A stretch of DNA of 64,000 nucleotides from Candidatus Omnitrophota bacterium. Lineage in GTDB: Bacteria; Omnitrophota; Gorgyraeia; Zapsychrales; Fredricksoniimonadaceae. Location of the stretch: assembly GCA_044225175.1 (NCBI GenBank), contig JBGAJA010000005.1, positions 17,869-81,868 of the forward strand. Direction: 5' to 3'. Below, piece after piece: positions 1-64,000 of the stretch; the stretch's first letter is position 1, and every line of letters starts with the position of its first letter. The position numbers and the translations under genes were made by a program. The notes beneath the pieces are model-generated. The model ran no database searches, was not told the DNA's origin, and saw only the letters and a program-made list of their open reading frames with translations.

Positions 1-254
1 CTTGGAGTGAATTTGAAGAAGCATTGACTTCTAAAGCCGAAATTATCCTGCTGGATAATATGACGCCAGCCCAGGTTAAACGATGTGTAAATTTTAGAAA
101 TAAATTCAAGAAGAATGTATTGTTGGAAGCCTCTGGTGGTATTAATCTTAAGAACGTTAAGGCTTATGCTAAGACGGGTGTTGAAAGAATTTCCGTTGGA
201 TCATTGACTTCAATTATTGAAGGAATAGATATCTCGCTGGACTTTAATTTATGA
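1..254 (+). CDS. nadC: Nicotinate-nucleotide pyrophosphorylase (quinolinate phosphoribosyltransferase), C-terminal fragment; the gene begins upstream of the window
   Basis: Translation ...ILLDNMTPAQVKRCV...LEASGGINLKNVKAYAKTGVERISVGSLTSI matches the conserved C-terminal TIM-barrel segment of NadC. The reading frame is open from base 1. Confidence 0.7.
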   Translation, partial: WSEFEEALTSKAEIILLDNMTPAQVKRCVNFRNKFKKNVLLEASGGINLKNVKAYAKTGVERISVGSLTSIIEGIDISLDFNL

Positions 255-919
255 AATTAATTGTGATACTGCTCTTGGTGTGTTTTTGTCCTGTAAGCTG
301 GGCCCAGACTCTGCCTATTGAAGGGGCTGAGCTTGGTTCTGGCGCTATCTTTGATGACCGTGCTTTAATCAATGGGTATACAGATAAGTTTGCTGAAGAG
401 AACCAAGATGTCTTGCTTGCCATGATTGAAGATGATTCTCTTGGGTCATATAAATGTGCGGCTGCTGTTCGAGTTTTTAAGCAAAAGTATGGTAACGAAA
501 TATTATCTGCTGAGAAGAGTGGAATTATTAGGCTCCTTTTACGACGTATGAACCGTACAGATTCTCCATTTGTTCAAGTAGAAATTTTTCATACATTAAT
601 TGTCTTAGATAGGTATCAATATTTCGAATCTATGATGCCTGCATTAATCCAGAAACTTGACCACTACAATGCTGTTGTACGTGACTTAAGCTATGATAAT
701 ATCCTTGAAGTGATTAAAGTGGGACATCATACGAGGGAAGCTAGGATCATTTTTAATAATTTACGAAAAACATTCTTTCTTTCACGAAAACGTTTAAGTA
801 ATGTTGTAACCCCAGATATTAAATTAAAACAGAAGCTAGAGATTTTGCGCTGGTCGATTAAGATCCTAGGCACTCAGGAACTTAAGAAGCTGCCTTCTGA
901 AGTTATCAGTTTGCTATAA
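251..919 (+). CDS. Hypothetical secreted protein with N-terminal signal peptide
   Basis: ORF of 222 aa. N-terminus MKLIVILLLVCFCPVSWAQ is a typical Sec signal peptide. No recognisable catalytic motifs. Confidence 0.45.
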   Translation: MKLIVILLLVCFCPVSWAQTLPIEGAELGSGAIFDDRALINGYTDKFAEENQDVLLAMIEDDSLGSYKCAAAVRVFKQKYGNEILSAEKSGIIRLLLRRMNRTDSPFVQVEIFHTLIVLDRYQYFESMMPALIQKLDHYNAVVRDLSYDNILEVIKVGHHTREARIIFNNLRKTFFLSRKRLSNVVTPDIKLKQKLEILRWSIKILGTQELKKLPSEVISLL

Positions 920-949
920 AACCCTTTTTTGTTATAATTTGCCTCAATT

Positions 950-1798
950 ATGTTGCTTAATCCTTTAACTCTTCACACACCAAAATCTGTTCAAGAAGCT
1001 GCAAAACTCTATAAAGAATTGGAAGATTCTAAGGTTTTAGCAGGAGGAACCTTTCTCATGAACAGTTTAAAGCTTTTTAAGCATAAGGGGACCAAAACTC
1101 CTCGCAATGTATTAAGCTTAAGCCATGTAGAGGATCTTAAAGGAATCATTTTTGATGGAAAGACCCTGACCATTAAAGCCATGACAACGATCACAGAGAT
1201 TTTTGAAAATCCCATCATTGAAGAACATTTTCCAATCCTTAAAATAATTGCTCGTAATATTTCAACGACACCTATACGCAATATGGCTAGTTTCGGTGGT
1301 AATTTAACTTGCCGCTATACCTGGACAGAAATGCCAGTTGCGATGATTGCGCTCGATGCTCAAATGTATTTTATGACTCCTGATGGTCAATCTTCTATCG
1401 TGAGTGCAGAAGATTTCTTTAAGAATAATGCTAGAAGCGAAAACCTTTTTACCCATGTTGTGATTGTTAAAGATTCCAATGCCCGCTTAGCTTACCGCAG
1501 AGTGCGCAAGATGTCTGATGTGGATCAGCCTGCATTGACGCTATCTATTAAGACCTCGATTAAAGATAAGCAATGGAGCAATACAAGAGTTGTTGTAAAT
1601 AGCGGAACAGCTTTTGCCCAAAGGGACTATATTCTTGAGAAATTCCTAGATGGCAAAGATTCAAAGGAATCTTTAGGGCTAGAGGCGTTGAATCATTTGA
1701 CCACAACCATTTATGATACGAGAAGCAACGAATACAAACAGCATATGTTTAGAATTAGCATTCAAAGATCTATTGAGGAAATATGCAAATCCAATTAA
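950..1798 (+). CDS. Molybdenum hydroxylase (xanthine dehydrogenase/CO dehydrogenase family) FAD-binding medium subunit (CoxM/XdhB-like)
   Basis: 282 aa. VLAGGTFLMNSL FAD-binding motif near the N-terminus, typical of the CO dehydrogenase flavoprotein family. It is translationally coupled to the downstream 2Fe-2S and Mo subunits. Confidence 0.8.
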   Translation: MLLNPLTLHTPKSVQEAAKLYKELEDSKVLAGGTFLMNSLKLFKHKGTKTPRNVLSLSHVEDLKGIIFDGKTLTIKAMTTITEIFENPIIEEHFPILKIIARNISTTPIRNMASFGGNLTCRYTWTEMPVAMIALDAQMYFMTPDGQSSIVSAEDFFKNNARSENLFTHVVIVKDSNARLAYRRVRKMSDVDQPALTLSIKTSIKDKQWSNTRVVVNSGTAFAQRDYILEKFLDGKDSKESLGLEALNHLTTTIYDTRSNEYKQHMFRISIQRSIEEICKSN

Positions 1799-2250
1799 CG
1801 GTCAATCAAAGGTTGCACACAATTGAACTCAAAGGTCATGAGACTCTACTTGAAACTCTACGTGATAACCTAGGCCTCACAGGAACTAAGACTGCTTGCC
1901 AGGAAAGTGAATGTGGAACGTGTGCAGTCATGATCAATGGAAAATCAATTTTGTCCTGTATTACCTTAGCTGCAACATTAGATGGTCAAAGCGTGACTAC
2001 CATAGAAGGGTTAGCTAAGGGTGATCATTTGCATCCTGTTCAAGAAGCCTTTATTGCTCATGGATCTTCTCAATGTGGTTTTTGTATTCCTGGGATGATC
2101 ATTTCAGCAACTGCTCTATTAGAAAAGAACCCTAATCCAACCAAAACAGAAATTGAATATGCGCTTGATGGAAATATTTGCCGCTGTGCTGGATATCCAA
2201 AGATCTTCGAAGCTGTAGTTGAAGCGGGTAAGAAAATGGCAAAAGGTTAA
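1783..2250 (+). CDS. Molybdenum hydroxylase [2Fe-2S] small subunit (CoxS/XdhC-small-like)
   Basis: 155 aa. Plant-type ferredoxin cluster CQESECGTCAV plus a second cluster CGFCIPGMI...CRCAGY, diagnostic of the family. Confidence 0.85.
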   Translation: MQIQLTVNQRLHTIELKGHETLLETLRDNLGLTGTKTACQESECGTCAVMINGKSILSCITLAATLDGQSVTTIEGLAKGDHLHPVQEAFIAHGSSQCGFCIPGMIISATALLEKNPNPTKTEIEYALDGNICRCAGYPKIFEAVVEAGKKMAKG

Positions 2251-4603
2251 TATGGCTTTAACAACGAAATCCAAATATATTGATCAATATGTTGACCCGG
2301 TGGGAAAGAGTGTTCCACGCTTAGAGGGTAGAGGTGTTGTTACAGGACAGCTTAAATATGCTTTTGATCTCAAATTTGGCAATATGCTTGTTGGCAAAAT
2401 GTTGCGTTCTCCACATGCACATGCTCGGATTTTGAGTATTGATACCTCCAAAGCCGAAGCTCTCCCTGGAGTAAAGGCCATCGTAACCGGAAAAGATACT
2501 TATGGAATCAAGTTTGGATCCAATGAATATTTTTTCCCCCATACTGTTGATCAAATGGCCCTTGAAACGGATAAGGTACGCTATATTGGAGATGAAATTG
2601 CAGCTGTTGCAGCGATTGATGAAGAAACTGTTGATCAAGCCTTGAAATTAATTGATGTGAAGTACGAAATCTTGCCAGGTGTTTTTGAAATTGAAGAAGC
2701 TATGAAGCCAGGTGCTCCTCAGATTCATGAAGCTTTGAATAATATCGCTCTCATCTTGCCTGTTAATTTTAACAATCCTGAACGTATGATGAAGGAAGCG
2801 GACTACGTGCGTGAGGACAAGTTTTGGTGTCCGGTCGCTCATCCATCTCCCATGGAACCCCATGTCTGCGTCGGGCAATGGGAAACATTTACCGATAAGA
2901 TTACGATTTGGTCTTCATCACAAGCTCCATTTAAGCTTCGTGAAGCTTTAGCTAAAACACTTAAAATGGATTTGAATAATGTCCGTGTCATCAAGATGCC
3001 AACCGGTGGTGGATTTGGTGGAAAGCTTGAGATGCTGCCAATGGATTTTGCTGCATGTTTATTATCTAGGAAGGCAGGTGGAGTGCCCGTTAAAATTTCT
3101 TTAACACGTGAAGAAGAATTTACAACCACTCGTCGTAAGCACGGTATGATTTATACGGTCAAGACTGGTGTTAAGAAAGATGGAACAATCATGGCTATGA
3201 CGGGCCAGGTCTTGGCTGATGGTGGAGCTTACTGCAGTTACGGACCCACTGTTCTTGCAGCAGCCATGATGCGTATCTTCATGGTTTACAAAATTGAACA
3301 TTTTAAAATGAGCGGTTATCGTATTTATACAAATAATCCTATCAGTGGAGCCATGCGCGGGTTTGGGGGGGTGCAATCAGGATTTGCCATTGAATCTCAC
3401 ATGGATATGATTGCCAACGATCTTGGCATGGACCCGATTGAATTTCGTTTAAAGAATATTACAACGGCAAACATGACAACGGTCAATGGAATGAAATTAA
3501 CAACCAATGGAATGAAAGAATGTATTGAAAAAGCCATGGTTGCCTGTGATTGGAAGAATAAAAGAGGCAAGCAACAACATCTCTGTCGGGGTATTGGTAT
3601 TGGAATTGCTGCTGATGTTATGGGTTCTAAGATGTACAAGTCTCATGAATCAGCTGGTGCTATTGTTAAAGTTGAGGAAGATGGTTCTGTATATCTATTT
3701 ACTGGTGCAGCTGATACAGGACAGGGTTCTAATACAGCATTGTCCCAAATTGCAGCTCAAGCCTTGGGGGTGAGTTTTACCCGTATTAAATGTAAAGCAG
3801 GGGATACAGAAATTACTCCGTTTGATACTGGTTCTTTTGCCAGCCGTGTTACTTTTATTTCTGGAAATGCTGCGCTCTTAGGCGCTCTTGATGCAAAGAA
3901 TCAAATTTTAGAAATTGTCTGCAAAGAACATAATTTAAAAGTTGAAGACTTAGATATTAAGGCTGAGCATGTGATCTACAAGGTTGATGGTAAAAAGTTA
4001 ATGAATTTTGATAAGGCGCTTGAACTTTGTTATTCATTTAATTATGGAAAGCAAATCATTGGTCGAGGAAGTTATAACCCTAAAACAACGCCTATTGATT
4101 TTAGAAATGGTTCTGGAAACGTTTCTGGAAGTTACGGTTTTGAAGCGCAGATTGCTGAAGTGGAAGTTAACAAAGACACTGGGGAAGTTAAGGTTTTACA
4201 AATTTGGGACGCACATGATATTGGAAAGGCAATCAATCCTCAGTCCTGCGAAGCTCAAATTGAAGGGTCTTTGGCAATGGGATTAGGTTATACATTCTAT
4301 GAAGATTTGAGATTCAAGAATGGTCGTGTATTAAATGCAAATTTCGCTGGCTATCGAGTTCCTCGTTCGATTGGTTTACCCATCATGACAAGTATCATGG
4401 TTGAAACAAATGATCCTGAAGGGCCATTTGGAGCCAAAGGAATGGGAGAGGCTGCTTTGCTTCCAACATCAGCGGCTATTGCTAACGCAATTGAAGATGC
4501 AATTGGTGTTCGAATTAAAGAACTTCCAATAACACCGGATAAAATCATCAAAGCTCTAAAAGAAAAAGCCTGTCAGACGAAGTCAAATTCAGAAAGCCTT
4601 TAA
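2219..4603 (+). CDS. Molybdenum hydroxylase large molybdopterin-binding subunit (CoxL/XdhA/aldehyde oxidase family)
   Basis: 794 aa. Aldehyde oxidase/xanthine dehydrogenase a/b hammerhead and Mo-binding regions. GGGFGGK motif present. C-terminal GAKGMGEAAL region present. Confidence 0.85.
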   Translation: MKRVRKWQKVNMALTTKSKYIDQYVDPVGKSVPRLEGRGVVTGQLKYAFDLKFGNMLVGKMLRSPHAHARILSIDTSKAEALPGVKAIVTGKDTYGIKFGSNEYFFPHTVDQMALETDKVRYIGDEIAAVAAIDEETVDQALKLIDVKYEILPGVFEIEEAMKPGAPQIHEALNNIALILPVNFNNPERMMKEADYVREDKFWCPVAHPSPMEPHVCVGQWETFTDKITIWSSSQAPFKLREALAKTLKMDLNNVRVIKMPTGGGFGGKLEMLPMDFAACLLSRKAGGVPVKISLTREEEFTTTRRKHGMIYTVKTGVKKDGTIMAMTGQVLADGGAYCSYGPTVLAAAMMRIFMVYKIEHFKMSGYRIYTNNPISGAMRGFGGVQSGFAIESHMDMIANDLGMDPIEFRLKNITTANMTTVNGMKLTTNGMKECIEKAMVACDWKNKRGKQQHLCRGIGIGIAADVMGSKMYKSHESAGAIVKVEEDGSVYLFTGAADTGQGSNTALSQIAAQALGVSFTRIKCKAGDTEITPFDTGSFASRVTFISGNAALLGALDAKNQILEIVCKEHNLKVEDLDIKAEHVIYKVDGKKLMNFDKALELCYSFNYGKQIIGRGSYNPKTTPIDFRNGSGNVSGSYGFEAQIAEVEVNKDTGEVKVLQIWDAHDIGKAINPQSCEAQIEGSLAMGLGYTFYEDLRFKNGRVLNANFAGYRVPRSIGLPIMTSIMVETNDPEGPFGAKGMGEAALLPTSAAIANAIEDAIGVRIKELPITPDKIIKALKEKACQTKSNSESL

Positions 4604-4635
4604 CGAAGTCTGAAAAAGAGCTTGTCAGTTTAACC

Positions 4636-5028
4636 TTGAAGGATATAATCAAAACTATGAAAAAATTATTCTTACTTCCACTACTCGCTTTAGTACTCAC
4701 AGGTTGTACAATTTATCAAATCGATTCTAAAGATACGACCGATAACTTTTATGCACCAAAGACAGAAATTGATCAAGTTCAGTATTTAGAAACCGTTGAT
4801 CGTGCCCACGATCAAATTGGCGTTGTAACAGTCACAACCGAACGCCGTCAATCCTTAGAAGACGCCATTCCCAAACTCAAACAAGAAGCCGCTATCCTAG
4901 GTGGAGATGCCATCACAGACATTCAAAGTGATGCCACCGAAAATTGGAAAAAGGTCAGACCTAAGAAACTCTTAGGCAACGCCTACATCCGCGCAACTTA
5001 TACTGCCAAAGTTATTGTATTTAAGTAA
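4636..5028 (+). CDS. Small lipoprotein of unknown function
   Basis: 130 aa. Lipobox MKKLFLLPLLALVLTGC. YdgH/DUF1471-like size. Followed by a strong intrinsic terminator. Confidence 0.5.
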   Translation: MKDIIKTMKKLFLLPLLALVLTGCTIYQIDSKDTTDNFYAPKTEIDQVQYLETVDRAHDQIGVVTVTTERRQSLEDAIPKLKQEAAILGGDAITDIQSDATENWKKVRPKKLLGNAYIRATYTAKVIVFK

Positions 5029-5039
5029 TAAATTTTAAA

Positions 5040-5077
5040 AAATGACGGACACTTTAATAAGTGTCCGTCATTTTTTT
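5040..5077 (+). terminator. Rho-independent terminator after the Mo-hydroxylase/lipoprotein operon
   Basis: Perfect hairpin 'atgacggacac tttaataa gtgtccgtcat' followed by TTTTTTT. Confidence 0.75.
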
Positions 5078-5158
5078 GTTTATATGGTATGCTTGATTGT
5101 ATGTCTTTGAAGGATATCGAATTTAAGTTGTTCTTTATATAGGAAGAGGAGTTGATCA

Positions 5159-6415
5159 ATGCTCAAGTCAGCGCGATTCTCGTGTGTCACGGTTGGTCTA
5201 TTAAGAATACCTAGTTTCTTGGGCATCACCCTTTTGGTGTCTGTTTTAAGTTTTAATTCTGTTCAAGCTGCAGTGTTTGCTCCACATGACTGTGGGGAAT
5301 TGTACTCGCCTAATTTTGTGTCAGAAATGCACGACCAGATCGATTCCAGAATTGCTGGTTTAGAAACTTCGGTTGGACATATCAATATTTTCTCATCCAG
5401 GGGAAATGGCGGCGGCGGTTGGTCTCGCAACGCGTCTGTGTGGACGAAAAATGGCGACTTTCCCCTTGATTTGACGGGTGTTTCGCCTTGGAACTCCTAT
5501 GGAGGCTACACAAGAGCTGGAACATTGATCAGTCCAAAGCATATTGTATATGCTAATCATTTTCAATATCCCATTGGAACGACAATTGTTTTTATTGATT
5601 CAGCCGGTGCCGTTGTCTCCAGAACAGTTCAGGCGAAGGCTTATATCCAAAATAGTGATATTATAGTGGGGGTTTTGAATGAAGCTGTACCAAACACAGT
5701 AGCTTTTTACCCAATCATGTCCGGGGATGAAATCAACCATTATTTTGATACGACAACGGGTATGCCTTTAGTCGTGCTTGACCAGGAAGGCAAAGCGATT
5801 GTTCGCAACGTTGTTCTTATTGGCCATCCTCAACTCAAGCGGACATTGCACCAGGTAGCTACTAGTTTACCTCGTTCACTTTTTTCTGAGGAGCTTGTGG
5901 ATGGAGATTCCGGCAATCCAGGATTTTTGGTTGCTGGAGATCAGCTTATTTTAAATTTTACTCATAAAGGCCCTTCCCACGGTATAGCACATGGAAATTT
6001 TATCAATGAAATTAATTCTGCGATGACAACACTAGGTAGTTCCGGGTACCAAGTTTCAACATTCGATTTGTCCTGTTTTACTTCGGGTCAGATCGTACTT
6101 ATTCCGCAAACATTTTTTATTTCTGAAAGAGCGGCCAAAGGTCTAGTGGTGGGAAGTGTTTACGCAAAAGGATTATTTCTAAATCATCAACCATATTACT
6201 CAATTATTTCTGGTGACAGCGAAGGTGCTTTTTCTATCAGCTCTTCCACTGGTGCTATTTCCGTATTAAATCCTTCGCTCCTAAATTTTAAAACCAAGCC
6301 GCAGTATGTGCTCACTGTTCAGGTAAGTAGCATACAGAATCCTTATAACCTTTCTACAACGACTATCACAATCAACGTTATGAACGTATCAAGTCACACT
6401 GCAGTTTTGCACTAG
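5159..6415 (+). CDS. Secreted hypothetical protein with a possible trypsin-like serine peptidase core and a C-terminal cadherin-like domain
   Basis: 418 aa with a signal peptide. GDSGNPGF resembles the trypsin GDSGGP active-site motif. The C-terminal SISSSTGAISVLNPSLLNFKTKPQYVLTVQV looks like a cadherin-repeat signature. Confidence 0.4.
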   Translation: MLKSARFSCVTVGLLRIPSFLGITLLVSVLSFNSVQAAVFAPHDCGELYSPNFVSEMHDQIDSRIAGLETSVGHINIFSSRGNGGGGWSRNASVWTKNGDFPLDLTGVSPWNSYGGYTRAGTLISPKHIVYANHFQYPIGTTIVFIDSAGAVVSRTVQAKAYIQNSDIIVGVLNEAVPNTVAFYPIMSGDEINHYFDTTTGMPLVVLDQEGKAIVRNVVLIGHPQLKRTLHQVATSLPRSLFSEELVDGDSGNPGFLVAGDQLILNFTHKGPSHGIAHGNFINEINSAMTTLGSSGYQVSTFDLSCFTSGQIVLIPQTFFISERAAKGLVVGSVYAKGLFLNHQPYYSIISGDSEGAFSISSSTGAISVLNPSLLNFKTKPQYVLTVQVSSIQNPYNLSTTTITINVMNVSSHTAVLH

Positions 6416-6416
6416 T

Positions 6417-6992
6417 TTATTTGAGGATTTTACTAAGTTCTTCTGGGGTGTTGAATGACTGAACAATTCCAGGGTCATCAATTTCTAAATATTGCACTTT
6501 CTGTTCCCGCATAAAATCATTCATGCCTTGATGAACGTTCATGCCAAGGATCGTATTTCTTAAATCGTTATTAAAAATGGGAGGATGGCCGCGTTTTCCT
6601 TTATAGGTGGGAAGAAGGATAGAAGGGTTCTTTGACTCGAAAGATTCAATCAATTCATTGATAGTTTTAGTCATAACAAAGGGACAATCCACAGGAAGAA
6701 GCATAAAACCATCGGCTTTGTAGCTGGCGATTGAAATTCCTTTTTGAAATGAAGATGTTTGCCCAAATTTATAATCTTTGTTGTAGACAACAGAGACTTT
6801 GCTGTGGTTAAATACATACGGTTTGACGACTTCTTCGTAAGCTCCAGTAACAATGATGATTTCACCGACGAGGCTCTCAATCAGTTTGTTTTGTAGTAGT
6901 TCGATAGCTTTGAGATTTTCAATCTCAGCCAATGCTTTGGGTGAGCCAAAACGTTTGCTCTCACCAGCTGTTAGTAGAATGCAAGAAACCAT
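6417..6992 (-). CDS. mocA: Molybdenum cofactor nucleotidyltransferase (MocA/MobA-like, probably the cytidylyltransferase that makes the MCD cofactor)
   Basis: 191 aa. N-terminal LLTAGESKRFGSPKAL nucleotidyltransferase motif typical of MobA/MocA. Located within the Mo-hydroxylase cluster. Confidence 0.7.
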   Translation of the reverse strand: MVSCILLTAGESKRFGSPKALAEIENLKAIELLQNKLIESLVGEIIIVTGAYEEVVKPYVFNHSKVSVVYNKDYKFGQTSSFQKGISIASYKADGFMLLPVDCPFVMTKTINELIESFESKNPSILLPTYKGKRGHPPIFNNDLRNTILGMNVHQGMNDFMREQKVQYLEIDDPGIVQSFNTPEELSKILK

Positions 6993-7021
6993 AATTTCAT
7001 TATAAATAAAGACTTTAAAAT

Positions 7022-7435
7022 ATGCTGATCTTTTTTGTGATTGTATTTATTTTCGGGCTTTCAGCTATTTTGTTGATTACTTTATTTGCCCCTGAAATCC
7101 TACCTTGGTTTAAACCCCATTTAATTTTAGAAAGAAGTGAAATAAAAAGAGAACCAAAGCCTCCGGCTATTCAAAAGCCTCAGGTCATGGAAGGTTTGAT
7201 TGAGCAAGATATAGAATTTAATATTTCTTTGAAAGAAAAGATTGAAAGATTAGAGGTCATTCTTCATGAGAAGAATAAAATTCTTGAAAAGCTACAGACC
7301 CAATTAGATGCTGAACGTGAGCATAGGCATGAATTTGAAAAGGTCCGTGAAATGTTAATAGCGCAGATTGAAAGTTTAAAAAATAAAAATAAAGAATTAA
7401 AAACATCCGCCAAAGGTGGATCAGCCTCTGGCTGA
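7022..7435 (+). CDS. Membrane-anchored coiled-coil protein, function unknown
   Basis: 137 aa. N-terminal transmembrane helix followed by heptad-rich sequence rich in E, K and L. Confidence 0.4.
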   Translation: MLIFFVIVFIFGLSAILLITLFAPEILPWFKPHLILERSEIKREPKPPAIQKPQVMEGLIEQDIEFNISLKEKIERLEVILHEKNKILEKLQTQLDAEREHRHEFEKVREMLIAQIESLKNKNKELKTSAKGGSASG

Positions 7436-8006
7436 AAGAGAGGAGAGCTCAATGGTTAAGATTTTATCTATGATCGTAGGTTTATTTTTAGTAATGCCAA
7501 ATTTGGCACAAGCACAAGAAAAGGAGAATGCTGTGAATAATCCAATAGTTGTCTTAGAAACAAATCAAGGTAAGGTAGAAATTAAAATGTATCCAGAATA
7601 TGCCCCTAAGACAGTCGAGAACTTTGTCGGTCTTGTCAAAAAAGGATATTATGATGGTCTTATTTTTCATCGTGTCATTAAGAATTTTATGATTCAAGGT
7701 GGCGATCCTACAGGAACTGGTCGTGGGGGGGAGAGTCTTTGGGGTGGTAAATTTGATGATGAGTTTAGCGATAAAATTCGTTTTGATCGCAAAGGTCTCT
7801 TAGCTATGGCTAATGCTGGTCCTGGAACTAACGGCAGCCAATTTTTTATTACTACAATTCCAACTCCATGGCTCAATGATCATCACACAATTTTTGGTGA
7901 AGTCGTGTCTGGTTATGATGTGGTTCAAAAAATTGAGAATACTTCCACTCAACCTGGTGATCGTCCAACTCAAGAACAAAAGATCATTAAAGCAACTGTT
8001 AAATGA
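7416..8006 (+). CDS. Peptidyl-prolyl cis-trans isomerase, cyclophilin type, secreted or periplasmic
   Basis: 196 aa with a signal peptide. FHRVIKNFMIQGGDPTGTGRGGESLWG is the cyclophilin signature. Confidence 0.85.
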   Translation: MDQPLAEREESSMVKILSMIVGLFLVMPNLAQAQEKENAVNNPIVVLETNQGKVEIKMYPEYAPKTVENFVGLVKKGYYDGLIFHRVIKNFMIQGGDPTGTGRGGESLWGGKFDDEFSDKIRFDRKGLLAMANAGPGTNGSQFFITTIPTPWLNDHHTIFGEVVSGYDVVQKIENTSTQPGDRPTQEQKIIKATVK

Positions 8007-8800
8007 CAGATGTCTTATTAAATAAAGCGCTGGAAGCTTTTCAACGGGGAGAGAAGTACGCTTTTGCAACCATCATTGAAGCGACTTTGAAAGGTACACC
8101 TCGAAAAGCAGGGGCCAAGATGATTGTGTTTGAAGATGGATCATCTTGGGGGACAATTGGTGGGGGTAGGAATGAAAAAGCTGCTATTGCGGAATGTCTT
8201 AAAGCCTTAGCATCAGGTAACCCTGCGACGGTGACATACAATTATTTTGGCCGTGAAGGGGAGTCTGTGTGTGGCGGGCAGATGAAGGTCTTTATAGAAC
8301 CTTTTATGCCATCGATTCATTTGGTCATTTGTGGTGCAGGACACATTGCTTTGCCCCTTTCTGCCATTGGAAAGATGCTTGGATATAAAATCACAATCAT
8401 TGATAATCGAAAAGAGTTTGCGAATAAGAAACGATTTCCACACGCAGATCAGATTCTTTTAGGCGATCATGCAAAAAAGTTGGCAACTGTTCCAATGAAT
8501 TCGAGTACATATGTAGCCATTGTGACCCAAGGCAATGAATTTGATTTTGAATGCCTTAAGGTGGTTGTGAAATCAAATGCAGGTTATATTGGTGTTATTT
8601 CTTCTCAACCTAAGAAAGTAAAATTCTTTGGACGTTTAAAGAAAGCAGGTGTGGAGGAGAAATATTTAAAGAGAGTAAAAATTCCAATGGGTTTAGATAT
8701 TGGCGCTCAAACACCTTGTGAGATTGCAATTTCTATTACGTCACAAATGGTAATGCTTAAAGAGCAAAGTCATATAGGAACCGATAAGTTTAGGAGATAA
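8003..8800 (+). CDS. xdhC: XdhC/CoxI-family molybdenum hydroxylase maturation (accessory) protein
   Basis: 265 aa. N-terminal XdhC_CoxI domain (ATIIEATLKGTPRKAGAKMIV...GTIGGG) and a C-terminal Rossmann-like domain. Confidence 0.75.
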   Translation: MTDVLLNKALEAFQRGEKYAFATIIEATLKGTPRKAGAKMIVFEDGSSWGTIGGGRNEKAAIAECLKALASGNPATVTYNYFGREGESVCGGQMKVFIEPFMPSIHLVICGAGHIALPLSAIGKMLGYKITIIDNRKEFANKKRFPHADQILLGDHAKKLATVPMNSSTYVAIVTQGNEFDFECLKVVVKSNAGYIGVISSQPKKVKFFGRLKKAGVEEKYLKRVKIPMGLDIGAQTPCEIAISITSQMVMLKEQSHIGTDKFRR

Positions 8801-8801
8801 C

Positions 8802-9209
8802 ATGGAAAAAGAAGAAGCGATTGATATTATTCGTGATGCAGGGTTTGGTTTTTTTGCAACAGCGGAAGGAGACCAGCCACGCGTAAGGCCAATGATGCCA
8901 TATTTATCAGAAGACGGGGAGCTTTTATTGGCTTTGTTAGGTCGCTCAAGAACTATCAATCAGATTAAAGCTAATTCTAAGATCGAGGTTTGTTTTGTAG
9001 ACCGTAAGATGTGGTATTGCCGTGCAACAGGCACGGCGAAATTGACCGATGACGTTTCTAAGAAACAAACAGTCTTTGAGAATGTGCCTATGCTTCGTCA
9101 ATATTTTGCCGGTCCTGAAGACCCTAATTTTTATTTAGCCATCATAGATATCACAGCAGTTGAAGCTATGACGCCTCATAGCCGTAATCCTGAGCAAATT
9201 CCTCTTTAA
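8802..9209 (+). CDS. Pyridoxamine 5'-phosphate oxidase-like FMN-binding split-barrel protein
   Basis: 135 aa. Size and hydrophobic/charge pattern fit the PNPOx-like fold. Generic assignment. Confidence 0.5.
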   Translation: MEKEEAIDIIRDAGFGFFATAEGDQPRVRPMMPYLSEDGELLLALLGRSRTINQIKANSKIEVCFVDRKMWYCRATGTAKLTDDVSKKQTVFENVPMLRQYFAGPEDPNFYLAIIDITAVEAMTPHSRNPEQIPL

Positions 9210-9220
9210 GAAAGGTTCTC

Positions 9221-9598
9221 ATGAAAAGAATTCTAATTGTCGATGATGATGCTGGGATTATTGCTGTACTGAAGAGTTTCTTAGAAGGTGAAGACTTTGA
9301 AGTTTTGACAGCCAAGGATGGATCAGAAGCAATTCCTATTGTTCAAACTTGTTCTCCGAATCTAATTATTATGGATATCATGATGCCAAAGATGGATGGA
9401 GGCCAGGCTGTTCGTATTTTGAAGAATGATCCTAAAACTGAATCTATTCCTGTTTTATTCTTAACGGGAGTCATGTCCAATCATCCTCAAGGTAATGAAG
9501 CAGCTGGGATAAATGTGGATGGGGTAAATTATCCTACGTTAGCAAAGCCTTTTGATTTACAAACATTACTAGATCAAATCAATAAACTTATTTCATGA
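9221..9598 (+). CDS. Stand-alone response regulator receiver domain (CheY-like)
   Basis: 125 aa. ILIVDDD..., a phospho-acceptor Asp in IIMDIMMP, and a conserved T/K. No output domain. Confidence 0.75.
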   Translation: MKRILIVDDDAGIIAVLKSFLEGEDFEVLTAKDGSEAIPIVQTCSPNLIIMDIMMPKMDGGQAVRILKNDPKTESIPVLFLTGVMSNHPQGNEAAGINVDGVNYPTLAKPFDLQTLLDQINKLIS

Positions 9599-9612
9599 GC
9601 TGAGTTTCAACA

Positions 9613-9636
9613 AAAAGGTGTCTGACACCTTTTTGA
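9613..9636. repeat. 24-bp palindromic element AAAAAGGTGTCTGACACCTTTTTG; a terminator-like hairpin in the convergent gap between the receiver gene and pntB
   Basis: Perfect inverted repeat flanked by A and T runs, so it can act as a bidirectional terminator. The same element recurs twice in-frame at 26831-26893. Confidence 0.65.
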
Positions 9637-9642
9637 CATGTT

Positions 9643-11022
9643 TTAATGCTGGCTGCTTTTAAATTCTGCTACTAAAGCCTGGACGGTTTGTTTGGCATCA
9701 CCAAAAATCATTCTTGTATTTTCATAGTAGAACAATTCATTTTCGATACCTGCAAAACCAGTTGCCATGGAGCGTTTTAAGACGAAGACAGTCTTGGCTT
9801 GATCGGCATTAATAATGGGCATGCCATAGATGGGGCTTGATTTGTCATGGCGGGCAGCTGGATTGACGACGTCATTAGCGCCAATGATGATGGCAACGTC
9901 CGTATTTTCCATCAAAGGATTGATGGCATCCATTTCCATAAGTAAATCATAGGAAATATTCGCTTCTGCTAAAAGTACGTTCATATGTCCTGGCATGCGA
10001 CCTGCAACAGGGTGGATGGCATATTTTACATCGCAGCCATTTTTTTCTAACAATTCGCCAAGTTCACGAACAGCATGCTGAGCTTGGGCAACGGCCAAAC
10101 CATACCCTGGAATAACGACAACAGATTTAGCGTTCTCCAAGATTAGGAATGCATCTTCTACTGACACAGATTTGGCTTCCTTTTTCTCAGTTGTGCCTTC
10201 TTTTTTAATAACTTTATTAAATGCACCAAACAAAACGTTAGTAATTGAGCGATTCATGGCCTTGCACATAATGATACTTAAAATGATACCGTTAGCACCA
10301 ACAATGGCGCCGACAACAATCAGAAGGGTGTTATGAATAACGAAACCAGTAGTGCAAGCAACAACGCCGGAATAGCTGTTTAAGACAGAGATGACAACAG
10401 GCATGTCAGCTCCGCCAATAGGGATAACCAAAAAGATCCCAAAGATAAGTGAAAGAACCATGATCGCAACAAAGATACTATATTGGGCTGGGTTCATGAT
10501 AAACATGATGCTAAGAATAACAATGGAACTGATTAAAGCGATATTGAATAAACGCTGGCCGGGAAATAGAATGGCTTTTCCAGGAATTTTTTCACTAAGC
10601 TTTCCCCAGGCAATAGCACTTCCAGTAAATGTTAACCCACCAATAATGATAGAAAGTAAAAGAGTGATTGTGTTGGTCAAATCGCTAGCTCCATGAACAT
10701 GATAGGCTGTCCAATCCACAAAAACGCTAGCTAATGCGCCACATCCGTGCAACAGAGCAATCATTTCTGGCATTTGGGTCATGGCAGCACGAAATGCAAC
10801 CAAAGCCCCTAATGCGCCGCCAATAAGGATACCTAAGATAATCCATTGATAACTTATAATATGTCCGTTAGCAAGGGTAGCTAAGACGGCTAAAAGCATA
10901 CCAAGTGCTGAAAGGATGTTTCCTTTGCGAGCGGTTACAGGTGAGCCTAGGAATTTTAAACCAAAGGCAAATAAGATGGCACTCACGATATAGACTAAGT
11001 TGGCTAAGAATTCAATGTTCAT
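9643..11022 (-). CDS. pntB: NAD(P) transhydrogenase beta subunit
   Basis: 459 aa. N-terminal multi-TM domain plus a C-terminal NADP(H)-binding domain (GYGLAVAQAQH...). Classic PntB. Confidence 0.9.
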   Translation of the reverse strand: MNIEFLANLVYIVSAILFAFGLKFLGSPVTARKGNILSALGMLLAVLATLANGHIISYQWIILGILIGGALGALVAFRAAMTQMPEMIALLHGCGALASVFVDWTAYHVHGASDLTNTITLLLSIIIGGLTFTGSAIAWGKLSEKIPGKAILFPGQRLFNIALISSIVILSIMFIMNPAQYSIFVAIMVLSLIFGIFLVIPIGGADMPVVISVLNSYSGVVACTTGFVIHNTLLIVVGAIVGANGIILSIIMCKAMNRSITNVLFGAFNKVIKKEGTTEKKEAKSVSVEDAFLILENAKSVVVIPGYGLAVAQAQHAVRELGELLEKNGCDVKYAIHPVAGRMPGHMNVLLAEANISYDLLMEMDAINPLMENTDVAIIIGANDVVNPAARHDKSSPIYGMPIINADQAKTVFVLKRSMATGFAGIENELFYYENTRMIFGDAKQTVQALVAEFKSSQH

Positions 11023-11330
11023 TTAGTTGTATCCTTTTTCTTAAACATTTTAAGCATGCGTTCAGTCACAAGATAACCGCCAACCACGTTGAATGTGGCA
11101 AGTGCAACAGCGGAAGTCCCTAATATGATAGTCAGTGTGCTATTAGCTTCTGCTCCAGCTGCAATCAAAGCGCCAACAATAATGATCCCGCAAATGGCGT
11201 TGGCTTCAGACATGAGGGGTGTGTGGAGTAAAGGGGGAACGCGTGAGATTAAGGCGAATCCCAAGAAGACCGATAAAACCAAAATGAATAACAAATATAT
11301 TAATTCCATGTGGATCTCCTGTAGGGGCAA
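11019..11330 (-). CDS. pntA: NAD(P) transhydrogenase alpha subunit part 2 (small membrane subunit of split PntA)
   Basis: About 100 aa with three TM helices, overlapping pntB by 4 nt. The annotated start is TTG; the ATG at the MELIYLL position is an alternative. Confidence 0.8.
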   Translation of the reverse strand: MPLQEIHMELIYLLFILVLSVFLGFALISRVPPLLHTPLMSEANAICGIIIVGALIAAGAEANSTLTIILGTSAVALATFNVVGGYLVTERMLKMFKKKDTTK

Positions 11331-11381
11331 CCCCCTGTGGTTGCCCTTATAATTAAGGCAGGCACGGGGGCCTGCCCTACG
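11324..11381. repeat. Two adjacent GC-rich hairpins in the pntA-I / pntA-II intergenic junction
   Basis: Hairpin 1 'gggcaacc ccctgt ggttgccc' overlaps the pntA-II start codon. Hairpin 2 is 'ggcaggc acggg ggcctgcc'. GC-rich in an AT-rich genome. Confidence 0.4.
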
Positions 11382-12509
11382 TTATATTTTTTTCACCATC
11401 TCATTAACAACCGCACCCGCATGTGTAACCAACGCACCTTTAATAATGTCGTCTTCAACATTCAATTTGAAAGCCTTTGTATCTTTATCCCAGTATTCTT
11501 CAAGCAGGTTGTGAAGGTTAGCAGAATACATTTGAGATGCATTGACTGCAACTTTGCCTGGCAGATTACCTAAACCAATAATGCGAACACCATTTTCCGT
11601 GATGATTTCTTCGTTCGCTTTAGATCCTTCAACATTACCGCCAGATTCGACAGCCATATCAACAATAATACTTCCAGCTTTCATTTGAGCCACCATGGCT
11701 TTAGAAAGGACTACAGGGGCTTTGCGGCCGAAGAGTTGAGCGGTTGTAATGACGACATCAGACTGAGCACAAACTTTAGCCATGCCCTCTTGTTGTTTTT
11801 GGATTTGTTCGGGAGTTAAAGCTTTAGCATAACCTTGAGCGGTTTGTCCTGTTTCTCCAAGGTCAATTTCAACGAATTTGGCACCCAGAGATTGAACTTG
11901 TTCTTTGACAACAGGGCGGGTGTCAAAGGCTTCCACGCGAGCACCCAAACGTTTGGCGGTTGCAATAGCTTGAAGACCAGCAACCCCAGCGCCAATGATA
12001 AAAACGCGGGCTGGTTGAATGGTGCCAGCTGGAGTCATCATTAAAGGGAAGATTTTTTGTAAGCGTTCAGCAGCTAAGACGACCATAACATAACCGGCTA
12101 AGTTAGCTTGAGAACTTAAAGCATCCATTTTTTGTGCACGGGTTGTGCGAGGAATCATTTCCATGGAGATGGCACTGATGTTATTTTTAGCTAGTTCTTC
12201 AACGAGAGACTTCTCGTTAAATGGATCTAGAAAAGAGATGTGAAGGGAACCTTTTTTAAGCTGTGAGACTTCTTCTAAAGGGGGCTTACGTAAACGAAGG
12301 ATGATATCAGCATTCTTTAGGATATTGGATCTGGAATCTATGGTTGCTCCAACCTTTGTAAATTCACTATCTGGAGCACCGATAAAGGCTCCCAAACCAC
12401 TTTCAACAGCAACTTGGGCTCCTTTTTTAACCAAACGATCAACCGAAGAAGGTATAAAAGCGCAGCGTGTTTCGCCAGGGTGACTTTCTTTAAGAACTCC
12501 GATCATCAT
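11382..12509 (-). CDS. pntA: NAD(P) transhydrogenase alpha subunit part 1 (soluble NAD(H)-binding domain)
   Basis: 375 aa. Alanine dehydrogenase/PNT N- and C-domains. GAGVAGLQA Rossmann motif. Confidence 0.9.
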   Translation of the reverse strand: MMIGVLKESHPGETRCAFIPSSVDRLVKKGAQVAVESGLGAFIGAPDSEFTKVGATIDSRSNILKNADIILRLRKPPLEEVSQLKKGSLHISFLDPFNEKSLVEELAKNNISAISMEMIPRTTRAQKMDALSSQANLAGYVMVVLAAERLQKIFPLMMTPAGTIQPARVFIIGAGVAGLQAIATAKRLGARVEAFDTRPVVKEQVQSLGAKFVEIDLGETGQTAQGYAKALTPEQIQKQQEGMAKVCAQSDVVITTAQLFGRKAPVVLSKAMVAQMKAGSIIVDMAVESGGNVEGSKANEEIITENGVRIIGLGNLPGKVAVNASQMYSANLHNLLEEYWDKDTKAFKLNVEDDIIKGALVTHAGAVVNEMVKKI

Positions 12510-12649
12510 AAAATGTCCTCAAAAGGGATTAAATTGTGTTGGAAACTTTTCACATAATCTAACAAATTAACCCTCCAGTCAAGGATCAATTCAGAAAAAG
12601 CCTTCAGTTGGCTATATATATAAATATAGGGTATACTTTTTCCAATTCT

Positions 12650-15600
12650 ATGAAATTCCCGTTTAAAAAGCCTTTAATCCTGTGGATTCTCTTTGCCTTT
12701 GTGGTCAATACTTTTGGGCCCTTGCCAGCTTCTGCCCAAGAGATAACACTCCCAAAGCCTGGTGAGATGGTGCATTTAAGTACAGCTGTAAACCCACCCA
12801 TCCTAAAGGGACTCAAGGTCCACCCAGATAACCCTTTTAGGTTCGATTTTATCCTGGATCAGGGGGAACAGCCCGACGCTATTTCGACTAAATTGAAGGA
12901 AGATTCCACCCGTCTAATCAAGTACTTTTTAGCCTCTTTAACGATTCCCGAAGTGGATCTTTGGGTCAACTTAAGCCCCTATGAGAAAGACAGAATCATC
13001 CCAAACAGCTTTGGCTTAACCGAGATGGGGCGCGACCTTCTAGCCCAGGATTACATGCTCAAGCAGATTACCGCCAGCTTGATCTATCCAGAAGCCGAAG
13101 TGGGAAAGAGATTCTGGAAGCGAATCTATGAGGAAGCAGCCAAAAGGTATGGAAACACCAATATTCCAGTCAACACCTTCAACAAGGTTTGGATAGTTCC
13201 TGAGAAGGCGGTTGTCTATGAGAACGCAAAGGCTGAGACAGCTTATGTGGTTGAGTCCAGGCTCAAGGTTATGCTGGAAGAAGATTACCTATCCAAAGCC
13301 AAGAATGACCTTCAATCTAAAGCCAACAGCCCGTCGCTAAATGCCTCTAATTTAGGATCTCAAATCATCCGAGAAATCGTCCTTCCAGAGCTGATCAAAG
13401 AGGTGAATGAAGGTGCCAACTTTGCCCAGCTCAGACAAGTCTACAGCAGTCTAATCTTAGCTACGTGGTACAAGAAAAAGATCAAAGACAGCATTCTATC
13501 CCAAGTCTATTCAGACAAGAATAAAGTCTCCGGAATTGATATTAATGATCCAGCCCAAAAGGACAAGATCTATCAGCAGTATATCCAAGCTTTCAAAAAG
13601 GGCGTCTACAACTACATCAAGGAAGAAATTGATCCAGCAACTCAGCAAGCTATTCCTAGGAAATATTTCTCAGGAGGAGCTAAGTTTGGCAATTTGGCTA
13701 TGACAACTACAAACCAATTTCCTCAAGTTATTCCTGCTGGTTTAGTTGCTATCCAAGCCGAAATTAAGAGTAGTAATCCAGAAGGAAAGACAAATGCGGC
13801 AATGATAGCCCCTCTAACTGCTGGAGAAAAGTTTGTATCAGAATTGGACGATAAAATTATTCTTGATGGCCAAGGGCGAATTAGGTACGCCGCTGGACAT
13901 CCTACACCAATTGTTAAACCATTGTTTACATTCCTAGCTGAGCGTCATGGTGAGACTTTTGCAAATCTTGACGAACGGGCGCAGGGAGTTGCTGATGAGA
14001 ACCATTTAAATGAATCAACGCCGCATGGATTGGATCAAGGCAGAGATTCCGCCAAAGGATTATTCCAACGAGCAGATATTCAAGAAATGATTCGAAAGAG
14101 AATTCCTATTGTTGTCCTAACGAGTGGGAAAAAGCGAACGACGCAGGCCGCAGAACCCTTTATTAGACGCGTAGAAGAAGCAGGTGGGATTATTGAATAT
14201 GCCCCAGAGGAATTGATGAAAGGCGCTTCTGAAATAAATTTTGGAGCTGTGGAAAATAAAAAACTATCTCATTTTTCTCCAGAAGAAATTGAGATTCTTA
14301 ATCAGTATAGAAAACAATTAAGTGCAACTGCCAAATTCAAAGGCGGTGAAAGTTTTTTAGAATTGTTAATCAAGATCAAGAAATGGTTAGAAGAGTTAAA
14401 TAGGCTTTATGCCGGCCGGACAGTCGTGCTATTTGGACATGGTACACAACTAAAAGCAGTTCAAACCTTGCTGGGAGATCCATTGATAGTAGATCCTTCG
14501 GGATATATTAATCGAAATGCCTACGTAATTCCTAATGGCAAGATTATTGAATTACATAGTCCAGCCATGGCTGCCCCAGCCATAAAATCTACTTTCGATG
14601 GATCAGCTCTAAAGTATAGCTCTGATTCTATAATCCAAAACGCACCAGAATTTGAAAGGGTTGATATGTTTCTTGATTGGTATAAGGCCAATCGAGAAAA
14701 ATTACCAGCCAAAGATGGTTATAGAGAATTCTTAAGTGCTTCTTATACGGCTAACGTTTTAATGCATGCAGGTAAGATCACAATAGAAAGGTTGGAAGAA
14801 TTTCAAAGAGAGGCAGGTGCTTATGAATATGGTCAAGAATCTGCTGTAATCCAGAATGCTCCGGAATTTGATGATGTAGAGAAATTCTTAAAATGGTATG
14901 ACGACAAACATGAACAACTGCGGTCTAAGGACCATCCTGAAGAATTTTTATCTAGAAGTTACACCTTTCAAGTCTTGAGACGTTGGGGAAAAATTAAGCA
15001 AAAGAAATTCCAGAGTATTTTGAGGCATATTATCTCTTATGAATACGCCCAGGAGTCTATAGTTATTAAGCATGCCCCAAAATTTGAGGACGTGGAAGCC
15101 TATCTTAAATGGTATAGAACTAATCGAGAACAATTGCCATTTAAAGATGATCCTAAGAAATTCTTAACTGCTGGTTCTGTTGTTATGGCATTGATGCATG
15201 CTGGAAAGATTGATAAAGAAAATTTTCAAGATTTTCAAAGGCATGTAGGAGCTTATGAATATGCTCAGGAATCCGAAATTATACTCAGTGCTCCAGAATT
15301 TAATGATGTAGGATATTTTTTAAAATGGTTTAGAACGAATGGAGAGAAATTAAGATCTAAAGAAAATCCTGAGATATTTATAAGTGCAAGTTATGCCGCG
15401 CTTTGTTTAATGTATGCCAGAAAGATTAAACGCGAGAAATTGGAGCATTTTCAAAGGCAGGCTGGAGCTTACGAGTATGCCCAGGAATCTGCGATTATAC
15501 AAAGTGCACCAGAATTTAATGAGATAAGCGAATTTATAAAATGGTATAGAGCAAATCGTGTGCTACTGCGCTCAAAAGAGCATCCAGAAGAATCTTTAAG

Positions 15601-18600
15601 CGGAAGTTATACGGCTCAAGTTTTAATGCATGCAGGTAAGATTCCTTCAGAAAGATTAACAAAGTTTCAGTTACATGTGGGAGCCTATCAACGCGCAATA
15701 GATGAAGAGAAAATAATTACAGCAGAAATGCAAAGAATTTGGAAAGAGTCGATTCACAAAGAACTCTCAGGGCTCCCTCGAATCAAAGCCGCCTTTAATC
15801 CGCAACTATTATTAAATAAAAGAATCTCAAAAGGTCCATCCAAACCATTAGGAGCGGAATATCGCAATCTAATCCTCACATATGCGTATGAGTATTATGG
15901 AGAAAAAGAAGAAGCTTCGATAAACCCGGCTATGGCTTCCAATCTGGGAAACGTTTCTGTAGCAGAGAGAGCTTCCTATCTTGTTTATCGATATTTATTG
16001 TTGGCTTTATATCAACTGCGTGGAAGTGGTGAATATTTGGATCGTCGTGCAATCATGGATCATTTAATGAAAAATTCAGATTATAAAAGGGAGGTTTTTA
16101 ATCCTAATTCAGGCTGGGTTGATATTAATTTTAGGAAAACTGGCATTTTAGGAGTGGGTCTTATTATTAAAATGCCAGATGAGAAGAAATTTAAGTTAAC
16201 AGAAGCCGGAATTGCTTTTATGGAACGATCTTATCGATTAACAGGTGATGCTTTCATTTTAGCTTTAAAAGATCAACAAAAACAATATGCTCAAGGTTCA
16301 ATAGATTCTAAGAGCGGGGAAGATCCTGTTGAACTGGTTAGATATCCCAAAGATTTCAATATTCTTAATAAAGTTAAACTAAAAATTGCTATTGCGGACA
16401 GCGTTGTTCAAAAGACAGTCGATTCTAAATTACAATATGTGGTTAATTTAGAAGAGGTAATTGAGAAATATTCTGAAGGATTATCGCCTAGATACTTAAT
16501 ACAAGCACAACAACTTTCTAAGTTAATAGAAAAACAACTTGTAGCCTTTGGCTTTACCAAGGCTAGAGATATGGGTCTTGATAAATCAAATTTATATAGT
16601 AGAGACCGTTCCTATAATCTTGATTTGATTGCAAATCCAAACATCATTAGAACCCAAGATGAAATAAATTTTGAACCTTATCGCAATTTTCTACTTGCTT
16701 TGCATAGGCTCAATTCTGAAGAAATAAAAGATTCCTATAGCCCTCAAGAGGTTTGGAAAAAGATTCAAGTGCTCTCGCGAGAAATGGAATTGCAAGTAGT
16801 GTTTTCTTCGGTAACTGCAAAACAACTTAAAAGTGCTTATGAATCTATGGCTCAAAGGGGTGTTTTATTAATAGAAAGAACTGAGAAAGGGTATAGGTTA
16901 AGTTCTGAAGGATTGAAATTCATGCAAGAAAATGGGAATTTGATAAAGGAAAGTTTGCTTAAGGCTCTAAAAAGACATTTGTATGATATAGAACAATACG
17001 AGTTAAGAAGGGAATGGTTAAGATTGCCGCAAGCTGGTGGGACATTGAACAATGCTCCTACAGGTGATCAAGTTTATAAACCTAAGTTATTATCTGAAGT
17101 TGAATTCAGAAGTATAGAAGAAATATTCGAAGCGTCATCGCACCCAGAAGTAGGCCAGTGGTTAACTTCTCAAGATATTGTTGCTTTTGAAGGACATCAA
17201 ATTGGCAAGGACAGAATTCTTAAAGCTTTAAAGTCTCCTTTTAGAACTAGTCTTGAGAGTATGGGATTGGCAAATACAGTTTTTTATCCTGTCAAAGTTA
17301 ATCAACCCATGTTAATTCAGAAAGATTTTGAGCAATTAATCAGCAAAAGAAAAGATGAAGGAAATTTCAATATTCTCATTTATCAAATTGGACTAGGTGA
17401 GGAAGGTTTTCTTGAAACTAGAGATATTTTTAACGCTTTAAAAAATGCGTTTCATCAAGCGGGGATATCTCAAGAAGATCAACAAAAGTGGAAAGTTACA
17501 TTTATTGGTGTTGATGTCATTAAAACTATTGTGGATGATTTTATTCAGAAATTTTCTGTAAAGACTGATTTCCAGAGCAATATTTTGACCATTAGAGCGG
17601 ATGCTTTGGTAGAGGACCAGATGAGATGGTTAGGAGAGAAGTTTAAGTCAGATTATTTGTTCTTTCGTAATGTAGCCTATGGAAATTATCGAGCGTCTAG
17701 AGGTCATTTAAAAAGCTATATCAATGTTGTAGAGACGCTTGCTATTTATCTGGGTACCAAAAATATACTTAAACATCTAAGTGTTCCAGAAACTCGTTTT
17801 GTAATTGAGCCTGCCCAAGAATTTGAAAACACCCAGAATTATGTCTTCCATGCCCCAGGAACACGCATCGTAACATTGAAACATTATGATCCCACAAAAG
17901 AATTTTTAGATCTAAACAATGTGATTAACACAGGGACAGGAATATATAAGGTATTAGATCCAGGTGCAATGGACAGAGAAGGTCTGCAATATTTTCTTGA
18001 TCATGTTACTGAATTTGAAAAGCCTGTGGCTGACCAAGCTCAAAAGGCCCCCTCTCTTTCTAGTTATTCTACTTTGAAACTTAATGATCGCAGCAATTTA
18101 TCAATGACCCTTATAGGCTCAAATCCAGGATCTCGAGCAGATTATATTAAGGTGGGGAATAGGAAAGACTATAAGTATGGATTTACTCGAGAAGAATTGC
18201 TTCAGCGTGAGGCGGCTTTGATGCAGGTGTTATCGACAGATCAAAGATATAATCAAATAAGAAAATATCTTCCAGTTTTTAAAGGTTTGGGACGTCTTGA
18301 TATTTCTGATGTACGTAATGTGATACCGCGTCTGCCTAGGCGTTCTTCAATTCCAGATGTTCCTCCGAGGTTTTTTCAAGAAGAGGATTTCTTAGGTTCA
18401 TATATGGTAACAGAGGATGCTGGTGATCCGATATATGCTATTGCCAATGAAGTTAGGGAAGGAAAACTGACCGAAGATGACTTGTTGAAAACAATGTCCT
18501 TGTTAGTTCAATCAATCTACGATTTTCATCATGCTGGGATTGCTTTTGGAGACCTCACTCCAGATGAAATTTTTATAGCACCCTCTACAGAGAAGGTGAC

Positions 18601-21100
18601 TATTATTGATTATGGTTTGGCAATGATTGATGAGGATAGAGATTTTGGTTATGAGAATCTAAAATCTTTTGGATTAGATAGATGGGAAGGTAGATCTGAT
18701 TATGGGGGTGGAGGTCCTGATTGGTTTAAGCGGGACGTAAGAACTGTGTTGACAATTTTGGATGCCATGACGCCAAATTCTAAATTTGGAAATTTTTTTA
18801 TAAGCCAGTTTAATATTGAAACAGTGCTTAAGGATTTTGACAATAATCCCTTATCTATATCAGATGTATTGTCGAAAGTTCAGGATATAGAACGTCAATG
18901 GTATGAGCATTCCAATGCGGCCATGACTGCTAAATTGCCCGTTGGAGTCGTGCAGTATTGGAGAGACTTGCCAAAACCTTGGGAATCGACTCTTGAGCGT
19001 TATCCTAGTCATCATCAAACGTTAATGGACAGAATGGATGCAATCACTAAAAGGGTTCGTAAATTTGCACAAGGAAAGGCAATTACTCTGACTGAGATTT
19101 GTTGTGGAACAGGTAAGTTGTTTGCTTCTTTAGTTCAATTGCCCGGTGTCACAAAGGCTGTTGCTATTGATATTAATGCCAAGGCTTTAGATAGTTTGAA
19201 AGATCGATTGCATGGAATTGAATCAAAAACTTCCGATATTAGCGTTTTTGAAGGTGACATCAATGGTCCGCTGGCCAAAGACATTGTGCCAAACTCCGAT
19301 GTCATTGTGATTAACGATGCATTAATGCATATGCCTGATTTAGAAAAGGTGTTGGACTTGGTTGCTGAGCGTTTGTCGGAAGGTGGTTTATTCATGGGAA
19401 GTGGTATTTCGCGTGAAGGCTTATTTAAAGAAACTCCCATTTTGGGACCTCTTTGGTATGTAGGATATCGTTTTATTCTTCCTCAATTCGAAAGGGTTGG
19501 TTTAGGAGCGCTTGCTAACAGGGTCGTGCAGTGGGAATCGCTTCGTATCCGCCTTACAGCTCAAAGTCAAAGAGAGATTAAGGAGATGCTAGGAAAAAGA
19601 TTTGATATTGAAGAGATCACTGTAAAAGGACGTCACTATCAATTTACCGTCAGAAAAAAAGATGGAAAAATAGAAGATAGCGCTCAAATATCTGAGGAAT
19701 CTGTGAAGACCCCGGAAAATATGGTAAAGGTTCCTGTCACCCAAGAGGAGTTGGTTGGTTTTATCGGGGATATTCGAACTAAGATGCAAGCTATTTACGC
19801 GCGTAGTAATGATCCAACGAACAGTTCGTATTGGCATGTTTTTGATGAGATCGTAAATACATATAAAGAAGAAGTTAATGCGTCAGACAATCAATTGAAA
19901 ATGTTTGCTGATTTATATACTGAAACGAGTTTAATAGGGCCGCTCATTCCTCGTCCCAAAGAAGCCAAACATGTGCTTTTAGCTATGGCCATGTTTTTAA
20001 TGCTTGCCAATCATAGGAAGGAAAATGTATATACGAGCGAAGTATTCAATGAATTAAGAAATCTTATTGATGACTATAACAAACAATCCTTTGTAACTTT
20101 TCCTTTCAGTTTGTCCTCGCTATTTGTAATCGCACTAACGCCATACTTCCATGATCCAGACTTATTTGTTGAGTTATGGAATAAATTAGACCAACTTCCA
20201 GATGATATTAGTCCACAAGCAAAATTTTTATCTATGTTTTCGGTCTCTGCTCATTTAGGAGTAGTTCGTGTTGATGGAGACGATGATTTTAAGATAATTT
20301 ATCAAAAGATCGAGGGAATTTTGGCTGACAAATCACATCCCGATCAAATTCCAGACTCTTTAAAGAGAGTTCTATTAAACTCTATTGCTAAAGTTTTGCC
20401 TTCCATTTATCACCCTAATCATAAGGACGTTTATTCAGGCTTTCATCGTATGATTGGATGGTCATCTGGTTTTCGAGAGAAATTTTTAAATTTACTTACA
20501 AAGCATAAAGATTTGATCTGTGATATTTATTATGAATATTTTTCAAATTCTGATACTACGGATGATCCTATTCTGGCAGGGCTCGGCTTTAGTTTTTATT
20601 TAAAAGCAGAAAAAGAGTTATTGAGTAAAGTTTTGCGAGACAAAATACTTCAAATTACTGGATCACAACAATTACCACCGCTTAACGTATTAATTTCTGA
20701 TAGCCGTTTCCATGAAATATTAAAGGAAAGTCCTTTATACTCCAGATTAAAAGCTAATTTTTTTATTAAATATCTGCGACAATTTGTCGAGCTGAAAGAA
20801 GATAGTCCAACAGCTGTCGGTATTGAAGATCAACAATCAGTAAGCCCACAGCCTGGTTCCAGCCCAGCCATGGCGGTACGGACGGAAGCAAAGCAAGGGG
20901 GGGTTGATTTTACGGCAAATAAAACTCCTTTAGAGGTTCAAAATGTAGGAGGCGACATTCAATTTCATATTGATCTTGCCATGATGAAACAATTGCAAGC
21001 TGCTCCGGGGTTTTATCCTGTCATTATGAATATAACCCCGCTAAAAGATTTAAAGGTATTTTTAGACGTAGAGACGACCGGCCGGTCGTCTCTACAATAA
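12650..21100 (+). CDS. Giant secreted multidomain protein, paralog 1 of a 3-member family. Domains: conserved N-module, histidine-phosphatase-like, five tandem ~72-aa repeats, protein-kinase-like, SAM-methyltransferase
   Basis: Single ORF of about 2816 aa counted from the signal peptide MKFPFKKPLILWILFAFVVNTFGPLPASAQE. The ORF track start at 12608 is probably upstream of the real start. The N-terminal 340 aa are paralogous to 26159.. and 42980.. and the C-terminal 60 aa are paralogous to the C-termini of the other two. Motifs: LAERHGETFAN (RHGE...N) and LFGHGTQ; HAGIAFGDLTPDEIF...IIDYGLA; LTEICCGTGK...VIVINDALMH...GGLFMG. Confidence 0.8.
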   Translation: MKFPFKKPLILWILFAFVVNTFGPLPASAQEITLPKPGEMVHLSTAVNPPILKGLKVHPDNPFRFDFILDQGEQPDAISTKLKEDSTRLIKYFLASLTIPEVDLWVNLSPYEKDRIIPNSFGLTEMGRDLLAQDYMLKQITASLIYPEAEVGKRFWKRIYEEAAKRYGNTNIPVNTFNKVWIVPEKAVVYENAKAETAYVVESRLKVMLEEDYLSKAKNDLQSKANSPSLNASNLGSQIIREIVLPELIKEVNEGANFAQLRQVYSSLILATWYKKKIKDSILSQVYSDKNKVSGIDINDPAQKDKIYQQYIQAFKKGVYNYIKEEIDPATQQAIPRKYFSGGAKFGNLAMTTTNQFPQVIPAGLVAIQAEIKSSNPEGKTNAAMIAPLTAGEKFVSELDDKIILDGQGRIRYAAGHPTPIVKPLFTFLAERHGETFANLDERAQGVADENHLNESTPHGLDQGRDSAKGLFQRADIQEMIRKRIPIVVLTSGKKRTTQAAEPFIRRVEEAGGIIEYAPEELMKGASEINFGAVENKKLSHFSPEEIEILNQYRKQLSATAKFKGGESFLELLIKIKKWLEELNRLYAGRTVVLFGHGTQLKAVQTLLGDPLIVDPSGYINRNAYVIPNGKIIELHSPAMAAPAIKSTFDGSALKYSSDSIIQNAPEFERVDMFLDWYKANREKLPAKDGYREFLSASYTANVLMHAGKITIERLEEFQREAGAYEYGQESAVIQNAPEFDDVEKFLKWYDDKHEQLRSKDHPEEFLSRSYTFQVLRRWGKIKQKKFQSILRHIISYEYAQESIVIKHAPKFEDVEAYLKWYRTNREQLPFKDDPKKFLTAGSVVMALMHAGKIDKENFQDFQRHVGAYEYAQESEIILSAPEFNDVGYFLKWFRTNGEKLRSKENPEIFISASYAALCLMYARKIKREKLEHFQRQAGAYEYAQESAIIQSAPEFNEISEFIKWYRANRVLLRSKEHPEESLSGSYTAQVLMHAGKIPSERLTKFQLHVGAYQRAIDEEKIITAEMQRIWKESIHKELSGLPRIKAAFNPQLLLNKRISKGPSKPLGAEYRNLILTYAYEYYGEKEEASINPAMASNLGNVSVAERASYLVYRYLLLALYQLRGSGEYLDRRAIMDHLMKNSDYKREVFNPNSGWVDINFRKTGILGVGLIIKMPDEKKFKLTEAGIAFMERSYRLTGDAFILALKDQQKQYAQGSIDSKSGEDPVELVRYPKDFNILNKVKLKIAIADSVVQKTVDSKLQYVVNLEEVIEKYSEGLSPRYLIQAQQLSKLIEKQLVAFGFTKARDMGLDKSNLYSRDRSYNLDLIANPNIIRTQDEINFEPYRNFLLALHRLNSEEIKDSYSPQEVWKKIQVLSREMELQVVFSSVTAKQLKSAYESMAQRGVLLIERTEKGYRLSSEGLKFMQENGNLIKESLLKALKRHLYDIEQYELRREWLRLPQAGGTLNNAPTGDQVYKPKLLSEVEFRSIEEIFEASSHPEVGQWLTSQDIVAFEGHQIGKDRILKALKSPFRTSLESMGLANTVFYPVKVNQPMLIQKDFEQLISKRKDEGNFNILIYQIGLGEEGFLETRDIFNALKNAFHQAGISQEDQQKWKVTFIGVDVIKTIVDDFIQKFSVKTDFQSNILTIRADALVEDQMRWLGEKFKSDYLFFRNVAYGNYRASRGHLKSYINVVETLAIYLGTKNILKHLSVPETRFVIEPAQEFENTQNYVFHAPGTRIVTLKHYDPTKEFLDLNNVINTGTGIYKVLDPGAMDREGLQYFLDHVTEFEKPVADQAQKAPSLSSYSTLKLNDRSNLSMTLIGSNPGSRADYIKVGNRKDYKYGFTREELLQREAALMQVLSTDQRYNQIRKYLPVFKGLGRLDISDVRNVIPRLPRRSSIPDVPPRFFQEEDFLGSYMVTEDAGDPIYAIANEVREGKLTEDDLLKTMSLLVQSIYDFHHAGIAFGDLTPDEIFIAPSTEKVTIIDYGLAMIDEDRDFGYENLKSFGLDRWEGRSDYGGGGPDWFKRDVRTVLTILDAMTPNSKFGNFFISQFNIETVLKDFDNNPLSISDVLSKVQDIERQWYEHSNAAMTAKLPVGVVQYWRDLPKPWESTLERYPSHHQTLMDRMDAITKRVRKFAQGKAITLTEICCGTGKLFASLVQLPGVTKAVAIDINAKALDSLKDRLHGIESKTSDISVFEGDINGPLAKDIVPNSDVIVINDALMHMPDLEKVLDLVAERLSEGGLFMGSGISREGLFKETPILGPLWYVGYRFILPQFERVGLGALANRVVQWESLRIRLTAQSQREIKEMLGKRFDIEEITVKGRHYQFTVRKKDGKIEDSAQISEESVKTPENMVKVPVTQEELVGFIGDIRTKMQAIYARSNDPTNSSYWHVFDEIVNTYKEEVNASDNQLKMFADLYTETSLIGPLIPRPKEAKHVLLAMAMFLMLANHRKENVYTSEVFNELRNLIDDYNKQSFVTFPFSLSSLFVIALTPYFHDPDLFVELWNKLDQLPDDISPQAKFLSMFSVSAHLGVVRVDGDDDFKIIYQKIEGILADKSHPDQIPDSLKRVLLNSIAKVLPSIYHPNHKDVYSGFHRMIGWSSGFREKFLNLLTKHKDLICDIYYEYFSNSDTTDDPILAGLGFSFYLKAEKELLSKVLRDKILQITGSQQLPPLNVLISDSRFHEILKESPLYSRLKANFFIKYLRQFVELKEDSPTAVGIEDQQSVSPQPGSSPAMAVRTEAKQGGVDFTANKTPLEVQNVGGDIQFHIDLAMMKQLQAAPGFYPVIMNITPLKDLKVFLDVETTGRSSLQ
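14630..15710 (+). repeat. Five in-frame tandem coding repeats of about 213-219 bp (~72 aa) inside giant paralog 1
   Basis: Repeating unit SAPEF(N/D)DVExFLKWY(R/D)xNxExLRSKxxPEEFLSxSYTAxVLMHAGKIxxExLxxFQRxAGAYEYAQES. Unit starts are near 14637, 14848, 15066, 15290 and 15503. Confidence 0.75.
21068..21095. repeat. 28-bp GC-rich perfect palindrome GTAGAGACGACCGGCCGGTCGTCTCTAC, copy 1; it overlaps the last codons and stop of giant paralog 1
   Basis: Perfect inverted repeat. Identical copy at 25092-25119. It encodes ...VETTGRSSLQ* and likely acts as a terminator hairpin. Confidence 0.7.
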
Positions 21101-21144
21101 TTGATAATTGCATTTTATTCATTTTGTGATATCGTTTTAATCCT

Positions 21145-22254
21145 ATGAACCAAAATTTCTACGAAAACCTAGCTCACCAAAGTCTAAGCGGTCAAGAATT
21201 AGATGATGCTACATGTGAGCGAATCCTTAGTGACAATCAAATCGAATTACTTCCTTTAGTGAATGCCGCTTTTACTGTTCGCAAACATTATTGGCAGAAA
21301 CAAGTCATTATTCATATCATTAACAATGCTCAAAATGGGCATTGTCCTGAAGATTGTAAGTATTGTGCTCAAGCTAAAACGTCTAAGGCTGACATTGAAG
21401 AATATGGCCTTAAGTCTGATGAAGAAATGCTTCAGGAAGCACGTCAGGCATATGCTAAGGGGGCTTATCGTTATTGCATGGTGTATGCAGGACGAGGCGC
21501 TTCCGAGAAACGCATTGATCGATTGACTAATCTCATACGTCAGATCAAGTCTGAATTTCCTAACAATGAAATATGTGTATCCACAGGTTTGGTAAATGCT
21601 CCTGGTGCAGTTGAATTAAAGAAAGCTGGCCTTGATCGTTTGAACCATAATCTCAACTCATCCGAAAGTCATTATCCTAATATTTGCACAACACACACCT
21701 ATGCTGATCGATTAAGCACGTTATTAGCTGCACGGGCTGCCGGGATTAAGCTATGTTCTGGAATGATTGCAGGAATGGGGGAGCAAAATAAAGATATTAT
21801 TGAAGTTGCTAAACGATTACGCTCATTAAAATCTGAGTCAATTCCTGTCAATTTTCTAATTCCTATTGAAGGAACTGAAATGGCTCCTTCTGAAGCGCTG
21901 AATCCGGAATTTTGTCTAAGAATTCTATGTTTGTTTAGATTTTTAAATCCAGAAGCTGAACTTAGGGTAGGGGCTGGACGGGAAATGCATTTAAGAGGCT
22001 TAGAGGTTTTATCGTTATATCCTGCAAATTCTTTATTTCTACAGGGTTACTTAAATGCCAAAGGAAATTCAAACGGCAAAACTTTACGCATGATTAAAGA
22101 TGCGGGTTTTGATATAAAATCTGAAGAGAATTTAGCTGAATTGGTGGCTCATGAAAATGATGAAGTTTCAAAGGTTTCCGTGGATCCAGTTCAAGTTATG
22201 ATGAAAGATATTAAAGATTTACGTCCTGCCTTGCGGCAGGCAGGCCCGCTCTAA
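21145..22254 (+). CDS. bioB: Biotin synthase-like radical SAM enzyme
   Basis: 369 aa. GHCPEDCKYCAQA matches the BioB CxxxCxxC radical-SAM motif (GACPEDCKYCPQS). Somewhat longer than typical BioB. Confidence 0.6.
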   Translation: MNQNFYENLAHQSLSGQELDDATCERILSDNQIELLPLVNAAFTVRKHYWQKQVIIHIINNAQNGHCPEDCKYCAQAKTSKADIEEYGLKSDEEMLQEARQAYAKGAYRYCMVYAGRGASEKRIDRLTNLIRQIKSEFPNNEICVSTGLVNAPGAVELKKAGLDRLNHNLNSSESHYPNICTTHTYADRLSTLLAARAAGIKLCSGMIAGMGEQNKDIIEVAKRLRSLKSESIPVNFLIPIEGTEMAPSEALNPEFCLRILCLFRFLNPEAELRVGAGREMHLRGLEVLSLYPANSLFLQGYLNAKGNSNGKTLRMIKDAGFDIKSEENLAELVAHENDEVSKVSVDPVQVMMKDIKDLRPALRQAGPL

Positions 22255-22353
22255 AATCCTAAATTTCCATTGTCAAAACCCCTTGGTAAGTCTATAGTTA
22301 AATTCATCCGCTATTTTAACCATTTATAGTTCTAATTAAAAGAAGGACCGTAT

Positions 22354-24165
22354 ATGTCAGTAGAAAAAAGACCAGTAACAAGATTTGAGTTGTTGATGGA
22401 TGCCGGTTTTGGGGCACAAAAAGCCGGAGATATTCTCCTCAGTGCTTTTGTGGCTATGGGTAAGTATGTTTACGTAGAGCCCATGATTCCCGCTGAAATC
22501 TCGCCGCCAGCCAGAAGTAAAGCTGCTCTTTCTGGTATCATTATTCGTTTAGCTGATTTTGATGTTACTAACATTGGTAACGATACTGATTTAATTATTG
22601 CCTCCCACGAAGTTGTCCTCGATCGTCGTCTCGAAGATCGTGAATTCAATGCCAAATGCGTCATTTTATTAGATATGGGTGACCAAGAATCTAACCCGGA
22701 TTCTTATGAAATGGTCCTTAAAAAATGTACCCAAGAAGGTTTAAGTGTTATTCCTTTTCATACCGATGATGTTTCCAAGGAAGTGATTAAACAATTAGGC
22801 GGTAAAGGTCAAAACCTTTATTACCTTGGTATGCTTGCGTACATCTATGATATGGATGAAGAAATCGTCAAAGAAGAGATCCGTAAGACATTTGGAAAGA
22901 AATTAAAGCCTGAAATCATGGAAAAGAACTTAACTCTTTGCCATCAGGGGTATGAATTAGCTAAACAAAAAGTATTTTTTAGAATTAGTGTTGCCAGTGG
23001 TAAGCGTGAGGGAGAGAAGATCTTAATTGATGGTAACTCGGCTTTGAGTATGGGGGTTATTGATGCTGGATTTAAATTATTCTCTGGTTATCCCATTACA
23101 CCAGCCTCTTCTATTATGCATACATTAGCTAAAGAACTTCCTTCCTATGGTGGTATGGTTCATCAAGCTGAAGATGAAATTGCCGCCATTGGAACAGCGA
23201 TTGGTTCCTATTTCGGTGGAGTTCCTTCATTAACCTGTACTTCTGGTCCGGGACTTTCTTTGAAGCAAGAGTTTATCGGATATGCACAATCTGCAGAGAT
23301 TCCATTAGTTGTGATCGACGTCCAACGTTCAGGTCCTTCAACTGGTATGCCCACTAAAACAGAGCAATCGGATTTGCCATCTGTCATTTTTGGAAGCCAT
23401 GGGGATTACACAAAGATTGTCATTGGTGTCAGTAGTGTTATTGATTGCTTCTATGCTCCTCATATGGCTCGTTATTTGACAGAAAAGTTGCATGTGCCTG
23501 TCTTTATTATGAGCGATTTCCAAACAGCAAATAGTTATAAGGTTATTAATAAATTTAAAGTGATTCAAATGAATAAGGTCGATGAAATTCCAGATTTTAT
23601 TCTAGAACGTTTCCGCATGAAACGTTTGCCTGAAAAGATTGAAATGGTTAGAACTTTGCAGTCTATTCCAGGCGAAGAGGGTGGCATGCGACGGGTGACT
23701 GGATTAAATACGGATAAACAAGGTAAGGTCAGTTATTCGGCAACTTCCAATCAGCTTGCTCATCAAATCCGTAATGAAAAAGTCCATCACGTACAACGTG
23801 CTTTGACAAAACCCGAAATGTTTGGTGAAGAATCTGGTGATGTGTTGATCGTTGGATGGGGAAGTACACGTGGAGCGATTGAAGAAGCAGTATTTTTGTG
23901 TAAAAAAGAAGGGATGAAGGTTTCTGGAATGAATCTCCGTGTTGTTCATCCGCTGCCTTTAGTCTTAAATGAAGTTTTTGCTAATTTTAAAAAAGTTATG
24001 ACCGTTGAAGTGGCTTACGGTGATGAACTAAAACCATCCCCGTTAGCATTATTACTACGCGCTCAAACATTGGTTGATATTAAACCGCTTCTGTCGCAAG
24101 CAACAGGACGACCAGTTCGTCCTAGAATCATTATGAATACGCTCAAGGAGGTACTGTCCAAATGA
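22354..24165 (+). CDS. korA: 2-oxoacid:ferredoxin oxidoreductase alpha subunit (fused KorA type)
   Basis: 603 aa. Pyruvate/ferredoxin oxidoreductase domains with GYPITPAS... followed by a transketolase-like C-domain. Translationally coupled to the beta subunit. Confidence 0.8.
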   Translation: MSVEKRPVTRFELLMDAGFGAQKAGDILLSAFVAMGKYVYVEPMIPAEISPPARSKAALSGIIIRLADFDVTNIGNDTDLIIASHEVVLDRRLEDREFNAKCVILLDMGDQESNPDSYEMVLKKCTQEGLSVIPFHTDDVSKEVIKQLGGKGQNLYYLGMLAYIYDMDEEIVKEEIRKTFGKKLKPEIMEKNLTLCHQGYELAKQKVFFRISVASGKREGEKILIDGNSALSMGVIDAGFKLFSGYPITPASSIMHTLAKELPSYGGMVHQAEDEIAAIGTAIGSYFGGVPSLTCTSGPGLSLKQEFIGYAQSAEIPLVVIDVQRSGPSTGMPTKTEQSDLPSVIFGSHGDYTKIVIGVSSVIDCFYAPHMARYLTEKLHVPVFIMSDFQTANSYKVINKFKVIQMNKVDEIPDFILERFRMKRLPEKIEMVRTLQSIPGEEGGMRRVTGLNTDKQGKVSYSATSNQLAHQIRNEKVHHVQRALTKPEMFGEESGDVLIVGWGSTRGAIEEAVFLCKKEGMKVSGMNLRVVHPLPLVLNEVFANFKKVMTVEVAYGDELKPSPLALLLRAQTLVDIKPLLSQATGRPVRPRIIMNTLKEVLSK

Positions 24166-25082
24166 GTACAGAAACTATAGATCCTCAAGCTAAAGCACCA
24201 ATTACAATTAAGGATTTGCAAACTGAGAATCCACGCTGGTGTGCTGGGTGTGGAGATTTCGGTATTATTATGGGCCTCAAACGTTTCATTGTGGAACGTC
24301 AATTGCTGCCTGCCATGACTATGAATGTGTCAGGGATTGGCTGTTCAGGCCGGGCGCCTAATTATTTTAACACCTATGGTGTGCATTCCATCCATGGTCG
24401 TGCTGTCACTGTGGCACTTGGGTTAGCTCTTGCTCGTCCAGACTTAAACTTATTTGTTCATTCAGGAGACGGAGATTCATTAAGTATTGGTGGAAACCAT
24501 TTGATGCATGGGATCAATAAGAATTTTAAATGTGTCTACATGATGTATGACAATGAGCTTTATGCTTTAACTAAGAATCAAACATCCCCAACGACACGTA
24601 AGGACCATGTGACCAATACGCAGCCTCAGGGAAGTTTCTTGAGTCCTATGAATCCTTTAAGTATTGCAATTGGTCTGGGAGCTTCTTTTGTGGCATCTAC
24701 AGCAGATTGGATCCCAGATCATTTGACGAACACTTTAAAAACAGCGTTTGATCATCCAGGATTTGCTTTTGTGCATATCTCTCAGAGATGTCCACATTTC
24801 GATCCAAGTAATTTTGATCATAAGACGTCTACTTGGTTTTCATTCTTGAAGCATCAAAATGGAATTGAACCTGATCGTCGTTTAGCTGATAAAACAGAAA
24901 TCGTTGATCATGATCCTTCTGATCTTGGTAAGGCTTTCCAATTTGCTGCTGCTGAACGCCGTTATTTTGGTTTGTTCTATCAAGATAAAACTAAACCACG
25001 TTATGATGCTATTTTGCAGAATACAATTAAGAATGCAACGCCTAAGGACAGATCAAAAATCTTAGATAAATTTAACGTTTAA
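24162..25082 (+). CDS. korB: 2-oxoacid:ferredoxin oxidoreductase beta subunit (TPP-binding)
   Basis: 306 aa. WCAGCGDFGI and the GDGD TPP-binding motif. Confidence 0.85.
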   Translation: MSTETIDPQAKAPITIKDLQTENPRWCAGCGDFGIIMGLKRFIVERQLLPAMTMNVSGIGCSGRAPNYFNTYGVHSIHGRAVTVALGLALARPDLNLFVHSGDGDSLSIGGNHLMHGINKNFKCVYMMYDNELYALTKNQTSPTTRKDHVTNTQPQGSFLSPMNPLSIAIGLGASFVASTADWIPDHLTNTLKTAFDHPGFAFVHISQRCPHFDPSNFDHKTSTWFSFLKHQNGIEPDRRLADKTEIVDHDPSDLGKAFQFAAAERRYFGLFYQDKTKPRYDAILQNTIKNATPKDRSKILDKFNV

Positions 25083-25091
25083 TTTTTTAAT

Positions 25092-25119
25092 GTAGAGACG
25101 ACCGGCCGGTCGTCTCTAC
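25092..25119. repeat. 28-bp GC-rich perfect palindrome GTAGAGACGACCGGCCGGTCGTCTCTAC, copy 2; terminator-like, after korB
   Basis: Identical to 21068-21095. Preceded by an A/T-rich stretch. Confidence 0.7.
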
Positions 25120-25130
25120 AAATTTCCCCT

Positions 25131-26060
25131 ATGGAAAATGTCATTATTATTGGTTCCGGCCCAGCCGGCCACACAGCTGCGATTTATGCTGCTCGTGCCA
25201 ATCTAAAACCTTTGATGTTTGAAGGGCAGTTTGCCGGAGGAGTTGCAGCTGGTGGTCAATTAACCACAACGACCGAGGTTGAGAATTTCCCTGGATACTC
25301 GACGATCTCTGGACCTGAATTAATGGAAAAAATGCGTCAGCAGTCTATTCACTGTGGGACGCGCATTGTGACTGAGACGGTTGATAGGGTTGATTTATCC
25401 AAGAAACCATTTAAAGTTATTGCAGCTGGCATCACATATGAAGGTAAATCTTTGATTATTACAACCGGAGCAACAGCCAAGCGAATGGAACTTCCCGGTG
25501 AAGATCGTTTATGGCAAAAGGGAATATCTGCTTGTGCTGTCTGCGATGGCGCTTTGCCTTTTTTTCGTAATAAAGTTTTAGCTGTTGTTGGTGGAGGCGA
25601 CTCTGCTGTTGAAGAAGCAGGTTATTTGACGAAATATGCGTCTAAGGTTGTCATGTTGGTTCGCCGCGATGTGCTTCGTGCTTCTCAAGTCATGCAGCAT
25701 CGTGCCAAGCATAATCCTAAAATTGAAATTATGTATCACACAATTCCTATAGAAGTCTTAGGAGAGAAATCTGTGACAGGCTTAATGATCAAAAATGTTT
25801 CTACTCAAGTTGAATCCACGATAGATGTTGGTGGTCTATTTTATGCAATAGGTCATACTCCTAACACGGCCTTTTTAAATGGCCAGATAGAATTAGACGA
25901 TTCTGGTTATATCAAAACGAAACCAGGAACTACACAAACAAGTGTGGATGGTGTTTTTGCCGCAGGTGATGTTCAAGATAAAATTTATCGCCAGGCCATT
26001 ACTTCTGCTGGAACTGGCTGTATGGCTGCCTTAGATGCGGAACGCTTTTTGAGCCATTAA
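25131..26060 (+). CDS. trxB: Thioredoxin-disulfide reductase
   Basis: 309 aa. IIGSGPAGHTAAIYAAR FAD motif, CAVCDG redox-active disulfide, GGGDSA NADPH motif. Confidence 0.9.
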   Translation: MENVIIIGSGPAGHTAAIYAARANLKPLMFEGQFAGGVAAGGQLTTTTEVENFPGYSTISGPELMEKMRQQSIHCGTRIVTETVDRVDLSKKPFKVIAAGITYEGKSLIITTGATAKRMELPGEDRLWQKGISACAVCDGALPFFRNKVLAVVGGGDSAVEEAGYLTKYASKVVMLVRRDVLRASQVMQHRAKHNPKIEIMYHTIPIEVLGEKSVTGLMIKNVSTQVESTIDVGGLFYAIGHTPNTAFLNGQIELDDSGYIKTKPGTTQTSVDGVFAAGDVQDKIYRQAITSAGTGCMAALDAERFLSH

Positions 26061-26158
26061 TTCTAATTTTTCCAAATAAAACGTTTTCTCAAATCCCCTT
26101 TTTAGGGCTTGTAAGTGACTTTATATATGGCATATTTATATAAAGGTAAGATACACCT

Positions 26159-29100
26159 ATGCGAAGACTAATAGTCGCTCTAATCTTGGTTTGCTTTATT
26201 ATAAGCTCTTTGATTCCTATGCCTGCCAATGCCCAGGAATTTGCTTTGCCTGTCCCTGGGACGATGATTCATCTAAGTTCCCAATACACTCCAGCCCATT
26301 TAGCTGGCCTTGTGATCCACCCCGAAGATCCATTCAAATTTGATTTTTTAATTCATCGTGGCGATCAATTCGTAGGGGATGGGCTTGCCCCATCCCAAGA
26401 AGGGCGAATGCAAGATTCGCCCCTACAAGATAAACAGGTGGTCTATTCAAAATTAATTAAATACTTCCTAGCTTCACTAACCGTCCCCGATGAAGACCAA
26501 TGGGTAAATTTATCTCCCTATGAGAAGGAGCGTATCATTAATGAGAATTTTGGTAAAACAGAGATGGGGCGAGATCTGTTGGCCCAGGACTATCTATTGA
26601 AACAGATCACCGCATCCATGATTTATCCCCAAGACAAGTTAGGAGAGAAGTTTTGGGAGAAGGTGTACAGGCAAGCATGGGAGAAGTACAAGACAACCAA
26701 TATCCCAGTAAATACGTTTAATAAAGTATGGATAGTTCCCGATGAAGCAGCCGTGTACGAATCAGGGAATACAGTGTATGTGTTAAAGAACCATTTAAAA
26801 GTCATGTTAGAAGAAGATTACCTAGCCAAGAAAAAGGTGTCTGACACCTTTTTGGATGGAGCAGGTGTTAAAAAGGTGTCAGACACCTTTTTGACAAGCC
26901 AGGTGATGCGGCAGATCATTTTGCCGGAGTTGGAGCGTGAAGTTAATGAAGGGAAGAACTTTGCAAATCTTAGGCAGATCTATAGTGGGATGATCTTAGC
27001 TACATGGTACAAACGAAGCCTTAAGGAATCCATTCTTTCTAAAGCCTATGCCAATAAATCGAAGGTCAAGGGGGTCAATCAGGTTGATACCAAGGCCAAT
27101 GAGGATATATATCAGCAATATTTGAAATCCTTTAAGAAGGGAGTATTTAACTACATCAAAGAGGATGTGGATAAGTATTCGAAACAGGCTATTCCTAGGA
27201 AGTATTTTTCAGGTGGAATGACCCATGGGTTAGAGAAAGTGAATGTTTATAGTTCAGATAAAGCCATGCCGGCTGAATATCGTCCTGATGCCGCGACGCT
27301 ATCAGGCCTTGATATAGCTCAGGTATTACTAAGAACGGATAGGGAAATAACAGATATAAGAAATGATGCTAGTAGAAGAATAGACATCAATTTGTCTGAA
27401 TTTATTTATAAATTCTTGTTAACTAAGTCAGGAATATACAGATTATTTAAAGGAAATCCCCCTATTCAAATGTCTAGATCATGGAACATCAAAAGAGAAA
27501 AGAAGAGTGAAGATCAAGAATTGCCAGACCGTAGTTATTATGAGCAATTGAATGATGAAAATGATGCTAAATCTTTTGATGAATTGATGGCGCAGCTATT
27601 GCCTCAAGTCCTAAATAATAAGATTCCAGGCATTCTTTATAAGCCCAATCAAGCAGGAAATGGGCGAGGAATATTCTTTATTGAGAGAAATTCAGAGGGT
27701 GGTTTAACAGTAACAATGCTTTCAAGACCAAAAAGACAAGGAGAGTTGTCTCCAGAGGAACTTACTCAGATTCTTAGTCCTGGTATAGAAGTCCGAACAA
27801 GTTTAGAAGAAGAAATCATGCAGTTTGATCTTCCAAAGACTATGGGTGAGAATCGTCACAGAGAGATTTTAAAGAATTTGTGGAGTTATTTATCGACAAG
27901 AGAAGGAGCTTATGATTCTGGCATCATTCAAGTGATGGAGTCTTTTGTAAAGGTTTCCAACCCGCAGGAACACAAGCGTCGTGCCTTTGATACTAGGTTT
28001 GTATTTCATGGAAATTTATCTTCTGGACGTATTAAATTTATTTCTAATGAATCAATTGGAAGGGTAGGTTCTTCGTCATACTTTTCTAATTTGGGTGGTA
28101 GTCCCAATCTTTCAGATCATCCTTATGGATTTAAAGGGGAATCAAGGCCGTATTGGTATAATAGCCAGGATATGTTTAAGCCTGTATTTGATGCTTTTCC
28201 AGAGTTGTTTGATTCTTTTAAGAATGCAAAGGCTTCTGAGGAGAAAAGAAAATTTATTGCTGACACCTACAAAAGACTTGAGGAACAATTTAGATACTTA
28301 ACCGAACGATTAAAATCCACTGGAGCTAATTTAGATTTAATGGTGGATGGACAATTTGACTTAATGTGGAAGAAACCCTTTAAAGTCGGGGATTTTCCTG
28401 AGCCGATTTTGGTTGAATCATGGATCAATCTATTAGATCCAGGAAAAGATTTGTCTGGAATTAAGTTTCAATTAGAAGCGGATAAAGATCATGCTATGGT
28501 GATTGCTGTTGGTCAAAAAGAGAAGTTTATACTTCCTCATGGGGTATCGTGGATCAAAATAGGAGAAGTTCCTATTGAAGTCACTTGCAGAGCTAGTGAG
28601 ATTTATTTGAATGCCTATAGGATTGGCTGGCATGGCCCTATTTTAAAAGATGGTTCAATCGATTTGAATGATTTAACTAATACACAAGTGCCTATTGTGG
28701 TTAATAGGTTGCCAGGTAATACCAATATATTAATTATAGAAAATAAATCGTACGAACCTTTAGGAGTTATTCCAAATTATTCAGAAGAATCATTAGGAGT
28801 TAAAAGGCATGGATTGGCTTTGTTTAAGGATCAATCATCTATTTTGTTGTTTAAGAAAGGGCGAGAACAAGATTTTATAATCATGGGGGATTACTTTAAA
28901 GTCAAATTCTCTCAAGAGGGCATTTATTTCTCATCGATGGCATTTGGAATCGAAGATGATTTTATAAAACAAGGAGAGTCGAAGGATTATGACTTGAGAA
29001 ATGGGACAGCTTTTACACTTGAAGTTTCATCTCATGATCCTCGCCGCATCATTATTAGAAATAAACGTACCATCCCATTATATATTTCCAATATTCCGGG

Positions 29101-32100
29101 TATTGAAGATATGTCTCATATTAAAGGTAAAAATATTTTCACATTTCAAAGAACAGAACAACGGAAGCCAATTAAGATCAATGGAGTTCCTTTTACCATA
29201 GAACGTACGGGTGATTCTTTTTTTGTAAGATCCCCATTCTATGAGGGATTCTTATCGATGCGTCAGCAAGAGTCTTTAGATGTTCGTATTCCAGATCAGC
29301 CTCAAATTAATCAAAAAGCTTTTCAGATTAGATTTTTGATTCCAAGCGGTGGGTATGACTTTGTTATTCTGAATCTGACAGAAGAATCTTTGATTATTGA
29401 GGAAGATCAAACTTCAGCTATTTGGATAGGGGATCGAAAACCTTCTCCTTTATGGAAAGATTTAGAGGAAACTTTAATTGAAGTGGAAGGCCAAAGTAAA
29501 AATGAAGTTAATAAAGCAGTGAGGCTGTTGAAAGAAAAGCCTATAACAGTGTGGAAGATAGGCGTCTATGAGGGTAGATGGACTCAAGATATTGCAAGAA
29601 GAAATGAGAATATAGGACTAATTGTAACTGAGAATTTTTCTGCACAAACTAATTCCAGGCCTGGAGACTCATTGGATGATTGGAGGCGAGGATCTTTGGA
29701 TGTTCAAATACAGCAACCTGATAATTTAGCTGTCCTTAATGGTTCAGTTCGCAGTATCCTTAGTAATATGCCGGATAATTCTTTAGATACTATTATTTTT
29801 GAGAATACTGAAGCACGCAGTTTTTCTGAAGGCCAGGAAGTAGTTGTTTTAGATGGGAGAGATAAGCAAAGAACGTGGACTTTTCTAAGTAGGAATATTT
29901 CTCTCGTGTTGAGAAAATTAAAGCCTGGTGGAAAATTGATTATTGCGCCGTACCATTTATCTAATACTTATCAAATAGCAAATAATGAATTCTACAAAAC
30001 TTGGCAGAAAAGTGAGACTCCAGGAATAGATTTCACGACAAGAAAATCATATTGGGCTTATTCTAAGGACATTGCAGTTCTGATTAAAGACAGTGCAATG
30101 AAAGCGGATCACAAGGAAGATATTATTTCAGTTGAACAGTTCAGAAAAATTATGAGCAGGGCTATTTTAAGAGCAGACCCTAATATTTTTGAATTTAAAG
30201 ATAGAACGGCATCTTTTTTTAATGCTTTTTTAAATGCATTATTAGAGCATGACATTAAGAAGGGAAGATCAGCTTCAGAGGTAATGATGGCTATATCGCA
30301 AATCATTGATTTGTTGCAGCCAGAGAACTTTACTAAACATACATTTACCAATCCTGAAGCATATGTGCGTGAATGGGTGGAGGATTATGCTCCTTATTTT
30401 AAAGAGGATAAAACTTTTGAGAAATCAGCTATTGTGGCCCTTAAGTATTTATTGAAAAATCCAGAACATCAAAGTACAGAAGCTGATGATGAGGGATTTG
30501 AAGATACGGTGGACCCAGACCAAAATGTTTCTTTCAATGATCAAGGAGCTAAATTGCTTAAAATGGCTTTTAATGCTTTGCAGTTATATGTAAAGGCTAA
30601 GGCCAAGATGAAAGCTATTTTACAAAGATTCCCAAAAATTGAATCGATGGAATTGTATCCGAATCATACCTCAACAATTTTTCTGGATAAAAAGTACCCA
30701 CAGGCACAAATCTTTTATTTAAATGGGATGGAAGCTTCTGTACAACGAGATGATCAGGGAGATGTTTTTTTATCGATTCCTGAAATTGAGATTCAATCTA
30801 AAGAAATTGAACAAGGAGGATTTGTTTCTTACGATATAAGAGGAGTCAGTGTTGGGATCCAATTATCAGATTATACAGATCGTGTGGTTATTAAGAACTT
30901 GAACCCAATGGTACCCATGGTTCTAGCCATCGAGAATTTACCAGCCATTGTTGAAAGTTCTTCTATATTTAATGAAGAGCAAAATTCTTTGAATGACTCT
31001 TTTTTTCTTCCCTGGCGTGAGAGAGCCACACTTTCTTTTTTCGGAAATGAAAATACTGAGAAAGAATTTCAGTTAAATGGAAGGGTTTTTAAGGTCCTTT
31101 TCTTATCTAAAGGTAGTATTTTATTACAGCATGGCAGCTCAAATGAATTTATTCCCTCGAAAAGTTCCAAGATAATTTCTCTGCCTGCAGATGAAAAGAG
31201 TAATAATTCTCTTAATGTCAGCATATCATCTCCTCAAGGACAGTTAAAATTGACAATTGTGAATCTAAGTGAGCAATCCTTAAAAATTGAAAATAAATTT
31301 AATCGCTTAGCGGACGTGGCGCGAGATTCTGAGAAGATCGTTATTAGTACAATTGAGCAAGTAGAAGAAATTGCCAAATCTTATGTGCAAGATACTCGTT
31401 TAGGAGAACAAATGGTTAAGGACACGAATTTGGGGGAAGATGATTTGATTGTAGTTTTGACATTTATTCTTCTTGATAAATATTTAAATGAGAAAAATAT
31501 AGATTTAAATATTGAAGATCCCCAGCAATTAACTCGGGAAGTCAAGAAGCGCGCCAAGAATATTAAATGGCGAGAGTACCTCGTTAAGAAATTTAATCTT
31601 AAGCAGAGAGGTCAAAGAAATAATAGGGGTAGTAGCAGGAATGAAATTATAAATCCTTCTTATGAAACTTCAGATTCTCTAAATACCTCAGGGCAGATTA
31701 CACATGGTGAGTTTTATGCGCGATTACAGATGTTAAAAGAGGGGTTAAGAGCATTAATAGATTCTTGGGAAACACGACAGGAATACTCGGACACTTTTAG
31801 AGAAGAAAGTACTATAAAGTTCTTACTTACCACGGAAAATTTTCTTAGAGTTATTCAAACTTTAGATAATGATCGTGTCAATATTGAGAATTTAAGTCTT
31901 GAGTTTGGTTTTGAATCAGCTGGCTTTATAAATAATCTTAAGAAGTCTATTGAATCCAATGCCATACAATCGGAAGTAAGTTACATTATCAATACGATTG
32001 CTCTGATTTTAGGAATGGATAAGAAAAATCCTAATTATTTTTATACGATGACAGGGGATGAAGATGATAAATCCCTTAAAGAACTTACAATTTATAAACA

Positions 32101-32371
32101 TGCTAAGCAGATTTCTAGAATTAATGGGAGTGGAAGTCATGATGCGGCTATGGTTGCGTTGAATAAAGGAGGTATTGATTTTAATTCGTCCAATTTAAAT
32201 CTTCAAATCAAACGTGATGGCAAGGGTGTGCCATTGCCTTTTGCCCAGCAAGATATGGCCCAAATCAATAATATTGAGGGCTTTGTGCCAGTGATTCTAG
32301 AGATCAAACCTGCCGGTAACTTGCCTTTTTTTTCCGAACTTCAGGCGCAGAATAAGTTTGCGACTAGATAG
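26159..32371 (+). CDS. Giant secreted multidomain protein, paralog 2. Conserved N- and C-modules with a central region containing a TTL/ATP-grasp-like motif and a possible methyltransferase-like motif
   Basis: 2070 aa. Signal peptide MRRLIVALILVCFIISSLIPMPANAQE. N-module about 60% identical to paralogs 1 and 3. KPNQAGNGRGIFFIE resembles the tubulin-tyrosine-ligase/ATP-grasp P-loop. LKPGGKLIIAPY resembles MTase motif III. The C-terminal GGIDFNSSNLNLQIKRDGKGVPLP... is shared with paralog 3. Confidence 0.8.
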   Translation: MRRLIVALILVCFIISSLIPMPANAQEFALPVPGTMIHLSSQYTPAHLAGLVIHPEDPFKFDFLIHRGDQFVGDGLAPSQEGRMQDSPLQDKQVVYSKLIKYFLASLTVPDEDQWVNLSPYEKERIINENFGKTEMGRDLLAQDYLLKQITASMIYPQDKLGEKFWEKVYRQAWEKYKTTNIPVNTFNKVWIVPDEAAVYESGNTVYVLKNHLKVMLEEDYLAKKKVSDTFLDGAGVKKVSDTFLTSQVMRQIILPELEREVNEGKNFANLRQIYSGMILATWYKRSLKESILSKAYANKSKVKGVNQVDTKANEDIYQQYLKSFKKGVFNYIKEDVDKYSKQAIPRKYFSGGMTHGLEKVNVYSSDKAMPAEYRPDAATLSGLDIAQVLLRTDREITDIRNDASRRIDINLSEFIYKFLLTKSGIYRLFKGNPPIQMSRSWNIKREKKSEDQELPDRSYYEQLNDENDAKSFDELMAQLLPQVLNNKIPGILYKPNQAGNGRGIFFIERNSEGGLTVTMLSRPKRQGELSPEELTQILSPGIEVRTSLEEEIMQFDLPKTMGENRHREILKNLWSYLSTREGAYDSGIIQVMESFVKVSNPQEHKRRAFDTRFVFHGNLSSGRIKFISNESIGRVGSSSYFSNLGGSPNLSDHPYGFKGESRPYWYNSQDMFKPVFDAFPELFDSFKNAKASEEKRKFIADTYKRLEEQFRYLTERLKSTGANLDLMVDGQFDLMWKKPFKVGDFPEPILVESWINLLDPGKDLSGIKFQLEADKDHAMVIAVGQKEKFILPHGVSWIKIGEVPIEVTCRASEIYLNAYRIGWHGPILKDGSIDLNDLTNTQVPIVVNRLPGNTNILIIENKSYEPLGVIPNYSEESLGVKRHGLALFKDQSSILLFKKGREQDFIIMGDYFKVKFSQEGIYFSSMAFGIEDDFIKQGESKDYDLRNGTAFTLEVSSHDPRRIIIRNKRTIPLYISNIPGIEDMSHIKGKNIFTFQRTEQRKPIKINGVPFTIERTGDSFFVRSPFYEGFLSMRQQESLDVRIPDQPQINQKAFQIRFLIPSGGYDFVILNLTEESLIIEEDQTSAIWIGDRKPSPLWKDLEETLIEVEGQSKNEVNKAVRLLKEKPITVWKIGVYEGRWTQDIARRNENIGLIVTENFSAQTNSRPGDSLDDWRRGSLDVQIQQPDNLAVLNGSVRSILSNMPDNSLDTIIFENTEARSFSEGQEVVVLDGRDKQRTWTFLSRNISLVLRKLKPGGKLIIAPYHLSNTYQIANNEFYKTWQKSETPGIDFTTRKSYWAYSKDIAVLIKDSAMKADHKEDIISVEQFRKIMSRAILRADPNIFEFKDRTASFFNAFLNALLEHDIKKGRSASEVMMAISQIIDLLQPENFTKHTFTNPEAYVREWVEDYAPYFKEDKTFEKSAIVALKYLLKNPEHQSTEADDEGFEDTVDPDQNVSFNDQGAKLLKMAFNALQLYVKAKAKMKAILQRFPKIESMELYPNHTSTIFLDKKYPQAQIFYLNGMEASVQRDDQGDVFLSIPEIEIQSKEIEQGGFVSYDIRGVSVGIQLSDYTDRVVIKNLNPMVPMVLAIENLPAIVESSSIFNEEQNSLNDSFFLPWRERATLSFFGNENTEKEFQLNGRVFKVLFLSKGSILLQHGSSNEFIPSKSSKIISLPADEKSNNSLNVSISSPQGQLKLTIVNLSEQSLKIENKFNRLADVARDSEKIVISTIEQVEEIAKSYVQDTRLGEQMVKDTNLGEDDLIVVLTFILLDKYLNEKNIDLNIEDPQQLTREVKKRAKNIKWREYLVKKFNLKQRGQRNNRGSSRNEIINPSYETSDSLNTSGQITHGEFYARLQMLKEGLRALIDSWETRQEYSDTFREESTIKFLLTTENFLRVIQTLDNDRVNIENLSLEFGFESAGFINNLKKSIESNAIQSEVSYIINTIALILGMDKKNPNYFYTMTGDEDDKSLKELTIYKHAKQISRINGSGSHDAAMVALNKGGIDFNSSNLNLQIKRDGKGVPLPFAQQDMAQINNIEGFVPVILEIKPAGNLPFFSELQAQNKFATR
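26831..26893 (+). repeat. Two tandem in-frame copies of the 24-bp palindromic element (AAAAAGGTGTCTGACACCTTTTTG / ...GTCAGAC...) inside giant paralog 2, encoding the duplicated peptide KKVSDTFL
   Basis: Copies at 26831-26854 and 26870-26893, separated by 15 bp. Identical to the intergenic hairpin at 9613-9636. They sit in a linker that is hypervariable among the three paralogs. Confidence 0.75.
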
Positions 32372-32464
32372 ATTGAATAAAATTGTTTTATATTATATTG
32401 CAGTCGAAAATCCTTTCCGTTAATATAAATTCTGTTATATCAATTCAACCCTAGAAATTTTCCC

Positions 32465-32956
32465 ATGAACATTGATTTTTCTAAAAAAACTCTCGAACAA
32501 TACATTAATCAGCTTTCTAGCAAAGAACCTGTTCCAGGTGGAGGTTCAGCTGCAGGTTTAACAGCGGCATTAGGGGCTGGGCTGGTGAGTATGGTTGCCA
32601 ATTACTCCATTGGGCGTAAAGCTAATACCCCTGCGATCGAAAAGAAGTTAAAGGCAATTCTTACCCAAAGTGAAGCTATTCGAAAGCGTCTTTTGGAGCT
32701 TTCGAGTTTAGATTCGGAAGCTTATTTACAGGTCGTAGCTGCCAGAACTTTGGATAAATCCTCACAAAAGAAAGCTTCCAAGCAAGCTCGTGCAGTTCCC
32801 TTAGAGATTTGTAAGCTTTGTTATAAGGCTTTAGATTTAACACCTTTTTTAGTCGCTAATGGAAATCCTTATTTGATGTCAGATGTTCAGGTGGCAGTTG
32901 AACTGCTGGAGGCTGGTTTTAATGGAGCAATGGTTATGGTGAGGGTGAATTCATGA
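32465..32956 (+). CDS. fchA: Methenyltetrahydrofolate cyclohydrolase / formiminotransferase-cyclodeaminase-domain protein (FchA-like)
   Basis: 163 aa. PVPGGGSAAGLTAALGAGLVSMVANYS is the cyclodeaminase (FTCD_C) signature. Coupled to folD. Confidence 0.7.
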   Translation: MNIDFSKKTLEQYINQLSSKEPVPGGGSAAGLTAALGAGLVSMVANYSIGRKANTPAIEKKLKAILTQSEAIRKRLLELSSLDSEAYLQVVAARTLDKSSQKKASKQARAVPLEICKLCYKALDLTPFLVANGNPYLMSDVQVAVELLEAGFNGAMVMVRVNS

Positions 32957-33810
32957 GTGCGCAAATATTAGATGGTAAAATTTTGGCTTCTCAACTAAAG
33001 GCACAATTGCAAGGAGCATTGGAAGATCTTCGCAAGATTAATAAGTCGGTATCTATTGTGAGTATTACGGTCGGCCAGGATCCTAGTGCATTTTCCTACC
33101 TTAAATCTCAAAAGAGAATTGCTGATGAATTAGGGATTCAATATCGACATGAAGAGCTTTCTATCACAACTGCCTATGAAGAAACGTTAGAAGTCATGGC
33201 TTTTATTAAAGATTTGAATAACGATCCACTGATTGATGGGGTCATCATTAATAAGCCTCTTCCAAGCGATATGGATTATTCTGTCTTGGTTAATCATTTA
33301 AATCCTGCAAAAGATATTGAAGGATTAGGTGAGACTAATTTGGGACGTCTATTGCTGGGTAAGAACAATGCTCTTCTTCCTTGCACAGCTGCAGCAGCTG
33401 TTGCTTTGCTTAAATCAGCCAATGTTAACCTACAAGGCAAACAAGCTGTCATTATTGGCCGAAGTGAGATTGTAGGGAAACCTGCCGCTTTGCTTTTATT
33501 AAAAGAAAATATGACTGTGACGATCTGTCACTCTAAGACGGAGAACTTGCCGGAACATGTCAAGCAAGCAGATGTTGTTATTGCAGCTATTGGTCATAAA
33601 CGTTTTGTTAAAGGTGAATGGTTAAAACAAGGGGCGATCGTTATAGATGTAGGCATTAATGATGAAGATGGAAAGATTGTAGGAGATGTAGATTTTCAAT
33701 CCTGCCAGGAAAAAGCTTCGTTTATTTCTCCTGTTCCAGGAGGGGTTGGTCCTGTCACAGCTGTCATGTTAATGAAAAATGCATTGGAGGCTTGTAAGCA
33801 TCGAATATGA
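32953..33810 (+). CDS. folD: Bifunctional methylenetetrahydrofolate dehydrogenase/cyclohydrolase
   Basis: 285 aa. MSAQILDGK..., GRSEIVGKP, and a C-terminal PVPGGVGPVT motif. Confidence 0.9.
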   Translation: MSAQILDGKILASQLKAQLQGALEDLRKINKSVSIVSITVGQDPSAFSYLKSQKRIADELGIQYRHEELSITTAYEETLEVMAFIKDLNNDPLIDGVIINKPLPSDMDYSVLVNHLNPAKDIEGLGETNLGRLLLGKNNALLPCTAAAAVALLKSANVNLQGKQAVIIGRSEIVGKPAALLLLKENMTVTICHSKTENLPEHVKQADVVIAAIGHKRFVKGEWLKQGAIVIDVGINDEDGKIVGDVDFQSCQEKASFISPVPGGVGPVTAVMLMKNALEACKHRI

Positions 33811-34850
33811 GTAAAACGTTGATTGTAGGAAATTCTCTGGTTGTCGTAGAAGCAATAAAAACTATTCGTCAAAGTGATTTGGAGTCTGAAATTTCATTGT
33901 TCTGTACTGAAAGTCTTTTGCCCTATGATCGATATCTTCTGCCTTCTTTAGTTGCCGGAGAAATGAAAGAAAATCAAATCTGTTCTTTGAAAGAAGGATT
34001 CTTTACAAACAACCATGTCGAAGTGATTGCTAATGAAAAAATTGCCCGCGTAAGTCTTAAGAGGCAATATGTCACGACTCAAAGCAAGAAGCAAATTGAG
34101 TTTGATCAATTGTTGGTGGCGGATTTGGGTGTTTTGAAAGATTCTCCTGTTAAAGGGCATCAAAAGAAGGGTGTCTTTGACTGTTCTCTTCTTTCTTCAG
34201 TCAAAGATATGATTAAATTTCTTCCATTTGTCGACTCAGCATTCGTGAATGTTACCAATTTGCAGGGCTTTAATATGGCTTGTGCTTTACATAAATTAGG
34301 AAAAGAAGTAGTGATCGTGACTTCGGATACAACTTTATTATCAAATATATTTGATGAAGAAACAGGATCTCTGCTTAAACAAATTATTGAAGGTAAAGGT
34401 GTTCGAGTGCTTTTGAGCAGTTCTATTGATGAGATTTTAGGTGATAGTGAAATTAAGGCTATTAAATTAGCTTCTGGAAAAGTCTTTGCAACTCAAATGG
34501 TCATTTTTGACTCTCTTGAATTAGATCAAAGGCTTTTAGAGACCGATGAAGGATATCAAAAGATTGAAGATCAATTTTTTGATTCAAAATTACCTGCTTC
34601 TGGTTTGCATTTTGGGTTTAATCTTTTAAATGGTTTTTGCTTAGGGGTAACTAAAATTCCTCCAGATGGTCGAGAATATTTAAAATTTGATGGACCGGTC
34701 AATATTTTTAAAAAGATTTTTGCAAAAGGCGATGAGATGGTAGGTGCGGTATTGTTTAACTCTCCAACAGATATCCAGGGACTCTCTCAGATTATTATCA
34801 ATAAGACTTCTATATCTGGAAAAGAAGAGGCCCTCATCGGAGGTTTGTGA
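33807..34850 (+). CDS. Degenerate pyridine nucleotide-disulfide oxidoreductase-like protein; glycine-rich FAD/NAD motifs are lost
   Basis: 347 aa. PYDRYLLPSLVAG mimics the PY(D/S)RPPLSK motif of rubredoxin/nitrite-reductase-type flavoproteins. However, LIVGNSLVVVEA and VVIVTSDTTLL replace both GxGxxG dinucleotide motifs. Confidence 0.45.
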   Translation: MSKTLIVGNSLVVVEAIKTIRQSDLESEISLFCTESLLPYDRYLLPSLVAGEMKENQICSLKEGFFTNNHVEVIANEKIARVSLKRQYVTTQSKKQIEFDQLLVADLGVLKDSPVKGHQKKGVFDCSLLSSVKDMIKFLPFVDSAFVNVTNLQGFNMACALHKLGKEVVIVTSDTTLLSNIFDEETGSLLKQIIEGKGVRVLLSSSIDEILGDSEIKAIKLASGKVFATQMVIFDSLELDQRLLETDEGYQKIEDQFFDSKLPASGLHFGFNLLNGFCLGVTKIPPDGREYLKFDGPVNIFKKIFAKGDEMVGAVLFNSPTDIQGLSQIIINKTSISGKEEALIGGL

Positions 34851-35650
34851 TGAAACAATTTCAGGTTATTCTTTTATTGATTCTTTGTTTTGGAAACATA
34901 GCTTGGGATTGGCAGAAACCCAAAGACCAGGAGTATATGGATAAGGGTAATCAAGCTTATGCTTCTGGAAATCGTTCTGAGGCTCTTGGTCAATATCAAA
35001 ATGCATTAATGGTCAATCCAAGAAATATTAAAGCACTTAATCTTTTAGGCATTCTTTATGAAGAAATGGGTTTTCCAGAGAAGGCTGAGGAAAAATATTT
35101 AACTGCTATTAAAGTGGATAGACACTTTTTACCCCCGTATTTAAATTTAGGTTTTTTGTATTGGAATAAAGGGGATCAAAGACAAGCGACATACTTCTTT
35201 GAAGAAAGAGTCCGATTGGGAAGATCTAATGACCCTTGGACAGTCAAGGCCAAGAATGCTTTGAAGAAGATCAAAGAACAGAACGATAAGACAATTCCTG
35301 TAGAACTTCCATCACCTACGCCCGATAATTCTGAGCGTTTAAAAGATGTCAATGAAGCTTTAGATCAGTTCGAGACTCCAAAGACCAAAGTAAATGCTAT
35401 TTCATCAGCTAAGAAAATTACAGTAACAACTGAGCTCTATGGCCAAGAGGAACTCCAAGGCCAAACTCAAGAAATGGATAGTCAACAGCTTTTCAATCAA
35501 GGACAACAATTTGTCTCTCAAGGGAATTATCAAAAAGCTATTTCAGCATATGATCAAGCTTTAAAACTCACGCCAGGAAATCCTCAGATTATCAAAGCTA
35601 GGGTGGCTGCTTATTTAGAGTGGAAACAACCAGAAAATCATGAGCAATAG
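34847..35650 (+). CDS. Tetratricopeptide-repeat protein with N-terminal signal/anchor
   Basis: 267 aa. Several TPR-like units (ALGQYQNALMVNPRNIKALNLLGILYEEMG..., GNYQKAISAYDQALKLTPGN). Confidence 0.6.
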   Translation: MMKQFQVILLLILCFGNIAWDWQKPKDQEYMDKGNQAYASGNRSEALGQYQNALMVNPRNIKALNLLGILYEEMGFPEKAEEKYLTAIKVDRHFLPPYLNLGFLYWNKGDQRQATYFFEERVRLGRSNDPWTVKAKNALKKIKEQNDKTIPVELPSPTPDNSERLKDVNEALDQFETPKTKVNAISSAKKITVTTELYGQEELQGQTQEMDSQQLFNQGQQFVSQGNYQKAISAYDQALKLTPGNPQIIKARVAAYLEWKQPENHEQ

Positions 35651-35656
35651 GCTGTA

Positions 35657-38020
35657 ATGTCCAATCAGAAGGTTTATTTAATTGATGCGCATGGTCTTTG
35701 TTACCGTGCATTTTACGCTGTTAGAGCTCTTGCGAATTCTAAAGGCAAGCCTACCAATGCTGTGTTTGGCTTTTGCAATATTTTAAGAAAGTTTGTAAAA
35801 GATTTTAAGCCTGAATATATGGCGGCTTGCTTTGATGTGGGAAAGGTCACTCTGCGGCAAGAAAGATTTGCTGATTATAAAATTCAGCGTCAGTCCATGC
35901 CTGAAGATTTAATTTCTCAAATTCCTGTGATCAGAGAAATTCTTAAAGCCTACAAAATCCCTATTTATGAAAAAGAAGGTTATGAGGCAGATGATGTGAT
36001 TGCAACTATTGCTTCTCGGATAAGTGAGCAAAAAGGAGAGGTTGTTATTGTTAGTGACGATAAGGATTTAAGCCAGCTGATGAGCAGCAATGTACATCTT
36101 TATAGTCCCCGTCAGGAAAAAATTTTAACTGATCAAGATATTATCGAAAAGTTTGGGGTTGGTTCTTCTAAGATTGTTGATTGGCTTTCTTTGGCTGGGG
36201 ATACTTCTGACAACATTCCAGGCGTAGATGGGGTAGGGCAAGTTACAGCTAGTAAATTGCTTAACAAATACGACTCTTTGCGAGATATTTACAAGCATGT
36301 TGATGAAATTGCTCCTCCCAAATTACAGGAAAAGTTGAAAAATGGAAAAGTCCAGGCTGAATTAAGTCATGAGTTAGCTACTGTAGATCGTAACGTTCCA
36401 ATTGATTTGGATTTAAAAGATTTAAAGATAGGTGATCCTGATGTTCAAAAGTTATTAGAGATCTTTACTGAGTTAGAGTTTCGTAAATTTGCCGATGAAT
36501 TTACTGTTGGTTCATCTGTTGAGACCGTAAGGGAAACTGTGATTGCGGAGGGTCCTGCAATTGACCTTTTAAAGGTTCAGTACAAAGATCAAGAATTGAA
36601 TGTGGTGTATGATTTAAAATCATTACGTAAGAAAGATGGGACTTTTCTGAGTGGAAAGATTTTTGATATCTTTCTGGCTCAATATCTTTTAGGAGGAAGC
36701 GTTCATCAGTTAGTTGAAAAGGGGGCTTCTTCGGAAAGTGGTTTTATTAAATTATATGAAGAATTAAGGCAGAGCATTCATGATCAAAAGCTAGATTATC
36801 TTCTTTATGATGTTGAGATTCCTTTAGCGAATGTCCTTTTTGAGATGGAGGACCATGGTGTTAAGTTAGATTTAGGAGTCTTAAAGAAGCTGTCTGAGGA
36901 TTGTTCAAAGAAAATGCAATCTCTTCAAGCGTCTCTTTATAAGGAGGCTGGCGGGGAATTTAATCTTAATTCCCCCAAACAGCTAAGCGAGATCCTTTTT
37001 GAGCGTCTAAAATTACCTGTCATTAAGAAAACAAAGACTGGTTTCTCGACGGATGAAGAGGTGTTGACTAAGCTTGCCAGTAAACATCCTATACCGGCTC
37101 TTATTTTAGAGAATCGTCAATTAGCCAAATTAAAATCCACCTATCTAGACGCTCTACCTTTATTGGTTGATAAGGATAATCGAGTACATGCTAGTTTTAA
37201 TCAAACGGGAGCGGAAACAGGGCGGTTGAGTTCGAATAATCCTAATTTGCAAAATATCCCGGTTAGAACAGAATTGGGTAAACAGATCCGCAAAGCATTT
37301 GTTCCTTATGAAAAAGGTCATGTTTTACTCTCTGCCGACTATTCTCAAATTGAATTAAGGCTTTTAGCGCATTATTGCGCAGATGATAATTTGGTTAAGG
37401 CATTTAAAACAGACGGTGATATTCATCGTTATACGGCATCTTTAATGTTTGATGTTAAGGAAGATGAAGTGGATGATACGATGCGTTATGCTGCCAAAAG
37501 GATTAATTTTGGCATCATTTATGGGATGAGTTCATTTGGTTTAGCCAAGGACTTGGATGTTCCGATGACGCAAGCTCAAGATTTTATTGATAGGTATTTC
37601 ATGCGTTACCCAAAAGTTCGTGAATACATGGATAGTTCTATTGAGCATGCCCAAAATCATGGATACGTAGAAACTCTTTTCCATAGGCGTCGATATTTTC
37701 CTGATATTAAAAGTAAAAATGTGGGACTTCGCCAATTCGCACAGCGTCAGGCGATTAACGCCCCCTTGCAGGGAACAGCAGCAGATTTAATTAAGATTGC
37801 TATGGTTCATGTGGCGAAAGCCATTAAAGACCAGAAATTGTCATCTGTCATGATCATGAGCGTTCACGATGAACTTGTCTTTAATGTTCCTGAAAAAGAA
37901 CAGAAAGAAATGGCAGTGTTAGTTAAGACTCATATGGAAAATGTTATGAAATTATCTGTTCCATTAAAGGCTGATTTAAAAGTAGGATTAAATTGGCTGG
38001 AAATGTCAGCCGTAGGCTGA
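35657..38020 (+). CDS. polA: DNA polymerase I (5'-3' exonuclease plus polymerase; no obvious intact 3'-5' exonuclease)
   Basis: 787 aa. N-terminal 5'-nuclease domain (YLIDAHGLCYRAFYA). Polymerase motifs A (DYSQIELR), B (RRxAKxINFGIIYG) and C (VHDE). Confidence 0.9.
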   Translation: MSNQKVYLIDAHGLCYRAFYAVRALANSKGKPTNAVFGFCNILRKFVKDFKPEYMAACFDVGKVTLRQERFADYKIQRQSMPEDLISQIPVIREILKAYKIPIYEKEGYEADDVIATIASRISEQKGEVVIVSDDKDLSQLMSSNVHLYSPRQEKILTDQDIIEKFGVGSSKIVDWLSLAGDTSDNIPGVDGVGQVTASKLLNKYDSLRDIYKHVDEIAPPKLQEKLKNGKVQAELSHELATVDRNVPIDLDLKDLKIGDPDVQKLLEIFTELEFRKFADEFTVGSSVETVRETVIAEGPAIDLLKVQYKDQELNVVYDLKSLRKKDGTFLSGKIFDIFLAQYLLGGSVHQLVEKGASSESGFIKLYEELRQSIHDQKLDYLLYDVEIPLANVLFEMEDHGVKLDLGVLKKLSEDCSKKMQSLQASLYKEAGGEFNLNSPKQLSEILFERLKLPVIKKTKTGFSTDEEVLTKLASKHPIPALILENRQLAKLKSTYLDALPLLVDKDNRVHASFNQTGAETGRLSSNNPNLQNIPVRTELGKQIRKAFVPYEKGHVLLSADYSQIELRLLAHYCADDNLVKAFKTDGDIHRYTASLMFDVKEDEVDDTMRYAAKRINFGIIYGMSSFGLAKDLDVPMTQAQDFIDRYFMRYPKVREYMDSSIEHAQNHGYVETLFHRRRYFPDIKSKNVGLRQFAQRQAINAPLQGTAADLIKIAMVHVAKAIKDQKLSSVMIMSVHDELVFNVPEKEQKEMAVLVKTHMENVMKLSVPLKADLKVGLNWLEMSAVG

Positions 38021-38042
38021 ACCGCCTCTGGCGGATACCTCA
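38021..38042 (+). terminator. Possible short terminator or attenuator hairpin after polA
   Basis: 'ccgcc tct ggcgg' hairpin immediately after the stop codon. The downstream T-run is weak. Confidence 0.25.
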
Positions 38043-38055
38043 TAAATAGGAATAT

Positions 38056-39444
38056 TTGATGAAAATCGTATTTTGCGCCTCAGAAGTTGTTCCTTTTGCC
38101 AAAACAGGTGGTTTGGCTGATGTGTGTGGATCATTGCCGCCAGCACTTGAGACATTAGGACATGAGATTGTTATTATCACCCCCCGTTATGGTACTGCAG
38201 GCGGTAATGTGGCTTCTCCCGTCGTGAGGATTGGTAAGAATATTGAGGTGCATTTTATTGAACATCGGAATTATTTTGGTCGTGAGGGTTTGTATGGGGA
38301 TGTCAATGGGGATTATCGGGATAATTTAGAACGTTTTTCTTATTTTTGTCATCAAAGTCTTAAGCTTTTAAAAGATATTTCATTTAAGCCTGACATTATT
38401 CATTGCCACGACTGGCATACAGCGCTTATTCCCGTCATCCTTAAGACCAAGTATGATAAAGACCCTTTTTATAAGAAAACTAAGAGTGTATTAACAATTC
38501 ACAATCTTGCTTATCAAGGAGTGTTTTCTAAGGACCAATATTCTATTCTTGGGGTAGATGGTAATTTATTTAATACTCAAGGCTTTGAATTTTATAATCA
38601 GATCAATATTCTTAAAGGTGGTATAAATTTTACAGATGCTATTACAACGGTGTCTCCGCGTTATGCCAAGGAAATGCAAACATCTCAATTTGGTTGTGCC
38701 CTAGATGGTGTTTTGCGCAATCACGCATCAAATATTTATGGGATTCTTAATGGGTTAGATTATGGTACATGGAACCCCCGAGAAGATTCTTTTATATTTC
38801 CTTTTAATTCGACAGATTTATCAAATAAATATAATAATAAAGCTGCTTTGCAGGAAATGCTGTCACTTGAGGTCAATCCAACTCGTCCCTTATTCGGCTT
38901 TGTAGCTCGATTGTGTCATCAAAAAGGGGTGGATTTGATTATTCAAGCTATGCCAGACATTATGAAAATGGGAGTTCAGGTTGCTTTCACAGGAACTGGG
39001 GACAGAAAATATCATCGGATGTTAGAAGAATGTGTACGTGATTATCCTAAACAGGTTGGAATTTATTTAAAATTTGAAGAGCGATTAGCTCATCAAGTCT
39101 ATGCGGGGTCGGACTTCTTTTTAATGCCTTCGGTATATGAGCCGTGTGGTTTGGGACAAATGATTGCGTTGCGTTATGGAAGTATTCCAATCGTATATAA
39201 AACGGGGGGATTAGCTGACACTATTAGTCTTTATGATGCTCTTCATCGTACTGGCAATGGATTTCCTTTTACAGAGTATACCAAACAAGATTTTGTTAAA
39301 GCCGTTGGGGAAGCTAAAAGAATATTTTCTGATCCTAAACAAATGGATTTCTTAGTGCCTCATGCCATGAAACAGAGATTTACATGGGAGAAATCAGCCA
39401 AGGAATATGAAAGGGTGTATCAAAAATGCTTATTGTTGGCCTAA
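38056..39444 (+). CDS. glgA: Glycogen synthase
   Basis: 462 aa. N-terminal KTGGLADV motif and a GT-B C-terminal domain. Confidence 0.9.
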   Translation: MMKIVFCASEVVPFAKTGGLADVCGSLPPALETLGHEIVIITPRYGTAGGNVASPVVRIGKNIEVHFIEHRNYFGREGLYGDVNGDYRDNLERFSYFCHQSLKLLKDISFKPDIIHCHDWHTALIPVILKTKYDKDPFYKKTKSVLTIHNLAYQGVFSKDQYSILGVDGNLFNTQGFEFYNQINILKGGINFTDAITTVSPRYAKEMQTSQFGCALDGVLRNHASNIYGILNGLDYGTWNPREDSFIFPFNSTDLSNKYNNKAALQEMLSLEVNPTRPLFGFVARLCHQKGVDLIIQAMPDIMKMGVQVAFTGTGDRKYHRMLEECVRDYPKQVGIYLKFEERLAHQVYAGSDFFLMPSVYEPCGLGQMIALRYGSIPIVYKTGGLADTISLYDALHRTGNGFPFTEYTKQDFVKAVGEAKRIFSDPKQMDFLVPHAMKQRFTWEKSAKEYERVYQKCLLLA

Positions 39445-40019
39445 CTGGGAGTTTTGGAACGGGAAAAACCACCGTAGCCAACCTTTTTAAAGAGTATGGA
39501 GCTGTTGTTATTGATGCGGATCAAATTACCCGTGATCTTTTGGGTCCAAAAGGAAAATGTATAAAAAAAGTGGCAAAAGTTTTTGGTCATGTTATACTCT
39601 CACACAATAAGGTTGATCGAATTGCTCTGGCAAGAATAGTTTTCAATGATCCGCGTGAATTAAAGAAACTCACCGATATCCTATATCCACTTGGTTTAAA
39701 AGAAGTAAAGAAGCAAATTACAAAAAATAAAAATAAGAAGCTTATAGTTCTAGATGTCCCATTGTTGTTTGAGTCTGGATGGGACAAAATAACACACACA
39801 AATGTTGTTGTACGATCAAATCAGAATTTACAAATCAAACGTCTTATTAAACGCACAGGGCTTTCCAAATCCGATATCCTCAGGCGAATCAAATCTCAAA
39901 TGTCAATCACAGAAAAACTTAAAAAAGCAGACATTATCATCGATAATAGAGGTTCTTTAGCAAATACACGTCTGCAGGTTAGGGCGGTTGTAGATAGATT
40001 GAATCAAAGAAAGAAATAA
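39426..40019 (+). CDS. coaE: Dephospho-CoA kinase
   Basis: 197 aa. P-loop GLTGSFGTGKTT near the N-terminus. Size is typical for CoaE. Confidence 0.85.
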   Translation: MLIVGLTGSFGTGKTTVANLFKEYGAVVIDADQITRDLLGPKGKCIKKVAKVFGHVILSHNKVDRIALARIVFNDPRELKKLTDILYPLGLKEVKKQITKNKNKKLIVLDVPLLFESGWDKITHTNVVVRSNQNLQIKRLIKRTGLSKSDILRRIKSQMSITEKLKKADIIIDNRGSLANTRLQVRAVVDRLNQRKK

Positions 40020-40036
40020 AACAATAGGAGAAACAC

Positions 40037-41371
40037 ATGAGCAGGTCAGAGGCAAAACAAGAAAAAGAAGAAAAAGAAAACGGTAATGGTGATTATAAAC
40101 CCGCTAATCCTGGCGGTAAGACAGTCAACATTGAAGAGCTTAAAGAAATGAAAATGGCTGAATTGACAAAATTAGCCAAAGATCTGGACGTCCAAGGGGC
40201 CAGCAGCTTAAAGAAACAGGACTTGATTTTTAAGATCCTCCAAGCCCAAGCAGAAAAAGAAGGTTTGATGTTTGGACAAGGAACTCTTGAAATCCTTTCC
40301 GAAGGATTCGGGTTCTTACGCTCTGCTAATTACAATTATCTCCCATGTCCTGATGATATTTATATATCTCCATCTCAAATTCGTCGTTTTGATTTAAAGA
40401 CAGGTGATACTGTTTCTGGCCAAATTCGTCCACCCAAGGAAGGGGAAAAGTATTTTGCCCTTTTAAAAGTGGAGGCAGTCAATTTTGAAAATCCTGAAAA
40501 GTGTAAAGATAAGATTTTCTTTGATAATTTAACTCCGCTTTATCCTAAAGAACGTTTAAATCTGGAAACAACTCAAAACGAAGTTTCCACACGTATTATT
40601 AATTTATTAACTCCAATCGGAAAAGGCCAGCGCGCCTTGATTGTTGCTCCTCCATATAGTGGTAAGACGGTTATCTTACAAAAGGTGGCTAATGCCATCG
40701 TTCAGAACCATCCAGAAGTGATTCTTATTGTTCTTCTGATTGATGAACGTCCTGAAGAAGTTACTGATATGCAGCGAAGTGTTAAGGGAGAAGTTATCGC
40801 CTCAACGTTCGATGAACCTGCAGAACGTCACGTTCAAATTGCAGAAATCGTCATTGAAAAAGCCAAGCGTTTGGTTGAACACAAACGTGATGTGGTCATC
40901 CTGCTTGACTCGATTACTCGTTTGGCCCGTGCTTATAACACTGTTGTTCCTCATTCCGGAAAGATTCTATCTGGTGGTGTGGACTCAAACGCCCTACATA
41001 AGCCAAAACGATTCTTTGGTGCTGCCCGTAATATTGAAGAAGGCGGGTCACTAACAATTATTGCTACATCCTTAGTTGATACGGGAAGCCGTATGGACGA
41101 AGTTATCTTCGAAGAATTTAAAGGTACTGGTAACATGGAATTGCAATTGGATCGCAACTTATTCCAACGTCGTATTTACCCTGCAATCGACCTTAAACGT
41201 TCCAACACTCGTCATGAAGAGCTGTTGGTTGAAGAAGGTGATTTGCAGCGCGCTTGGCTTTTACGTAAGGCCTTCAATGACCTTAATGCAGCCGAAGCTA
41301 TGGAACTTTTGATCAATAAGATCTCTAAGTACAAGACTAATACAGAGTTTTTGCAGAATATGAATAAGTAG
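40037..41371 (+). CDS. rho: Transcription termination factor Rho
   Basis: 444 aa. N-terminal cold-shock-like RNA-binding domain; Walker A GKT ([11 protein letters not shown]) and a RecA-like ATPase domain. Confidence 0.9.
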
Positions 41372-41421
41372 GCAAAAGATCCTTTGTTTTTTTGGAAACA
41401 TTAAGAGGAAACAAAGTATAC

Positions 41422-41450
41422 TTGCAAAGTATGACCAAATAGGGTAGTAT
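41422..41450 (+). promoter_or_regulatory. Candidate sigma70-type promoter for rpmE-prfA: TTGCAA, 17-bp spacer, TAGTAT
   Basis: Hexamers at 41422-41427 and 41445-41450. A structured leader of about 100 nt follows before the rpmE RBS (GGAGG). Confidence 0.3.
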
Positions 41451-41551
41451 ATCGCCCTTTGAAAACACAGGTTGATTCGCCACAGGCGGATCAAATTCTA
41501 TCCCGTCAAAGCGGGCCGCCTCAAGCGGAAAAATACCATGGAGGTAGGACA

Positions 41552-41755
41552 ATGAAAGCTGAAATTCACCCAAATTATGAAGAAACCACAATTAGCTGTG
41601 CTTGTGGAAACATTATTCATACGCGTACAACCAAGAAGAACATCCGCGTTGAAATCTGTTCCCAATGTCATCCTTTCTTCACAGGATCCAAGAAATTAGT
41701 GGATACTGCAGGCCGTATCGAGCGATTCAACAAACGTTATGCTAAAGGAAAATGA
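41552..41755 (+). CDS. rpmE: 50S ribosomal protein L31
   Basis: 67 aa. [27 protein letters not shown]...[10 protein letters not shown] zinc-ribbon L31 signature. GGAGG RBS 8 nt upstream. The N-terminal extension in the ORF track is spurious. Confidence 0.9.
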
Positions 41756-42830
41756 TCAGGCCAAGCTAGCTAAGGCCGAAGAGCGCTTTCATGAGTTAGA
41801 AAAGCTTCTAGCTGATGAAAGCGTCATCTCTGACCAAAGTCAATACGGAAAACTCGCTAAAGAGTTTTCCGAGTTGACTTCTCTTATGGAAAAGTACCAC
41901 GCTTTTCTGAAAACAACATCCCAAATTAAAGAATTACAAGACATTCTCAAAGATAAAAGCCAGTCGGATATGAAAGAACTGGCTGAATTAGAAATTCAAG
42001 ATTTAAAGCCAAAAGTTGAGGCTTTAGCTTCAGAATTAACTGATTATTTTGACCCTTCCAAGAATGAACCCGATAAAGATATTATTATTGAAATCCGTGC
42101 CGGCACAGGCGGCTTGGAAGCGTCTTTATTTGCTGGGGATCTGTATCGCATGTACAGTAAATATGCAGATCTTAAAGGATGGACTTTGGAAGTCATGTCT
42201 TACGTTACAACGGAAGCAGGGGGAGTCAAGGAAGTTTCCTTTTCATTAAGTGGGAAAGAATGTTCTAAGCGATTAAAATGGGAAAGTGGTATACATCGGG
42301 TGCAAAGAGTTCCTACCACAGAAGCTTCCGGCCGTATTCATACGTCAGCAGTCACGGTTGCGGTTATGATGGAGCCTGAGGAAATTGAATTAGAAATTCT
42401 CCAGAAAGATTTAAAAATTGATGTGTATCGTTCTTCTGGTCCAGGTGGACAAAGCGTTAATACTACGGACTCTGCTGTGAGAATTACTCATGGACCGACA
42501 GGGACAGTAGTTGTGTGTCAAGATGAACGGTCTCAATTAAAGAATAGAGCCAAAGCCATGCGCATTTTGAGGGCTAGAATTCTTGATAAAATGCAGCAGG
42601 ATGCTTTTGCAAAAGAAGCAGCGCTTCGTAAAGCTCAGGTTGGTTCAGGTGATCGCAGTGAAAAGATTCGTACTTACAATTTTCCTGATAGACGTGTGAC
42701 AGACCACCGCATTGGGTTTACCAGCCATCAACTCGAATCGATTCTTAATGGGAATATGGATGAGTTGACGGATGCTTTGATGGTGGCGGAACGCGAAGCT
42801 AAAGAACAGGCTGGTTTGAGCAGTCAATAG
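41739..42830 (+). CDS. prfA: Peptide chain release factor 1
   Basis: 363 aa. GGQ motif ([19 protein letters not shown]) and a PxT-region motif. Confidence 0.9.
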
Positions 42831-42979
42831 AAGATTATCACTAATCTTTATATATAAAATTTCCATAAAGTATTAATTAGCAATAGTTTAACAATAAACA
42901 GGTAAGCGTTTTCTCAAAAGCTCTTAGGAGCGATTGACAAGGCTTGCCCTGTGTTGCACACTTGTAGTAATTAATAAGT

Positions 42980-45900
42980 GTGGAGAGTAATATGAAAACC
43001 CCAAAAGCCATTTCTATTATTGTTTTAACAGCCTTCTTGACAACATCTCTCAATATTTCCGGGTATGCTAAAGACGTTTCGTTATTACCCGCTCCAGGTG
43101 TTATGGTTCACTTAAGCCCTGAATTTACTCCTGCCCATTTAAAAGGAATTGTTATTCACCCTGATAATGCTCTTAAATTCGATTTCATCATCAATAAAGG
43201 CGACAAGCCTTTAGATGAAGTGACAAAAAAGGCAGAATATACCAAACTTATTAAATATTTTTTAGCTTCCTTAGCCGTGCCTGATGACAATCAATGGGTC
43301 AATCTTTCGCCTTATGAAAAGAACCGTATTATTAAGGAAGACTTTGGAAAAACTGAAATGGGGCGAGATTTACTAGCGCAAGATTACCTACTTAAACAAA
43401 TTACAGCTTCTTTAATATACCCTCAAGACAAGTTAGGCCAGAAATTCTGGGATGAAGTTTATGCAAAAGCCCAGCAGCAATTTGGCACAACCAATATTCC
43501 AGTTAATACGTTCAATAAAGTTTGGATTGTCCCAGATGATGCTGTGATTTATGAAAAAGGTAATACAGCATATGTCATTAAGCATCATTTGAAGGTCATG
43601 CTAGAAGAGGACTATTTGTCTTTAGGAAAGCATGGTGGTATTCAGGAAAAATCGATCCGTGATTCCAATAAAGCCCATGCGATCGGTTCACAGGTCGTTC
43701 GTGAAGTTGTTTTACCTCAGCTTGAAAAGGAAGTTAATGAGGGGCAAAATTTTGCTCCTTTAAGACAGGTCTATAGCGGTATGCTCCTAGCTGCGTGGTA
43801 TAAAAGAGCTTTAAAGGAATCATTGCTTTCAAAGATCTATGCGGATAAATCCAAAATTAAGGGAATCAATCAGGACCCTAAGAACAATGAGGCTATTTAT
43901 CAGCAGTATCTCAAGGCTTTCAAAAAAGGTGTATTTAACTTTATTAAGGAAGATGTGGATAAGTATTCGAAGCAAACTATTCCAAGAAAGTACTTCTCTG
44001 GTGGAACAATTGGGGATGGTGCCATGTTTGCCAAGGTAGTGCGTATTATAAAGACCCTTGATCCGGCTCAAGCAGCCAGTTTAGCTAAATCTCTTGCAAG
44101 CGATGACTTAGCTCAAGTAATGGCTCATGAGACCCAAGATTCAGCTATGAGTGGAACAGAAGTCAATTTCTCTTGGAATAATGGAAAGAATTCATTCCAA
44201 GTAAAAAGAGGTACCATGTTAGGTGGTTATAAACTACATAATATCCTTATGAATGGTAAGCCAACTACAGTTAAGCTTGGCAATTTACAGGGAAGTATCC
44301 TTAGAATAGAAGGGGCTGAAACGTTGATTATTGGAAAAGATAAAACATCCAATCAATATGTATTTATTACGGGTGATCGTGATCCAAGTATGCCAAGGAA
44401 CACAGTGTTTTATTTTGAAGAAGGTAAGGGCTCTGCTCCGAATCTTTTAGTAAATAAGTCTGTTAGGAATGGAAATTTTGAGACGATTGCAATATTAATG
44501 CCTGCTCAAGGAGTAGTTGGTAAACAAGCATTGGATGTACAGAATTTTTCTGATCCTTCTTTGCTACTCAGTGATGAGACTGGTTCTCAAAAGTTACCAG
44601 TTGGAAAACAAATAAAAGTCTTAGATTATGCTCAATTAACCAGTAAAACTGCTGGCCAAGCCCTGTCAACATTGGATTTGCCTCCCGCTATACCTATGCC
44701 TGGTGCCACAGAAAGAACTATAAGGCAAAGAATTATAACGGATATTCATGTTGCTCACGTGTTAGATAGAATCAGGGAAAAAACAAACAGAGAGCCTGAT
44801 CCTGGTGTTTTAGATGGCTTTATAGATGTTGTACGGGAAGAGTCCAATGATATAAGGGCTATTGAATTAGCCATAGAAGCTATTTTAGGGGCGCATATAG
44901 AAGATGAATATTTGATGGATTCTTTTTTAACAGAGTTAAAGAAGATAGATTCCACTGAGAGTGCTAATAATTACATTTATTTGTTATCTGGAATGCTGAA
45001 AGACATGTCTGGTTTAGAATTAAGTATGAATGAAAAAGTTCGTAATGTGATCTTGAATCTATTCTACATTCAAGGTTTAAATAGTGCTCCAGAATTTAGA
45101 AGTCAATTTGAAAAGTGGTTAAAGAGATTTATAGAAATAGGTCGAAAGGGTAGAAGTGATGTAGAAATCGATCCTATGTGGCAGGATATCAAAGCAGAAG
45201 ATAAGGAAGTCTTTCAATCTTTGCCATACTCTATAGGATTAAGTCTCTACAAGGTTCGAATTGCTATGCAGTCAAATCTTCATATCAATGAAGCTTATAG
45301 AGATTACGAATCAACCATCAATATGGTTAATCAAGCAATTGCTCCACAGGGTGCTTCACAGAAGGTTCTTCCATCGAGCTTGGTTGTAGGAACAGAAGCG
45401 CTAATTCTCAATAGTTTTCTAACTTTAATCCCATTTGTTCTCGATTCATTAAATTTATTAATAGATGATTTTAAGAGTACAAGTGTGGATGACAAATTGA
45501 CACGTGTTAAAGATCTATTAATTAAAGTTGAATTTTTGCACGGAAAAATGATACAGGAGATTTCTAGTGAAAGTATTAATGGCGGTATGGGACTTTCTCA
45601 AAGGGGGAGGGATTTAAAAGAGCTGTTAGGAAATGTAGACGATCTGAAAGTGTTTCTTGATGAGGAAATTGCGAAAGTCGAGCTAATGTTGGGCGAAAGA
45701 GGTAATATGCATCAAATAGATCGTAATAAATATAGCGCTCAACGATTGAATCGAACATTAAGAATGGTTTTTTATTCTTTTAAGAAAAGATGGAGAGGTT
45801 TATCGTCTAAGTTAGATAGCCAAGGAATAGAAATTGAAGATATAGATAATGTATTTCGTCTTAGTTTAAAGAGACAAGAAATTGTTAATGAATTGATCCA

Positions 45901-46795
45901 AGAACATTTATCAGTAGAGGGGGCAGAAGTTGATTCTACATCGTCCCTTAAAGAAATAGGAATGTTTGATGATGATGTTATTTCTATGTTAGATATTTTA
46001 GAAGAGAGATATAGATTTGTTGTGCCAACGCAAGACATTAAATTATTTAGAAATAGACTTTCTGATGAGAAAAACAATTTAACTGTGAATGATTTTTATG
46101 CCTTGATTGAGCCTTATTGGTCTACTGATGAAGCTATGTCAGTGTTTGAAGTAAAAAAACCTATGGATAAAACGATACTTAAAGAACCTAAAAGACTTCG
46201 AGTTTTAGATTTATTGCAAGCCATTGAAGAAAAACCGGCCTCACTTATAGAAGATAAGCTGCAGGCTAGAGATTTGGCAAAAGAAATTAAAGCTGTGATA
46301 GATATGGCTACTGATCTTAGTAAGTTGAAGAGTGTATTAGAAGGTATGTGGTATGAAAACGAATACAAAGCTATCCCAAAAGAAATTCCCGAAATTAAAC
46401 AGAGTCTTGATTTAATCGATGAAATTTTTCGATTAAGAGAGCAATTATTGGTTAGCTCAGATTCGAAGATTCTTGATGATGTTATCAGCATAAAAAATCA
46501 ATTAAGTAGGCTTGTCAAAGAGGCGGTTAGGAAGGATATGGCGGATGACGCAATGAAATCTATTGAACCTCAGTATAAAGATCCCTTAGGTGGTATTGAT
46601 TTAAATGCTGCGAATTTGAATTTACAGATTAAGCGTGATGGTAATGGGGTGCCTCTTCCTATTAGTCAGCAAAATTTAGAAAGTATTCATATTGAAGGAC
46701 TGATTCCAGTGATTTTAGATATTAGACCTGCTTTGGGAGCGCTTCTTTTATCTGAATTAACCTCTGGTGTACCTCAATTATTAGCTAAAAAGTAA
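42980..46795 (+). CDS. Giant secreted protein, paralog 3: conserved N- and C-modules with a distinct central region of unknown function
   Basis: 1271 aa. Signal peptide; N-module LLPAPGVMVHLSPEFTPAHLKGIVIHPDNALKFDFII... paralogous to 12650.. and 26159... C-terminal GGIDLNAANLNLQIKRDGNGVPLPISQQNLESIHIEGLIPVILDIRPA shared with paralog 2. Confidence 0.8.
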   Translation: MESNMKTPKAISIIVLTAFLTTSLNISGYAKDVSLLPAPGVMVHLSPEFTPAHLKGIVIHPDNALKFDFIINKGDKPLDEVTKKAEYTKLIKYFLASLAVPDDNQWVNLSPYEKNRIIKEDFGKTEMGRDLLAQDYLLKQITASLIYPQDKLGQKFWDEVYAKAQQQFGTTNIPVNTFNKVWIVPDDAVIYEKGNTAYVIKHHLKVMLEEDYLSLGKHGGIQEKSIRDSNKAHAIGSQVVREVVLPQLEKEVNEGQNFAPLRQVYSGMLLAAWYKRALKESLLSKIYADKSKIKGINQDPKNNEAIYQQYLKAFKKGVFNFIKEDVDKYSKQTIPRKYFSGGTIGDGAMFAKVVRIIKTLDPAQAASLAKSLASDDLAQVMAHETQDSAMSGTEVNFSWNNGKNSFQVKRGTMLGGYKLHNILMNGKPTTVKLGNLQGSILRIEGAETLIIGKDKTSNQYVFITGDRDPSMPRNTVFYFEEGKGSAPNLLVNKSVRNGNFETIAILMPAQGVVGKQALDVQNFSDPSLLLSDETGSQKLPVGKQIKVLDYAQLTSKTAGQALSTLDLPPAIPMPGATERTIRQRIITDIHVAHVLDRIREKTNREPDPGVLDGFIDVVREESNDIRAIELAIEAILGAHIEDEYLMDSFLTELKKIDSTESANNYIYLLSGMLKDMSGLELSMNEKVRNVILNLFYIQGLNSAPEFRSQFEKWLKRFIEIGRKGRSDVEIDPMWQDIKAEDKEVFQSLPYSIGLSLYKVRIAMQSNLHINEAYRDYESTINMVNQAIAPQGASQKVLPSSLVVGTEALILNSFLTLIPFVLDSLNLLIDDFKSTSVDDKLTRVKDLLIKVEFLHGKMIQEISSESINGGMGLSQRGRDLKELLGNVDDLKVFLDEEIAKVELMLGERGNMHQIDRNKYSAQRLNRTLRMVFYSFKKRWRGLSSKLDSQGIEIEDIDNVFRLSLKRQEIVNELIQEHLSVEGAEVDSTSSLKEIGMFDDDVISMLDILEERYRFVVPTQDIKLFRNRLSDEKNNLTVNDFYALIEPYWSTDEAMSVFEVKKPMDKTILKEPKRLRVLDLLQAIEEKPASLIEDKLQARDLAKEIKAVIDMATDLSKLKSVLEGMWYENEYKAIPKEIPEIKQSLDLIDEIFRLREQLLVSSDSKILDDVISIKNQLSRLVKEAVRKDMADDAMKSIEPQYKDPLGGIDLNAANLNLQIKRDGNGVPLPISQQNLESIHIEGLIPVILDIRPALGALLLSELTSGVPQLLAKK

Positions 46796-46800
46796 TTTTA

Positions 46801-47562
46801 ATGACTGAAGATGAACTGATTTTGACCCATATTCTTGGTATTTCCCGCAGTGAGCTTTATTTACATAAGCCTCAATTGACCGAACTTCAAGAGAAACAAT
46901 TCCAATCTTATAAAGCTAGAAGACAAAAGGGAGAGCCTTTGCAGTATATTTTTGGGGACTGTGATTTTATGGGGCTTGAATTGAAGGTTGATCCAAGAGT
47001 CCTTGTGCCTCGCCCTGAGACGGAGATATTGGTTGATTTGGCTATTAAGAAATTTCATGGTGCTGAAATTTTAGATATCGGAACAGGATCAGGAAATATT
47101 GCTATTGCTTTAGCCAAGCATTTTCCAAAAGCCCATGTGATAACAATTGATGTTTCCAAGGATGCTTTGGATTTAGCTCAAGAGAATGCAAAGATTCACT
47201 CTGTGAGCAGCCAAATTGGTTTTATTCATACCAGTATTTTTGATTATGTTCCAAGTAAGAGATTTGATTTTATCATTTCTAATCCACCGTATATTCCAAG
47301 CGGAAAAATCCTCACCTTACCCATTGATGTTCAACAAGAGCCTCACTTAGCATTAGACGGTGGCATGGATGGGTTAGACTTTTACCGTGCTATTATAAAG
47401 ATGATTCCAGGCTTGATAAGACCTAAGGGTTGCCTTATGATGGAATTTGGTGACGGACAGGGTTTAGCAGTCAAAGACCTCGTACACGCGCTCCAAACAT
47501 TTTCAAATATTCAAATCCACAAGGACTTAACAGGCAGAGATCGTATTATTAGTGCAGAATAA
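46801..47562 (+). CDS. prmC: Release factor glutamine N5-methyltransferase (PrmC/HemK)
   Basis: 253 aa. DIGTGSGNIAI motif I and the NPPY motif (IISNPPYIP). Confidence 0.85.
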   Translation: MTEDELILTHILGISRSELYLHKPQLTELQEKQFQSYKARRQKGEPLQYIFGDCDFMGLELKVDPRVLVPRPETEILVDLAIKKFHGAEILDIGTGSGNIAIALAKHFPKAHVITIDVSKDALDLAQENAKIHSVSSQIGFIHTSIFDYVPSKRFDFIISNPPYIPSGKILTLPIDVQQEPHLALDGGMDGLDFYRAIIKMIPGLIRPKGCLMMEFGDGQGLAVKDLVHALQTFSNIQIHKDLTGRDRIISAE

Positions 47563-47580
47563 TTTTAGGAGAACTGTATC

Positions 47581-48840
47581 ATGGAGAAATTTGTTATTGA
47601 AGGCGGAAAGACGCTTAAGGGAAAAATTAGAGTTAGTGGTTCTAAGAATACAACCTTGCCTATCCTTGCAGCCACGCTTTTAACGGATGGTGTCTGCGAA
47701 ATCCGTAATGTCCCCAAACTCCGTGACACTTGGACGATGTGTAAACTCCTTAGAACTCTAGGTAAAACCGTGGAAATCAGTGGTAATAAAGTCACCATTT
47801 CAGGTGCAGCTAATACTCATATTGCCGATTATAAATTAGTCTCAACCATGCGTGGGTCATTTTGTGTCTTAGGCCCTTTATTGGCCAAACTCGGCAAAGC
47901 GAAAGTTTCTATGCCTGGAGGCTGTGTTATTGGGGTGCGGCCTGTTGATTTGCATATGAAGGGTATTTTAGCCTTAGGAGCTAAAGCGGATTTTGAAGGC
48001 GGGGATGTCATTGCAAGTGCTTCCAAGCTTAAAGGGACTCAAATGTACTTAGGAGGAATATTTGGCTCATCTGTTCTAGCCACAGCGAACGTTATGATGG
48101 CAGCATCTTTAGCTCACGGAGAAACAATTATTGAATGTGCGGCAAGTGAACCTGAGATGGAAGAGCTTGGAAATTTTTTAAGTGCAATGGGAGCTAAGAT
48201 TTCGGGACATGGAACCTCGCGCATTGTTATTAATGGTGTACGAAAACTTAATGGGGCTAACTATCGTATTGGATCAGACCGTATTGAAGCAGGCACGTTT
48301 TTAATTATGGCTGCTGCTGCCAAGAGTGATATCTTAGTTGAAGATGTTCAATACAATCATTTGTTGGCCCTCATTGATAAACTTCAAAGTATTGGTGTGT
48401 ACGTTAAGAAAGAAGGCAGTGATATTCGTATTCGTTGTAAGAAGATATTAAAACCGGCCAATGTGGTGACTCACCCTCATCCAGGTTTTCCTACAGATCT
48501 TCAAGCACAATACATGACATTAATGGCTTTAACGCCAGGTGTGAGTATTGTAACTGATAGAGTTTTTCCAGATCGTTTTATGCATATTTCAGAATTAAAT
48601 CGTATGGGCGCCCAGATTCGCCGCGACTCAGGAAGCGCCATCATTGAAGGGGTTAAGCAATTGTATGGAGCGCCTGTTATGGCATCCGACCTTCGTGCCT
48701 CAGCTGCTCTTGTCATTGCAGGATTGGTTGCCAAGGGTAAGACGGAAATTCATCGTATTTATCATTTGGACCGTGGTTATGAAGATTTAGACCAGAAATT
48801 GACCCAATTGGGTGCAAAGGTGTTTAGAGAGAAGGAATAA
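47581..48840 (+). CDS. murA: UDP-N-acetylglucosamine 1-carboxyvinyltransferase
   Basis: 419 aa. KISGSKNTTLP... catalytic Cys-containing loop PGGCVIG. EPSP-synthase fold. Confidence 0.9.
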   Translation: MEKFVIEGGKTLKGKIRVSGSKNTTLPILAATLLTDGVCEIRNVPKLRDTWTMCKLLRTLGKTVEISGNKVTISGAANTHIADYKLVSTMRGSFCVLGPLLAKLGKAKVSMPGGCVIGVRPVDLHMKGILALGAKADFEGGDVIASASKLKGTQMYLGGIFGSSVLATANVMMAASLAHGETIIECAASEPEMEELGNFLSAMGAKISGHGTSRIVINGVRKLNGANYRIGSDRIEAGTFLIMAAAAKSDILVEDVQYNHLLALIDKLQSIGVYVKKEGSDIRIRCKKILKPANVVTHPHPGFPTDLQAQYMTLMALTPGVSIVTDRVFPDRFMHISELNRMGAQIRRDSGSAIIEGVKQLYGAPVMASDLRASAALVIAGLVAKGKTEIHRIYHLDRGYEDLDQKLTQLGAKVFREKE

Positions 48841-48843
48841 GAC

Positions 48844-49410
48844 ATGATTCTCATGATCGACAATTACGATTCATTTACCTATAACCTCGTCCAGTATTTT
48901 GGAGAATTAAAAGCTGATATGAAGGTGTATCGTAATGATGAACTTACTCTTGCAGATATTCGACGTATGAAACCTGAAAAGATAGTAATCTCTCCGGGGC
49001 CTGGTCGACCTGAAGATGCGGGGATTTCAGTGGATGTAATTAAGAAGCTTTCAGGAGAATTCCCAATTCTTGGTGTTTGTTTAGGTCATCAGGGGATAGG
49101 ATATGCTTTTGGTGCTAAGATCACTAACGCTAAACATTTGATGCACGGTAAGACGTCTCCCATTGAACATAGGGATACGGATGTTTTTAAAGGTTTGTCC
49201 CATCCCTTTGATGCAACGCGGTATCATTCGCTTGTCATTGATCGTAAAACCTTGCCAGATTGTTTGGAAGTGACAGCCTGGACAACCGATGATCAGGAAA
49301 TCATGGGGGTCCGTCACAAAACTTTACCGCTATGGGGTGTGCAATTTCATCCTGAATCCATACTTACAAAAGAAGGAAAGAATATCCTCAAGAATTTTCT
49401 TAAACTCTGA
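48844..49410 (+). CDS. trpG: Glutamine amidotransferase component II of anthranilate/aminodeoxychorismate synthase
   Basis: 188 aa. Class-I GATase triad with GVCLGHQ and the C-terminal HPES motif. Adjacent to trpD. Confidence 0.75.
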
Positions 49411-50423
49411 TGCGTAACTACATTGATAAAATTAATAGCCATAAAAATTTAACTCATGATGAAATTACGGTTGTCATGGAGCTTATCATGTCAGGCCATG
49501 CGCCTCTTGAAGAGGTTGGCGATTTTTTACTGGCACTGAACGCTAAAGGCCCTACCGTTGAGGAGATTACTGCATGTGCATTAATTATGCGCAAGTTTGT
49601 TGTTCCTATTAAAACAACTCATAATGTGGTTCTAGATACATGTGGGACAGGTGGGGACCACAAAGGTACATTTAATATTTCAACAGCTGCTGCTTTTGTT
49701 ATTGCCTCGTGTGGCGTTGCAGTTGCTAAACATGGAAACCGTTCGGTATCTAGCAAATGTGGTTCTGCGGATGTGTTAGAAGCTCTAGGGATCAATGTGG
49801 ATTTGACTGACTCAAGAGTGAGTGCTTGTTTAGATCACGTAGGTATCGCATTCTTATTTGCTCCAAATCTTCATCCAGCCATGAAAAATGTTGCACCTGT
49901 GCGAAAAAGTCTTGGTGTGAAGACAATCTTTAATATTCTTGGACCTTTGACTAATCCTGCATCTGCTACACATCAAATCGTTGGAGTTTATAGTAGGGAT
50001 TTGGTCGAGCCGATTGCAAATGTACTTAAACACTTAGGAATTAAACGTGCGCTTGTAGTTCATGGAGATGATGGATTAGATGAAGTGACCACAACAGATA
50101 AAACGTTTATTGCTGAATTTAATGGAAAAGAAATTATTTCTTATGATATTGATCCTCAAGAATTAGGAATTATGCGTGCTAGTCCTGAAGATTTAATGGG
50201 TGGAGATAAGCATGAAAACGCTTCTATTCTGGAAACCATTTTAAGTGGACAAAAGGGTCCTAAAAGAGACATTGTCCTTCTGAATTCTGCCTATGGTCTG
50301 TATACCGCAGGAGCTGTAGATAATATCACTTTTGGTCTTCAGATGGCTGAGCATGCGATTGATTCTGGGCGTGCCTTGATGAAATTAAATGAATTAAAGG
50401 AGTCGACTAACCGTGTCTGGTGA
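49410..50423 (+). CDS. trpD: Anthranilate phosphoribosyltransferase
   Basis: 337 aa. DTCGTGGD and KHGNRSVSS motifs. Confidence 0.9.
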   Translation: MRNYIDKINSHKNLTHDEITVVMELIMSGHAPLEEVGDFLLALNAKGPTVEEITACALIMRKFVVPIKTTHNVVLDTCGTGGDHKGTFNISTAAAFVIASCGVAVAKHGNRSVSSKCGSADVLEALGINVDLTDSRVSACLDHVGIAFLFAPNLHPAMKNVAPVRKSLGVKTIFNILGPLTNPASATHQIVGVYSRDLVEPIANVLKHLGIKRALVVHGDDGLDEVTTTDKTFIAEFNGKEIISYDIDPQELGIMRASPEDLMGGDKHENASILETILSGQKGPKRDIVLLNSAYGLYTAGAVDNITFGLQMAEHAIDSGRALMKLNELKESTNRVW

Positions 50424-51207
50424 TTTTTTAAAGAAAATTGAGAGCCATAAGCTAGGCATTATTAAAGCTAAAAAGGATTATTACGAGAATCTTAAGAAGA
50501 ATATGAAGCGTGCGACATATAATCGCTATGAGATCTTCAAGAAAGCTATCTCTCGACCGGGACAAGTTAATTTAATTGCTGAAATAAAAAAAGCTTCTCC
50601 TTCAGCAGGTCTTATTCGTCAAGACTTTGAAGTCTCTAGAATTGCCAAAATCTATGTGGAGAATAAAGCGGCTGCTCTTTCTGTATTGACGGAGGAAAAG
50701 TATTTCTTAGGCGGTTTTCCTTATTTGGAAAAGGTAAGCGATGAGTTTCCAGTGCCTACACTTATGAAAGACTTTATTATTCATGAGTATCAGATTTTTG
50801 AAGGCGCTTTTTATGGGGCATCGGCTGTTTTATTGATTGTGGATATGCTTGAAGATAATCAATTGCGTGATTTGATTGCTGTTGCTCATTCATTAGGAAT
50901 AGATTGTTTAGTGGAAGCTCAAACTGAAAAAGAGGTTGAGCGAGCCTTGGACGCAGATTGTGAAGTCATTGGAATTAATAACCGTAATTTGCGCACCTTA
51001 GAGATGGATCAAGAGAATTTTTTTCGTTTAGTTAAAGAAATTCCTAAAGGAAAGATCATTGTTGCTGAAAGTGGACTTAAGACCCATGAAGATATTAAAA
51101 GAGTAGGGGAGGCAGGAGCACACGCAGTTTTAATCGGAGAAACATTTATGAAAGCTAATGACATTGGCGCTAAGATGAAGGAGATCATGGGTTATGGTAA
51201 GAATTAA
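50413..51207 (+). CDS. trpC: Indole-3-glycerol phosphate synthase
   Basis: 264 aa. IAEIKKASPS and IGINNRNL motifs. Confidence 0.85.
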   Translation: MSGDFLKKIESHKLGIIKAKKDYYENLKKNMKRATYNRYEIFKKAISRPGQVNLIAEIKKASPSAGLIRQDFEVSRIAKIYVENKAAALSVLTEEKYFLGGFPYLEKVSDEFPVPTLMKDFIIHEYQIFEGAFYGASAVLLIVDMLEDNQLRDLIAVAHSLGIDCLVEAQTEKEVERALDADCEVIGINNRNLRTLEMDQENFFRLVKEIPKGKIIVAESGLKTHEDIKRVGEAGAHAVLIGETFMKANDIGAKMKEIMGYGKN

Positions 51208-51841
51208 AGTTTGTGGGATTACGAATGAAAAAGATGCATTGAAGGCAGCCAATTTGGGTGCATGGGCTGTTGGTTTTATTTTTTATAAGAAAAGTCCAAG
51301 ATTTATAAGCCCCTTTAAGGCCAAGAAGATCATTGATGCCTTACCGCCTTTTGTGACACCGGTGGGTGTATTCGTGAACCATAATGCGGGGGCCATGAAA
51401 GATATTATCAATCATTGCGGTTTAAGAGCAGTTCAACTGCATGGAGATGAGGATCACCATTTCTGTCACCGTCTTCGCCGTTACAATGTAAAGATCATTA
51501 AAGCCTTTGGTATAGGAGAAGGTTTTGACCCTAGAGTTCTTGAGCCTTACAAAGTCGATGCGTTTTTATTTGATACTTTGGATAAAGAGAATCATGGTGG
51601 TACAGGAAGGACATTTGATTGGAATCTCTTAAGAGAAATCAAATCCATGAATGTTCCCATTATTCTTTCAGGCGGCTTAAATAGTCAAAATGTGATTGAG
51701 CCAGTCAATGAGCTTAAACCATATGCCGTGGATGTTAATAGTGGTGTAGAGCAAGCTCCAGGAATTAAAGATGCTGCAAAGATGAAGCAATTTATTGACG
51801 TTGTGACTTACATTACTGGACCTAAGGTCAGAGAATCTTAA
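51194..51841 (+). CDS. trpF: Phosphoribosylanthranilate isomerase
   Basis: 215 aa. KVCGIT... and QLHGDE motifs. Confidence 0.85.
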   Translation: MVRIKVCGITNEKDALKAANLGAWAVGFIFYKKSPRFISPFKAKKIIDALPPFVTPVGVFVNHNAGAMKDIINHCGLRAVQLHGDEDHHFCHRLRRYNVKIIKAFGIGEGFDPRVLEPYKVDAFLFDTLDKENHGGTGRTFDWNLLREIKSMNVPIILSGGLNSQNVIEPVNELKPYAVDVNSGVEQAPGIKDAAKMKQFIDVVTYITGPKVRES

Positions 51842-51845
51842 ATAA

Positions 51846-52916
51846 ATGCGTACGCATATTCCTAAGGATGACATTTCAGTCATCATTCAGTTAGCTGGAC
51901 AAGAAATTCGTCAGTTCCTTTCTTCAGCCAAACCCGAAGACTTTCGGGGTGAGGCCAAGTCTGCAATTGCTTTATATCAAAAAGATTCTAATCTTTTTAC
52001 AGATAAACATTTGATTGAATATGGCACAAATATTGAAAAGGCCATTGATCATCCCATGAGAATTGAAGTTAGGCATATCACATCCTATGGAGCTGCTCAA
52101 GTGGTGGCTAAAGGAGTGTGGGGGGCGCCTTTACGTCAAGAAGTGATCAAAAGAATTCGAGAAGAATTAAAAACATATGATAAAGATATTGAGGTCAGAT
52201 TAGCTGGAACTTCTTCTTTTGAGTTTAATGTAAAAGGTATTAATAAGTCTTCTTCCATTCGTTTCTTGCGCTATGCCTGGGGAGATGTTTTAGATCAGAT
52301 GAAATATACAGCCGGTCCTTATATTGACAGTCGAAAGACCAATACCATAATTGCCGCTGATGGAGACGGGACGATTTATGACGGCCCTAAAGCAGGCCAT
52401 GATCTTCCAACAATGGCGAAAAGTCCTGCAAGGGATGCTTTAATTGCATGGCTGGAGGCAGGCGGTATATTTATGCTGAATTCCGGCAATGAACTACAAC
52501 GCAACGTCCTTCGCATTAAAGATGGTATTCCTGCTCATTTGTTTAATCGTATTCTAGTTTCAGGAAATGGTGGAGCTGATTTAGTGTGTTTTGATGAAGC
52601 TCAGCAGCCTGTGTTTGTGAGAAGATTTAACGATTTCGCTATTCATAAATTGGATCCTAAATATACGTTGGATATTGTTTATCTAGGAGATGACGGCAGT
52701 CAAGATGGCAATGACTGGGCAGCTTTTAAAGAGGTAGGTTTCGAACGTGCAGTATTAGTTTCCAGAGACTTCAAACGTCATTACGATGCCGGTTTAAGAG
52801 TTGGTTATGTCGGGCATTTGGTTAGAGGTACCAAAAGATATTTCGAAATAGCCACTCTAAAAGCCAAAAATAACCGCCGAGGCAAAGGCTTTCTATCTGC
52901 CTGGGCCGTTTCATAA
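51846..52916 (+). CDS. Hypothetical protein with a possible HAD-like phosphatase core
   Basis: 356 aa. IIAADGDGTIYDG resembles HAD motif I (DxDGT). The rest is undiagnostic. Confidence 0.35.
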   Translation: MRTHIPKDDISVIIQLAGQEIRQFLSSAKPEDFRGEAKSAIALYQKDSNLFTDKHLIEYGTNIEKAIDHPMRIEVRHITSYGAAQVVAKGVWGAPLRQEVIKRIREELKTYDKDIEVRLAGTSSFEFNVKGINKSSSIRFLRYAWGDVLDQMKYTAGPYIDSRKTNTIIAADGDGTIYDGPKAGHDLPTMAKSPARDALIAWLEAGGIFMLNSGNELQRNVLRIKDGIPAHLFNRILVSGNGGADLVCFDEAQQPVFVRRFNDFAIHKLDPKYTLDIVYLGDDGSQDGNDWAAFKEVGFERAVLVSRDFKRHYDAGLRVGYVGHLVRGTKRYFEIATLKAKNNRRGKGFLSAWAVS

Positions 52917-52981
52917 ATGCTGATAGACACCAAAATAAGAAAAATGGTGCCTGTCACCATTTATTCAATTAGAATATTTCC

Positions 52982-53692
52982 ATGTCATTAGTCCTTTCAA
53001 AAAATGATTCGCCTAAAATGTTTGATGAAATCGCTCATAAGTATGATTTCCTCAATCGGCTTTTGTCTTTGGGGCAAGACGAGGCTTGGCGTTATCAAAT
53101 CAGAAGATGTTTACCTCAAAAAAATAGTTATGATCTTTTAGATATAGCAACTGGCACAGGGGATGTGATTTTGACCTTGGTCAAAGATAATTCATCGGTG
53201 CGCTCAGCTTATGGAGTAGATTTATCTGAAGGAATGCTTGAAATTGCAAAGGTCAAGGTTAAGGCGGCTAATTTACAGTCAAAAATCACTATTCAAAAAG
53301 CTGATGCTCAGGCTCTTCCATTTGTGGAAGGGAGTTTTGATGCTGTTACGATTTCCTTTGGCATTAGAAATATTCCAGATTTACGTTTAGCTCTTCTTGA
53401 AATGTATCGTGTTCTTAAGAAAGATGGGCGTGTGATTATCTTAGAGTTTTCCTTGCCCCAGAATATCTTCATCAGAACAGGCCACTGGTTTTATATTAAT
53501 ATTTTTGTTCCAATTGTTGGTTATATCTTCTCGGGACACAATAGTGCTTATCGATACTTGGCTCAAACAATCGAAACTTTTCCTTATGGAGATCGCTTTT
53601 GCAGGATCCTAAAGCAAATGGGATTTGTGAATGTTCAATCTAAAACTTTAATGGGCGGGGTTGCTACCGTTTATTGGGCAGATAAAGAATAA
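52982..53692 (+). CDS. ubiE: Demethylmenaquinone/ubiquinone C-methyltransferase (UbiE/MenG family)
   Basis: 236 aa. LLDIATGTGDV SAM motif; UbiE-family N-terminal FDEIAHKYDFLNRLLSLGQD. Confidence 0.8.
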   Translation: MSLVLSKNDSPKMFDEIAHKYDFLNRLLSLGQDEAWRYQIRRCLPQKNSYDLLDIATGTGDVILTLVKDNSSVRSAYGVDLSEGMLEIAKVKVKAANLQSKITIQKADAQALPFVEGSFDAVTISFGIRNIPDLRLALLEMYRVLKKDGRVIILEFSLPQNIFIRTGHWFYINIFVPIVGYIFSGHNSAYRYLAQTIETFPYGDRFCRILKQMGFVNVQSKTLMGGVATVYWADKE

Positions 53693-55044
53693 TGTCAGAC
53701 GAAATTGTTGATTTCAAAATAGCCAAGAAGATTATGGCTCAGAAGATCCAAGATGGGGTTGCCAACAAAGGTGCCTTCGATGTTTTTCGTGTTGAGATTA
53801 AGATTCACCCTATCGATGAAATCGCATGGATATCCAGTCAGAACTTTTCAGTCAAGATTTTTGGAGCTAACCAAGATAATTCGGCCTGTATTGCAGGTGT
53901 TGGTGAGGCCCACTCCATTACAGGTAAAAACATTAATTCTTTTAAAAAGGTCTTTTCAAGCTTAAGGCAATATCTGAAGAAGGAATATCCTTACCTGCAA
54001 TGGTATGGGGGTATGTGCTTTGACCCTAAACGTTCTTCTGGTCCTTGGAAGGAATTTGGAGCTTATCGTTTTGTGATCCCTAGATTTGAATTAGCTTCTG
54101 ATTCAAGTTCTATGATTTTTTGCTGTAATATCGTGGGAAAGCTTACCCCTAAAATCCAAGATCAAATTTTAAAACAATTGGATGCTTTAGAAATACCTTC
54201 AAATGTAGGGGAGGATGTTGCTTTAAAGGCAAAACAACGAAAAGATTTTCCGTCCCAAGTTCAGTGGGATAAAAATGTCAAAGCAGTATTACAATCTATT
54301 GCAAAGGCAAAGGTACAAAAGGTGGTTTTAGCCCGTCAAACGTCGCTTAGTTTTGCCAAGAAGGTCGATCCATGGAATATTTTACGTCGTCTCTTTGAGG
54401 TAACTCCTAACAGTTATCATTTTTGTTTTGAATTTAATGGCACAGCATTCTTGGGAGCATCCCCTGAGCGGCTGTATCGTAAATTTGGCCATACGATTAT
54501 TAGTGAGGCTATTGCAGGAACTTCTCCTCGGGCTAGAGGTATTTCTCAAGACAATGCATTTAAGGAACAGCTGTTAGGCTCTTTAAAGAATAATCGTGAA
54601 CATGATTTTGTAGTCCAAGCTATTCAAGAAGGATTAAAGAAGGTTTGCCAGGATCAGGAACACAGTCTCAAGCCTCAAATCCTAACTCTTGGCAATGGGC
54701 ATCATCTGCTGACTTCATTTCAGGGTAAGCTTAAAGATGGGATGAAAGACGAAGATATTATTAGTGCCCTGCATCCAACGCCTGCAGTTGGAGGATCTCC
54801 ATCAAAACAGGCTTTAGACATGCTTTCTAAGCTTGAGGGATTTCAAAGAGGTTGGTATACAGGCTTAATTGGATATGTTGGGCTTGATTGGAGTGAATTT
54901 GTTGTTGGAATACGTTCCGCTTTAGTTAAGAATAAAGAGATGACAGTGTATGCGGGGGCTGGAATTGTAGAAGGCTCTCAATCTCATGAAGAATGGCAGG
55001 AAATTGAAAACAAAATCAGTAATTTTATTAAGCTTATCCAATGA
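53692..55044 (+). CDS. menF: Isochorismate synthase (menaquinone-specific)
   Basis: 450 aa. Chorismate-binding C-terminal domain (GTSPRARG..., HPTPAVGGSP, GAGIVEGSQSHEEWQE). Coupled to menD. Confidence 0.75.
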   Translation: MSDEIVDFKIAKKIMAQKIQDGVANKGAFDVFRVEIKIHPIDEIAWISSQNFSVKIFGANQDNSACIAGVGEAHSITGKNINSFKKVFSSLRQYLKKEYPYLQWYGGMCFDPKRSSGPWKEFGAYRFVIPRFELASDSSSMIFCCNIVGKLTPKIQDQILKQLDALEIPSNVGEDVALKAKQRKDFPSQVQWDKNVKAVLQSIAKAKVQKVVLARQTSLSFAKKVDPWNILRRLFEVTPNSYHFCFEFNGTAFLGASPERLYRKFGHTIISEAIAGTSPRARGISQDNAFKEQLLGSLKNNREHDFVVQAIQEGLKKVCQDQEHSLKPQILTLGNGHHLLTSFQGKLKDGMKDEDIISALHPTPAVGGSPSKQALDMLSKLEGFQRGWYTGLIGYVGLDWSEFVVGIRSALVKNKEMTVYAGAGIVEGSQSHEEWQEIENKISNFIKLIQ

Positions 55045-56768
55045 AAAACTCTAATATCAATTATTGCTGGGGAAGTTTGATTGTTGAAGAATTGGTTCGT
55101 CTGGGTGTTGAGTATTTCTGTATTGCTCCTGGATCGCGTTCTTCGCCTTTAAGTGTTTGTGCTGGGCAAAATAAGAAGGCCAAAGCTATTGTTCATTTTG
55201 ATGAAAGAGGTTTAGGATTTTATGCTCTTGGAATTGCCAGTGCAACTCACAAGCCGGTTGTTCTGATTTGTACTTCTGGAACTGCAGCTGCCAATTTTTA
55301 CCCAGCTATCATTGAAGCTTCTAAGAAGAAAGTTCCTTTGATTGTTTTGACAGCAGATCGCCCTCCAGAACTTCGCCAAACAGGCGCTGTACAGACTATT
55401 GATCAGGTAGGTATTTTTGGCAGATATGTAAAACATTTTACGGATCTTCCTTGTCCAGATTTAAATATTAAACCGGAGTTTGTTTTAACGACCATAGATC
55501 AGGCTTGGTATCAAGCTTATCGAAATTCTAGTGGCGTTGCTCACATCAATTGTATGTTTCGTGATCCTCTAACACCGATCAAGACTAAGGATGATCTTGT
55601 TGCGTATACAAAGGGTCTTTCATCATGGTTAAAATCCCAGAAATCTTACACTCAGTATGTGCATGCTAAAGCAGAAGGATATAAAAATCCTGAAATCATT
55701 GCTGAGCGTATCAATAAGATTAAAAACGGTGTGATTGTAGTTGGTAAGATTGCTAAAAGGCATGAGAGTCAAGTGGTAGAGTTGGCACAAATGCTTGGCT
55801 GGCCAATTTTTGCTGATTTAACTTCTGGAATTAGACTTGGGAATCAAAGCAAGAATATCATTCATTATTTTGATCAACTTTTATTGTCTGAATCTCCCAA
55901 ATTTGATGGGGTGCTTCATTTAGGTGGAAGGCTTACATCTAAACGTTACTATGAATTTATTGAGAGAACGAAACCCCAGGAGTATATCATTGTTCTTGAT
56001 CATCCTTTGCGTAATGACCCGACCCATCAGGTGACTTTTCGGGTAGATTCTTGCGTCGGTAATTTTTGTCGCAACATCAAGCCATTGATGAAGAAGCGTG
56101 GAGAATCAGCATCCTTAAAGAAGCTCGCAGCTCTTAATCTTAAAGTTCATAAAGCTATTGAGAGCTTTCTTAAAAATGATGGGAGGTTATCTGAAATAGC
56201 AACCGCTAGGCTTGTCTCACAGCTGATCCCTAAAGACACGGGCTTATTTGTGTCTAATAGCATGCCTATCAGAGACATGGACTTCTATGGGGATTATACC
56301 TATTGTTCCGTCGCTGTTGGAGGTAATCGGGGGGCAAGTGGTATTGATGGAATTATCGCTTCAGCAGCTGGTTTTGCCCAAGGTTTAGGCAAACCCGTGA
56401 CCCTTATGATTGGTGATTTGGCAGCTTTACATGACGTAAACTCATTAGCACTCCTTAAAGATCTCTCTGTACCTTTAGTGATCGTTGTTCTTAATAATGG
56501 CGGAGGAGGTATATTTTCGTTCTTGCCGATAGCTCAAGATGCACCTCAAACATTTGAAAAGCTTTTTGGTACGCCACACAGCCAAACATTTGCTAATGCT
56601 GCAGCTATGTTTGAACTCAACTATGCTCAACCCATGGATACTGAGCAATTCAAGAATGTATACAGTCAGGCCTTAAAGTCACAAACAACAACGATCATTG
56701 AAGTAATTACTAGTCGTGATGAAAATTTAAAAATTCATAAGAATTTGCAACAACAGCTAACTTTTTAA
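55041..56768 (+). CDS. menD: 2-succinyl-5-enolpyruvyl-6-hydroxy-3-cyclohexene-1-carboxylate synthase
   Basis: 575 aa. TPP enzyme with the N-terminal WGSLIVEELVRLGV...CIAPGSRSSPL MenD signature and the GDLAALHD TPP motif. Confidence 0.85.
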   Translation: MKNSNINYCWGSLIVEELVRLGVEYFCIAPGSRSSPLSVCAGQNKKAKAIVHFDERGLGFYALGIASATHKPVVLICTSGTAAANFYPAIIEASKKKVPLIVLTADRPPELRQTGAVQTIDQVGIFGRYVKHFTDLPCPDLNIKPEFVLTTIDQAWYQAYRNSSGVAHINCMFRDPLTPIKTKDDLVAYTKGLSSWLKSQKSYTQYVHAKAEGYKNPEIIAERINKIKNGVIVVGKIAKRHESQVVELAQMLGWPIFADLTSGIRLGNQSKNIIHYFDQLLLSESPKFDGVLHLGGRLTSKRYYEFIERTKPQEYIIVLDHPLRNDPTHQVTFRVDSCVGNFCRNIKPLMKKRGESASLKKLAALNLKVHKAIESFLKNDGRLSEIATARLVSQLIPKDTGLFVSNSMPIRDMDFYGDYTYCSVAVGGNRGASGIDGIIASAAGFAQGLGKPVTLMIGDLAALHDVNSLALLKDLSVPLVIVVLNNGGGGIFSFLPIAQDAPQTFEKLFGTPHSQTFANAAAMFELNYAQPMDTEQFKNVYSQALKSQTTTIIEVITSRDENLKIHKNLQQQLTF

Positions 56769-56777
56769 AAGGATCTC

Positions 56778-57305
56778 ATGAAAAATTTATTTGTTATTAT
56801 AGTCGTTCTTTTTTGTTCTATTTCGGTTTCAAGAGCGCAGGAGGCTAAGTTTGTTCCATTTACCTCTGAGATTGCATCAGCTGAGTTTATTGGGATGTGG
56901 TATGTGACTCAGGATAAGAGGCGCTACGATGGGACTGATCGTACAGGAAGGATTAACCCTCCGACTCAGAATTGGATTATCCGCTATGATTTGGGTAAGG
57001 TCTGGGTTCTATATCCAGAGACCAAAACATATAAAGAAATGAACATGACAGAAGAACAAAAAAGGGAAGATAAAACAGCTCCTTATGGAAAATTATACAA
57101 GACCATAGATTACAAAGGGCAAAGTGTCGACCAATATGTTCCGAATGCAAAAACAACTTTATATTATATTCATGGCACTAAAGTCCCTTTAAGAGTCGAA
57201 CGCATCGTTGGAAATGAAACGCATATTACAGAATTTACAAATATTCAAATGCAAGAACCATCATCAGATGTTTTTGAAATACCTTTAGATTACGTAAAAA
57301 AATAG
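56778..57305 (+). CDS. Hypothetical secreted protein
   Basis: 175 aa with signal peptide MKNLFVIIVVLFCSISVSRAQE. Confidence 0.45.
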   Translation: MKNLFVIIVVLFCSISVSRAQEAKFVPFTSEIASAEFIGMWYVTQDKRRYDGTDRTGRINPPTQNWIIRYDLGKVWVLYPETKTYKEMNMTEEQKREDKTAPYGKLYKTIDYKGQSVDQYVPNAKTTLYYIHGTKVPLRVERIVGNETHITEFTNIQMQEPSSDVFEIPLDYVKK

Positions 57306-57310
57306 AATAG

Positions 57311-57380
57311 TGTCATTGCGAGCGAAAGCGAAGCAATCTTATTAAGATTGCCACGTCGCCTATGGCTCCTCGCAATGACA
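57311..57380. repeat. Imperfect ~70-bp inverted repeat (stem GTCATTGCGAG...CTCGCAATGAC) in the intergenic region before the helicase gene
   Basis: 11-bp perfect arms separated by about 47 bp with additional internal complementarity. Could be a terminator, a regulatory RNA structure or a small-element remnant. Confidence 0.4.
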
Positions 57381-57392
57381 TAAGATAGGCTT

Positions 57393-58721
57393 ATGGCATC
57401 CAATCCGATCAAATTCTCAGAGCTTGATTTTAATGATGAATTTGTGGCTTCTTTTGAAGCGCTTGAGAATACTCGTGATAATATTTTTTTGACCGGCAAG
57501 GCAGGAACGGGTAAGTCAACGCTTCTTCAATATTTTCGTCTGAAAACTTCCAAGAACATTGCTGTTTTAGCGCCTACTGGTGTGGCTGCGGTCAACATCA
57601 AAGGTCAGACTATTCATTCCTTCTTTCAATTTAAACCTGACATTACACCAGATAGTGTGAACGACATCATCATGCGCAAAACCAAACGCAAGATGTTTCA
57701 GGCATTAGAGGCTATTGTTATTGATGAGGTTTCTATGGTGCGTGCGGATTTGTTTGATTGTATTGATGCTTTTTTAAGGTTATTTGGTCCGCATTACGAT
57801 CGTCCATTTGGAGGAGTTCAAATAATTTTATTTGGTGATTTGTTTCAATTGCCGCCAGTTGTATCAAGAATGGAACAGGAGCTCTTTAGGGGAATCTATC
57901 CGAGTCCTTACTTTTTTTCAGCTAAAGTATTCAGTCAGATTAATCTAAAGATATTGGAACTTAAGAAAATTTATCGTCAAAAGGACGAGAATTTTATCCA
58001 TTTGCTTAATGCTATTCGTCACAATGAATTAAAAGAACATCATCTGCATGCATTTAATAGTCGCCATCATGAGAAGGCGAGTTTCAACAAAGAAGACTTT
58101 TATATAACGCTAACGACCACAAATGCGTTGGCGGAAGATGTGAATAATAGATGTTTGAATGCAATTGTGGGACAGGGGCATTCTTATCATGGTGAGATTT
58201 CAGGAGAGTTTGAGAAGAAGAGTTTGCCTGGGCAGGAAATTCTCCATTTGAAAAAAGGCGCCCAAGTTATGATGCTTAATAATGACGCAGATAAGCGCTG
58301 GGTCAATGGTTCATTAGGTGTGATTGAAGAAATCAAATCGTATTCCGGCGAAGATATTATTCTAGTTAAACTTGAGAATGGCCAAACAGTAGATGTCAAA
58401 AGGCATACTTGGGAGATTTATCAATACTATTTTGATGATGTGGTTAATAATCTTGCTTCTAAAGTCATCGGTTATTTTACACAATATCCTTTAAAACCAG
58501 CCTGGGCAGTCACAATTCATAAGTCACAAGGGCAAACATTTGAACGTATCGTCATTGATATTGGAGATGGGACATTTGCCCACGGACAGATGTATGTGGC
58601 CCTTAGTCGCTGTACTTCTTTAGAGGGGATTATTCTTAAAAAACTTCTTCGTCAAAGTCATGTCCTTATGGATAATCGTATACATGATTTTATGACTAAG
58701 AGTCTTGGAGAATTAGTATGA
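57393..58721 (+). CDS. ATP-dependent DNA helicase of the PIF1/RecD-like family (SF1B)
   Basis: 442 aa. Walker A LTGKAGTGKST, Walker B VIDEVSMV, and a C-terminal UvrD_C_2-like region (VTIHKSQGQTF...ALSRCTS). Confidence 0.75.
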   Translation: MASNPIKFSELDFNDEFVASFEALENTRDNIFLTGKAGTGKSTLLQYFRLKTSKNIAVLAPTGVAAVNIKGQTIHSFFQFKPDITPDSVNDIIMRKTKRKMFQALEAIVIDEVSMVRADLFDCIDAFLRLFGPHYDRPFGGVQIILFGDLFQLPPVVSRMEQELFRGIYPSPYFFSAKVFSQINLKILELKKIYRQKDENFIHLLNAIRHNELKEHHLHAFNSRHHEKASFNKEDFYITLTTTNALAEDVNNRCLNAIVGQGHSYHGEISGEFEKKSLPGQEILHLKKGAQVMMLNNDADKRWVNGSLGVIEEIKSYSGEDIILVKLENGQTVDVKRHTWEIYQYYFDDVVNNLASKVIGYFTQYPLKPAWAVTIHKSQGQTFERIVIDIGDGTFAHGQMYVALSRCTSLEGIILKKLLRQSHVLMDNRIHDFMTKSLGELV

Positions 58722-60640
58722 AAAAATTTTTATTTTTCACATTCTTTTTGATGTTTTCATTTTTAGCCTTTGCTCAAGAAATAAAAGAAGAGGCCTGGCT
58801 TTCTAAGAATGCTGACCAACCTTATATTGCTCTTGCAAATGAGTATCAAGTGACTTTAAAACCAGATTGGTCATATGAAGAAACATATCATTCTCGTATA
58901 AAGATACAAAAAGATACTGGAAAAGAATTGCAACAATGGCCTATTTATTACAATAAATCTAGAGATGCAATTTCGGACATTGTTGCTCGTGTGGAGAATC
59001 CGGATGGTCATCAAGTAACAGCAACTGATATCCAGGATTTGCCAGTTTACAAAGATTTAGATGCTTATTCGGATATGCACATGAAGTTAGTTAGTCTTCC
59101 TGAGGTTAGCGTTGGTTCCATTATTGATGTGACAGTTAGAAGTTCAACCACTCGAAAAGAAATTCCAAATCACTATTGGGCTGAAGTTCTTTATCCAGCT
59201 ATTCCAACACAGCATGCTAAACATGTTTTTATTATCCCAGATGACAAGCCTGTTCGTTTTAAATCCTATAAGATGGCTTATCAACCAACGATCGAGAAGT
59301 CCAATGGTCGAACGATATATACCATGGTTTTTGATGAGACAAATCCTATTCCGGATCAAGAAACATTAATGCCACCTATGCAGGAGGTGTTAGGAGCAAT
59401 GTACTTATCTTCAATGGATGATTGGAAGATCGTAGCGGATTGGTATCGTGACTTAGTTAATAAAAAAACTATTGATGATTCACAAATTACACTTAAAGCT
59501 TTAGAAGTTGTTAAGGGAAAGACCCTTCAGAAAGATAAGGCCCGGGCAATCTTGGAATACATTCAAGACAACTATCAATATGTTCCTCTTAATTTCGGTG
59601 ACAATACCGTCGATCCTAATTCCACAACGACAGTTTTTAAGAATCAATATGGGGATTCTAAAGACATTGCTCTTTTAACCAGACAATTATTTCAAATTGT
59701 AGGGATTGAGATTAATATTTGTCTTTTGAGTGAAGAGTTTTCGGGTAATCCTCAGTCAGGGCTTCCTAATCCAAATGTATTTAGCCATGTGATTCTTCAG
59801 GCAAAACTAGATGGAAAAGATTATTTTATTGATCCTCTTTTAAGAGGTTTTGATATCGGAGAATATCCAGCTAATTATGAGAACGGTTATGTATTAATCA
59901 TTGATTCTGAAAGTTATAGATTTGATAATCTTCCGAACACACCTGAAGATCGCCGGACTCTTTTAAGTGAAGCAGACGTAAATATATTTAATAGTGGAGC
60001 TGCAGACTATCGAGTTCATGTGAAGCTTCCCATTGAAGCGAGTCAGAGTTTTAGGCAAACGTGGCTTTCCTCAAGCAATGAAGACAAAGATAAGTTTTTT
60101 AAAAACCTTCAAGGAAACTTCGCTAAAAGTGGGCAAATGATTGATCATAAGGTCAGTGGGGTGGAGAACAGGTATGGACCCGTCGAATTTAATTTACGAT
60201 ATCACTCCGATGATGCTTATCCTATTGTTAATGATATGATTCTCATAAAAGAGGAAACCCAATCAGATCTTCCTGACTTTTCTGCTGAAAAGCGTGACCA
60301 TCCAATCTTTGTCTCAATAAATTCACTTATAAAAAATGTGAATACATATCATATTCCCGACCAATTCAAGGTTAATTTTCTGCCTCAAAGTTATACTATG
60401 TCCATTGATTTTATGGATGTTGAAGTGGATTATCAAAACAAAGAAAATTTTATTGAGATCACTAGCAATTATCACACAAAAAGGTGTACTATACCTGCTG
60501 AACGCTACGGACAATTGAAGAATTTTGCTAAGGATCTGTTCAAAAAGAACGATCAGTATATTGTTTTAAAGAAGTCTTCTGAGCCTGAACCAACGGGGGA
60601 GGCTAAAGAAGCTGTTAAAAAACCAATTGAAGGGAAATAA
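58718..60640 (+). CDS. Secreted protein with DUF3857-like N-terminal region and a transglutaminase-like (Cys-His-Asp) core
   Basis: 640 aa with a signal peptide. NICLLSEEF...FSHVILQAK...YFIDP shows the C/H/D order and spacing seen in transglutaminase-like cysteine protease folds. Confidence 0.4.
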
Positions 60641-60641
60641 T

Positions 60642-63350
60642 ATGTCATCATTTAATCAAAAAAGCATAGCCCAAGTCTTAAAAGTAGGTTCCAGCAAATA
60701 CAAAATTTATTCTCTTCCTAAATATGCAAAATCTGTAGGTTTAAAATTATCTGCCTTGCCGTTTTCCATACGAATCCTTCTCGAAAGTGCTTTACGTAAT
60801 TACGATGATTATCAAGTCACATTAAAAGATATTGAAACAATTGCTGCATGGAAACCCAATGATACCAAGCAAGAAATTGCTTTTAAACCTGGTCGCGTTA
60901 TTCTCCAGGATTTCACAGGGGTTCCCTGTGTTGTTGATTTAGCTGCTATGCGAGATGCTATGAAAGCTTTGGGTGGAAATATCAAGAAAATCAATCCCCA
61001 GGTTCAATGCGATTTGGTCATTGACCATTCTGTGCAAGTCGATGCTTTTGGTAATGCAAAAGCTTTAGGGACCAACGTCAAATTAGAATTTGATCGTAAC
61101 CGTGAACGTTATGAATTTCTTAAGTGGGGACAAAGTGCTTTTGAGAATTTCCGGGTTGTTCCCCCTGCGACAGGAATTGTCCACCAAGTGAATCTTGAAT
61201 ATTTAGCTAAGGGTGTTTTAAAAAAGAAAATAGGAACTGAAACAGTTGCTTATCCTGATAGCTTAGTTGGAACAGATTCCCATACGACCATGATCAATGG
61301 TTTAGGAATTGTGGGCTGGGGGGTTGGAGGAATTGAAGCGGAATCCGTTATGTTAGGGGAACCCATCAATATGCTTCTTCCAGAAGTTGTTGGTATGCGT
61401 TTAACGGGCAATCTTCCTGAAGGAGCAACAGCAACCGACATGGTTTTAACGGTCACCCAAATTCTTCGTAAGAAGGGTGTGGTTGAAAAGTTCGTGGAAT
61501 TCTTTGGGGAAGGTATTAAAAATTTAACACTTCCAGATCGTGCAACAATTGCCAACATGGCACCAGAATATGGGGCCACAATTGGTCTTTTCCCAGTTGA
61601 TGAACAAACATTGAGTTATTTAAAGATTTCAGGACGTACTCCTGATCAAATTGCTTTAGTTGAACAATATTACAAAGAACAGGGCATGTTTTATACCAAT
61701 AGAACGCCAGAATCAGTTTACTCAGATATTGTTGAATTAGATTTATCTACGGTCGTTCCTTCCTTAGCGGGCCCAAAACGTCCTCAAGATCGTGTGGCAT
61801 TAAAAGATCTTAAGACATCCTTCTTGCAAGGATTGACTGAAGACATTAAGTCTCGTGGTTATGGTTTGGCTGAAACAAGTTTAAATCGCACTGTTCTTGT
61901 TGGAGATGGTAAGAAGGAAAGAATCGGTCATGGTGCTGTTATTATTGCGGCCATCACAAGTTGTACTAATACATCCAATCCTTCAGTTCTAATTGGAGCA
62001 GGGCTTTTAGCCAAGAAAGCTGTTGAAAAAGGATTGTCAATGCATGGTTATGTAAAGACATCATTTGCTCCGGGCTCACAGGTTGTTGAAGATTATTTAA
62101 AAAGCGCTGGGCTTTTGAAGTATTTAGAGAAAATTGGTTTTAATATTGTAGGCTACGGTTGCACAACATGTATCGGAAACTCTGGCCCTATTCCTGAGCA
62201 TGTGGCTAATGCTGTAGTCGAAGGAGATTTAGTTGCTGCTGCTGTGCTTTCTGGAAATAGAAACTTTGAAGGGCGTGTTAATCCTCATGCAAGAGCTAAT
62301 TTTTTGGCCTCTCCGCCTTTGGTTGTGGCGTATGCCTTAGCTGGACGTGTGGACATTGATTTAGACAATGATCCAATTGGTTTTGATAAGAAAGATAAAC
62401 CTGTTTTCCTCAAAGATATTTGGCCGACTCAAAAAGAAATTTCAACCATCTTAAAGAAGTCGGTTAAGGCTTCCATTTTTCGTAAGCGTTATAAGAATGT
62501 GGATAAGGGGAATAAAAATTGGAACACTATTAAACAAACCAAATCTGATTTGTTTACATGGAGTGATAAAAGTACATATATCCATCAGCCTCCATATTTT
62601 ATTGGAATGAAAAGTCAGACAACTCCCATTGAAGCTATTAAGGGAGCCAGATGTCTGGTTATGGTTTCTGATTCCATTACAACGGATCACATTTCTCCAG
62701 CAGGTTCAATTGCCAAAGATTCTCCAGCAGGGAAGTTTTTGATGGAGCAAGGCGTGCAATCCGTTGATTTTAATCAGTATGGAGCTCGTCGAGGAAATGA
62801 CCTGGTAATGACGCGTGGAACATTTGCCAATATTCGTTTACGTAATTTGATTGCTCCAGGAACAGAAGGTCCATGGACCACCTATTGGCCAACCAATGAG
62901 AAAATGTTTATTTATGATGCTTCTTTAAAATATAAAGCAGATCGAACGCCTTTAATTGCCATTGCAGGAAAAGAGTATGGTACAGGTTCTTCTCGTGATT
63001 GGGCGGCAAAGGGAACAACATTGCTTGGAATCAAGGCCGTTATTGCAGAAAGTTTTGAGCGCATTCATCGCAGCAATTTAGCTGGTATGGGTGTGTTACC
63101 TTGCCAATTCTTACAAGGGGAGAATGCCGCAAGTCTTGGTTTAAAGGGTGATGAAACATTTTATTTTGAAGATCTGTCAGATAATTTGAAACCAAGACAG
63201 GAATTGACTATTGTTGCCAAGTCTCCGGATGGTGCTCAAAAGAAGTTTAAGGTTTTAGCTCGTGTGGATACACCTGTTGAGGTGGATTATCTTCGTAATG
63301 GAGGAATCCTTCAGACAGTTTTACGAAAATTAGCTTCAGCCAGAGGCTGA
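60642..63350 (+). CDS. acnA: Aconitate hydratase A
   Basis: About 902 aa starting MSSFNQ... Fe-S cluster cysteines ([18 protein letters not shown]) and the C-terminal swivel domain. The ORF track start at 60627 overlaps the upstream gene, so the likely start is the ATG at 60642. Confidence 0.9.
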
Positions 63351-63378
63351 TCCGCTTTCGGCGGAAAATTAAGGATAT
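63351..63378 (+). terminator. Possible terminator hairpin after acnA
   Basis: 'tccgc tttc ggcgga' followed by an AAATT-rich stretch. Weak T-tract. Confidence 0.3.
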
Positions 63379-63381
63379 CAC

Positions 63382-63966
63382 ATGAAATTGCTTTATACCA
63401 AACGTTCGCCATATGCCCGTAAGGTCAGGGTTGTTGCTTTAGAAAAAGGGATTAACCTGGAATTGCTCGATGAGGATTTACAAAATAAGTCTACTCGTCT
63501 TTTAGATGCAAACCCTCTAGGAAAAGTGCCTACACTGGTTTTAGATAATAATGAAACCGTCTATGACAGCTCGGTCATTTGTCAGTATTTGGATGGTTTA
63601 AATGAGACAAACCCTATGATTCCAAAAGACCCCAAAAAGAGAATTGACGTTCTCAAATGGGAGGCTTTCTCTAATGATTTAATGACTGTTGCAATTAATG
63701 CTTACATGGAAAAGATTCGTCATCCAGTTGATTTTAAAAAAGATTTTGTAACGACCCAGGAAAACAACATTCAAAAGGCCTATCAGTTTATTGAAAGTCA
63801 TTTGAATCAGCTTAAAGAATTTAATTTGGCCTCCATTGCTGTTGTGAGTGCCATTGGCTATGTCCATTTTCGTTTGCCTCATTTAAAGGTGCAGGGAAAG
63901 TTAGATGCGTGGTTTCAAGAAATGAATAAGCGTCCTTCCATGCAAAATACAATACCAATAGCTTAA
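63382..63966 (+). CDS. Glutathione S-transferase family protein
   Basis: 194 aa. N-terminal thioredoxin-like GST domain KLLYTKRSPYARKVR...LGKVPTLV...DSSVICQYL. Confidence 0.8.
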   Translation: MKLLYTKRSPYARKVRVVALEKGINLELLDEDLQNKSTRLLDANPLGKVPTLVLDNNETVYDSSVICQYLDGLNETNPMIPKDPKKRIDVLKWEAFSNDLMTVAINAYMEKIRHPVDFKKDFVTTQENNIQKAYQFIESHLNQLKEFNLASIAVVSAIGYVHFRLPHLKVQGKLDAWFQEMNKRPSMQNTIPIA

Positions 63967-64000
63967 TACTATTATGCGAAGAAAATTAGATTTTAGGTCA

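Follow-up and report, generated by a model that had tools for sequence, protein, structure and literature searches.

The stretch of DNA analysed here, hereafter the window, covers 64 kb of an Omnitrophota genome and contains three copies of a short palindrome, AAAAAGGTGTCWGACACCTTTTT, one located between two convergent genes (extragenic) and two lying in frame within a large ORF (26159-32371). The exact 24-mer AAAAAGGTGTCTGACACCTTTTTG was found at 9612-9635 and 26831-26854, and the copy at 26870-26893 shows a single difference at its unpaired central base (T to A), so that it is the same palindrome in reverse-complement orientation. When up to 3 mismatches to the 24-mer were allowed, three sites were recovered (6 over both strands) against 0.00 expected from 100 dinucleotide shuffles, which substantiates the initial annotation of a 24-bp palindrome with one intergenic and two in-frame genic copies, except that the intergenic one had been placed one base off, at 9613-9636. 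Window matches to the core GGTGTCWGACACC with at most 1 mismatch are limited to these three sites, and the 11-nt half-site has left no relics above chance elsewhere in the window, including paralogs 1 and 3 of the host gene (see below). The repeat core is a self-complementary sequence, A5-GGTGTC-W-GACACC-T5, able to form a hairpin as single-stranded DNA or as RNA. With 23-24 bp of perfect palindrome and a predicted hairpin, it agrees in size and folding with REP sequences, which are 20-40 bp palindromes capable of forming a stem-loop.

The intergenic copy (9612-9635, not assigned to a strand) is made of the 12-nt arms CAAAAAGGTGTC and GACACCTTTTTG, 100% complementary and separated by a single central T. 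It lies 13 nt past the stop codon of a response-regulator receiver gene (9221-9598, + strand; Pfam Response_reg on the identical gene of locus L104) and 7 nt from that of pntB, encoding the NAD(P) transhydrogenase beta subunit (9643-11022, - strand; PF02233 PNTB), the exact protein being also found in the Logan assembly of run SRR28480388. This independent assembly (L104) contains the same intergenic copy. The proposal that this copy acts as a bidirectional terminator is plausible. It was the top terminator-like site of the + strand in a terminator listing, and it shares with bidirectional intrinsic terminators a symmetric arrangement of A-tract, G+C-containing stem and T-tract between convergent genes. 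It differs from them by a G+C stem of only 5-6 bp, by a run of 5 T that belongs to the stem, and by its sequence, which is that of a dispersed repeat and not of a terminator peculiar to one locus; at the RNA level, the hairpin is part of a -16 kcal/mol fold with a z-score of only -1.8. A position a few bases beyond two convergent stop codons would be usual for a REP, REPs having been described at distances below 20 bp from convergent ORF 3' ends (PMC3733652), and the intergenic copy probably serves as a 3' hairpin, either a terminator or a stabiliser of mRNA ends.

The two other copies occur in paralog 2 (26159-32371, + strand), which encodes a 2070-aa protein with a signal peptide and a conserved N-terminal domain of about 350 aa. 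Genic copy 1, detected by inverted-repeat scanning (26831-26853, + strand), is a 23-bp palindrome with a central T that encodes KKVSDTF(L). It is followed by a 16-nt spacer, GGATGGAGCAGGTGTT (26854-26869, + strand), which supplies the third base of the L codon and then encodes DGAGV, and by genic copy 2 (26870-26892, + strand), which has a central A, the inverted orientation and a palindrome extending to TGTTAAAAAGGTGTC A GACACCTTTTTGACA (15-nt arms, 93%). Across the pair, which spans 63 bp for a single element of 24 bp, the ORF reads KKVSDTFL-DGAGV-KKVSDTFL, in agreement with the duplicated peptide and preserved reading frame noted initially. The description of two tandem copies holds for their number, but the second copy, which follows with a period of 39 nt (13 codons), is inverted and not identical to the first. 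RNA folding, suggested as a check at that stage, pairs both copies with each other in a single long hairpin (-46.7 kcal/mol, z = -8.7). Inverted REPs separated by a short spacer and folding into one hairpin define a REPIN, and the genic pair (26831/26870, 16-nt spacer) has this arrangement, with the caveat that each unit is itself palindromic, so that orientation can be read from the central base alone.

The N-terminal domain of paralog 2 matched 1611 homologues, and those that are named belong to Candidatus Omnitrophica/Omnitrophota; searches with this domain matched neither a Pfam family nor a fold in the PDB. The pair falls within a linker that is hypervariable across the family, with a length of 24-77 aa. 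Paralogs 1 and 3 (12608-21100 and 42980-46795) have no copies at the homologous linker (VMLEEDY to PELxKEVNEG). AlphaFold2 pLDDT values of 63/56 at residues 221-240 of paralog 2, versus 78-94 in the flanking blocks, show that model confidence drops at the site. The comparison of orthologues that had been advocated was informative: the element is missing from this site in the majority of 65 homologues, and another genome encodes two proteins with one (P0043) or two (P0046) KKVSDTFL peptides in the same linker. Since the nearest relative of P0046 is the element-free paralog 1 (71%), presence and copy number vary between orthologues. The same linker has also received other repeats: at the syntenic locus L101, a different palindrome, TGTCATTCCGGCGAAAGCCGGAATC, occurs three times in intergenic regions and twice in frame in a gene of the family, one of the two in-frame copies falling in this linker. 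A metagenome scan for the element at the appropriate distance from the family's E-[VI]-N codons yielded, among the matches listed, one unrelated high-GC locus with a repeat cluster (L103) and no additional family genes, and a short-query protein search for KKVSDTFL linkers returned four short element-free fragments, the word index being probably limiting.

These data bear on the possibility that the genic pair is a selected mRNA or DNA site, such as an RNase III-type target, a pause or attenuation signal or a recombination site, for which a REP was co-opted by the giant gene. Both genic copies are still perfect palindromes, which would form a perfect duplex of about 24 bp and is equally compatible with selection on the hairpin; the stability of the joint fold, the doublet of P0046 with the same 13-codon period, and the KKVSDTFL peptide, identical in all five genic copies of the family amid a hypervariable linker, point in the same direction. 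Yet the element is absent from most homologues and from paralogs 1 and 3, and its place in the linker is taken by unrelated palindromes in other genomes. Moreover, the pair sits in the middle of a conserved N-terminal domain, where termination or cleavage would only destroy the product, and Rfam models matching the region 26500-27200 were limited to miRNA precursors far below their gathering scores, as expected from any generic long hairpin. A selected site is thus unlikely, and the suggestion of a regulatory hairpin purposely placed inside the gene received no specific support.

Under a second alternative, the element inserted only once and was later carried between paralogous and orthologous giant genes as the linker segment underwent gene conversion or homologous recombination, instead of transposing repeatedly into the same site. 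Paralog 2, P0043 and P0046 all have the element at the same position with respect to the conserved xSQ(I/V)(I/V)R helix, and a second rare insert, GDGLA.SQEGRMQDSPL, is common to paralog 2 and P0043. The doublets of paralog 2 and P0046 share the 13-codon period, which was seen in no intergenic doublet and may reflect a shared origin through gene conversion or some further constraint. In addition, at 34 aa the linker of paralog 2 hardly exceeds those of its closest relatives (29-31 aa). The pair has therefore taken the place of native linker sequence and was not simply added, as would result from recombination or a subsequent deletion besides insertion. However, the spacer peptides are unlike (DGAGV versus KGRVD), and the three carriers belong to different subclades, each with closer element-free relatives; we regard this scenario as quite improbable. 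It bears solely on the route by which the element reached the linker, not on the identity of the element.

Outside the window, the exact 23-mer was detected at 100 or more loci in at least 50 species-representative assemblies from many phyla. Carriers include Pirellulaceae, Phycisphaerae, Syntrophomonadaceae, Firmicutes UBA911, Steroidobacteraceae, Woeseiaceae, Nitrospirales, Kiloniellales, Parcubacteria and Saccharibacteria, as well as the isolate Collinsella massiliensis; none of the 50 carrier genomes sampled is labelled Omnitrophota. The initial annotation had stated that a mobile element would become unlikely if these three sites were the only ones and other genomes were devoid of the sequence, and this broad distribution is the opposite situation. 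Among the loci listed, several genomes are multi-copy carriers (at least 17 copies in UBA911, at least 9 in a Kiloniellales MAG and at least 7 in the Syntrophomonadaceae SLHT), about 80% of the copies are found outside long stop-free frames, and 12 further close doublets occur with spacers of 2-134 nt, mostly 27-51 nt, versus 16 nt in paralog 2. No conserved target or flanking motif was found around 118 oriented copies. Their flanks often prolong the palindrome in a lineage-specific manner, by 4 bp or more in 24% of these copies, as illustrated in Syntrophomonadaceae by AATAAGTT-core-AACTTATT. In-frame copies encoding KKVSDTF were also identified in unrelated genes of Planctomycetota, namely in NadE, between the CN_hydrolase and NAD_synthase domains, and in an aminotransferase, inside the Aminotran_1_2 domain. 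At another locus (L037), a UvrA ORF carries a KKVSDTF copy at its end. Viral contigs gave no match to the element, and thus no sign of a phage origin.

This distribution also weighs on the idea of a coincidence or an artefact, whereby a chance duplication brought a local terminator into the gene or the repeat caused a misassembly. Only three copies are present in the window, and the exact 2070-aa protein has no entry in the assemblies index. Against this, no chance matches are expected while the same 23-mer occurs in 50 other genomes, the reading frame and the conserved flanks are intact, the same peptide occupies the same site in proteins of another genome, and the intergenic copy is confirmed by an independent assembly. 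This explanation is effectively refuted and retains hardly any credibility.

A clue to the nature of the repeat came from the genes surrounding it. In a transposase survey in which loci were fetched by the 23-mer alone, a Y1_Tnp ORF was present in 7-8 loci (PF01797, E = 1e-11 to 1e-15), and in 5-6 loci the 23-mer directly flanks a Y1/HUH gene of the RAYT/TIRYT type, which is the canonical REP-RAYT layout. At six loci (L005, L014, L015, L024, L031 and L056), the palindrome lies about 10-110 nt from the transposase ORF, and on both sides of it in four. The genomes with RAYT-flanking copies belong to Planctomycetota, Bacillota, Nitrospirota and Alphaproteobacteria. The flanked transposases score above the PF01797 cutoff, and the N-H-x-H and R-Y-x-x-x-N(P) motifs were invariant in two alignments; their sole PDB match was the TnpAREP of E. 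coli (4ER8, E = 1.6e-7). With the NCBIfam model NF047646 (REP_Tyr_transpos), scores of 55.1, 75.6 and 80.7 bits were obtained, the cutoff of 80 being reached by one of the three. Members of the element-flanked clade have 222-283 aa and display NH[WYF]H, YQ/WQ, Y[VIL][EH]xNP and WPWSS motifs. Subclass 2.1 / Group 1 is characterised by NH[YF]H or NHVH, W[EQ]/FQ, Y[IV]ELNP or Y[IV]HLNP, an 'SS' tail and a median length of 238 aa (PMC6006769), and judging by these motifs the flanked transposases appear to fit best with subclass 2.1 / Group 1 / TIRYT. RAYT homologues picked by their protein sequence alone were likewise flanked by related repeats with an A-tract-GGT...ACC-T-tract architecture, such as AAAAAGGTACCGGACACCTTTTC, present twice together with inverted copies in Allorhodopirellula solitaria, as well as AAAATGGTGTCAGGTACCTTT and AAAAAAAAGGTGGCAGGAACCTTTTT. 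No RAYT gene was found in the 64-kb window. A CRISPR-like array, a DNA uptake sequence, a parS-like site and a sequencing adapter were set aside given the adjacency to RAYT genes; they are also disfavoured by the origin of the carriers, which come from many unrelated projects and include the Collinsella isolate and one single-cell genome.

The closest known systems are the REP/REPIN sequences and their RAYT (TnpAREP) transposases (Nunvar 2010; Bertels & Rainey 2011; Ton-Hoang 2012; PMC3116915, PMC5581495, PMC6006769). The element resembles REPs in being a palindrome of 23-24 bp and, in other genomes, in having many copies per genome, mostly extragenic and near gene 3' ends, in forming frequent inverted doublets capable of folding as a single long hairpin, and in directly flanking a single Y1/HUH transposase gene with a Y...NP motif. 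It differs in having neither a GTAG nor a CGTC tag among 118 oriented copies, the core starting with AAAAAGG; it also departs from classical REPs in being a perfect palindrome with A5/T5 arms around one unpaired centre and in having a 23-mer core common to many phyla, whereas their sequences are lineage-specific. For subclass 2.1 / Group 1, no REP has been reported (PMC6006769) and flanks were described as weakly repeated only (PMC5581495). A further parallel is provided by TIRYT genes and 'TIRtron' repeats (Di Nocera, De Gregorio & Rocco 2013; PMC3733652). These RAYT-like genes have inverted-repeat flanks devoid of GTAG, some of which are self-complementary, moderately abundant and organised in dimers or clusters (PMC3733652), and the half-site GGTGTCAG of the element matches the reported GGGGWSAS motif at 7/8 positions. 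In contrast to TIRYT repeats, described as coexisting with their gene in a limited number of genomes, the element core is shared by dozens of species, and neither its 13-nt core nor the KKVSDTF peptide was found in any report of the searchable literature.

In-frame insertion also has precedents. More than half of intragenic REPs are dimers, encoding 20-30 aa and leaving genes intact, sometimes at the same site in orthologues, as in recB of Xanthomonas, and uvrA is a repeated target (PMC3733652), which recalls the copy at the end of the UvrA ORF. Those REPs carry GTAG or CGTC, unlike the element described here. The RPEs behave alike but represent a different family: as summarised in PMC3733652, they measure 100-150 bp and occur in Rickettsia only (Ogata et al. 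2000), while the element measures 24 bp, the pair 63 bp and the host is an Omnitrophota. What differs from both precedents is the host, an uncharacterised family of giant Omnitrophota proteins whose linker is the target of several repeat families.

Taken together, these observations make it probable that the element belongs to the mobile palindromes of REP/REPIN-like type and that a hypervariable loop of a giant protein tolerates its presence. The REP/MITE-like nature proposed at the outset is upheld by its occurrence in at least 50 genomes, its RAYT-type flanking, its in-frame copies in unrelated genes and the other palindromes in the linker. The repeat family extends over many phyla and, where its source is visible, adjoins a single-copy HUH/Y1 gene of the RAYT/TIRYT type. 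Judging from the literature, transposases of this type may act on single-stranded hairpin DNA by cutting and rejoining it, and in this way disperse their flanking repeats in trans. In the Omnitrophota genome, an inverted REPIN-like pair would have settled in a giant secreted protein, in a hypervariable surface loop of its N-terminal domain. The pair would be tolerated there because its length preserves the frame, because both strands of the palindrome encode KKVSDTF in this frame, a hydrophilic and stop-free peptide, because the loop is presumably permissive from a structural point of view, and because translating ribosomes would keep the hairpin open. This and other palindromic repeat families would have hit the same loop on several occasions in related genes, and no function need be assumed for the genic copies. 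The event is of a type already known, the tolerated insertion of a REP/REPIN in a permissive loop, and involves no new mechanism.

A broader reading, which we put forward tentatively and with more doubt than conviction, would hold jointly that A5-GGTGTC-W-GACACC-T5 is the cognate hairpin of a large, cross-phylum branch of subclass 2.1 / Group 1, the most widespread group of RAYTs and one for which the literature reports no REPs, and that the Omnitrophota linker is a recurrent landing pad. If the first part is true, near-invariance across phyla would denote a conserved code of protein-hairpin recognition, unlike the fast-evolving, lineage-specific REPs. Regardless of this reading, a single REP core can be common, base for base, to genomes of many phyla, and the element offers a synthesisable candidate substrate for a widespread RAYT/TIRYT branch with poorly defined DNA targets. 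Peptides such as KKVSDTF or VIPAKAGIQ should not be taken as protein motifs by gene callers or readers. For the uncharacterised Omnitrophota N-terminal domain, with more than 1600 homologues, the loop is flagged as a hot spot of repeat-driven variation. If the second part is true, several palindrome families would have been repeatedly inserted, duplicated and exchanged in the linker, and selfish hairpin DNA would be the main source of exposed-loop variation in these secreted proteins.

The palindrome is represented by three copies in the window, two of which match AAAAAGGTGTCTGACACCTTTTTG exactly, one between convergent genes (9612-9635) and one inside ORF 26159-32371 (26831-26854). The third, at 26870-26893 in the same ORF, carries a single change, its unpaired central base being A, not T, which is the same palindrome seen from the opposite strand. 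The sequence was as described in the initial annotation, but the intergenic copy starts one base earlier than indicated there, and the two sites proposed as tandem 24-mers are both occupied but differ at this central base. These were all the matches at up to 3 mismatches in 64 kb, dinucleotide shuffles giving 0, and searches with a 13-nt core and an 11-nt half-site returned the same three sites, with no relics beyond chance in the 64-kb window. Translation of ORF 26159-32371 across both copies gives KKVSDTFL-DGAGV-KKVSDTFL, bearing out the predicted peptide duplication, and the homologous linkers of ORFs 12608-21100 and 42980-46795 (paralogs 1 and 3) carry other sequences, as had also been noticed.

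The intergenic copy lies 13 nt after the stop of the receiver gene (9221-9598) and 7 nt from that of pntB (9643-11022, minus strand), and an independent Logan assembly of run SRR28480388 contains an identical pntB with the same palindrome. Conv-REPs located <20 bp from both stops have been described (PMC3733652). Of the terminator-like sites in 8001-28000, the region scanned, this copy ranks first, with a weak stem and a fold z-score of -1.8, and it may act as a putative 3' hairpin or terminator. The RNA of the genic pair is predicted to allow a 24-bp duplex (-46.7 kcal/mol); the pair is probably without function. At 5037-5076, in the gap separating ORF 2219-4603 from ORF 5159-6415, a terminator-like perfect inverted repeat (AAAAAATGACGGACACTT / AAGTGTCCGTCATTTTTT; 18 bp, 4-nt loop) also has outer A- and T-runs.

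Beyond the window, the palindrome is identical with a repeat family that crosses phyla. When GTDB representatives, one genome per species, were scanned with the 23-mer AAAAAGGTGTCWGACACCTTTTT, at least 100 loci from at least 50 different assemblies were found, which settles the question, raised by the initial annotation, of whether the element is present elsewhere; chance expectation for a word with 22 specified bases is, by our own estimate, ~0.07 in 596 Gb. Among the matches listed, carriers included Planctomycetota (Pirellulaceae, Phycisphaerae, and one single-cell genome), Bacillota (Syntrophomonadaceae, UBA911, and Anaerovoracaceae), Gamma-, Beta-, and Alphaproteobacteria, Nitrospirota, Bdellovibrionales, Parcubacteria, Saccharibacteria, and the isolate Collinsella massiliensis, several carriers having many loci per genome. 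The same matches comprised 12 close doublets with spacers of 2-134 nt, whose central bases were A,T (7/12), A,A (4/12), or T,T (1/12), the genic pair of the window being T,A. Flanking sequences extended the palindrome by at least 4 bp in 24% of the copies listed, in a lineage-specific manner, and no conserved motif was detected in the flanks of the matches listed. The viral contigs scanned had 0 copies of the 23-mer, and a literature search for the core found no paper with it. A JGI metagenome contig (Ga0079224_100011898) displayed a high-GC intergenic palindrome cluster at 9190-9310 of locus L103, with three full or near-full copies and half-copies spaced by 5-14 nt. Variant words of like style (AAAAGGTGGCTGCCACCTTTTT, AAAAAGGCGTCAGCC, AAAAGGGGGACAG, and AAAAAAGGGGC) adjoin the exact 23-mer in L082, L083, L054, L019, and L074, and GGGGACAG words beside the 23-mer agree with the GGGGWSAS motif reported for repeats flanking TIRYTs, a RAYT-like type of transposase without GTAG repeats.

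The repeat family adjoins genes of the RAYT (REP-associated tyrosine transposase) type. When the ORFs of the 100 listed loci, fetched solely for carrying the 23-mer, were clustered, one cross-phylum cluster corresponded to a Y1 HUH transposase (Pfam Y1_Tnp, E = 1e-11 to 1e-15), scoring 55-81 bits against the NCBIfam model "REP-associated tyrosine transposase" (cutoff 80). Its HuH histidines and R-Y...N(P) tyrosine motif are invariant, and its sole solved relative is E. coli TnpAREP (4ER8). Among the matches listed, the palindrome bounds this gene in six loci, a layout that is the canonical REP-RAYT arrangement. Copies were found on both sides in Pirellulaceae (L005: upstream 7083-7105, gene 7117-7878, downstream 7900-7922 with 3 mismatches), Syntrophomonadaceae (L015: 4595-4617, gene 4624-5541 on the minus strand, 5516-5538), Nitrospiraceae (L024: 2234-2256, gene 2262-2981, 2985-3007), and Kiloniellales (L056: 1915 with 3 mismatches, gene 1990-2712, 2733 with 2 mismatches). 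The single-cell planctomycete genome has an upstream copy (L014: 2928-2950, gene 2978-3655) and none found downstream, and in UBA911 (L031: 7401-7423) the gene runs from 7512 to the locus end. No RAYT gene occurs in the 64-kb window. As an independent check, RAYT homologues were picked by protein alone (>7500 matches) and their flanks then read. These contained repeats related, not identical, to the palindrome of the window: two copies of AAAAAGGTACCGGACACCTTTTC downstream and two of its complement upstream in Allorhodopirellula solitaria, AAAATGGTGTCAGGTACCTTT in another genome, and AAAAAAAAGGTGGCAGGAACCTTTTT in a Betaproteobacterium. The RAYT clade as a whole is thus accompanied by A-tract-GGT...ACC-T-tract hairpins, the palindrome of the window being one widely shared version. 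With motifs NH[WYF]H, YQ/WQ, Y[VIL][EH]xNP, and WPWSS, and a length of 222-283 aa, the clade fits, by motif, subclass 2.1 (Quentin et al. 2018), equivalent to Bertels Group 1 and to the TIRYTs (Di Nocera et al. 2013, PMC3733652).

Several proteins tolerate the palindrome in frame. About one-fifth of the 23-mer copies listed sit in long stop-free frames, many of them high-GC artefacts or gene ends. Secure cases come from Planctomycetota, where KKVSDTF is encoded in NadE, a glutamine-dependent NAD synthetase, between the CN_hydrolase and NAD_synthase domains (L030, ~1346), within the Aminotran_1_2 domain of a class I/II aminotransferase (L066, ~3962), and in a UvrA ORF, where it closes the C-terminus (L037, ~4568). 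Being palindromic, the core gives the same peptide in either orientation, and every genic copy inspected closely (the three above, the pair of the window, and those of the homologues P0043 and P0046) uses the KKVSDTF frame. The remaining frames give KRC[LQ]TPF, or KGV, then a stop or Arg, then HLF, and the exclusive use of KKVSDTF fits a selection filter acting on random insertions. Intragenic REPs have already been described, more than half being dimers encoding 20-30 aa, with uvrA as a recurrent target and recB of two Xanthomonas species carrying REPs at one same site (PMC3733652).

The three paralogs share an N-terminal domain (~350 aa) for which 1611 homologues were found, those with a named source coming from Candidatus Omnitrophica/Omnitrophota; Pfam and PDB fold searches returned neither a family nor a fold match. 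Its linker, from VMLEEDY to PELxKEVNEG, is hypervariable (24-77 aa), and peptide "words" typical of translated repeats (QPGDM..., VIPA.AGIQ, ...AKDL, and KAPQG) are common to several unrelated members of the family. KKVSDTFL occurs at exactly the same linker position in two proteins of another genome, once in P0043 and twice in P0046. Paralog 1, whose closest relative is P0046 (71%), lacks the peptide, as do P0030, P0026, and P0005, the closest relatives of paralog 2; orthologues thus differ in presence and copy number of the element. This shared site may reflect repeated insertion or conversion between paralogs. In paralog 2 (2070 aa), the pair stands in place of the native linker and is no simple addition (34 aa, against 29-31 aa among its nearest relatives). 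The doublets of paralog 2 and P0046, the only genic ones known, share a 16-nt spacer found in none of the intergenic doublets listed, hence their common period of 13 codons. A CAGGTG hexamer stands at nearly equal distance after each genic copy, as would also fit local tandem duplication of 39 nt with a later change at the central base.

The linker has been repeatedly occupied by palindromic repeats. At L101, a syntenic Omnitrophota locus with pntAB upstream as in the window, TGTCATTCCGGCGAAAGCCGGAATC is present in five copies within 22 kb; it resembles the Neisseria dRS3 repeat ATTCCC-N8-GGGAAT. Three copies are intergenic (5474, 9673, and 16273) and two lie in frame in a family gene, encoding VIPAKAGIQ, one in the same linker (10808), with 21-nt partial tandem copies in front, and one in a second loop (11108). 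An 18-mer almost identical to TGTCATTCCGGCGAAAGCCGGAATC is found in a paper on Neisseria gonorrhoeae (PMC7593972). In the second loop, which is also variable and directly precedes the conserved IYQQYL, P0039 contains VIPAKAGIQ and P0046 (residues ~300-320) the repeat-like peptide GVGSKPTQDRAGLEPAPT, so that more than one loop of the domain has been colonised. The linker loop is permissive: an AlphaFold2 model (mean pLDDT 73) dips between confident elements at residues 221-240 (63/56) and 71-90 (52/54). The second dip, with confidence <55, coincides with a further in-frame insert of paralog 2 at 26372-26426, composed of GTAG and an 8-bp hairpin, 5 nt, and an 8-bp hairpin with CTAC (DNA fold -17.8 kcal/mol, z = -4.5). 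It encodes VGDGLAPSQEGRMQDSPLQ, also present at the same site in P0043 and in variant form in P0053, and has no counterpart in paralogs 1 and 3 and no further copy in the window. A second perfect palindrome family of 28 bp, GTAGAGACGACCGG/CCGGTCGTCTCTAC, with the GTAG tag of classical REPs, has two exact copies in the window vs 0 expected, in the last ~10 codons of paralog 1 (21068-21095; ORF end 21100) and in the 48-nt gap of ORFs 24162-25082 and 25131-26060 (25092-25119).

Taken together, the cross-phylum repeat, its RAYT adjacency, its in-frame tolerance, and the reoccupation of the linker strengthen and sharpen the mobile-element reading of the initial annotation, and support a GTAG-less, perfectly palindromic REP of the RAYT/TIRYT clade, present in paralog 2 as a REPIN-like inverted pair (a REP doublet forming one hairpin) in a permissive loop. 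From established knowledge of IS200/IS605 and RAYT systems, a Y1 transposase acting in trans would cut and join single-stranded hairpin DNA and so disperse the repeat. Elements of this kind are already known, since both intragenic REP dimers and self-complementary repeats associated with TIRYTs have been described. What may deserve specialist attention is a core conserved base-for-base across phyla and tied to a RAYT group described as lacking REPs, as well as a single loop, in a very common Omnitrophota domain, that has been colonised again and again.

Follow-up and report, generated by a model that had tools for sequence, protein, structure and literature searches.

A member of a large modular protein family lies between prfA and prmC in an Omnitrophota chromosome

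In the chromosome of an uncultured Omnitrophota bacterium, two translation-termination genes that usually sit side by side, prfA and prmC, which encode peptide chain release factor 1 (RF1) and the RF N5-glutamine methyltransferase PrmC, are separated by a single intact gene that belongs to a family of modular proteins with conserved ends and unrelated middles. Within the 64-kb stretch of DNA analysed here (the window), segment 42831-46800 would be one gene put into the prfA-prmC junction. Taking all lines of evidence together, we consider it fairly likely that this is a lineage-specific, one-gene insertion that has its own promoter module, permits transcriptional read-through into prmC, and encodes an exported member of the family.

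An interrupted housekeeping gene string

The prfA-prmC (hemK) pair is a bacterial gene pair, found for example in the hemA-prfA-prmC operon of E. coli. In the window it is preceded by rpmE (ribosomal protein L31; 41552-41755), identified through Pfam PF01197 and NCBIfam NF000612, whose match covers residues 32-97 of the ORF at 41459-41755, and rpmE overlaps the start of prfA (41739-42830). The prfA product has both the PCRF and RF-1 domains and scores 467.6 bits against TIGR00019 (cutoff for an RF1 call, 423 bits); the prmC product (46801-47562) scores 273.5 bits against TIGR03534 (cutoff for a PrmC call, 199 bits). Both genes are intact and lie in the usual order on the forward strand, as do all features described below. 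Upstream of rpmE is rho, and downstream of prmC are murA, trpG and trpD, so that the flanks (rho, rpmE, murA, trpGDCF) match the rpmE-prfA-prmC-murA-trp string of related Omnitrophota. Whereas most relatives overlap the stop and start of the pair (ATGA), the window has exactly 3,970 nt from the prfA stop to the prmC ATG (42831-46800), occupied by one single long intact ORF. A preliminary description of this DNA had stated that a 3.8-kb gene of a giant family splits the pair, and the profile identities of the two flanking genes bear this out. In the junction alignment with relatives, prfA ends in TAG (42828-42830) where they have the ATGA overlap, and the 5′ end of prmC aligns with theirs from its ATG (46801) onward. 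The arrangement occurs, with identical protein and neighbourhood, on a Logan assembly contig and on an NCBI contig of 186,673 bp, and a different genome, L005, has a collinear junction between prfA and a family gene; an assembly artefact was thus ruled out.

Among ∼64 related contigs, prfA and prmC are adjacent in ∼46, with an ATGA overlap or a gap of at most ∼350 nt (these counts are approximate because our two collections may duplicate some populations). Relatives with the pair overlapping or adjacent include L002, L003, L004, L010 and L015, and murA-trpGDCF comes next in most. The closest prfA is that of L005 (80.3% nucleotide and 94.9% amino acid identity), where prfA is followed by a collinear spacer and the start of a family gene, on a contig of 1.7 kb that has an N-masked stretch and holds only ∼20 nt of the downstream ORF. 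Next is L002 (78.0% and 91.5% over the same 774 nt of prfA), which has the ATGA overlap. Since the pair is mostly adjacent in relatives, the split state is, by this comparison, derived and a lineage-specific insertion; being older than the split from L005, it is not strain-recent. The proposal that the gene was acquired or expanded into a housekeeping operon is supported by these related contigs, and synteny showed the insertion to be shared by the nearest relative, L005, and not by L002. What emerged was not an ancient conserved arrangement ending in a terminator before prmC: L005 is the only sharer, and no such terminator was found.

The same junction holds other genes elsewhere: a vapBC-like pair (L014), an IscB/HNH fragment (L016), an EF-G-like fragment (L008), a TPR membrane protein (L076), 5.6 kb of glycosylation-type genes (L080), and family members with different central regions (L007, L050 and L063), in L050 beside an ORF6N gene. 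Judged from these gene contents, accessory genes of various kinds settle at the junction, which is a general hot spot and no special site of the giant family. Comparative genomics knows integration hot spots, or "islets", on chromosomes as a general concept for sites flanked by conserved core genes, and the junction resembles them in that one core-gene boundary has differing accessory content (a toxin-antitoxin pair, an IscB fragment, glycosylation genes, family genes); however, the window site has no tRNA, integrase, att-like repeats or transposase, and the insert lies inside an apparent single transcription unit rather than between units.

Alternatively, a family gene between prfA and prmC could be ancestral in this Omnitrophota clade, most lineages having lost it and the remainder having had its central region replaced over time. 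A family gene does follow prfA in five contigs (the window, L005, L007, L050 and L063) that are spread over the prfA tree, a single-gene neighbour-joining tree without support values, and the promoter regions upstream of the L007 and L050 genes show significant similarity to each other. However, many of the ∼46 adjacent contigs have the exact 4-nt ATGA overlap, which each loss would have had to recreate; the N-terminal domains of the junction residents are 55% identical, no closer than paralogues within the window genome (56-62%); the best matches to the N-domain of the inserted gene (74-76%) are at unrelated loci; and unrelated accessory genes also occupy the junction. We therefore regard ancestral presence as unlikely.

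Recent horizontal transfer from a distant donor on a mobile element is a less probable account still, and we give it little credence. The GC content of the insert is slightly below that of the genes on either side (0.358, as against 0.42 for prfA and 0.388 for prmC), a gene of phage or mobile-element type (ORF6N) accompanies the family gene of L050, and an IscB-like fragment occupies the same junction in L016. Nevertheless, the GC, GC3 (0.283) and synonymous codon usage (RSCU distance 0.082) of the gene are all inside the range of the other 38 window genes, and the codon usage of its middle matches the genome (RSCU distance 0.099). No direct or inverted repeats flank the insert, as target-site duplications or terminal inverted repeats would, and no integrase, transposase or tRNA is present at its borders. 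Moreover, the named matches of the family search are all from Omnitrophota/Omnitrophica, and L005 shares the insertion at only 80% prfA nucleotide identity, which argues against a recent event. The comparison of GC and codon usage between insert and flanks, which the preliminary description had put forward, thus found a native composition and did not flag the gene as foreign.

Upstream region and transcription of prmC

Between the prfA stop and the inserted gene lies an AT-rich region (42831-42991; 31% GC) which appears to have arrived with the insert. The preliminary description had correctly noted this region and gave its length as about 150 bp; it is 161 nt. It is collinear with the spacer between prfA and the family gene of L005 and ∼60% identical to it, a value read by eye from the alignment and not a computed or shuffle statistic, and the intrinsic terminator that lies immediately downstream of prfA in L005 is missing from it. 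No Rfam match was found in it, and comparison with the 5′ end of prmC showed that it is not a degenerate form of that sequence.

A pattern scan identified within this region a palindrome-like element (GTAAGCGTTTTCTCAAA, 42902-42918; ideal form GAAAACGTTTTC), a family-associated candidate operator. Allowing up to 3 mismatches, the 64-kb window has two matches (26077-26093 and 42902-42918), both just 5′ of family genes. Two or more matches were obtained in 14 of 100 shuffles, and the two-match count alone is not significant; the weight of the element lies in where its matches sit and not in their number. Among 104 loci, the strict pattern occurred upstream of family genes only, and of only a subset of these, being absent at the window gene g1 and at L056 and L057.

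Further downstream is the putative promoter of the inserted gene (42934-42962), with a −35 hexamer TTGACA (42934-42939, previously placed at about 42936), a 17-nt spacer, and a −10 hexamer CACACT (42957-42962). The corresponding layout, TTGnnn-N17-19-(C/T)A(C/T)ACT, lies 5′ of family genes in the window (g1 and g2) and in L006, L007, L010, L013, L014 (three genes), L027, L050, L054, L056, L057 and L063, and TTGACA-N17-CACACT is identical in L014. Aligned in this way to the −35 position of an architecture that family genes share across many genomes, TTGACA is, as sequence evidence, better than a lone hexamer, and the earlier view that the insert has its own upstream region including TTGACA is strengthened by it. 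By the sigma-70 consensus the −10 is weak: CACACT agrees with TATAAT in only 3 of the 6 positions, and a generic sigma-70 scan missed the site for this reason. The yAyACT type of −10 is not confined to family genes: the promoter-like site upstream of rpmE-prfA (41392-41422, in the rho-rpmE gap), found by a consensus scan and by the organism-style pattern TTGnnn-N16-19-yAyACT, reads TTGGAA, 18 nt, TATACT. We infer promoter activity from the shared layout, with the palindrome-like element as a putative operator, and the gene would have arrived, or been built, with this family module of candidate operator, TTGACA, 17-nt spacer, CACACT, short leader and GGAG.

No terminator was found before prmC or on either side of the inserted gene, and pattern and consensus scans of the 3′ part of that gene returned no promoter-like site for prmC. 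The stop of the insert is separated from the prmC start by a spacer of 5 nt (TTTTA; 46796-46800), one fewer than the 6 nt given in the preliminary description. Because no terminator is evident on either side and prmC begins 5 nt after the stop, transcription probably runs through the inserted gene into prmC, and probably on into murA and the trp genes. Transcription could start at the insert's own promoter, by read-through from the rpmE-prfA promoter, or from both, in keeping with the suggestion that the insert may be co-transcribed with translation-factor genes. Rho is encoded nearby, and Rho-dependent termination may occur here, a point against co-transcription. Translation of prmC would probably reinitiate after the stop of the insert, in place of the coupling to prfA that relatives have through the ATGA overlap.

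The inserted protein and its family

The inserted gene ("giant paralog 3") runs from ATG 42992 to TAA 46795 and encodes a cysteine-free protein of 1,267 aa, a signal-peptide-bearing member of an Omnitrophota family defined by its N-domain and C-tail. Although the ORF listing has an alternative upstream start (GTG 42980), ATG 42992 is the start of the public gene call, yields a classic signal peptide, and is preceded at 6 nt by a Shine-Dalgarno sequence GGAG (42982-42985). On inspection of the translation, the predicted Sec signal peptide (MKTPKAISIIVLTAFLTTSLNISGYA; 42992-43069) is followed by KD; the equivalent leaders of the paralogues, likewise by inspection, end in AxA, then Q. Next are the conserved N-domain (43070-44026; ∼320 aa after the signal peptide, ∼340 aa overall) with motifs WVNLSPYEK, GRDLLAQDY, FNKVWIVP and RKYFSGG, a member-specific "cargo" of ∼840-850 aa (44027-46543), and the conserved C-terminal tail (46544-46792; DDAM...GGIDLNAANLNLQIKRDGNGVPLP...IPVILDIRPA...). 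The protein has no Pfam, NCBIfam or PADLOC match. AlphaFold2 gave a model of no more than moderate confidence for the N-domain (pLDDT 63, pTM 0.60), whose mixed helices and beta-hairpin had no significant counterpart among PDB folds (best E 0.13); the sequence of the domain likewise has no match in the PDB. For the tail AlphaFold2 gave no confident autonomous fold (pTM 0.24).

Two paralogues are present in the window (ORFs 12650-21100 and 26159-32371), both 56-62% identical to the insert over ∼345 N-terminal aa. The tail (∼60-65 aa) shares 60% identity with the tail of the second paralogue (32168-32341) and is conserved in the family consensus, and the central regions of the three are mutually unrelated. 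In other genomes N-domain identity reaches 76%, and more than 4,444 database proteins match, each covering only ∼26-37% of the inserted protein; apart from the protein itself, nothing in the search matched over 37% of the full query. Members range from 0.7 to 2.8 kaa, and their cargo has diverse Pfam domains (LMWPc, LysM, PP2C, methyltransferases, REC, cNMP-binding, HD, PP-binding), while the family itself has no Pfam, NCBIfam or PDB match. As far as could be seen from the named matches, it is restricted to Omnitrophota.

It might be argued that the long ORF does not code across its middle, being a decaying pseudogene or an artefact that fuses an N-domain fragment to a tail fragment. The cargo is indeed an orphan: against 1.84 billion representative proteins HMMER found one match, to cargo residues 27-88 only (E 5.7e-11), there is no Pfam or PDB match and no internal repeat, and we noted one moderately hydrophobic stretch (about aa 797-824). 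However, chance falls far short of explaining 1,267 stop-free codons at ∼36% GC, the conserved N-domain and the conserved tail share one reading frame, the middle has genome-like codon usage, two assemblies give the identical protein, and variable, often unannotated middles are usual for the family, all of which makes a non-coding middle very improbable.

Omnitrophota are known for giant ORFs of the Archaeovorin and Dockerin types (>20 kb, >10 kaa), described as having C39 or S8 peptidase domains and many transmembrane helices, with a type II secretion-like locus upstream and pilZ genes downstream (bioRxiv 10.1101/2023.11.21.568195; PMC10066038; bioRxiv 10.64898/2026.06.07.730766), and we did not find the N-domain/C-tail family described in those same papers. 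The two groups have the phylum in common, both comprise large exported proteins (predicted as such here) with few or odd domain annotations, and family cargo includes cytoplasm-type enzyme domains (kinase, NUDIX, methyltransferase, REC), domain types similar to those reported for the giants. In contrast, the inserted gene is 3.8 kb long, has none of their domains or neighbours, and has a different conserved N-domain and C-tail. The label "giant" in the preliminary description thus holds for a 1.3-kaa family member and not in the sense of the >20 kb ORFs of the phylum. The family is very large and, in the literature searched, apparently undescribed.

MARTX toxins and polymorphic toxin systems are examples of modular or polymorphic exported proteins, which combine conserved delivery modules with swappable payloads. 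The present family is comparable, by analogy only, in having conserved terminal modules around a highly variable payload and many differing paralogues per genome, and on that analogy the terminal modules may serve in delivery. It differs in being without RTX, Rhs, PT-TG or toxin domains, in that neither an immunity gene adjoins the insert nor dedicated secretion genes lie near it, and in that both ends are conserved rather than the N-terminus alone.

That the position is functional, the protein being expressed with RF1 and PrmC and acting in, or regulated with, translation termination, is the least credible reading, for although prmC is 5 nt away on the same strand with no terminators found and in several genomes a family gene again follows prfA, the protein carries a signal peptide and lacks any translation-related domain, family members are scattered among many unrelated housekeeping genes (e.g., ribF|mraZ and ABC|tatAC) at a density of ∼1 per 20-40 kb (three in the window, nine exact-motif matches in an estimated ∼330 kb of related loci) at which several junction matches are near chance expectation, and other genomes have unrelated genes at the junction. 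Accessory genes have landed at this junction repeatedly within the clade, and the position of the inserted gene is therefore a matter of tolerance and opportunity, not of a functional link with translation termination. The function of the protein has no support from homology. Under the favoured reading of a lineage-specific insertion, the protein would be one of many modular members, each with a Sec signal peptide, N-domain, member-specific cargo and C-tail; it is most likely exported, with the cell envelope, the cell surface or a partner cell as its place of action, and this functional step is the weakest part of that reading. The family to which it belongs is of more interest than the insertion itself.

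The split prfA-prmC pair and its age

The preliminary description had reported that a member of a family of large genes separates prfA from prmC, and this was confirmed: the window holds RF1 and PrmC orthologues identified by profile matches (prfA, TIGR00019 at 467.6 bits with a cutoff of 423.25 and NF001859 at 475 with a cutoff of 400; prmC, TIGR03534 at 273.5 bits with a cutoff of 199.1, together with matches to the PrmC_N and MTS domains), but not the adjacency of the contiguous pair. The two genes lie 3,970 nt apart, the interval 42831-46800 running exactly from the prfA stop codon to the prmC start codon. All genes of the string are on the forward strand: rho (40037-41371), rpmE (~41552-41755), prfA (41739-42830), a spacer of 161 nt with 31% GC, a single long ORF of 3,804 nt and 1,267 aa (giant 3; ATG at 42992 to TAA at 46795), a 5-nt gap (TTTTA) and prmC (46801-47562), followed by murA, trpG and trpD. 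An alternative GTG start of the inserted ORF appears at 42980 in the ORF listing; the ATG at 42992 has a GGAG upstream (42982-42985), agrees with public gene calls, and opens a signal peptide, MKTPKAISIIVLTAFLTTSLNISGYA, followed by KD, which by inspection is of the textbook type. A Logan assembly contig and an NCBI contig of 186,673 bp both carry the identical protein and neighbourhood, so the junction is not an assembly artefact.

RF1 proteins of Candidatus Omnitrophota MAGs share 75-88% identity with the window prfA product, and the region 3' of prfA was read in 27 genome-collection and 47 metagenome loci. Gene order was established from ORF lists together with three degenerate DNA patterns, two for prmC (its N-terminus and its NPPY motif) and one for the family motif WVNLSPYEK; the resulting counts are approximate. 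Of the related contigs, about 46 have prfA and prmC sharing an ATGA stop/start overlap or lying within about 350 nt of each other, followed by murA-trpG-trpD-trpC-trpF; prfA and prmC are contiguous in Methylobacterium outgroup loci too. Contiguity is thus the norm and the window state is derived, which supports the earlier proposal that giant 3 was acquired or expanded into a housekeeping operon.

The timing of this event can be bracketed from relatives compared over the same 774 nt of prfA. The closest relative, the short contig L005 (80.3% nucleotide and 94.9% amino acid identity), has an intrinsic terminator after prfA, then a spacer collinear with that of the window and the beginning of an ORF (MTPCAPK...); upstream of this ORF stands the promoter module also seen at the window insert. 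The next closest, L002 (78.0% and 91.5%), has the ATGA overlap, and in L098 (75.2% nucleotide identity) prfA is followed by a terminator and then by prmC. As L005 shares the insertion and L002 retains the overlap, the insertion is placed after the divergence of the L002 lineage and before that between the window and L005; judged from these sequences, it is not strain-recent. L002 and L005 both belong to assembly CAZOXU01, one MAG with two prfA contigs, one without and one with the insertion, and this bin therefore mixes two populations.

Accessory genes at the junction and the origin of the insert

The prfA-prmC junction is a hot spot for accessory genes. In at least 18 contigs the junction is widened by 0.5 kb or more, the additional DNA including a vapBC-like toxin-antitoxin pair (L014, 11159-11740), an IscB/HNH fragment (L016, 2894-3559), an EF-G-like fragment (L008, 11095-11684), a 690-aa TPR membrane protein (L076, 9102-11174), 5.6 kb of glycosylation-type genes (L080, 8890-14332) and, in several contigs, uncharacterised inserts of 0.5-1.6 kb. 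Members of the giant 3 family with different cargo, as we call the member-specific middle region, also occupy this junction: in L007 a gap of 93 nt separates prfA from the ORF, in L063 a TPR gene precedes the family gene, and in L050 an ORF6N gene is followed by a 2,401-aa family gene and, after 17 nt, by prmC. One could envision an ancient insertion that was precisely lost in many lineages. Independent insertions would explain the pattern better, because junctions with inserts are scattered on the prfA tree (a single-gene tree that carries no support values) and because the N-domains of junction-resident family genes are 55% identical, as compared to 56-62% for paralogues inside one genome. 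Positional orthology was likewise rejected, the closest N-domain relatives that were looked up (proteins P0010, P0024 and P0039) lying at other loci.

Many relatives have a family gene about 6.6-7.3 kb 3' of prfA, beyond trpF and a ~350-aa gene (L006 at ~17396, L013 at ~8615 and L027 at ~18133, and also L066, L067, L069, L070, L082 and L090). The corresponding site in the window (52917-52981) has no family gene. The gap there, after the trp-linked 356-aa ORF, contains a hairpin (52940-52964) at the position that holds a family gene in several relatives, and this hairpin is very similar to the intrinsic terminator directly after prfA in L005 (1467-1490; AATGGTGCCAGGCACCATT, then TATTTT), which is absent from the window junction. 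The hairpin was considered as a possible trace of relocation from the post-trp site, a reading that was dropped, as the hairpin pattern was found in no other locus.

Neither a mobile element nor a foreign origin has left a signature at the junction. An insertion sequence, integrative element or prophage would bring a transposase, integrase or recombinase, repeats and odd composition, and the insert has none of the three: it consists of one ORF flanked by housekeeping genes, its borders carry no tRNA, and no direct or inverted repeats spanning them (target-site duplication or terminal inverted repeats) were found beyond short chance matches, so that mobile-element scars were set aside. Composition, which the preliminary description had proposed to compare between insert and flanks, gave no foreign signal either; GC (0.358), GC3 (0.283) and RSCU distance (0.082) are native, inside the range of the other window genes, and a foreign origin on these grounds was dropped. 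We also rejected the ideas that insertion had left a degenerate copy of the prmC 5' end directly behind prfA (local alignments no better than shuffles, p 0.5-0.9), that the window paralogues had recently undergone gene conversion (nucleotide identity of only 64-74%, in short stretches) and that the 161-nt spacer holds a known RNA element (no Rfam matches at E up to 1).

Conserved ends, variable cargo and shared promoter layout of the family

Giant 3 has all the hallmarks of its family, namely the N-domain, the C-terminal tail, the variable middle and the promoter layout. Its N-terminal ~345 aa are 56-62% identical to those of the two other members in the window, giant 1 (12650-21100) and giant 2 (26159-32371), and its N-domain, which is some 340 aa long and directly follows the signal peptide, reaches 76% identity to database proteins; an alignment of 29 sequences, one of them distant, has 24 invariant columns and about 90 more that are at least 90% conserved. 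The tail of about 60 aa is 60% identical between giant 3 and giant 2 and bears at the extreme C-terminus a motif, GGI[DN]xN...PVIxxIxP, that is also present in the family consensus, and the middles of the three window paralogues do not align to one another. More than 4,444 proteins, a lower bound from 8,000 scored candidates, matched giant 3 at E up to 1e-5; among the matches listed, query coverage did not exceed 37% apart from the protein of giant 3 itself, and the named ones were Omnitrophica or Omnitrophota "hypothetical protein". Family members are 0.7-2.8 kaa long, and their cargo includes Pfam domains of low-molecular-weight phosphatases, LysM, PP2C, methyltransferases, response-regulator receivers, cNMP-binding, HD and PP-binding domains, some middles having none; that of giant 1 combines a histidine phosphatase, a kinase-like domain and a methyltransferase, and that of the L050 gene contains NUDIX.

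Family genes occur roughly once per 20-40 kb, and the three in the window (12650-21100, 26159-32371 and 42992-46795) take up about 29% of its 64 kb. Their orientation is that of nearly all other genes there, and short gaps separate them from their housekeeping neighbours. The N-domain-coding parts differ in GC3 (0.52 in giant 1, 12650-13702; 0.46 in giant 2, 26159-27217; 0.345 in giant 3) where about 0.31 is genome-typical, and the high values of giants 1 and 2 could possibly reflect different ages, different origins or an expression-linked bias. Module boundaries of the family proteins are repeatedly marked by the short motif [D/N/S]-x-A-M (residues 342, 383, 1046 and 1185 of giant 3; 367, 777, 1311 and 1995 of giant 2; eight sites in giant 1). 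Across 28 family proteins the AM dipeptide was observed 107 times with 43 expected, and the motif falls within 80 aa after the N-domain in 24 of the 28 and within 30 aa before the tail in 13; such sites could be processing sites or linkers. The L050 gene (11808-19013) has an internal tail-like motif, GGIDLN, followed by a twin-arginine-type signal, TRRRFTQGVVAGIAGAWALA, and resembles two exported proteins joined into one.

The cargo of giant 3, about 850 aa, is an orphan: among 1.84 billion representative proteins, the middle (aa 346-1194) had one match, confined to its residues 27-88, which adjoin the N-domain. Even so long an orphan stretch is almost certainly translated, since the reading frame runs for 1,267 stop-free codons at ~36% GC, has the tail in frame and shows native codon usage. 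The protein has no cysteine at all and, the signal peptide aside, one moderately hydrophobic stretch (about aa 797-824). Assigning a function by homology was attempted and abandoned, as sequence and structure searches gave nothing significant: giant 3 had no match in Pfam (E up to 0.1), NCBIfam or PADLOC, a PDB sequence search gave nothing significant for its N-domain or cargo, and the AlphaFold2 model of the N-domain (pLDDT 63, pTM 0.60) found no significant Foldseek neighbour in the PDB (best E 0.13). The top Foldseek rows, pore formers of the ClyA/Nhe/Hbl type and type III secretion tip proteins, had E of at least 0.13 and TM of about 0.1 and are not taken as evidence. For the C-terminal tail AlphaFold2 gave no confident autonomous fold (pTM 0.24).

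Upstream, the family shares a layout of TTGnnn, 17-19 nt often ending in TGn, (C/T)A(C/T)ACT and a short leader. The TTGACA hexamer of the preliminary description is present at 42934-42939, as the first element of a putative promoter, TTGACA-N17-CACACT (42934-42962), whose layout is common to at least 13 other family genes; it was found at giants 1 and 2 and in L006, L007, L010, L013, L014 (three genes), L027, L050, L054, L056, L057 and L063, and L014 has TTGACA-N17-CACACT exactly as at giant 3. The upstream regions of L007 and L050 align far above shuffles (p below 0.002). At different loci of one metagenome sample, the family paralogues of L056 and L057 (both 5925-6000) are near-identical over about 75 nt of promoter and leader, and the duplicated unit therefore includes the promoter. 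The same type of -10 element also stands upstream of rpmE (41392-41422), so it belongs to the general promoter style of the organism. From these upstream alignments, the promoter appears to travel with the family gene.

In a subset of family genes a palindrome of 12 bp, GAAAACGTTTTC, in most cases with TCAAAA after it, lies 12-15 nt 5' of the -35 element. Palindrome-like elements lie upstream of giant 3 (42902-42918, with GTAAGCGTTTTC at 42902-42913) and of giant 2 (26077-26093), and sites in relatives are found in L005 (1554-1569), L006 (17302-17317), L050 (11738-11753) and L054 (5936-5951). The two window sites are the only ones there and both stand directly upstream of family genes, a count that is not significant alone; across 104 loci, the strict pattern occurs only upstream of family genes. 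GAAAACGTTTTC is thus a candidate operator for a family regulon.

Consequences for prmC and for Omnitrophota biology

Two scans, one over the whole window, found no intrinsic terminator on either side of the insert, towards prfA or towards prmC, whereas L005 has a clean one after prfA; the 3' part of the insert has no promoter-like site of either generic or organism-style pattern, and no Shine-Dalgarno sequence was found upstream of prmC. Because of the lack of terminators and of a promoter-like site in the 3' part of the insert, we infer that prmC would be transcribed through the insert; its translation we infer to reinitiate after the insert stop codon. Gaps between the prmC-murA-trp genes are at most 18 nt, and murA and the trp genes are probably transcribed through the insert likewise. 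The insertion has probably rewired the transcription of the gene for the RF1-modifying enzyme and of murA and trp downstream. No functional link of giant 3 to translation termination is seen, because family genes elsewhere lie between unrelated housekeeping genes (e.g., ribF and mraZ, or an ABC transporter and tatAC), and a role in termination is not suggested by its position.

Giant 3 also differs from the systems it might be taken for. Omnitrophota giant ORFs exceed 20 kb, or more than about 7-10 kaa (PMC10066038), and giant 3, with 3,804 nt and 1,267 aa, falls below this size; those giants have C39 or S8 peptidase, dockerin or TSP3 domains and multiple transmembrane helices, which it lacks. 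They also have an upstream type II/IV secretion-like locus and a downstream pilZ (bioRxiv 10.1101/2023.11.21.568195), whereas the neighbours of giant 3 are rho, rpmE, prfA, prmC, murA and trp, with no secretion-like locus or pilZ, and its family was not found in papers on Omnitrophota giant proteins. Polymorphic toxins and MARTX proteins carry RTX, Rhs/YD, PT-TG or toxin domains, for which giant 3 has no Pfam or NCBIfam match, and polymorphic toxins have an adjacent immunity gene, where giant 3 is followed by prmC at 5 nt. C-terminal sorting signals (T9SS CTD, PEP-CTERM, LPXTG) gave no NCBIfam or Pfam match over the whole protein; the tail lacks a terminal transmembrane helix and basic cluster, and AlphaFold2 predicts no beta-sandwich. 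As giant 3 shows none of the testable defining features of polymorphic or modular effector families, its likeness to them is an analogy and we make no claim of membership.

By that analogy, a signal peptide, payloads that vary between conserved ends and a high copy number point to modular proteins that would be exported and may act at the envelope or on partner cells. A host-dependent lifestyle has been proposed for Omnitrophota, which such a reading would fit (PMC10066038). A far more extended scheme, which we regard as improbable, would make the family a phylum-wide and apparently undescribed system in which N-domain and tail form a delivery or processing scaffold for hypervariable payloads, new orphans among them; the D-x-A-M motifs would be processing-like sites, a subset of genes would be co-regulated via GAAAACGTTTTC, effectors would diversify for a host-dependent or predatory lifestyle, and the genes would settle in essential operons thanks to having their own promoter and no terminator. 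If this were true, much of the small genomes of Omnitrophota would be devoted to the system.

Taken alone, the split of prfA from prmC is ordinary genome plasticity, an accessory gene in a permissive junction. The observation made in the preliminary description stands and its interpretation is supported, and the family is worth more than the insertion. The value of the locus lies in a family of more than 4,400 matches, seen only in Omnitrophota and with no Pfam, NCBIfam or PDB counterpart, with a fixed N-domain and tail, free cargo, a travelling promoter, a palindromic element in some members and a habit of sitting inside strings of housekeeping genes. The family is also natural material for the origin and retention of new protein sequence, such as the 850-aa orphan. 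Omnitrophota are uncultured bacteria with small genomes and a presumed dependence on other cells, and a family using so much of their coding capacity is an obvious candidate for a part in their interaction with partners.
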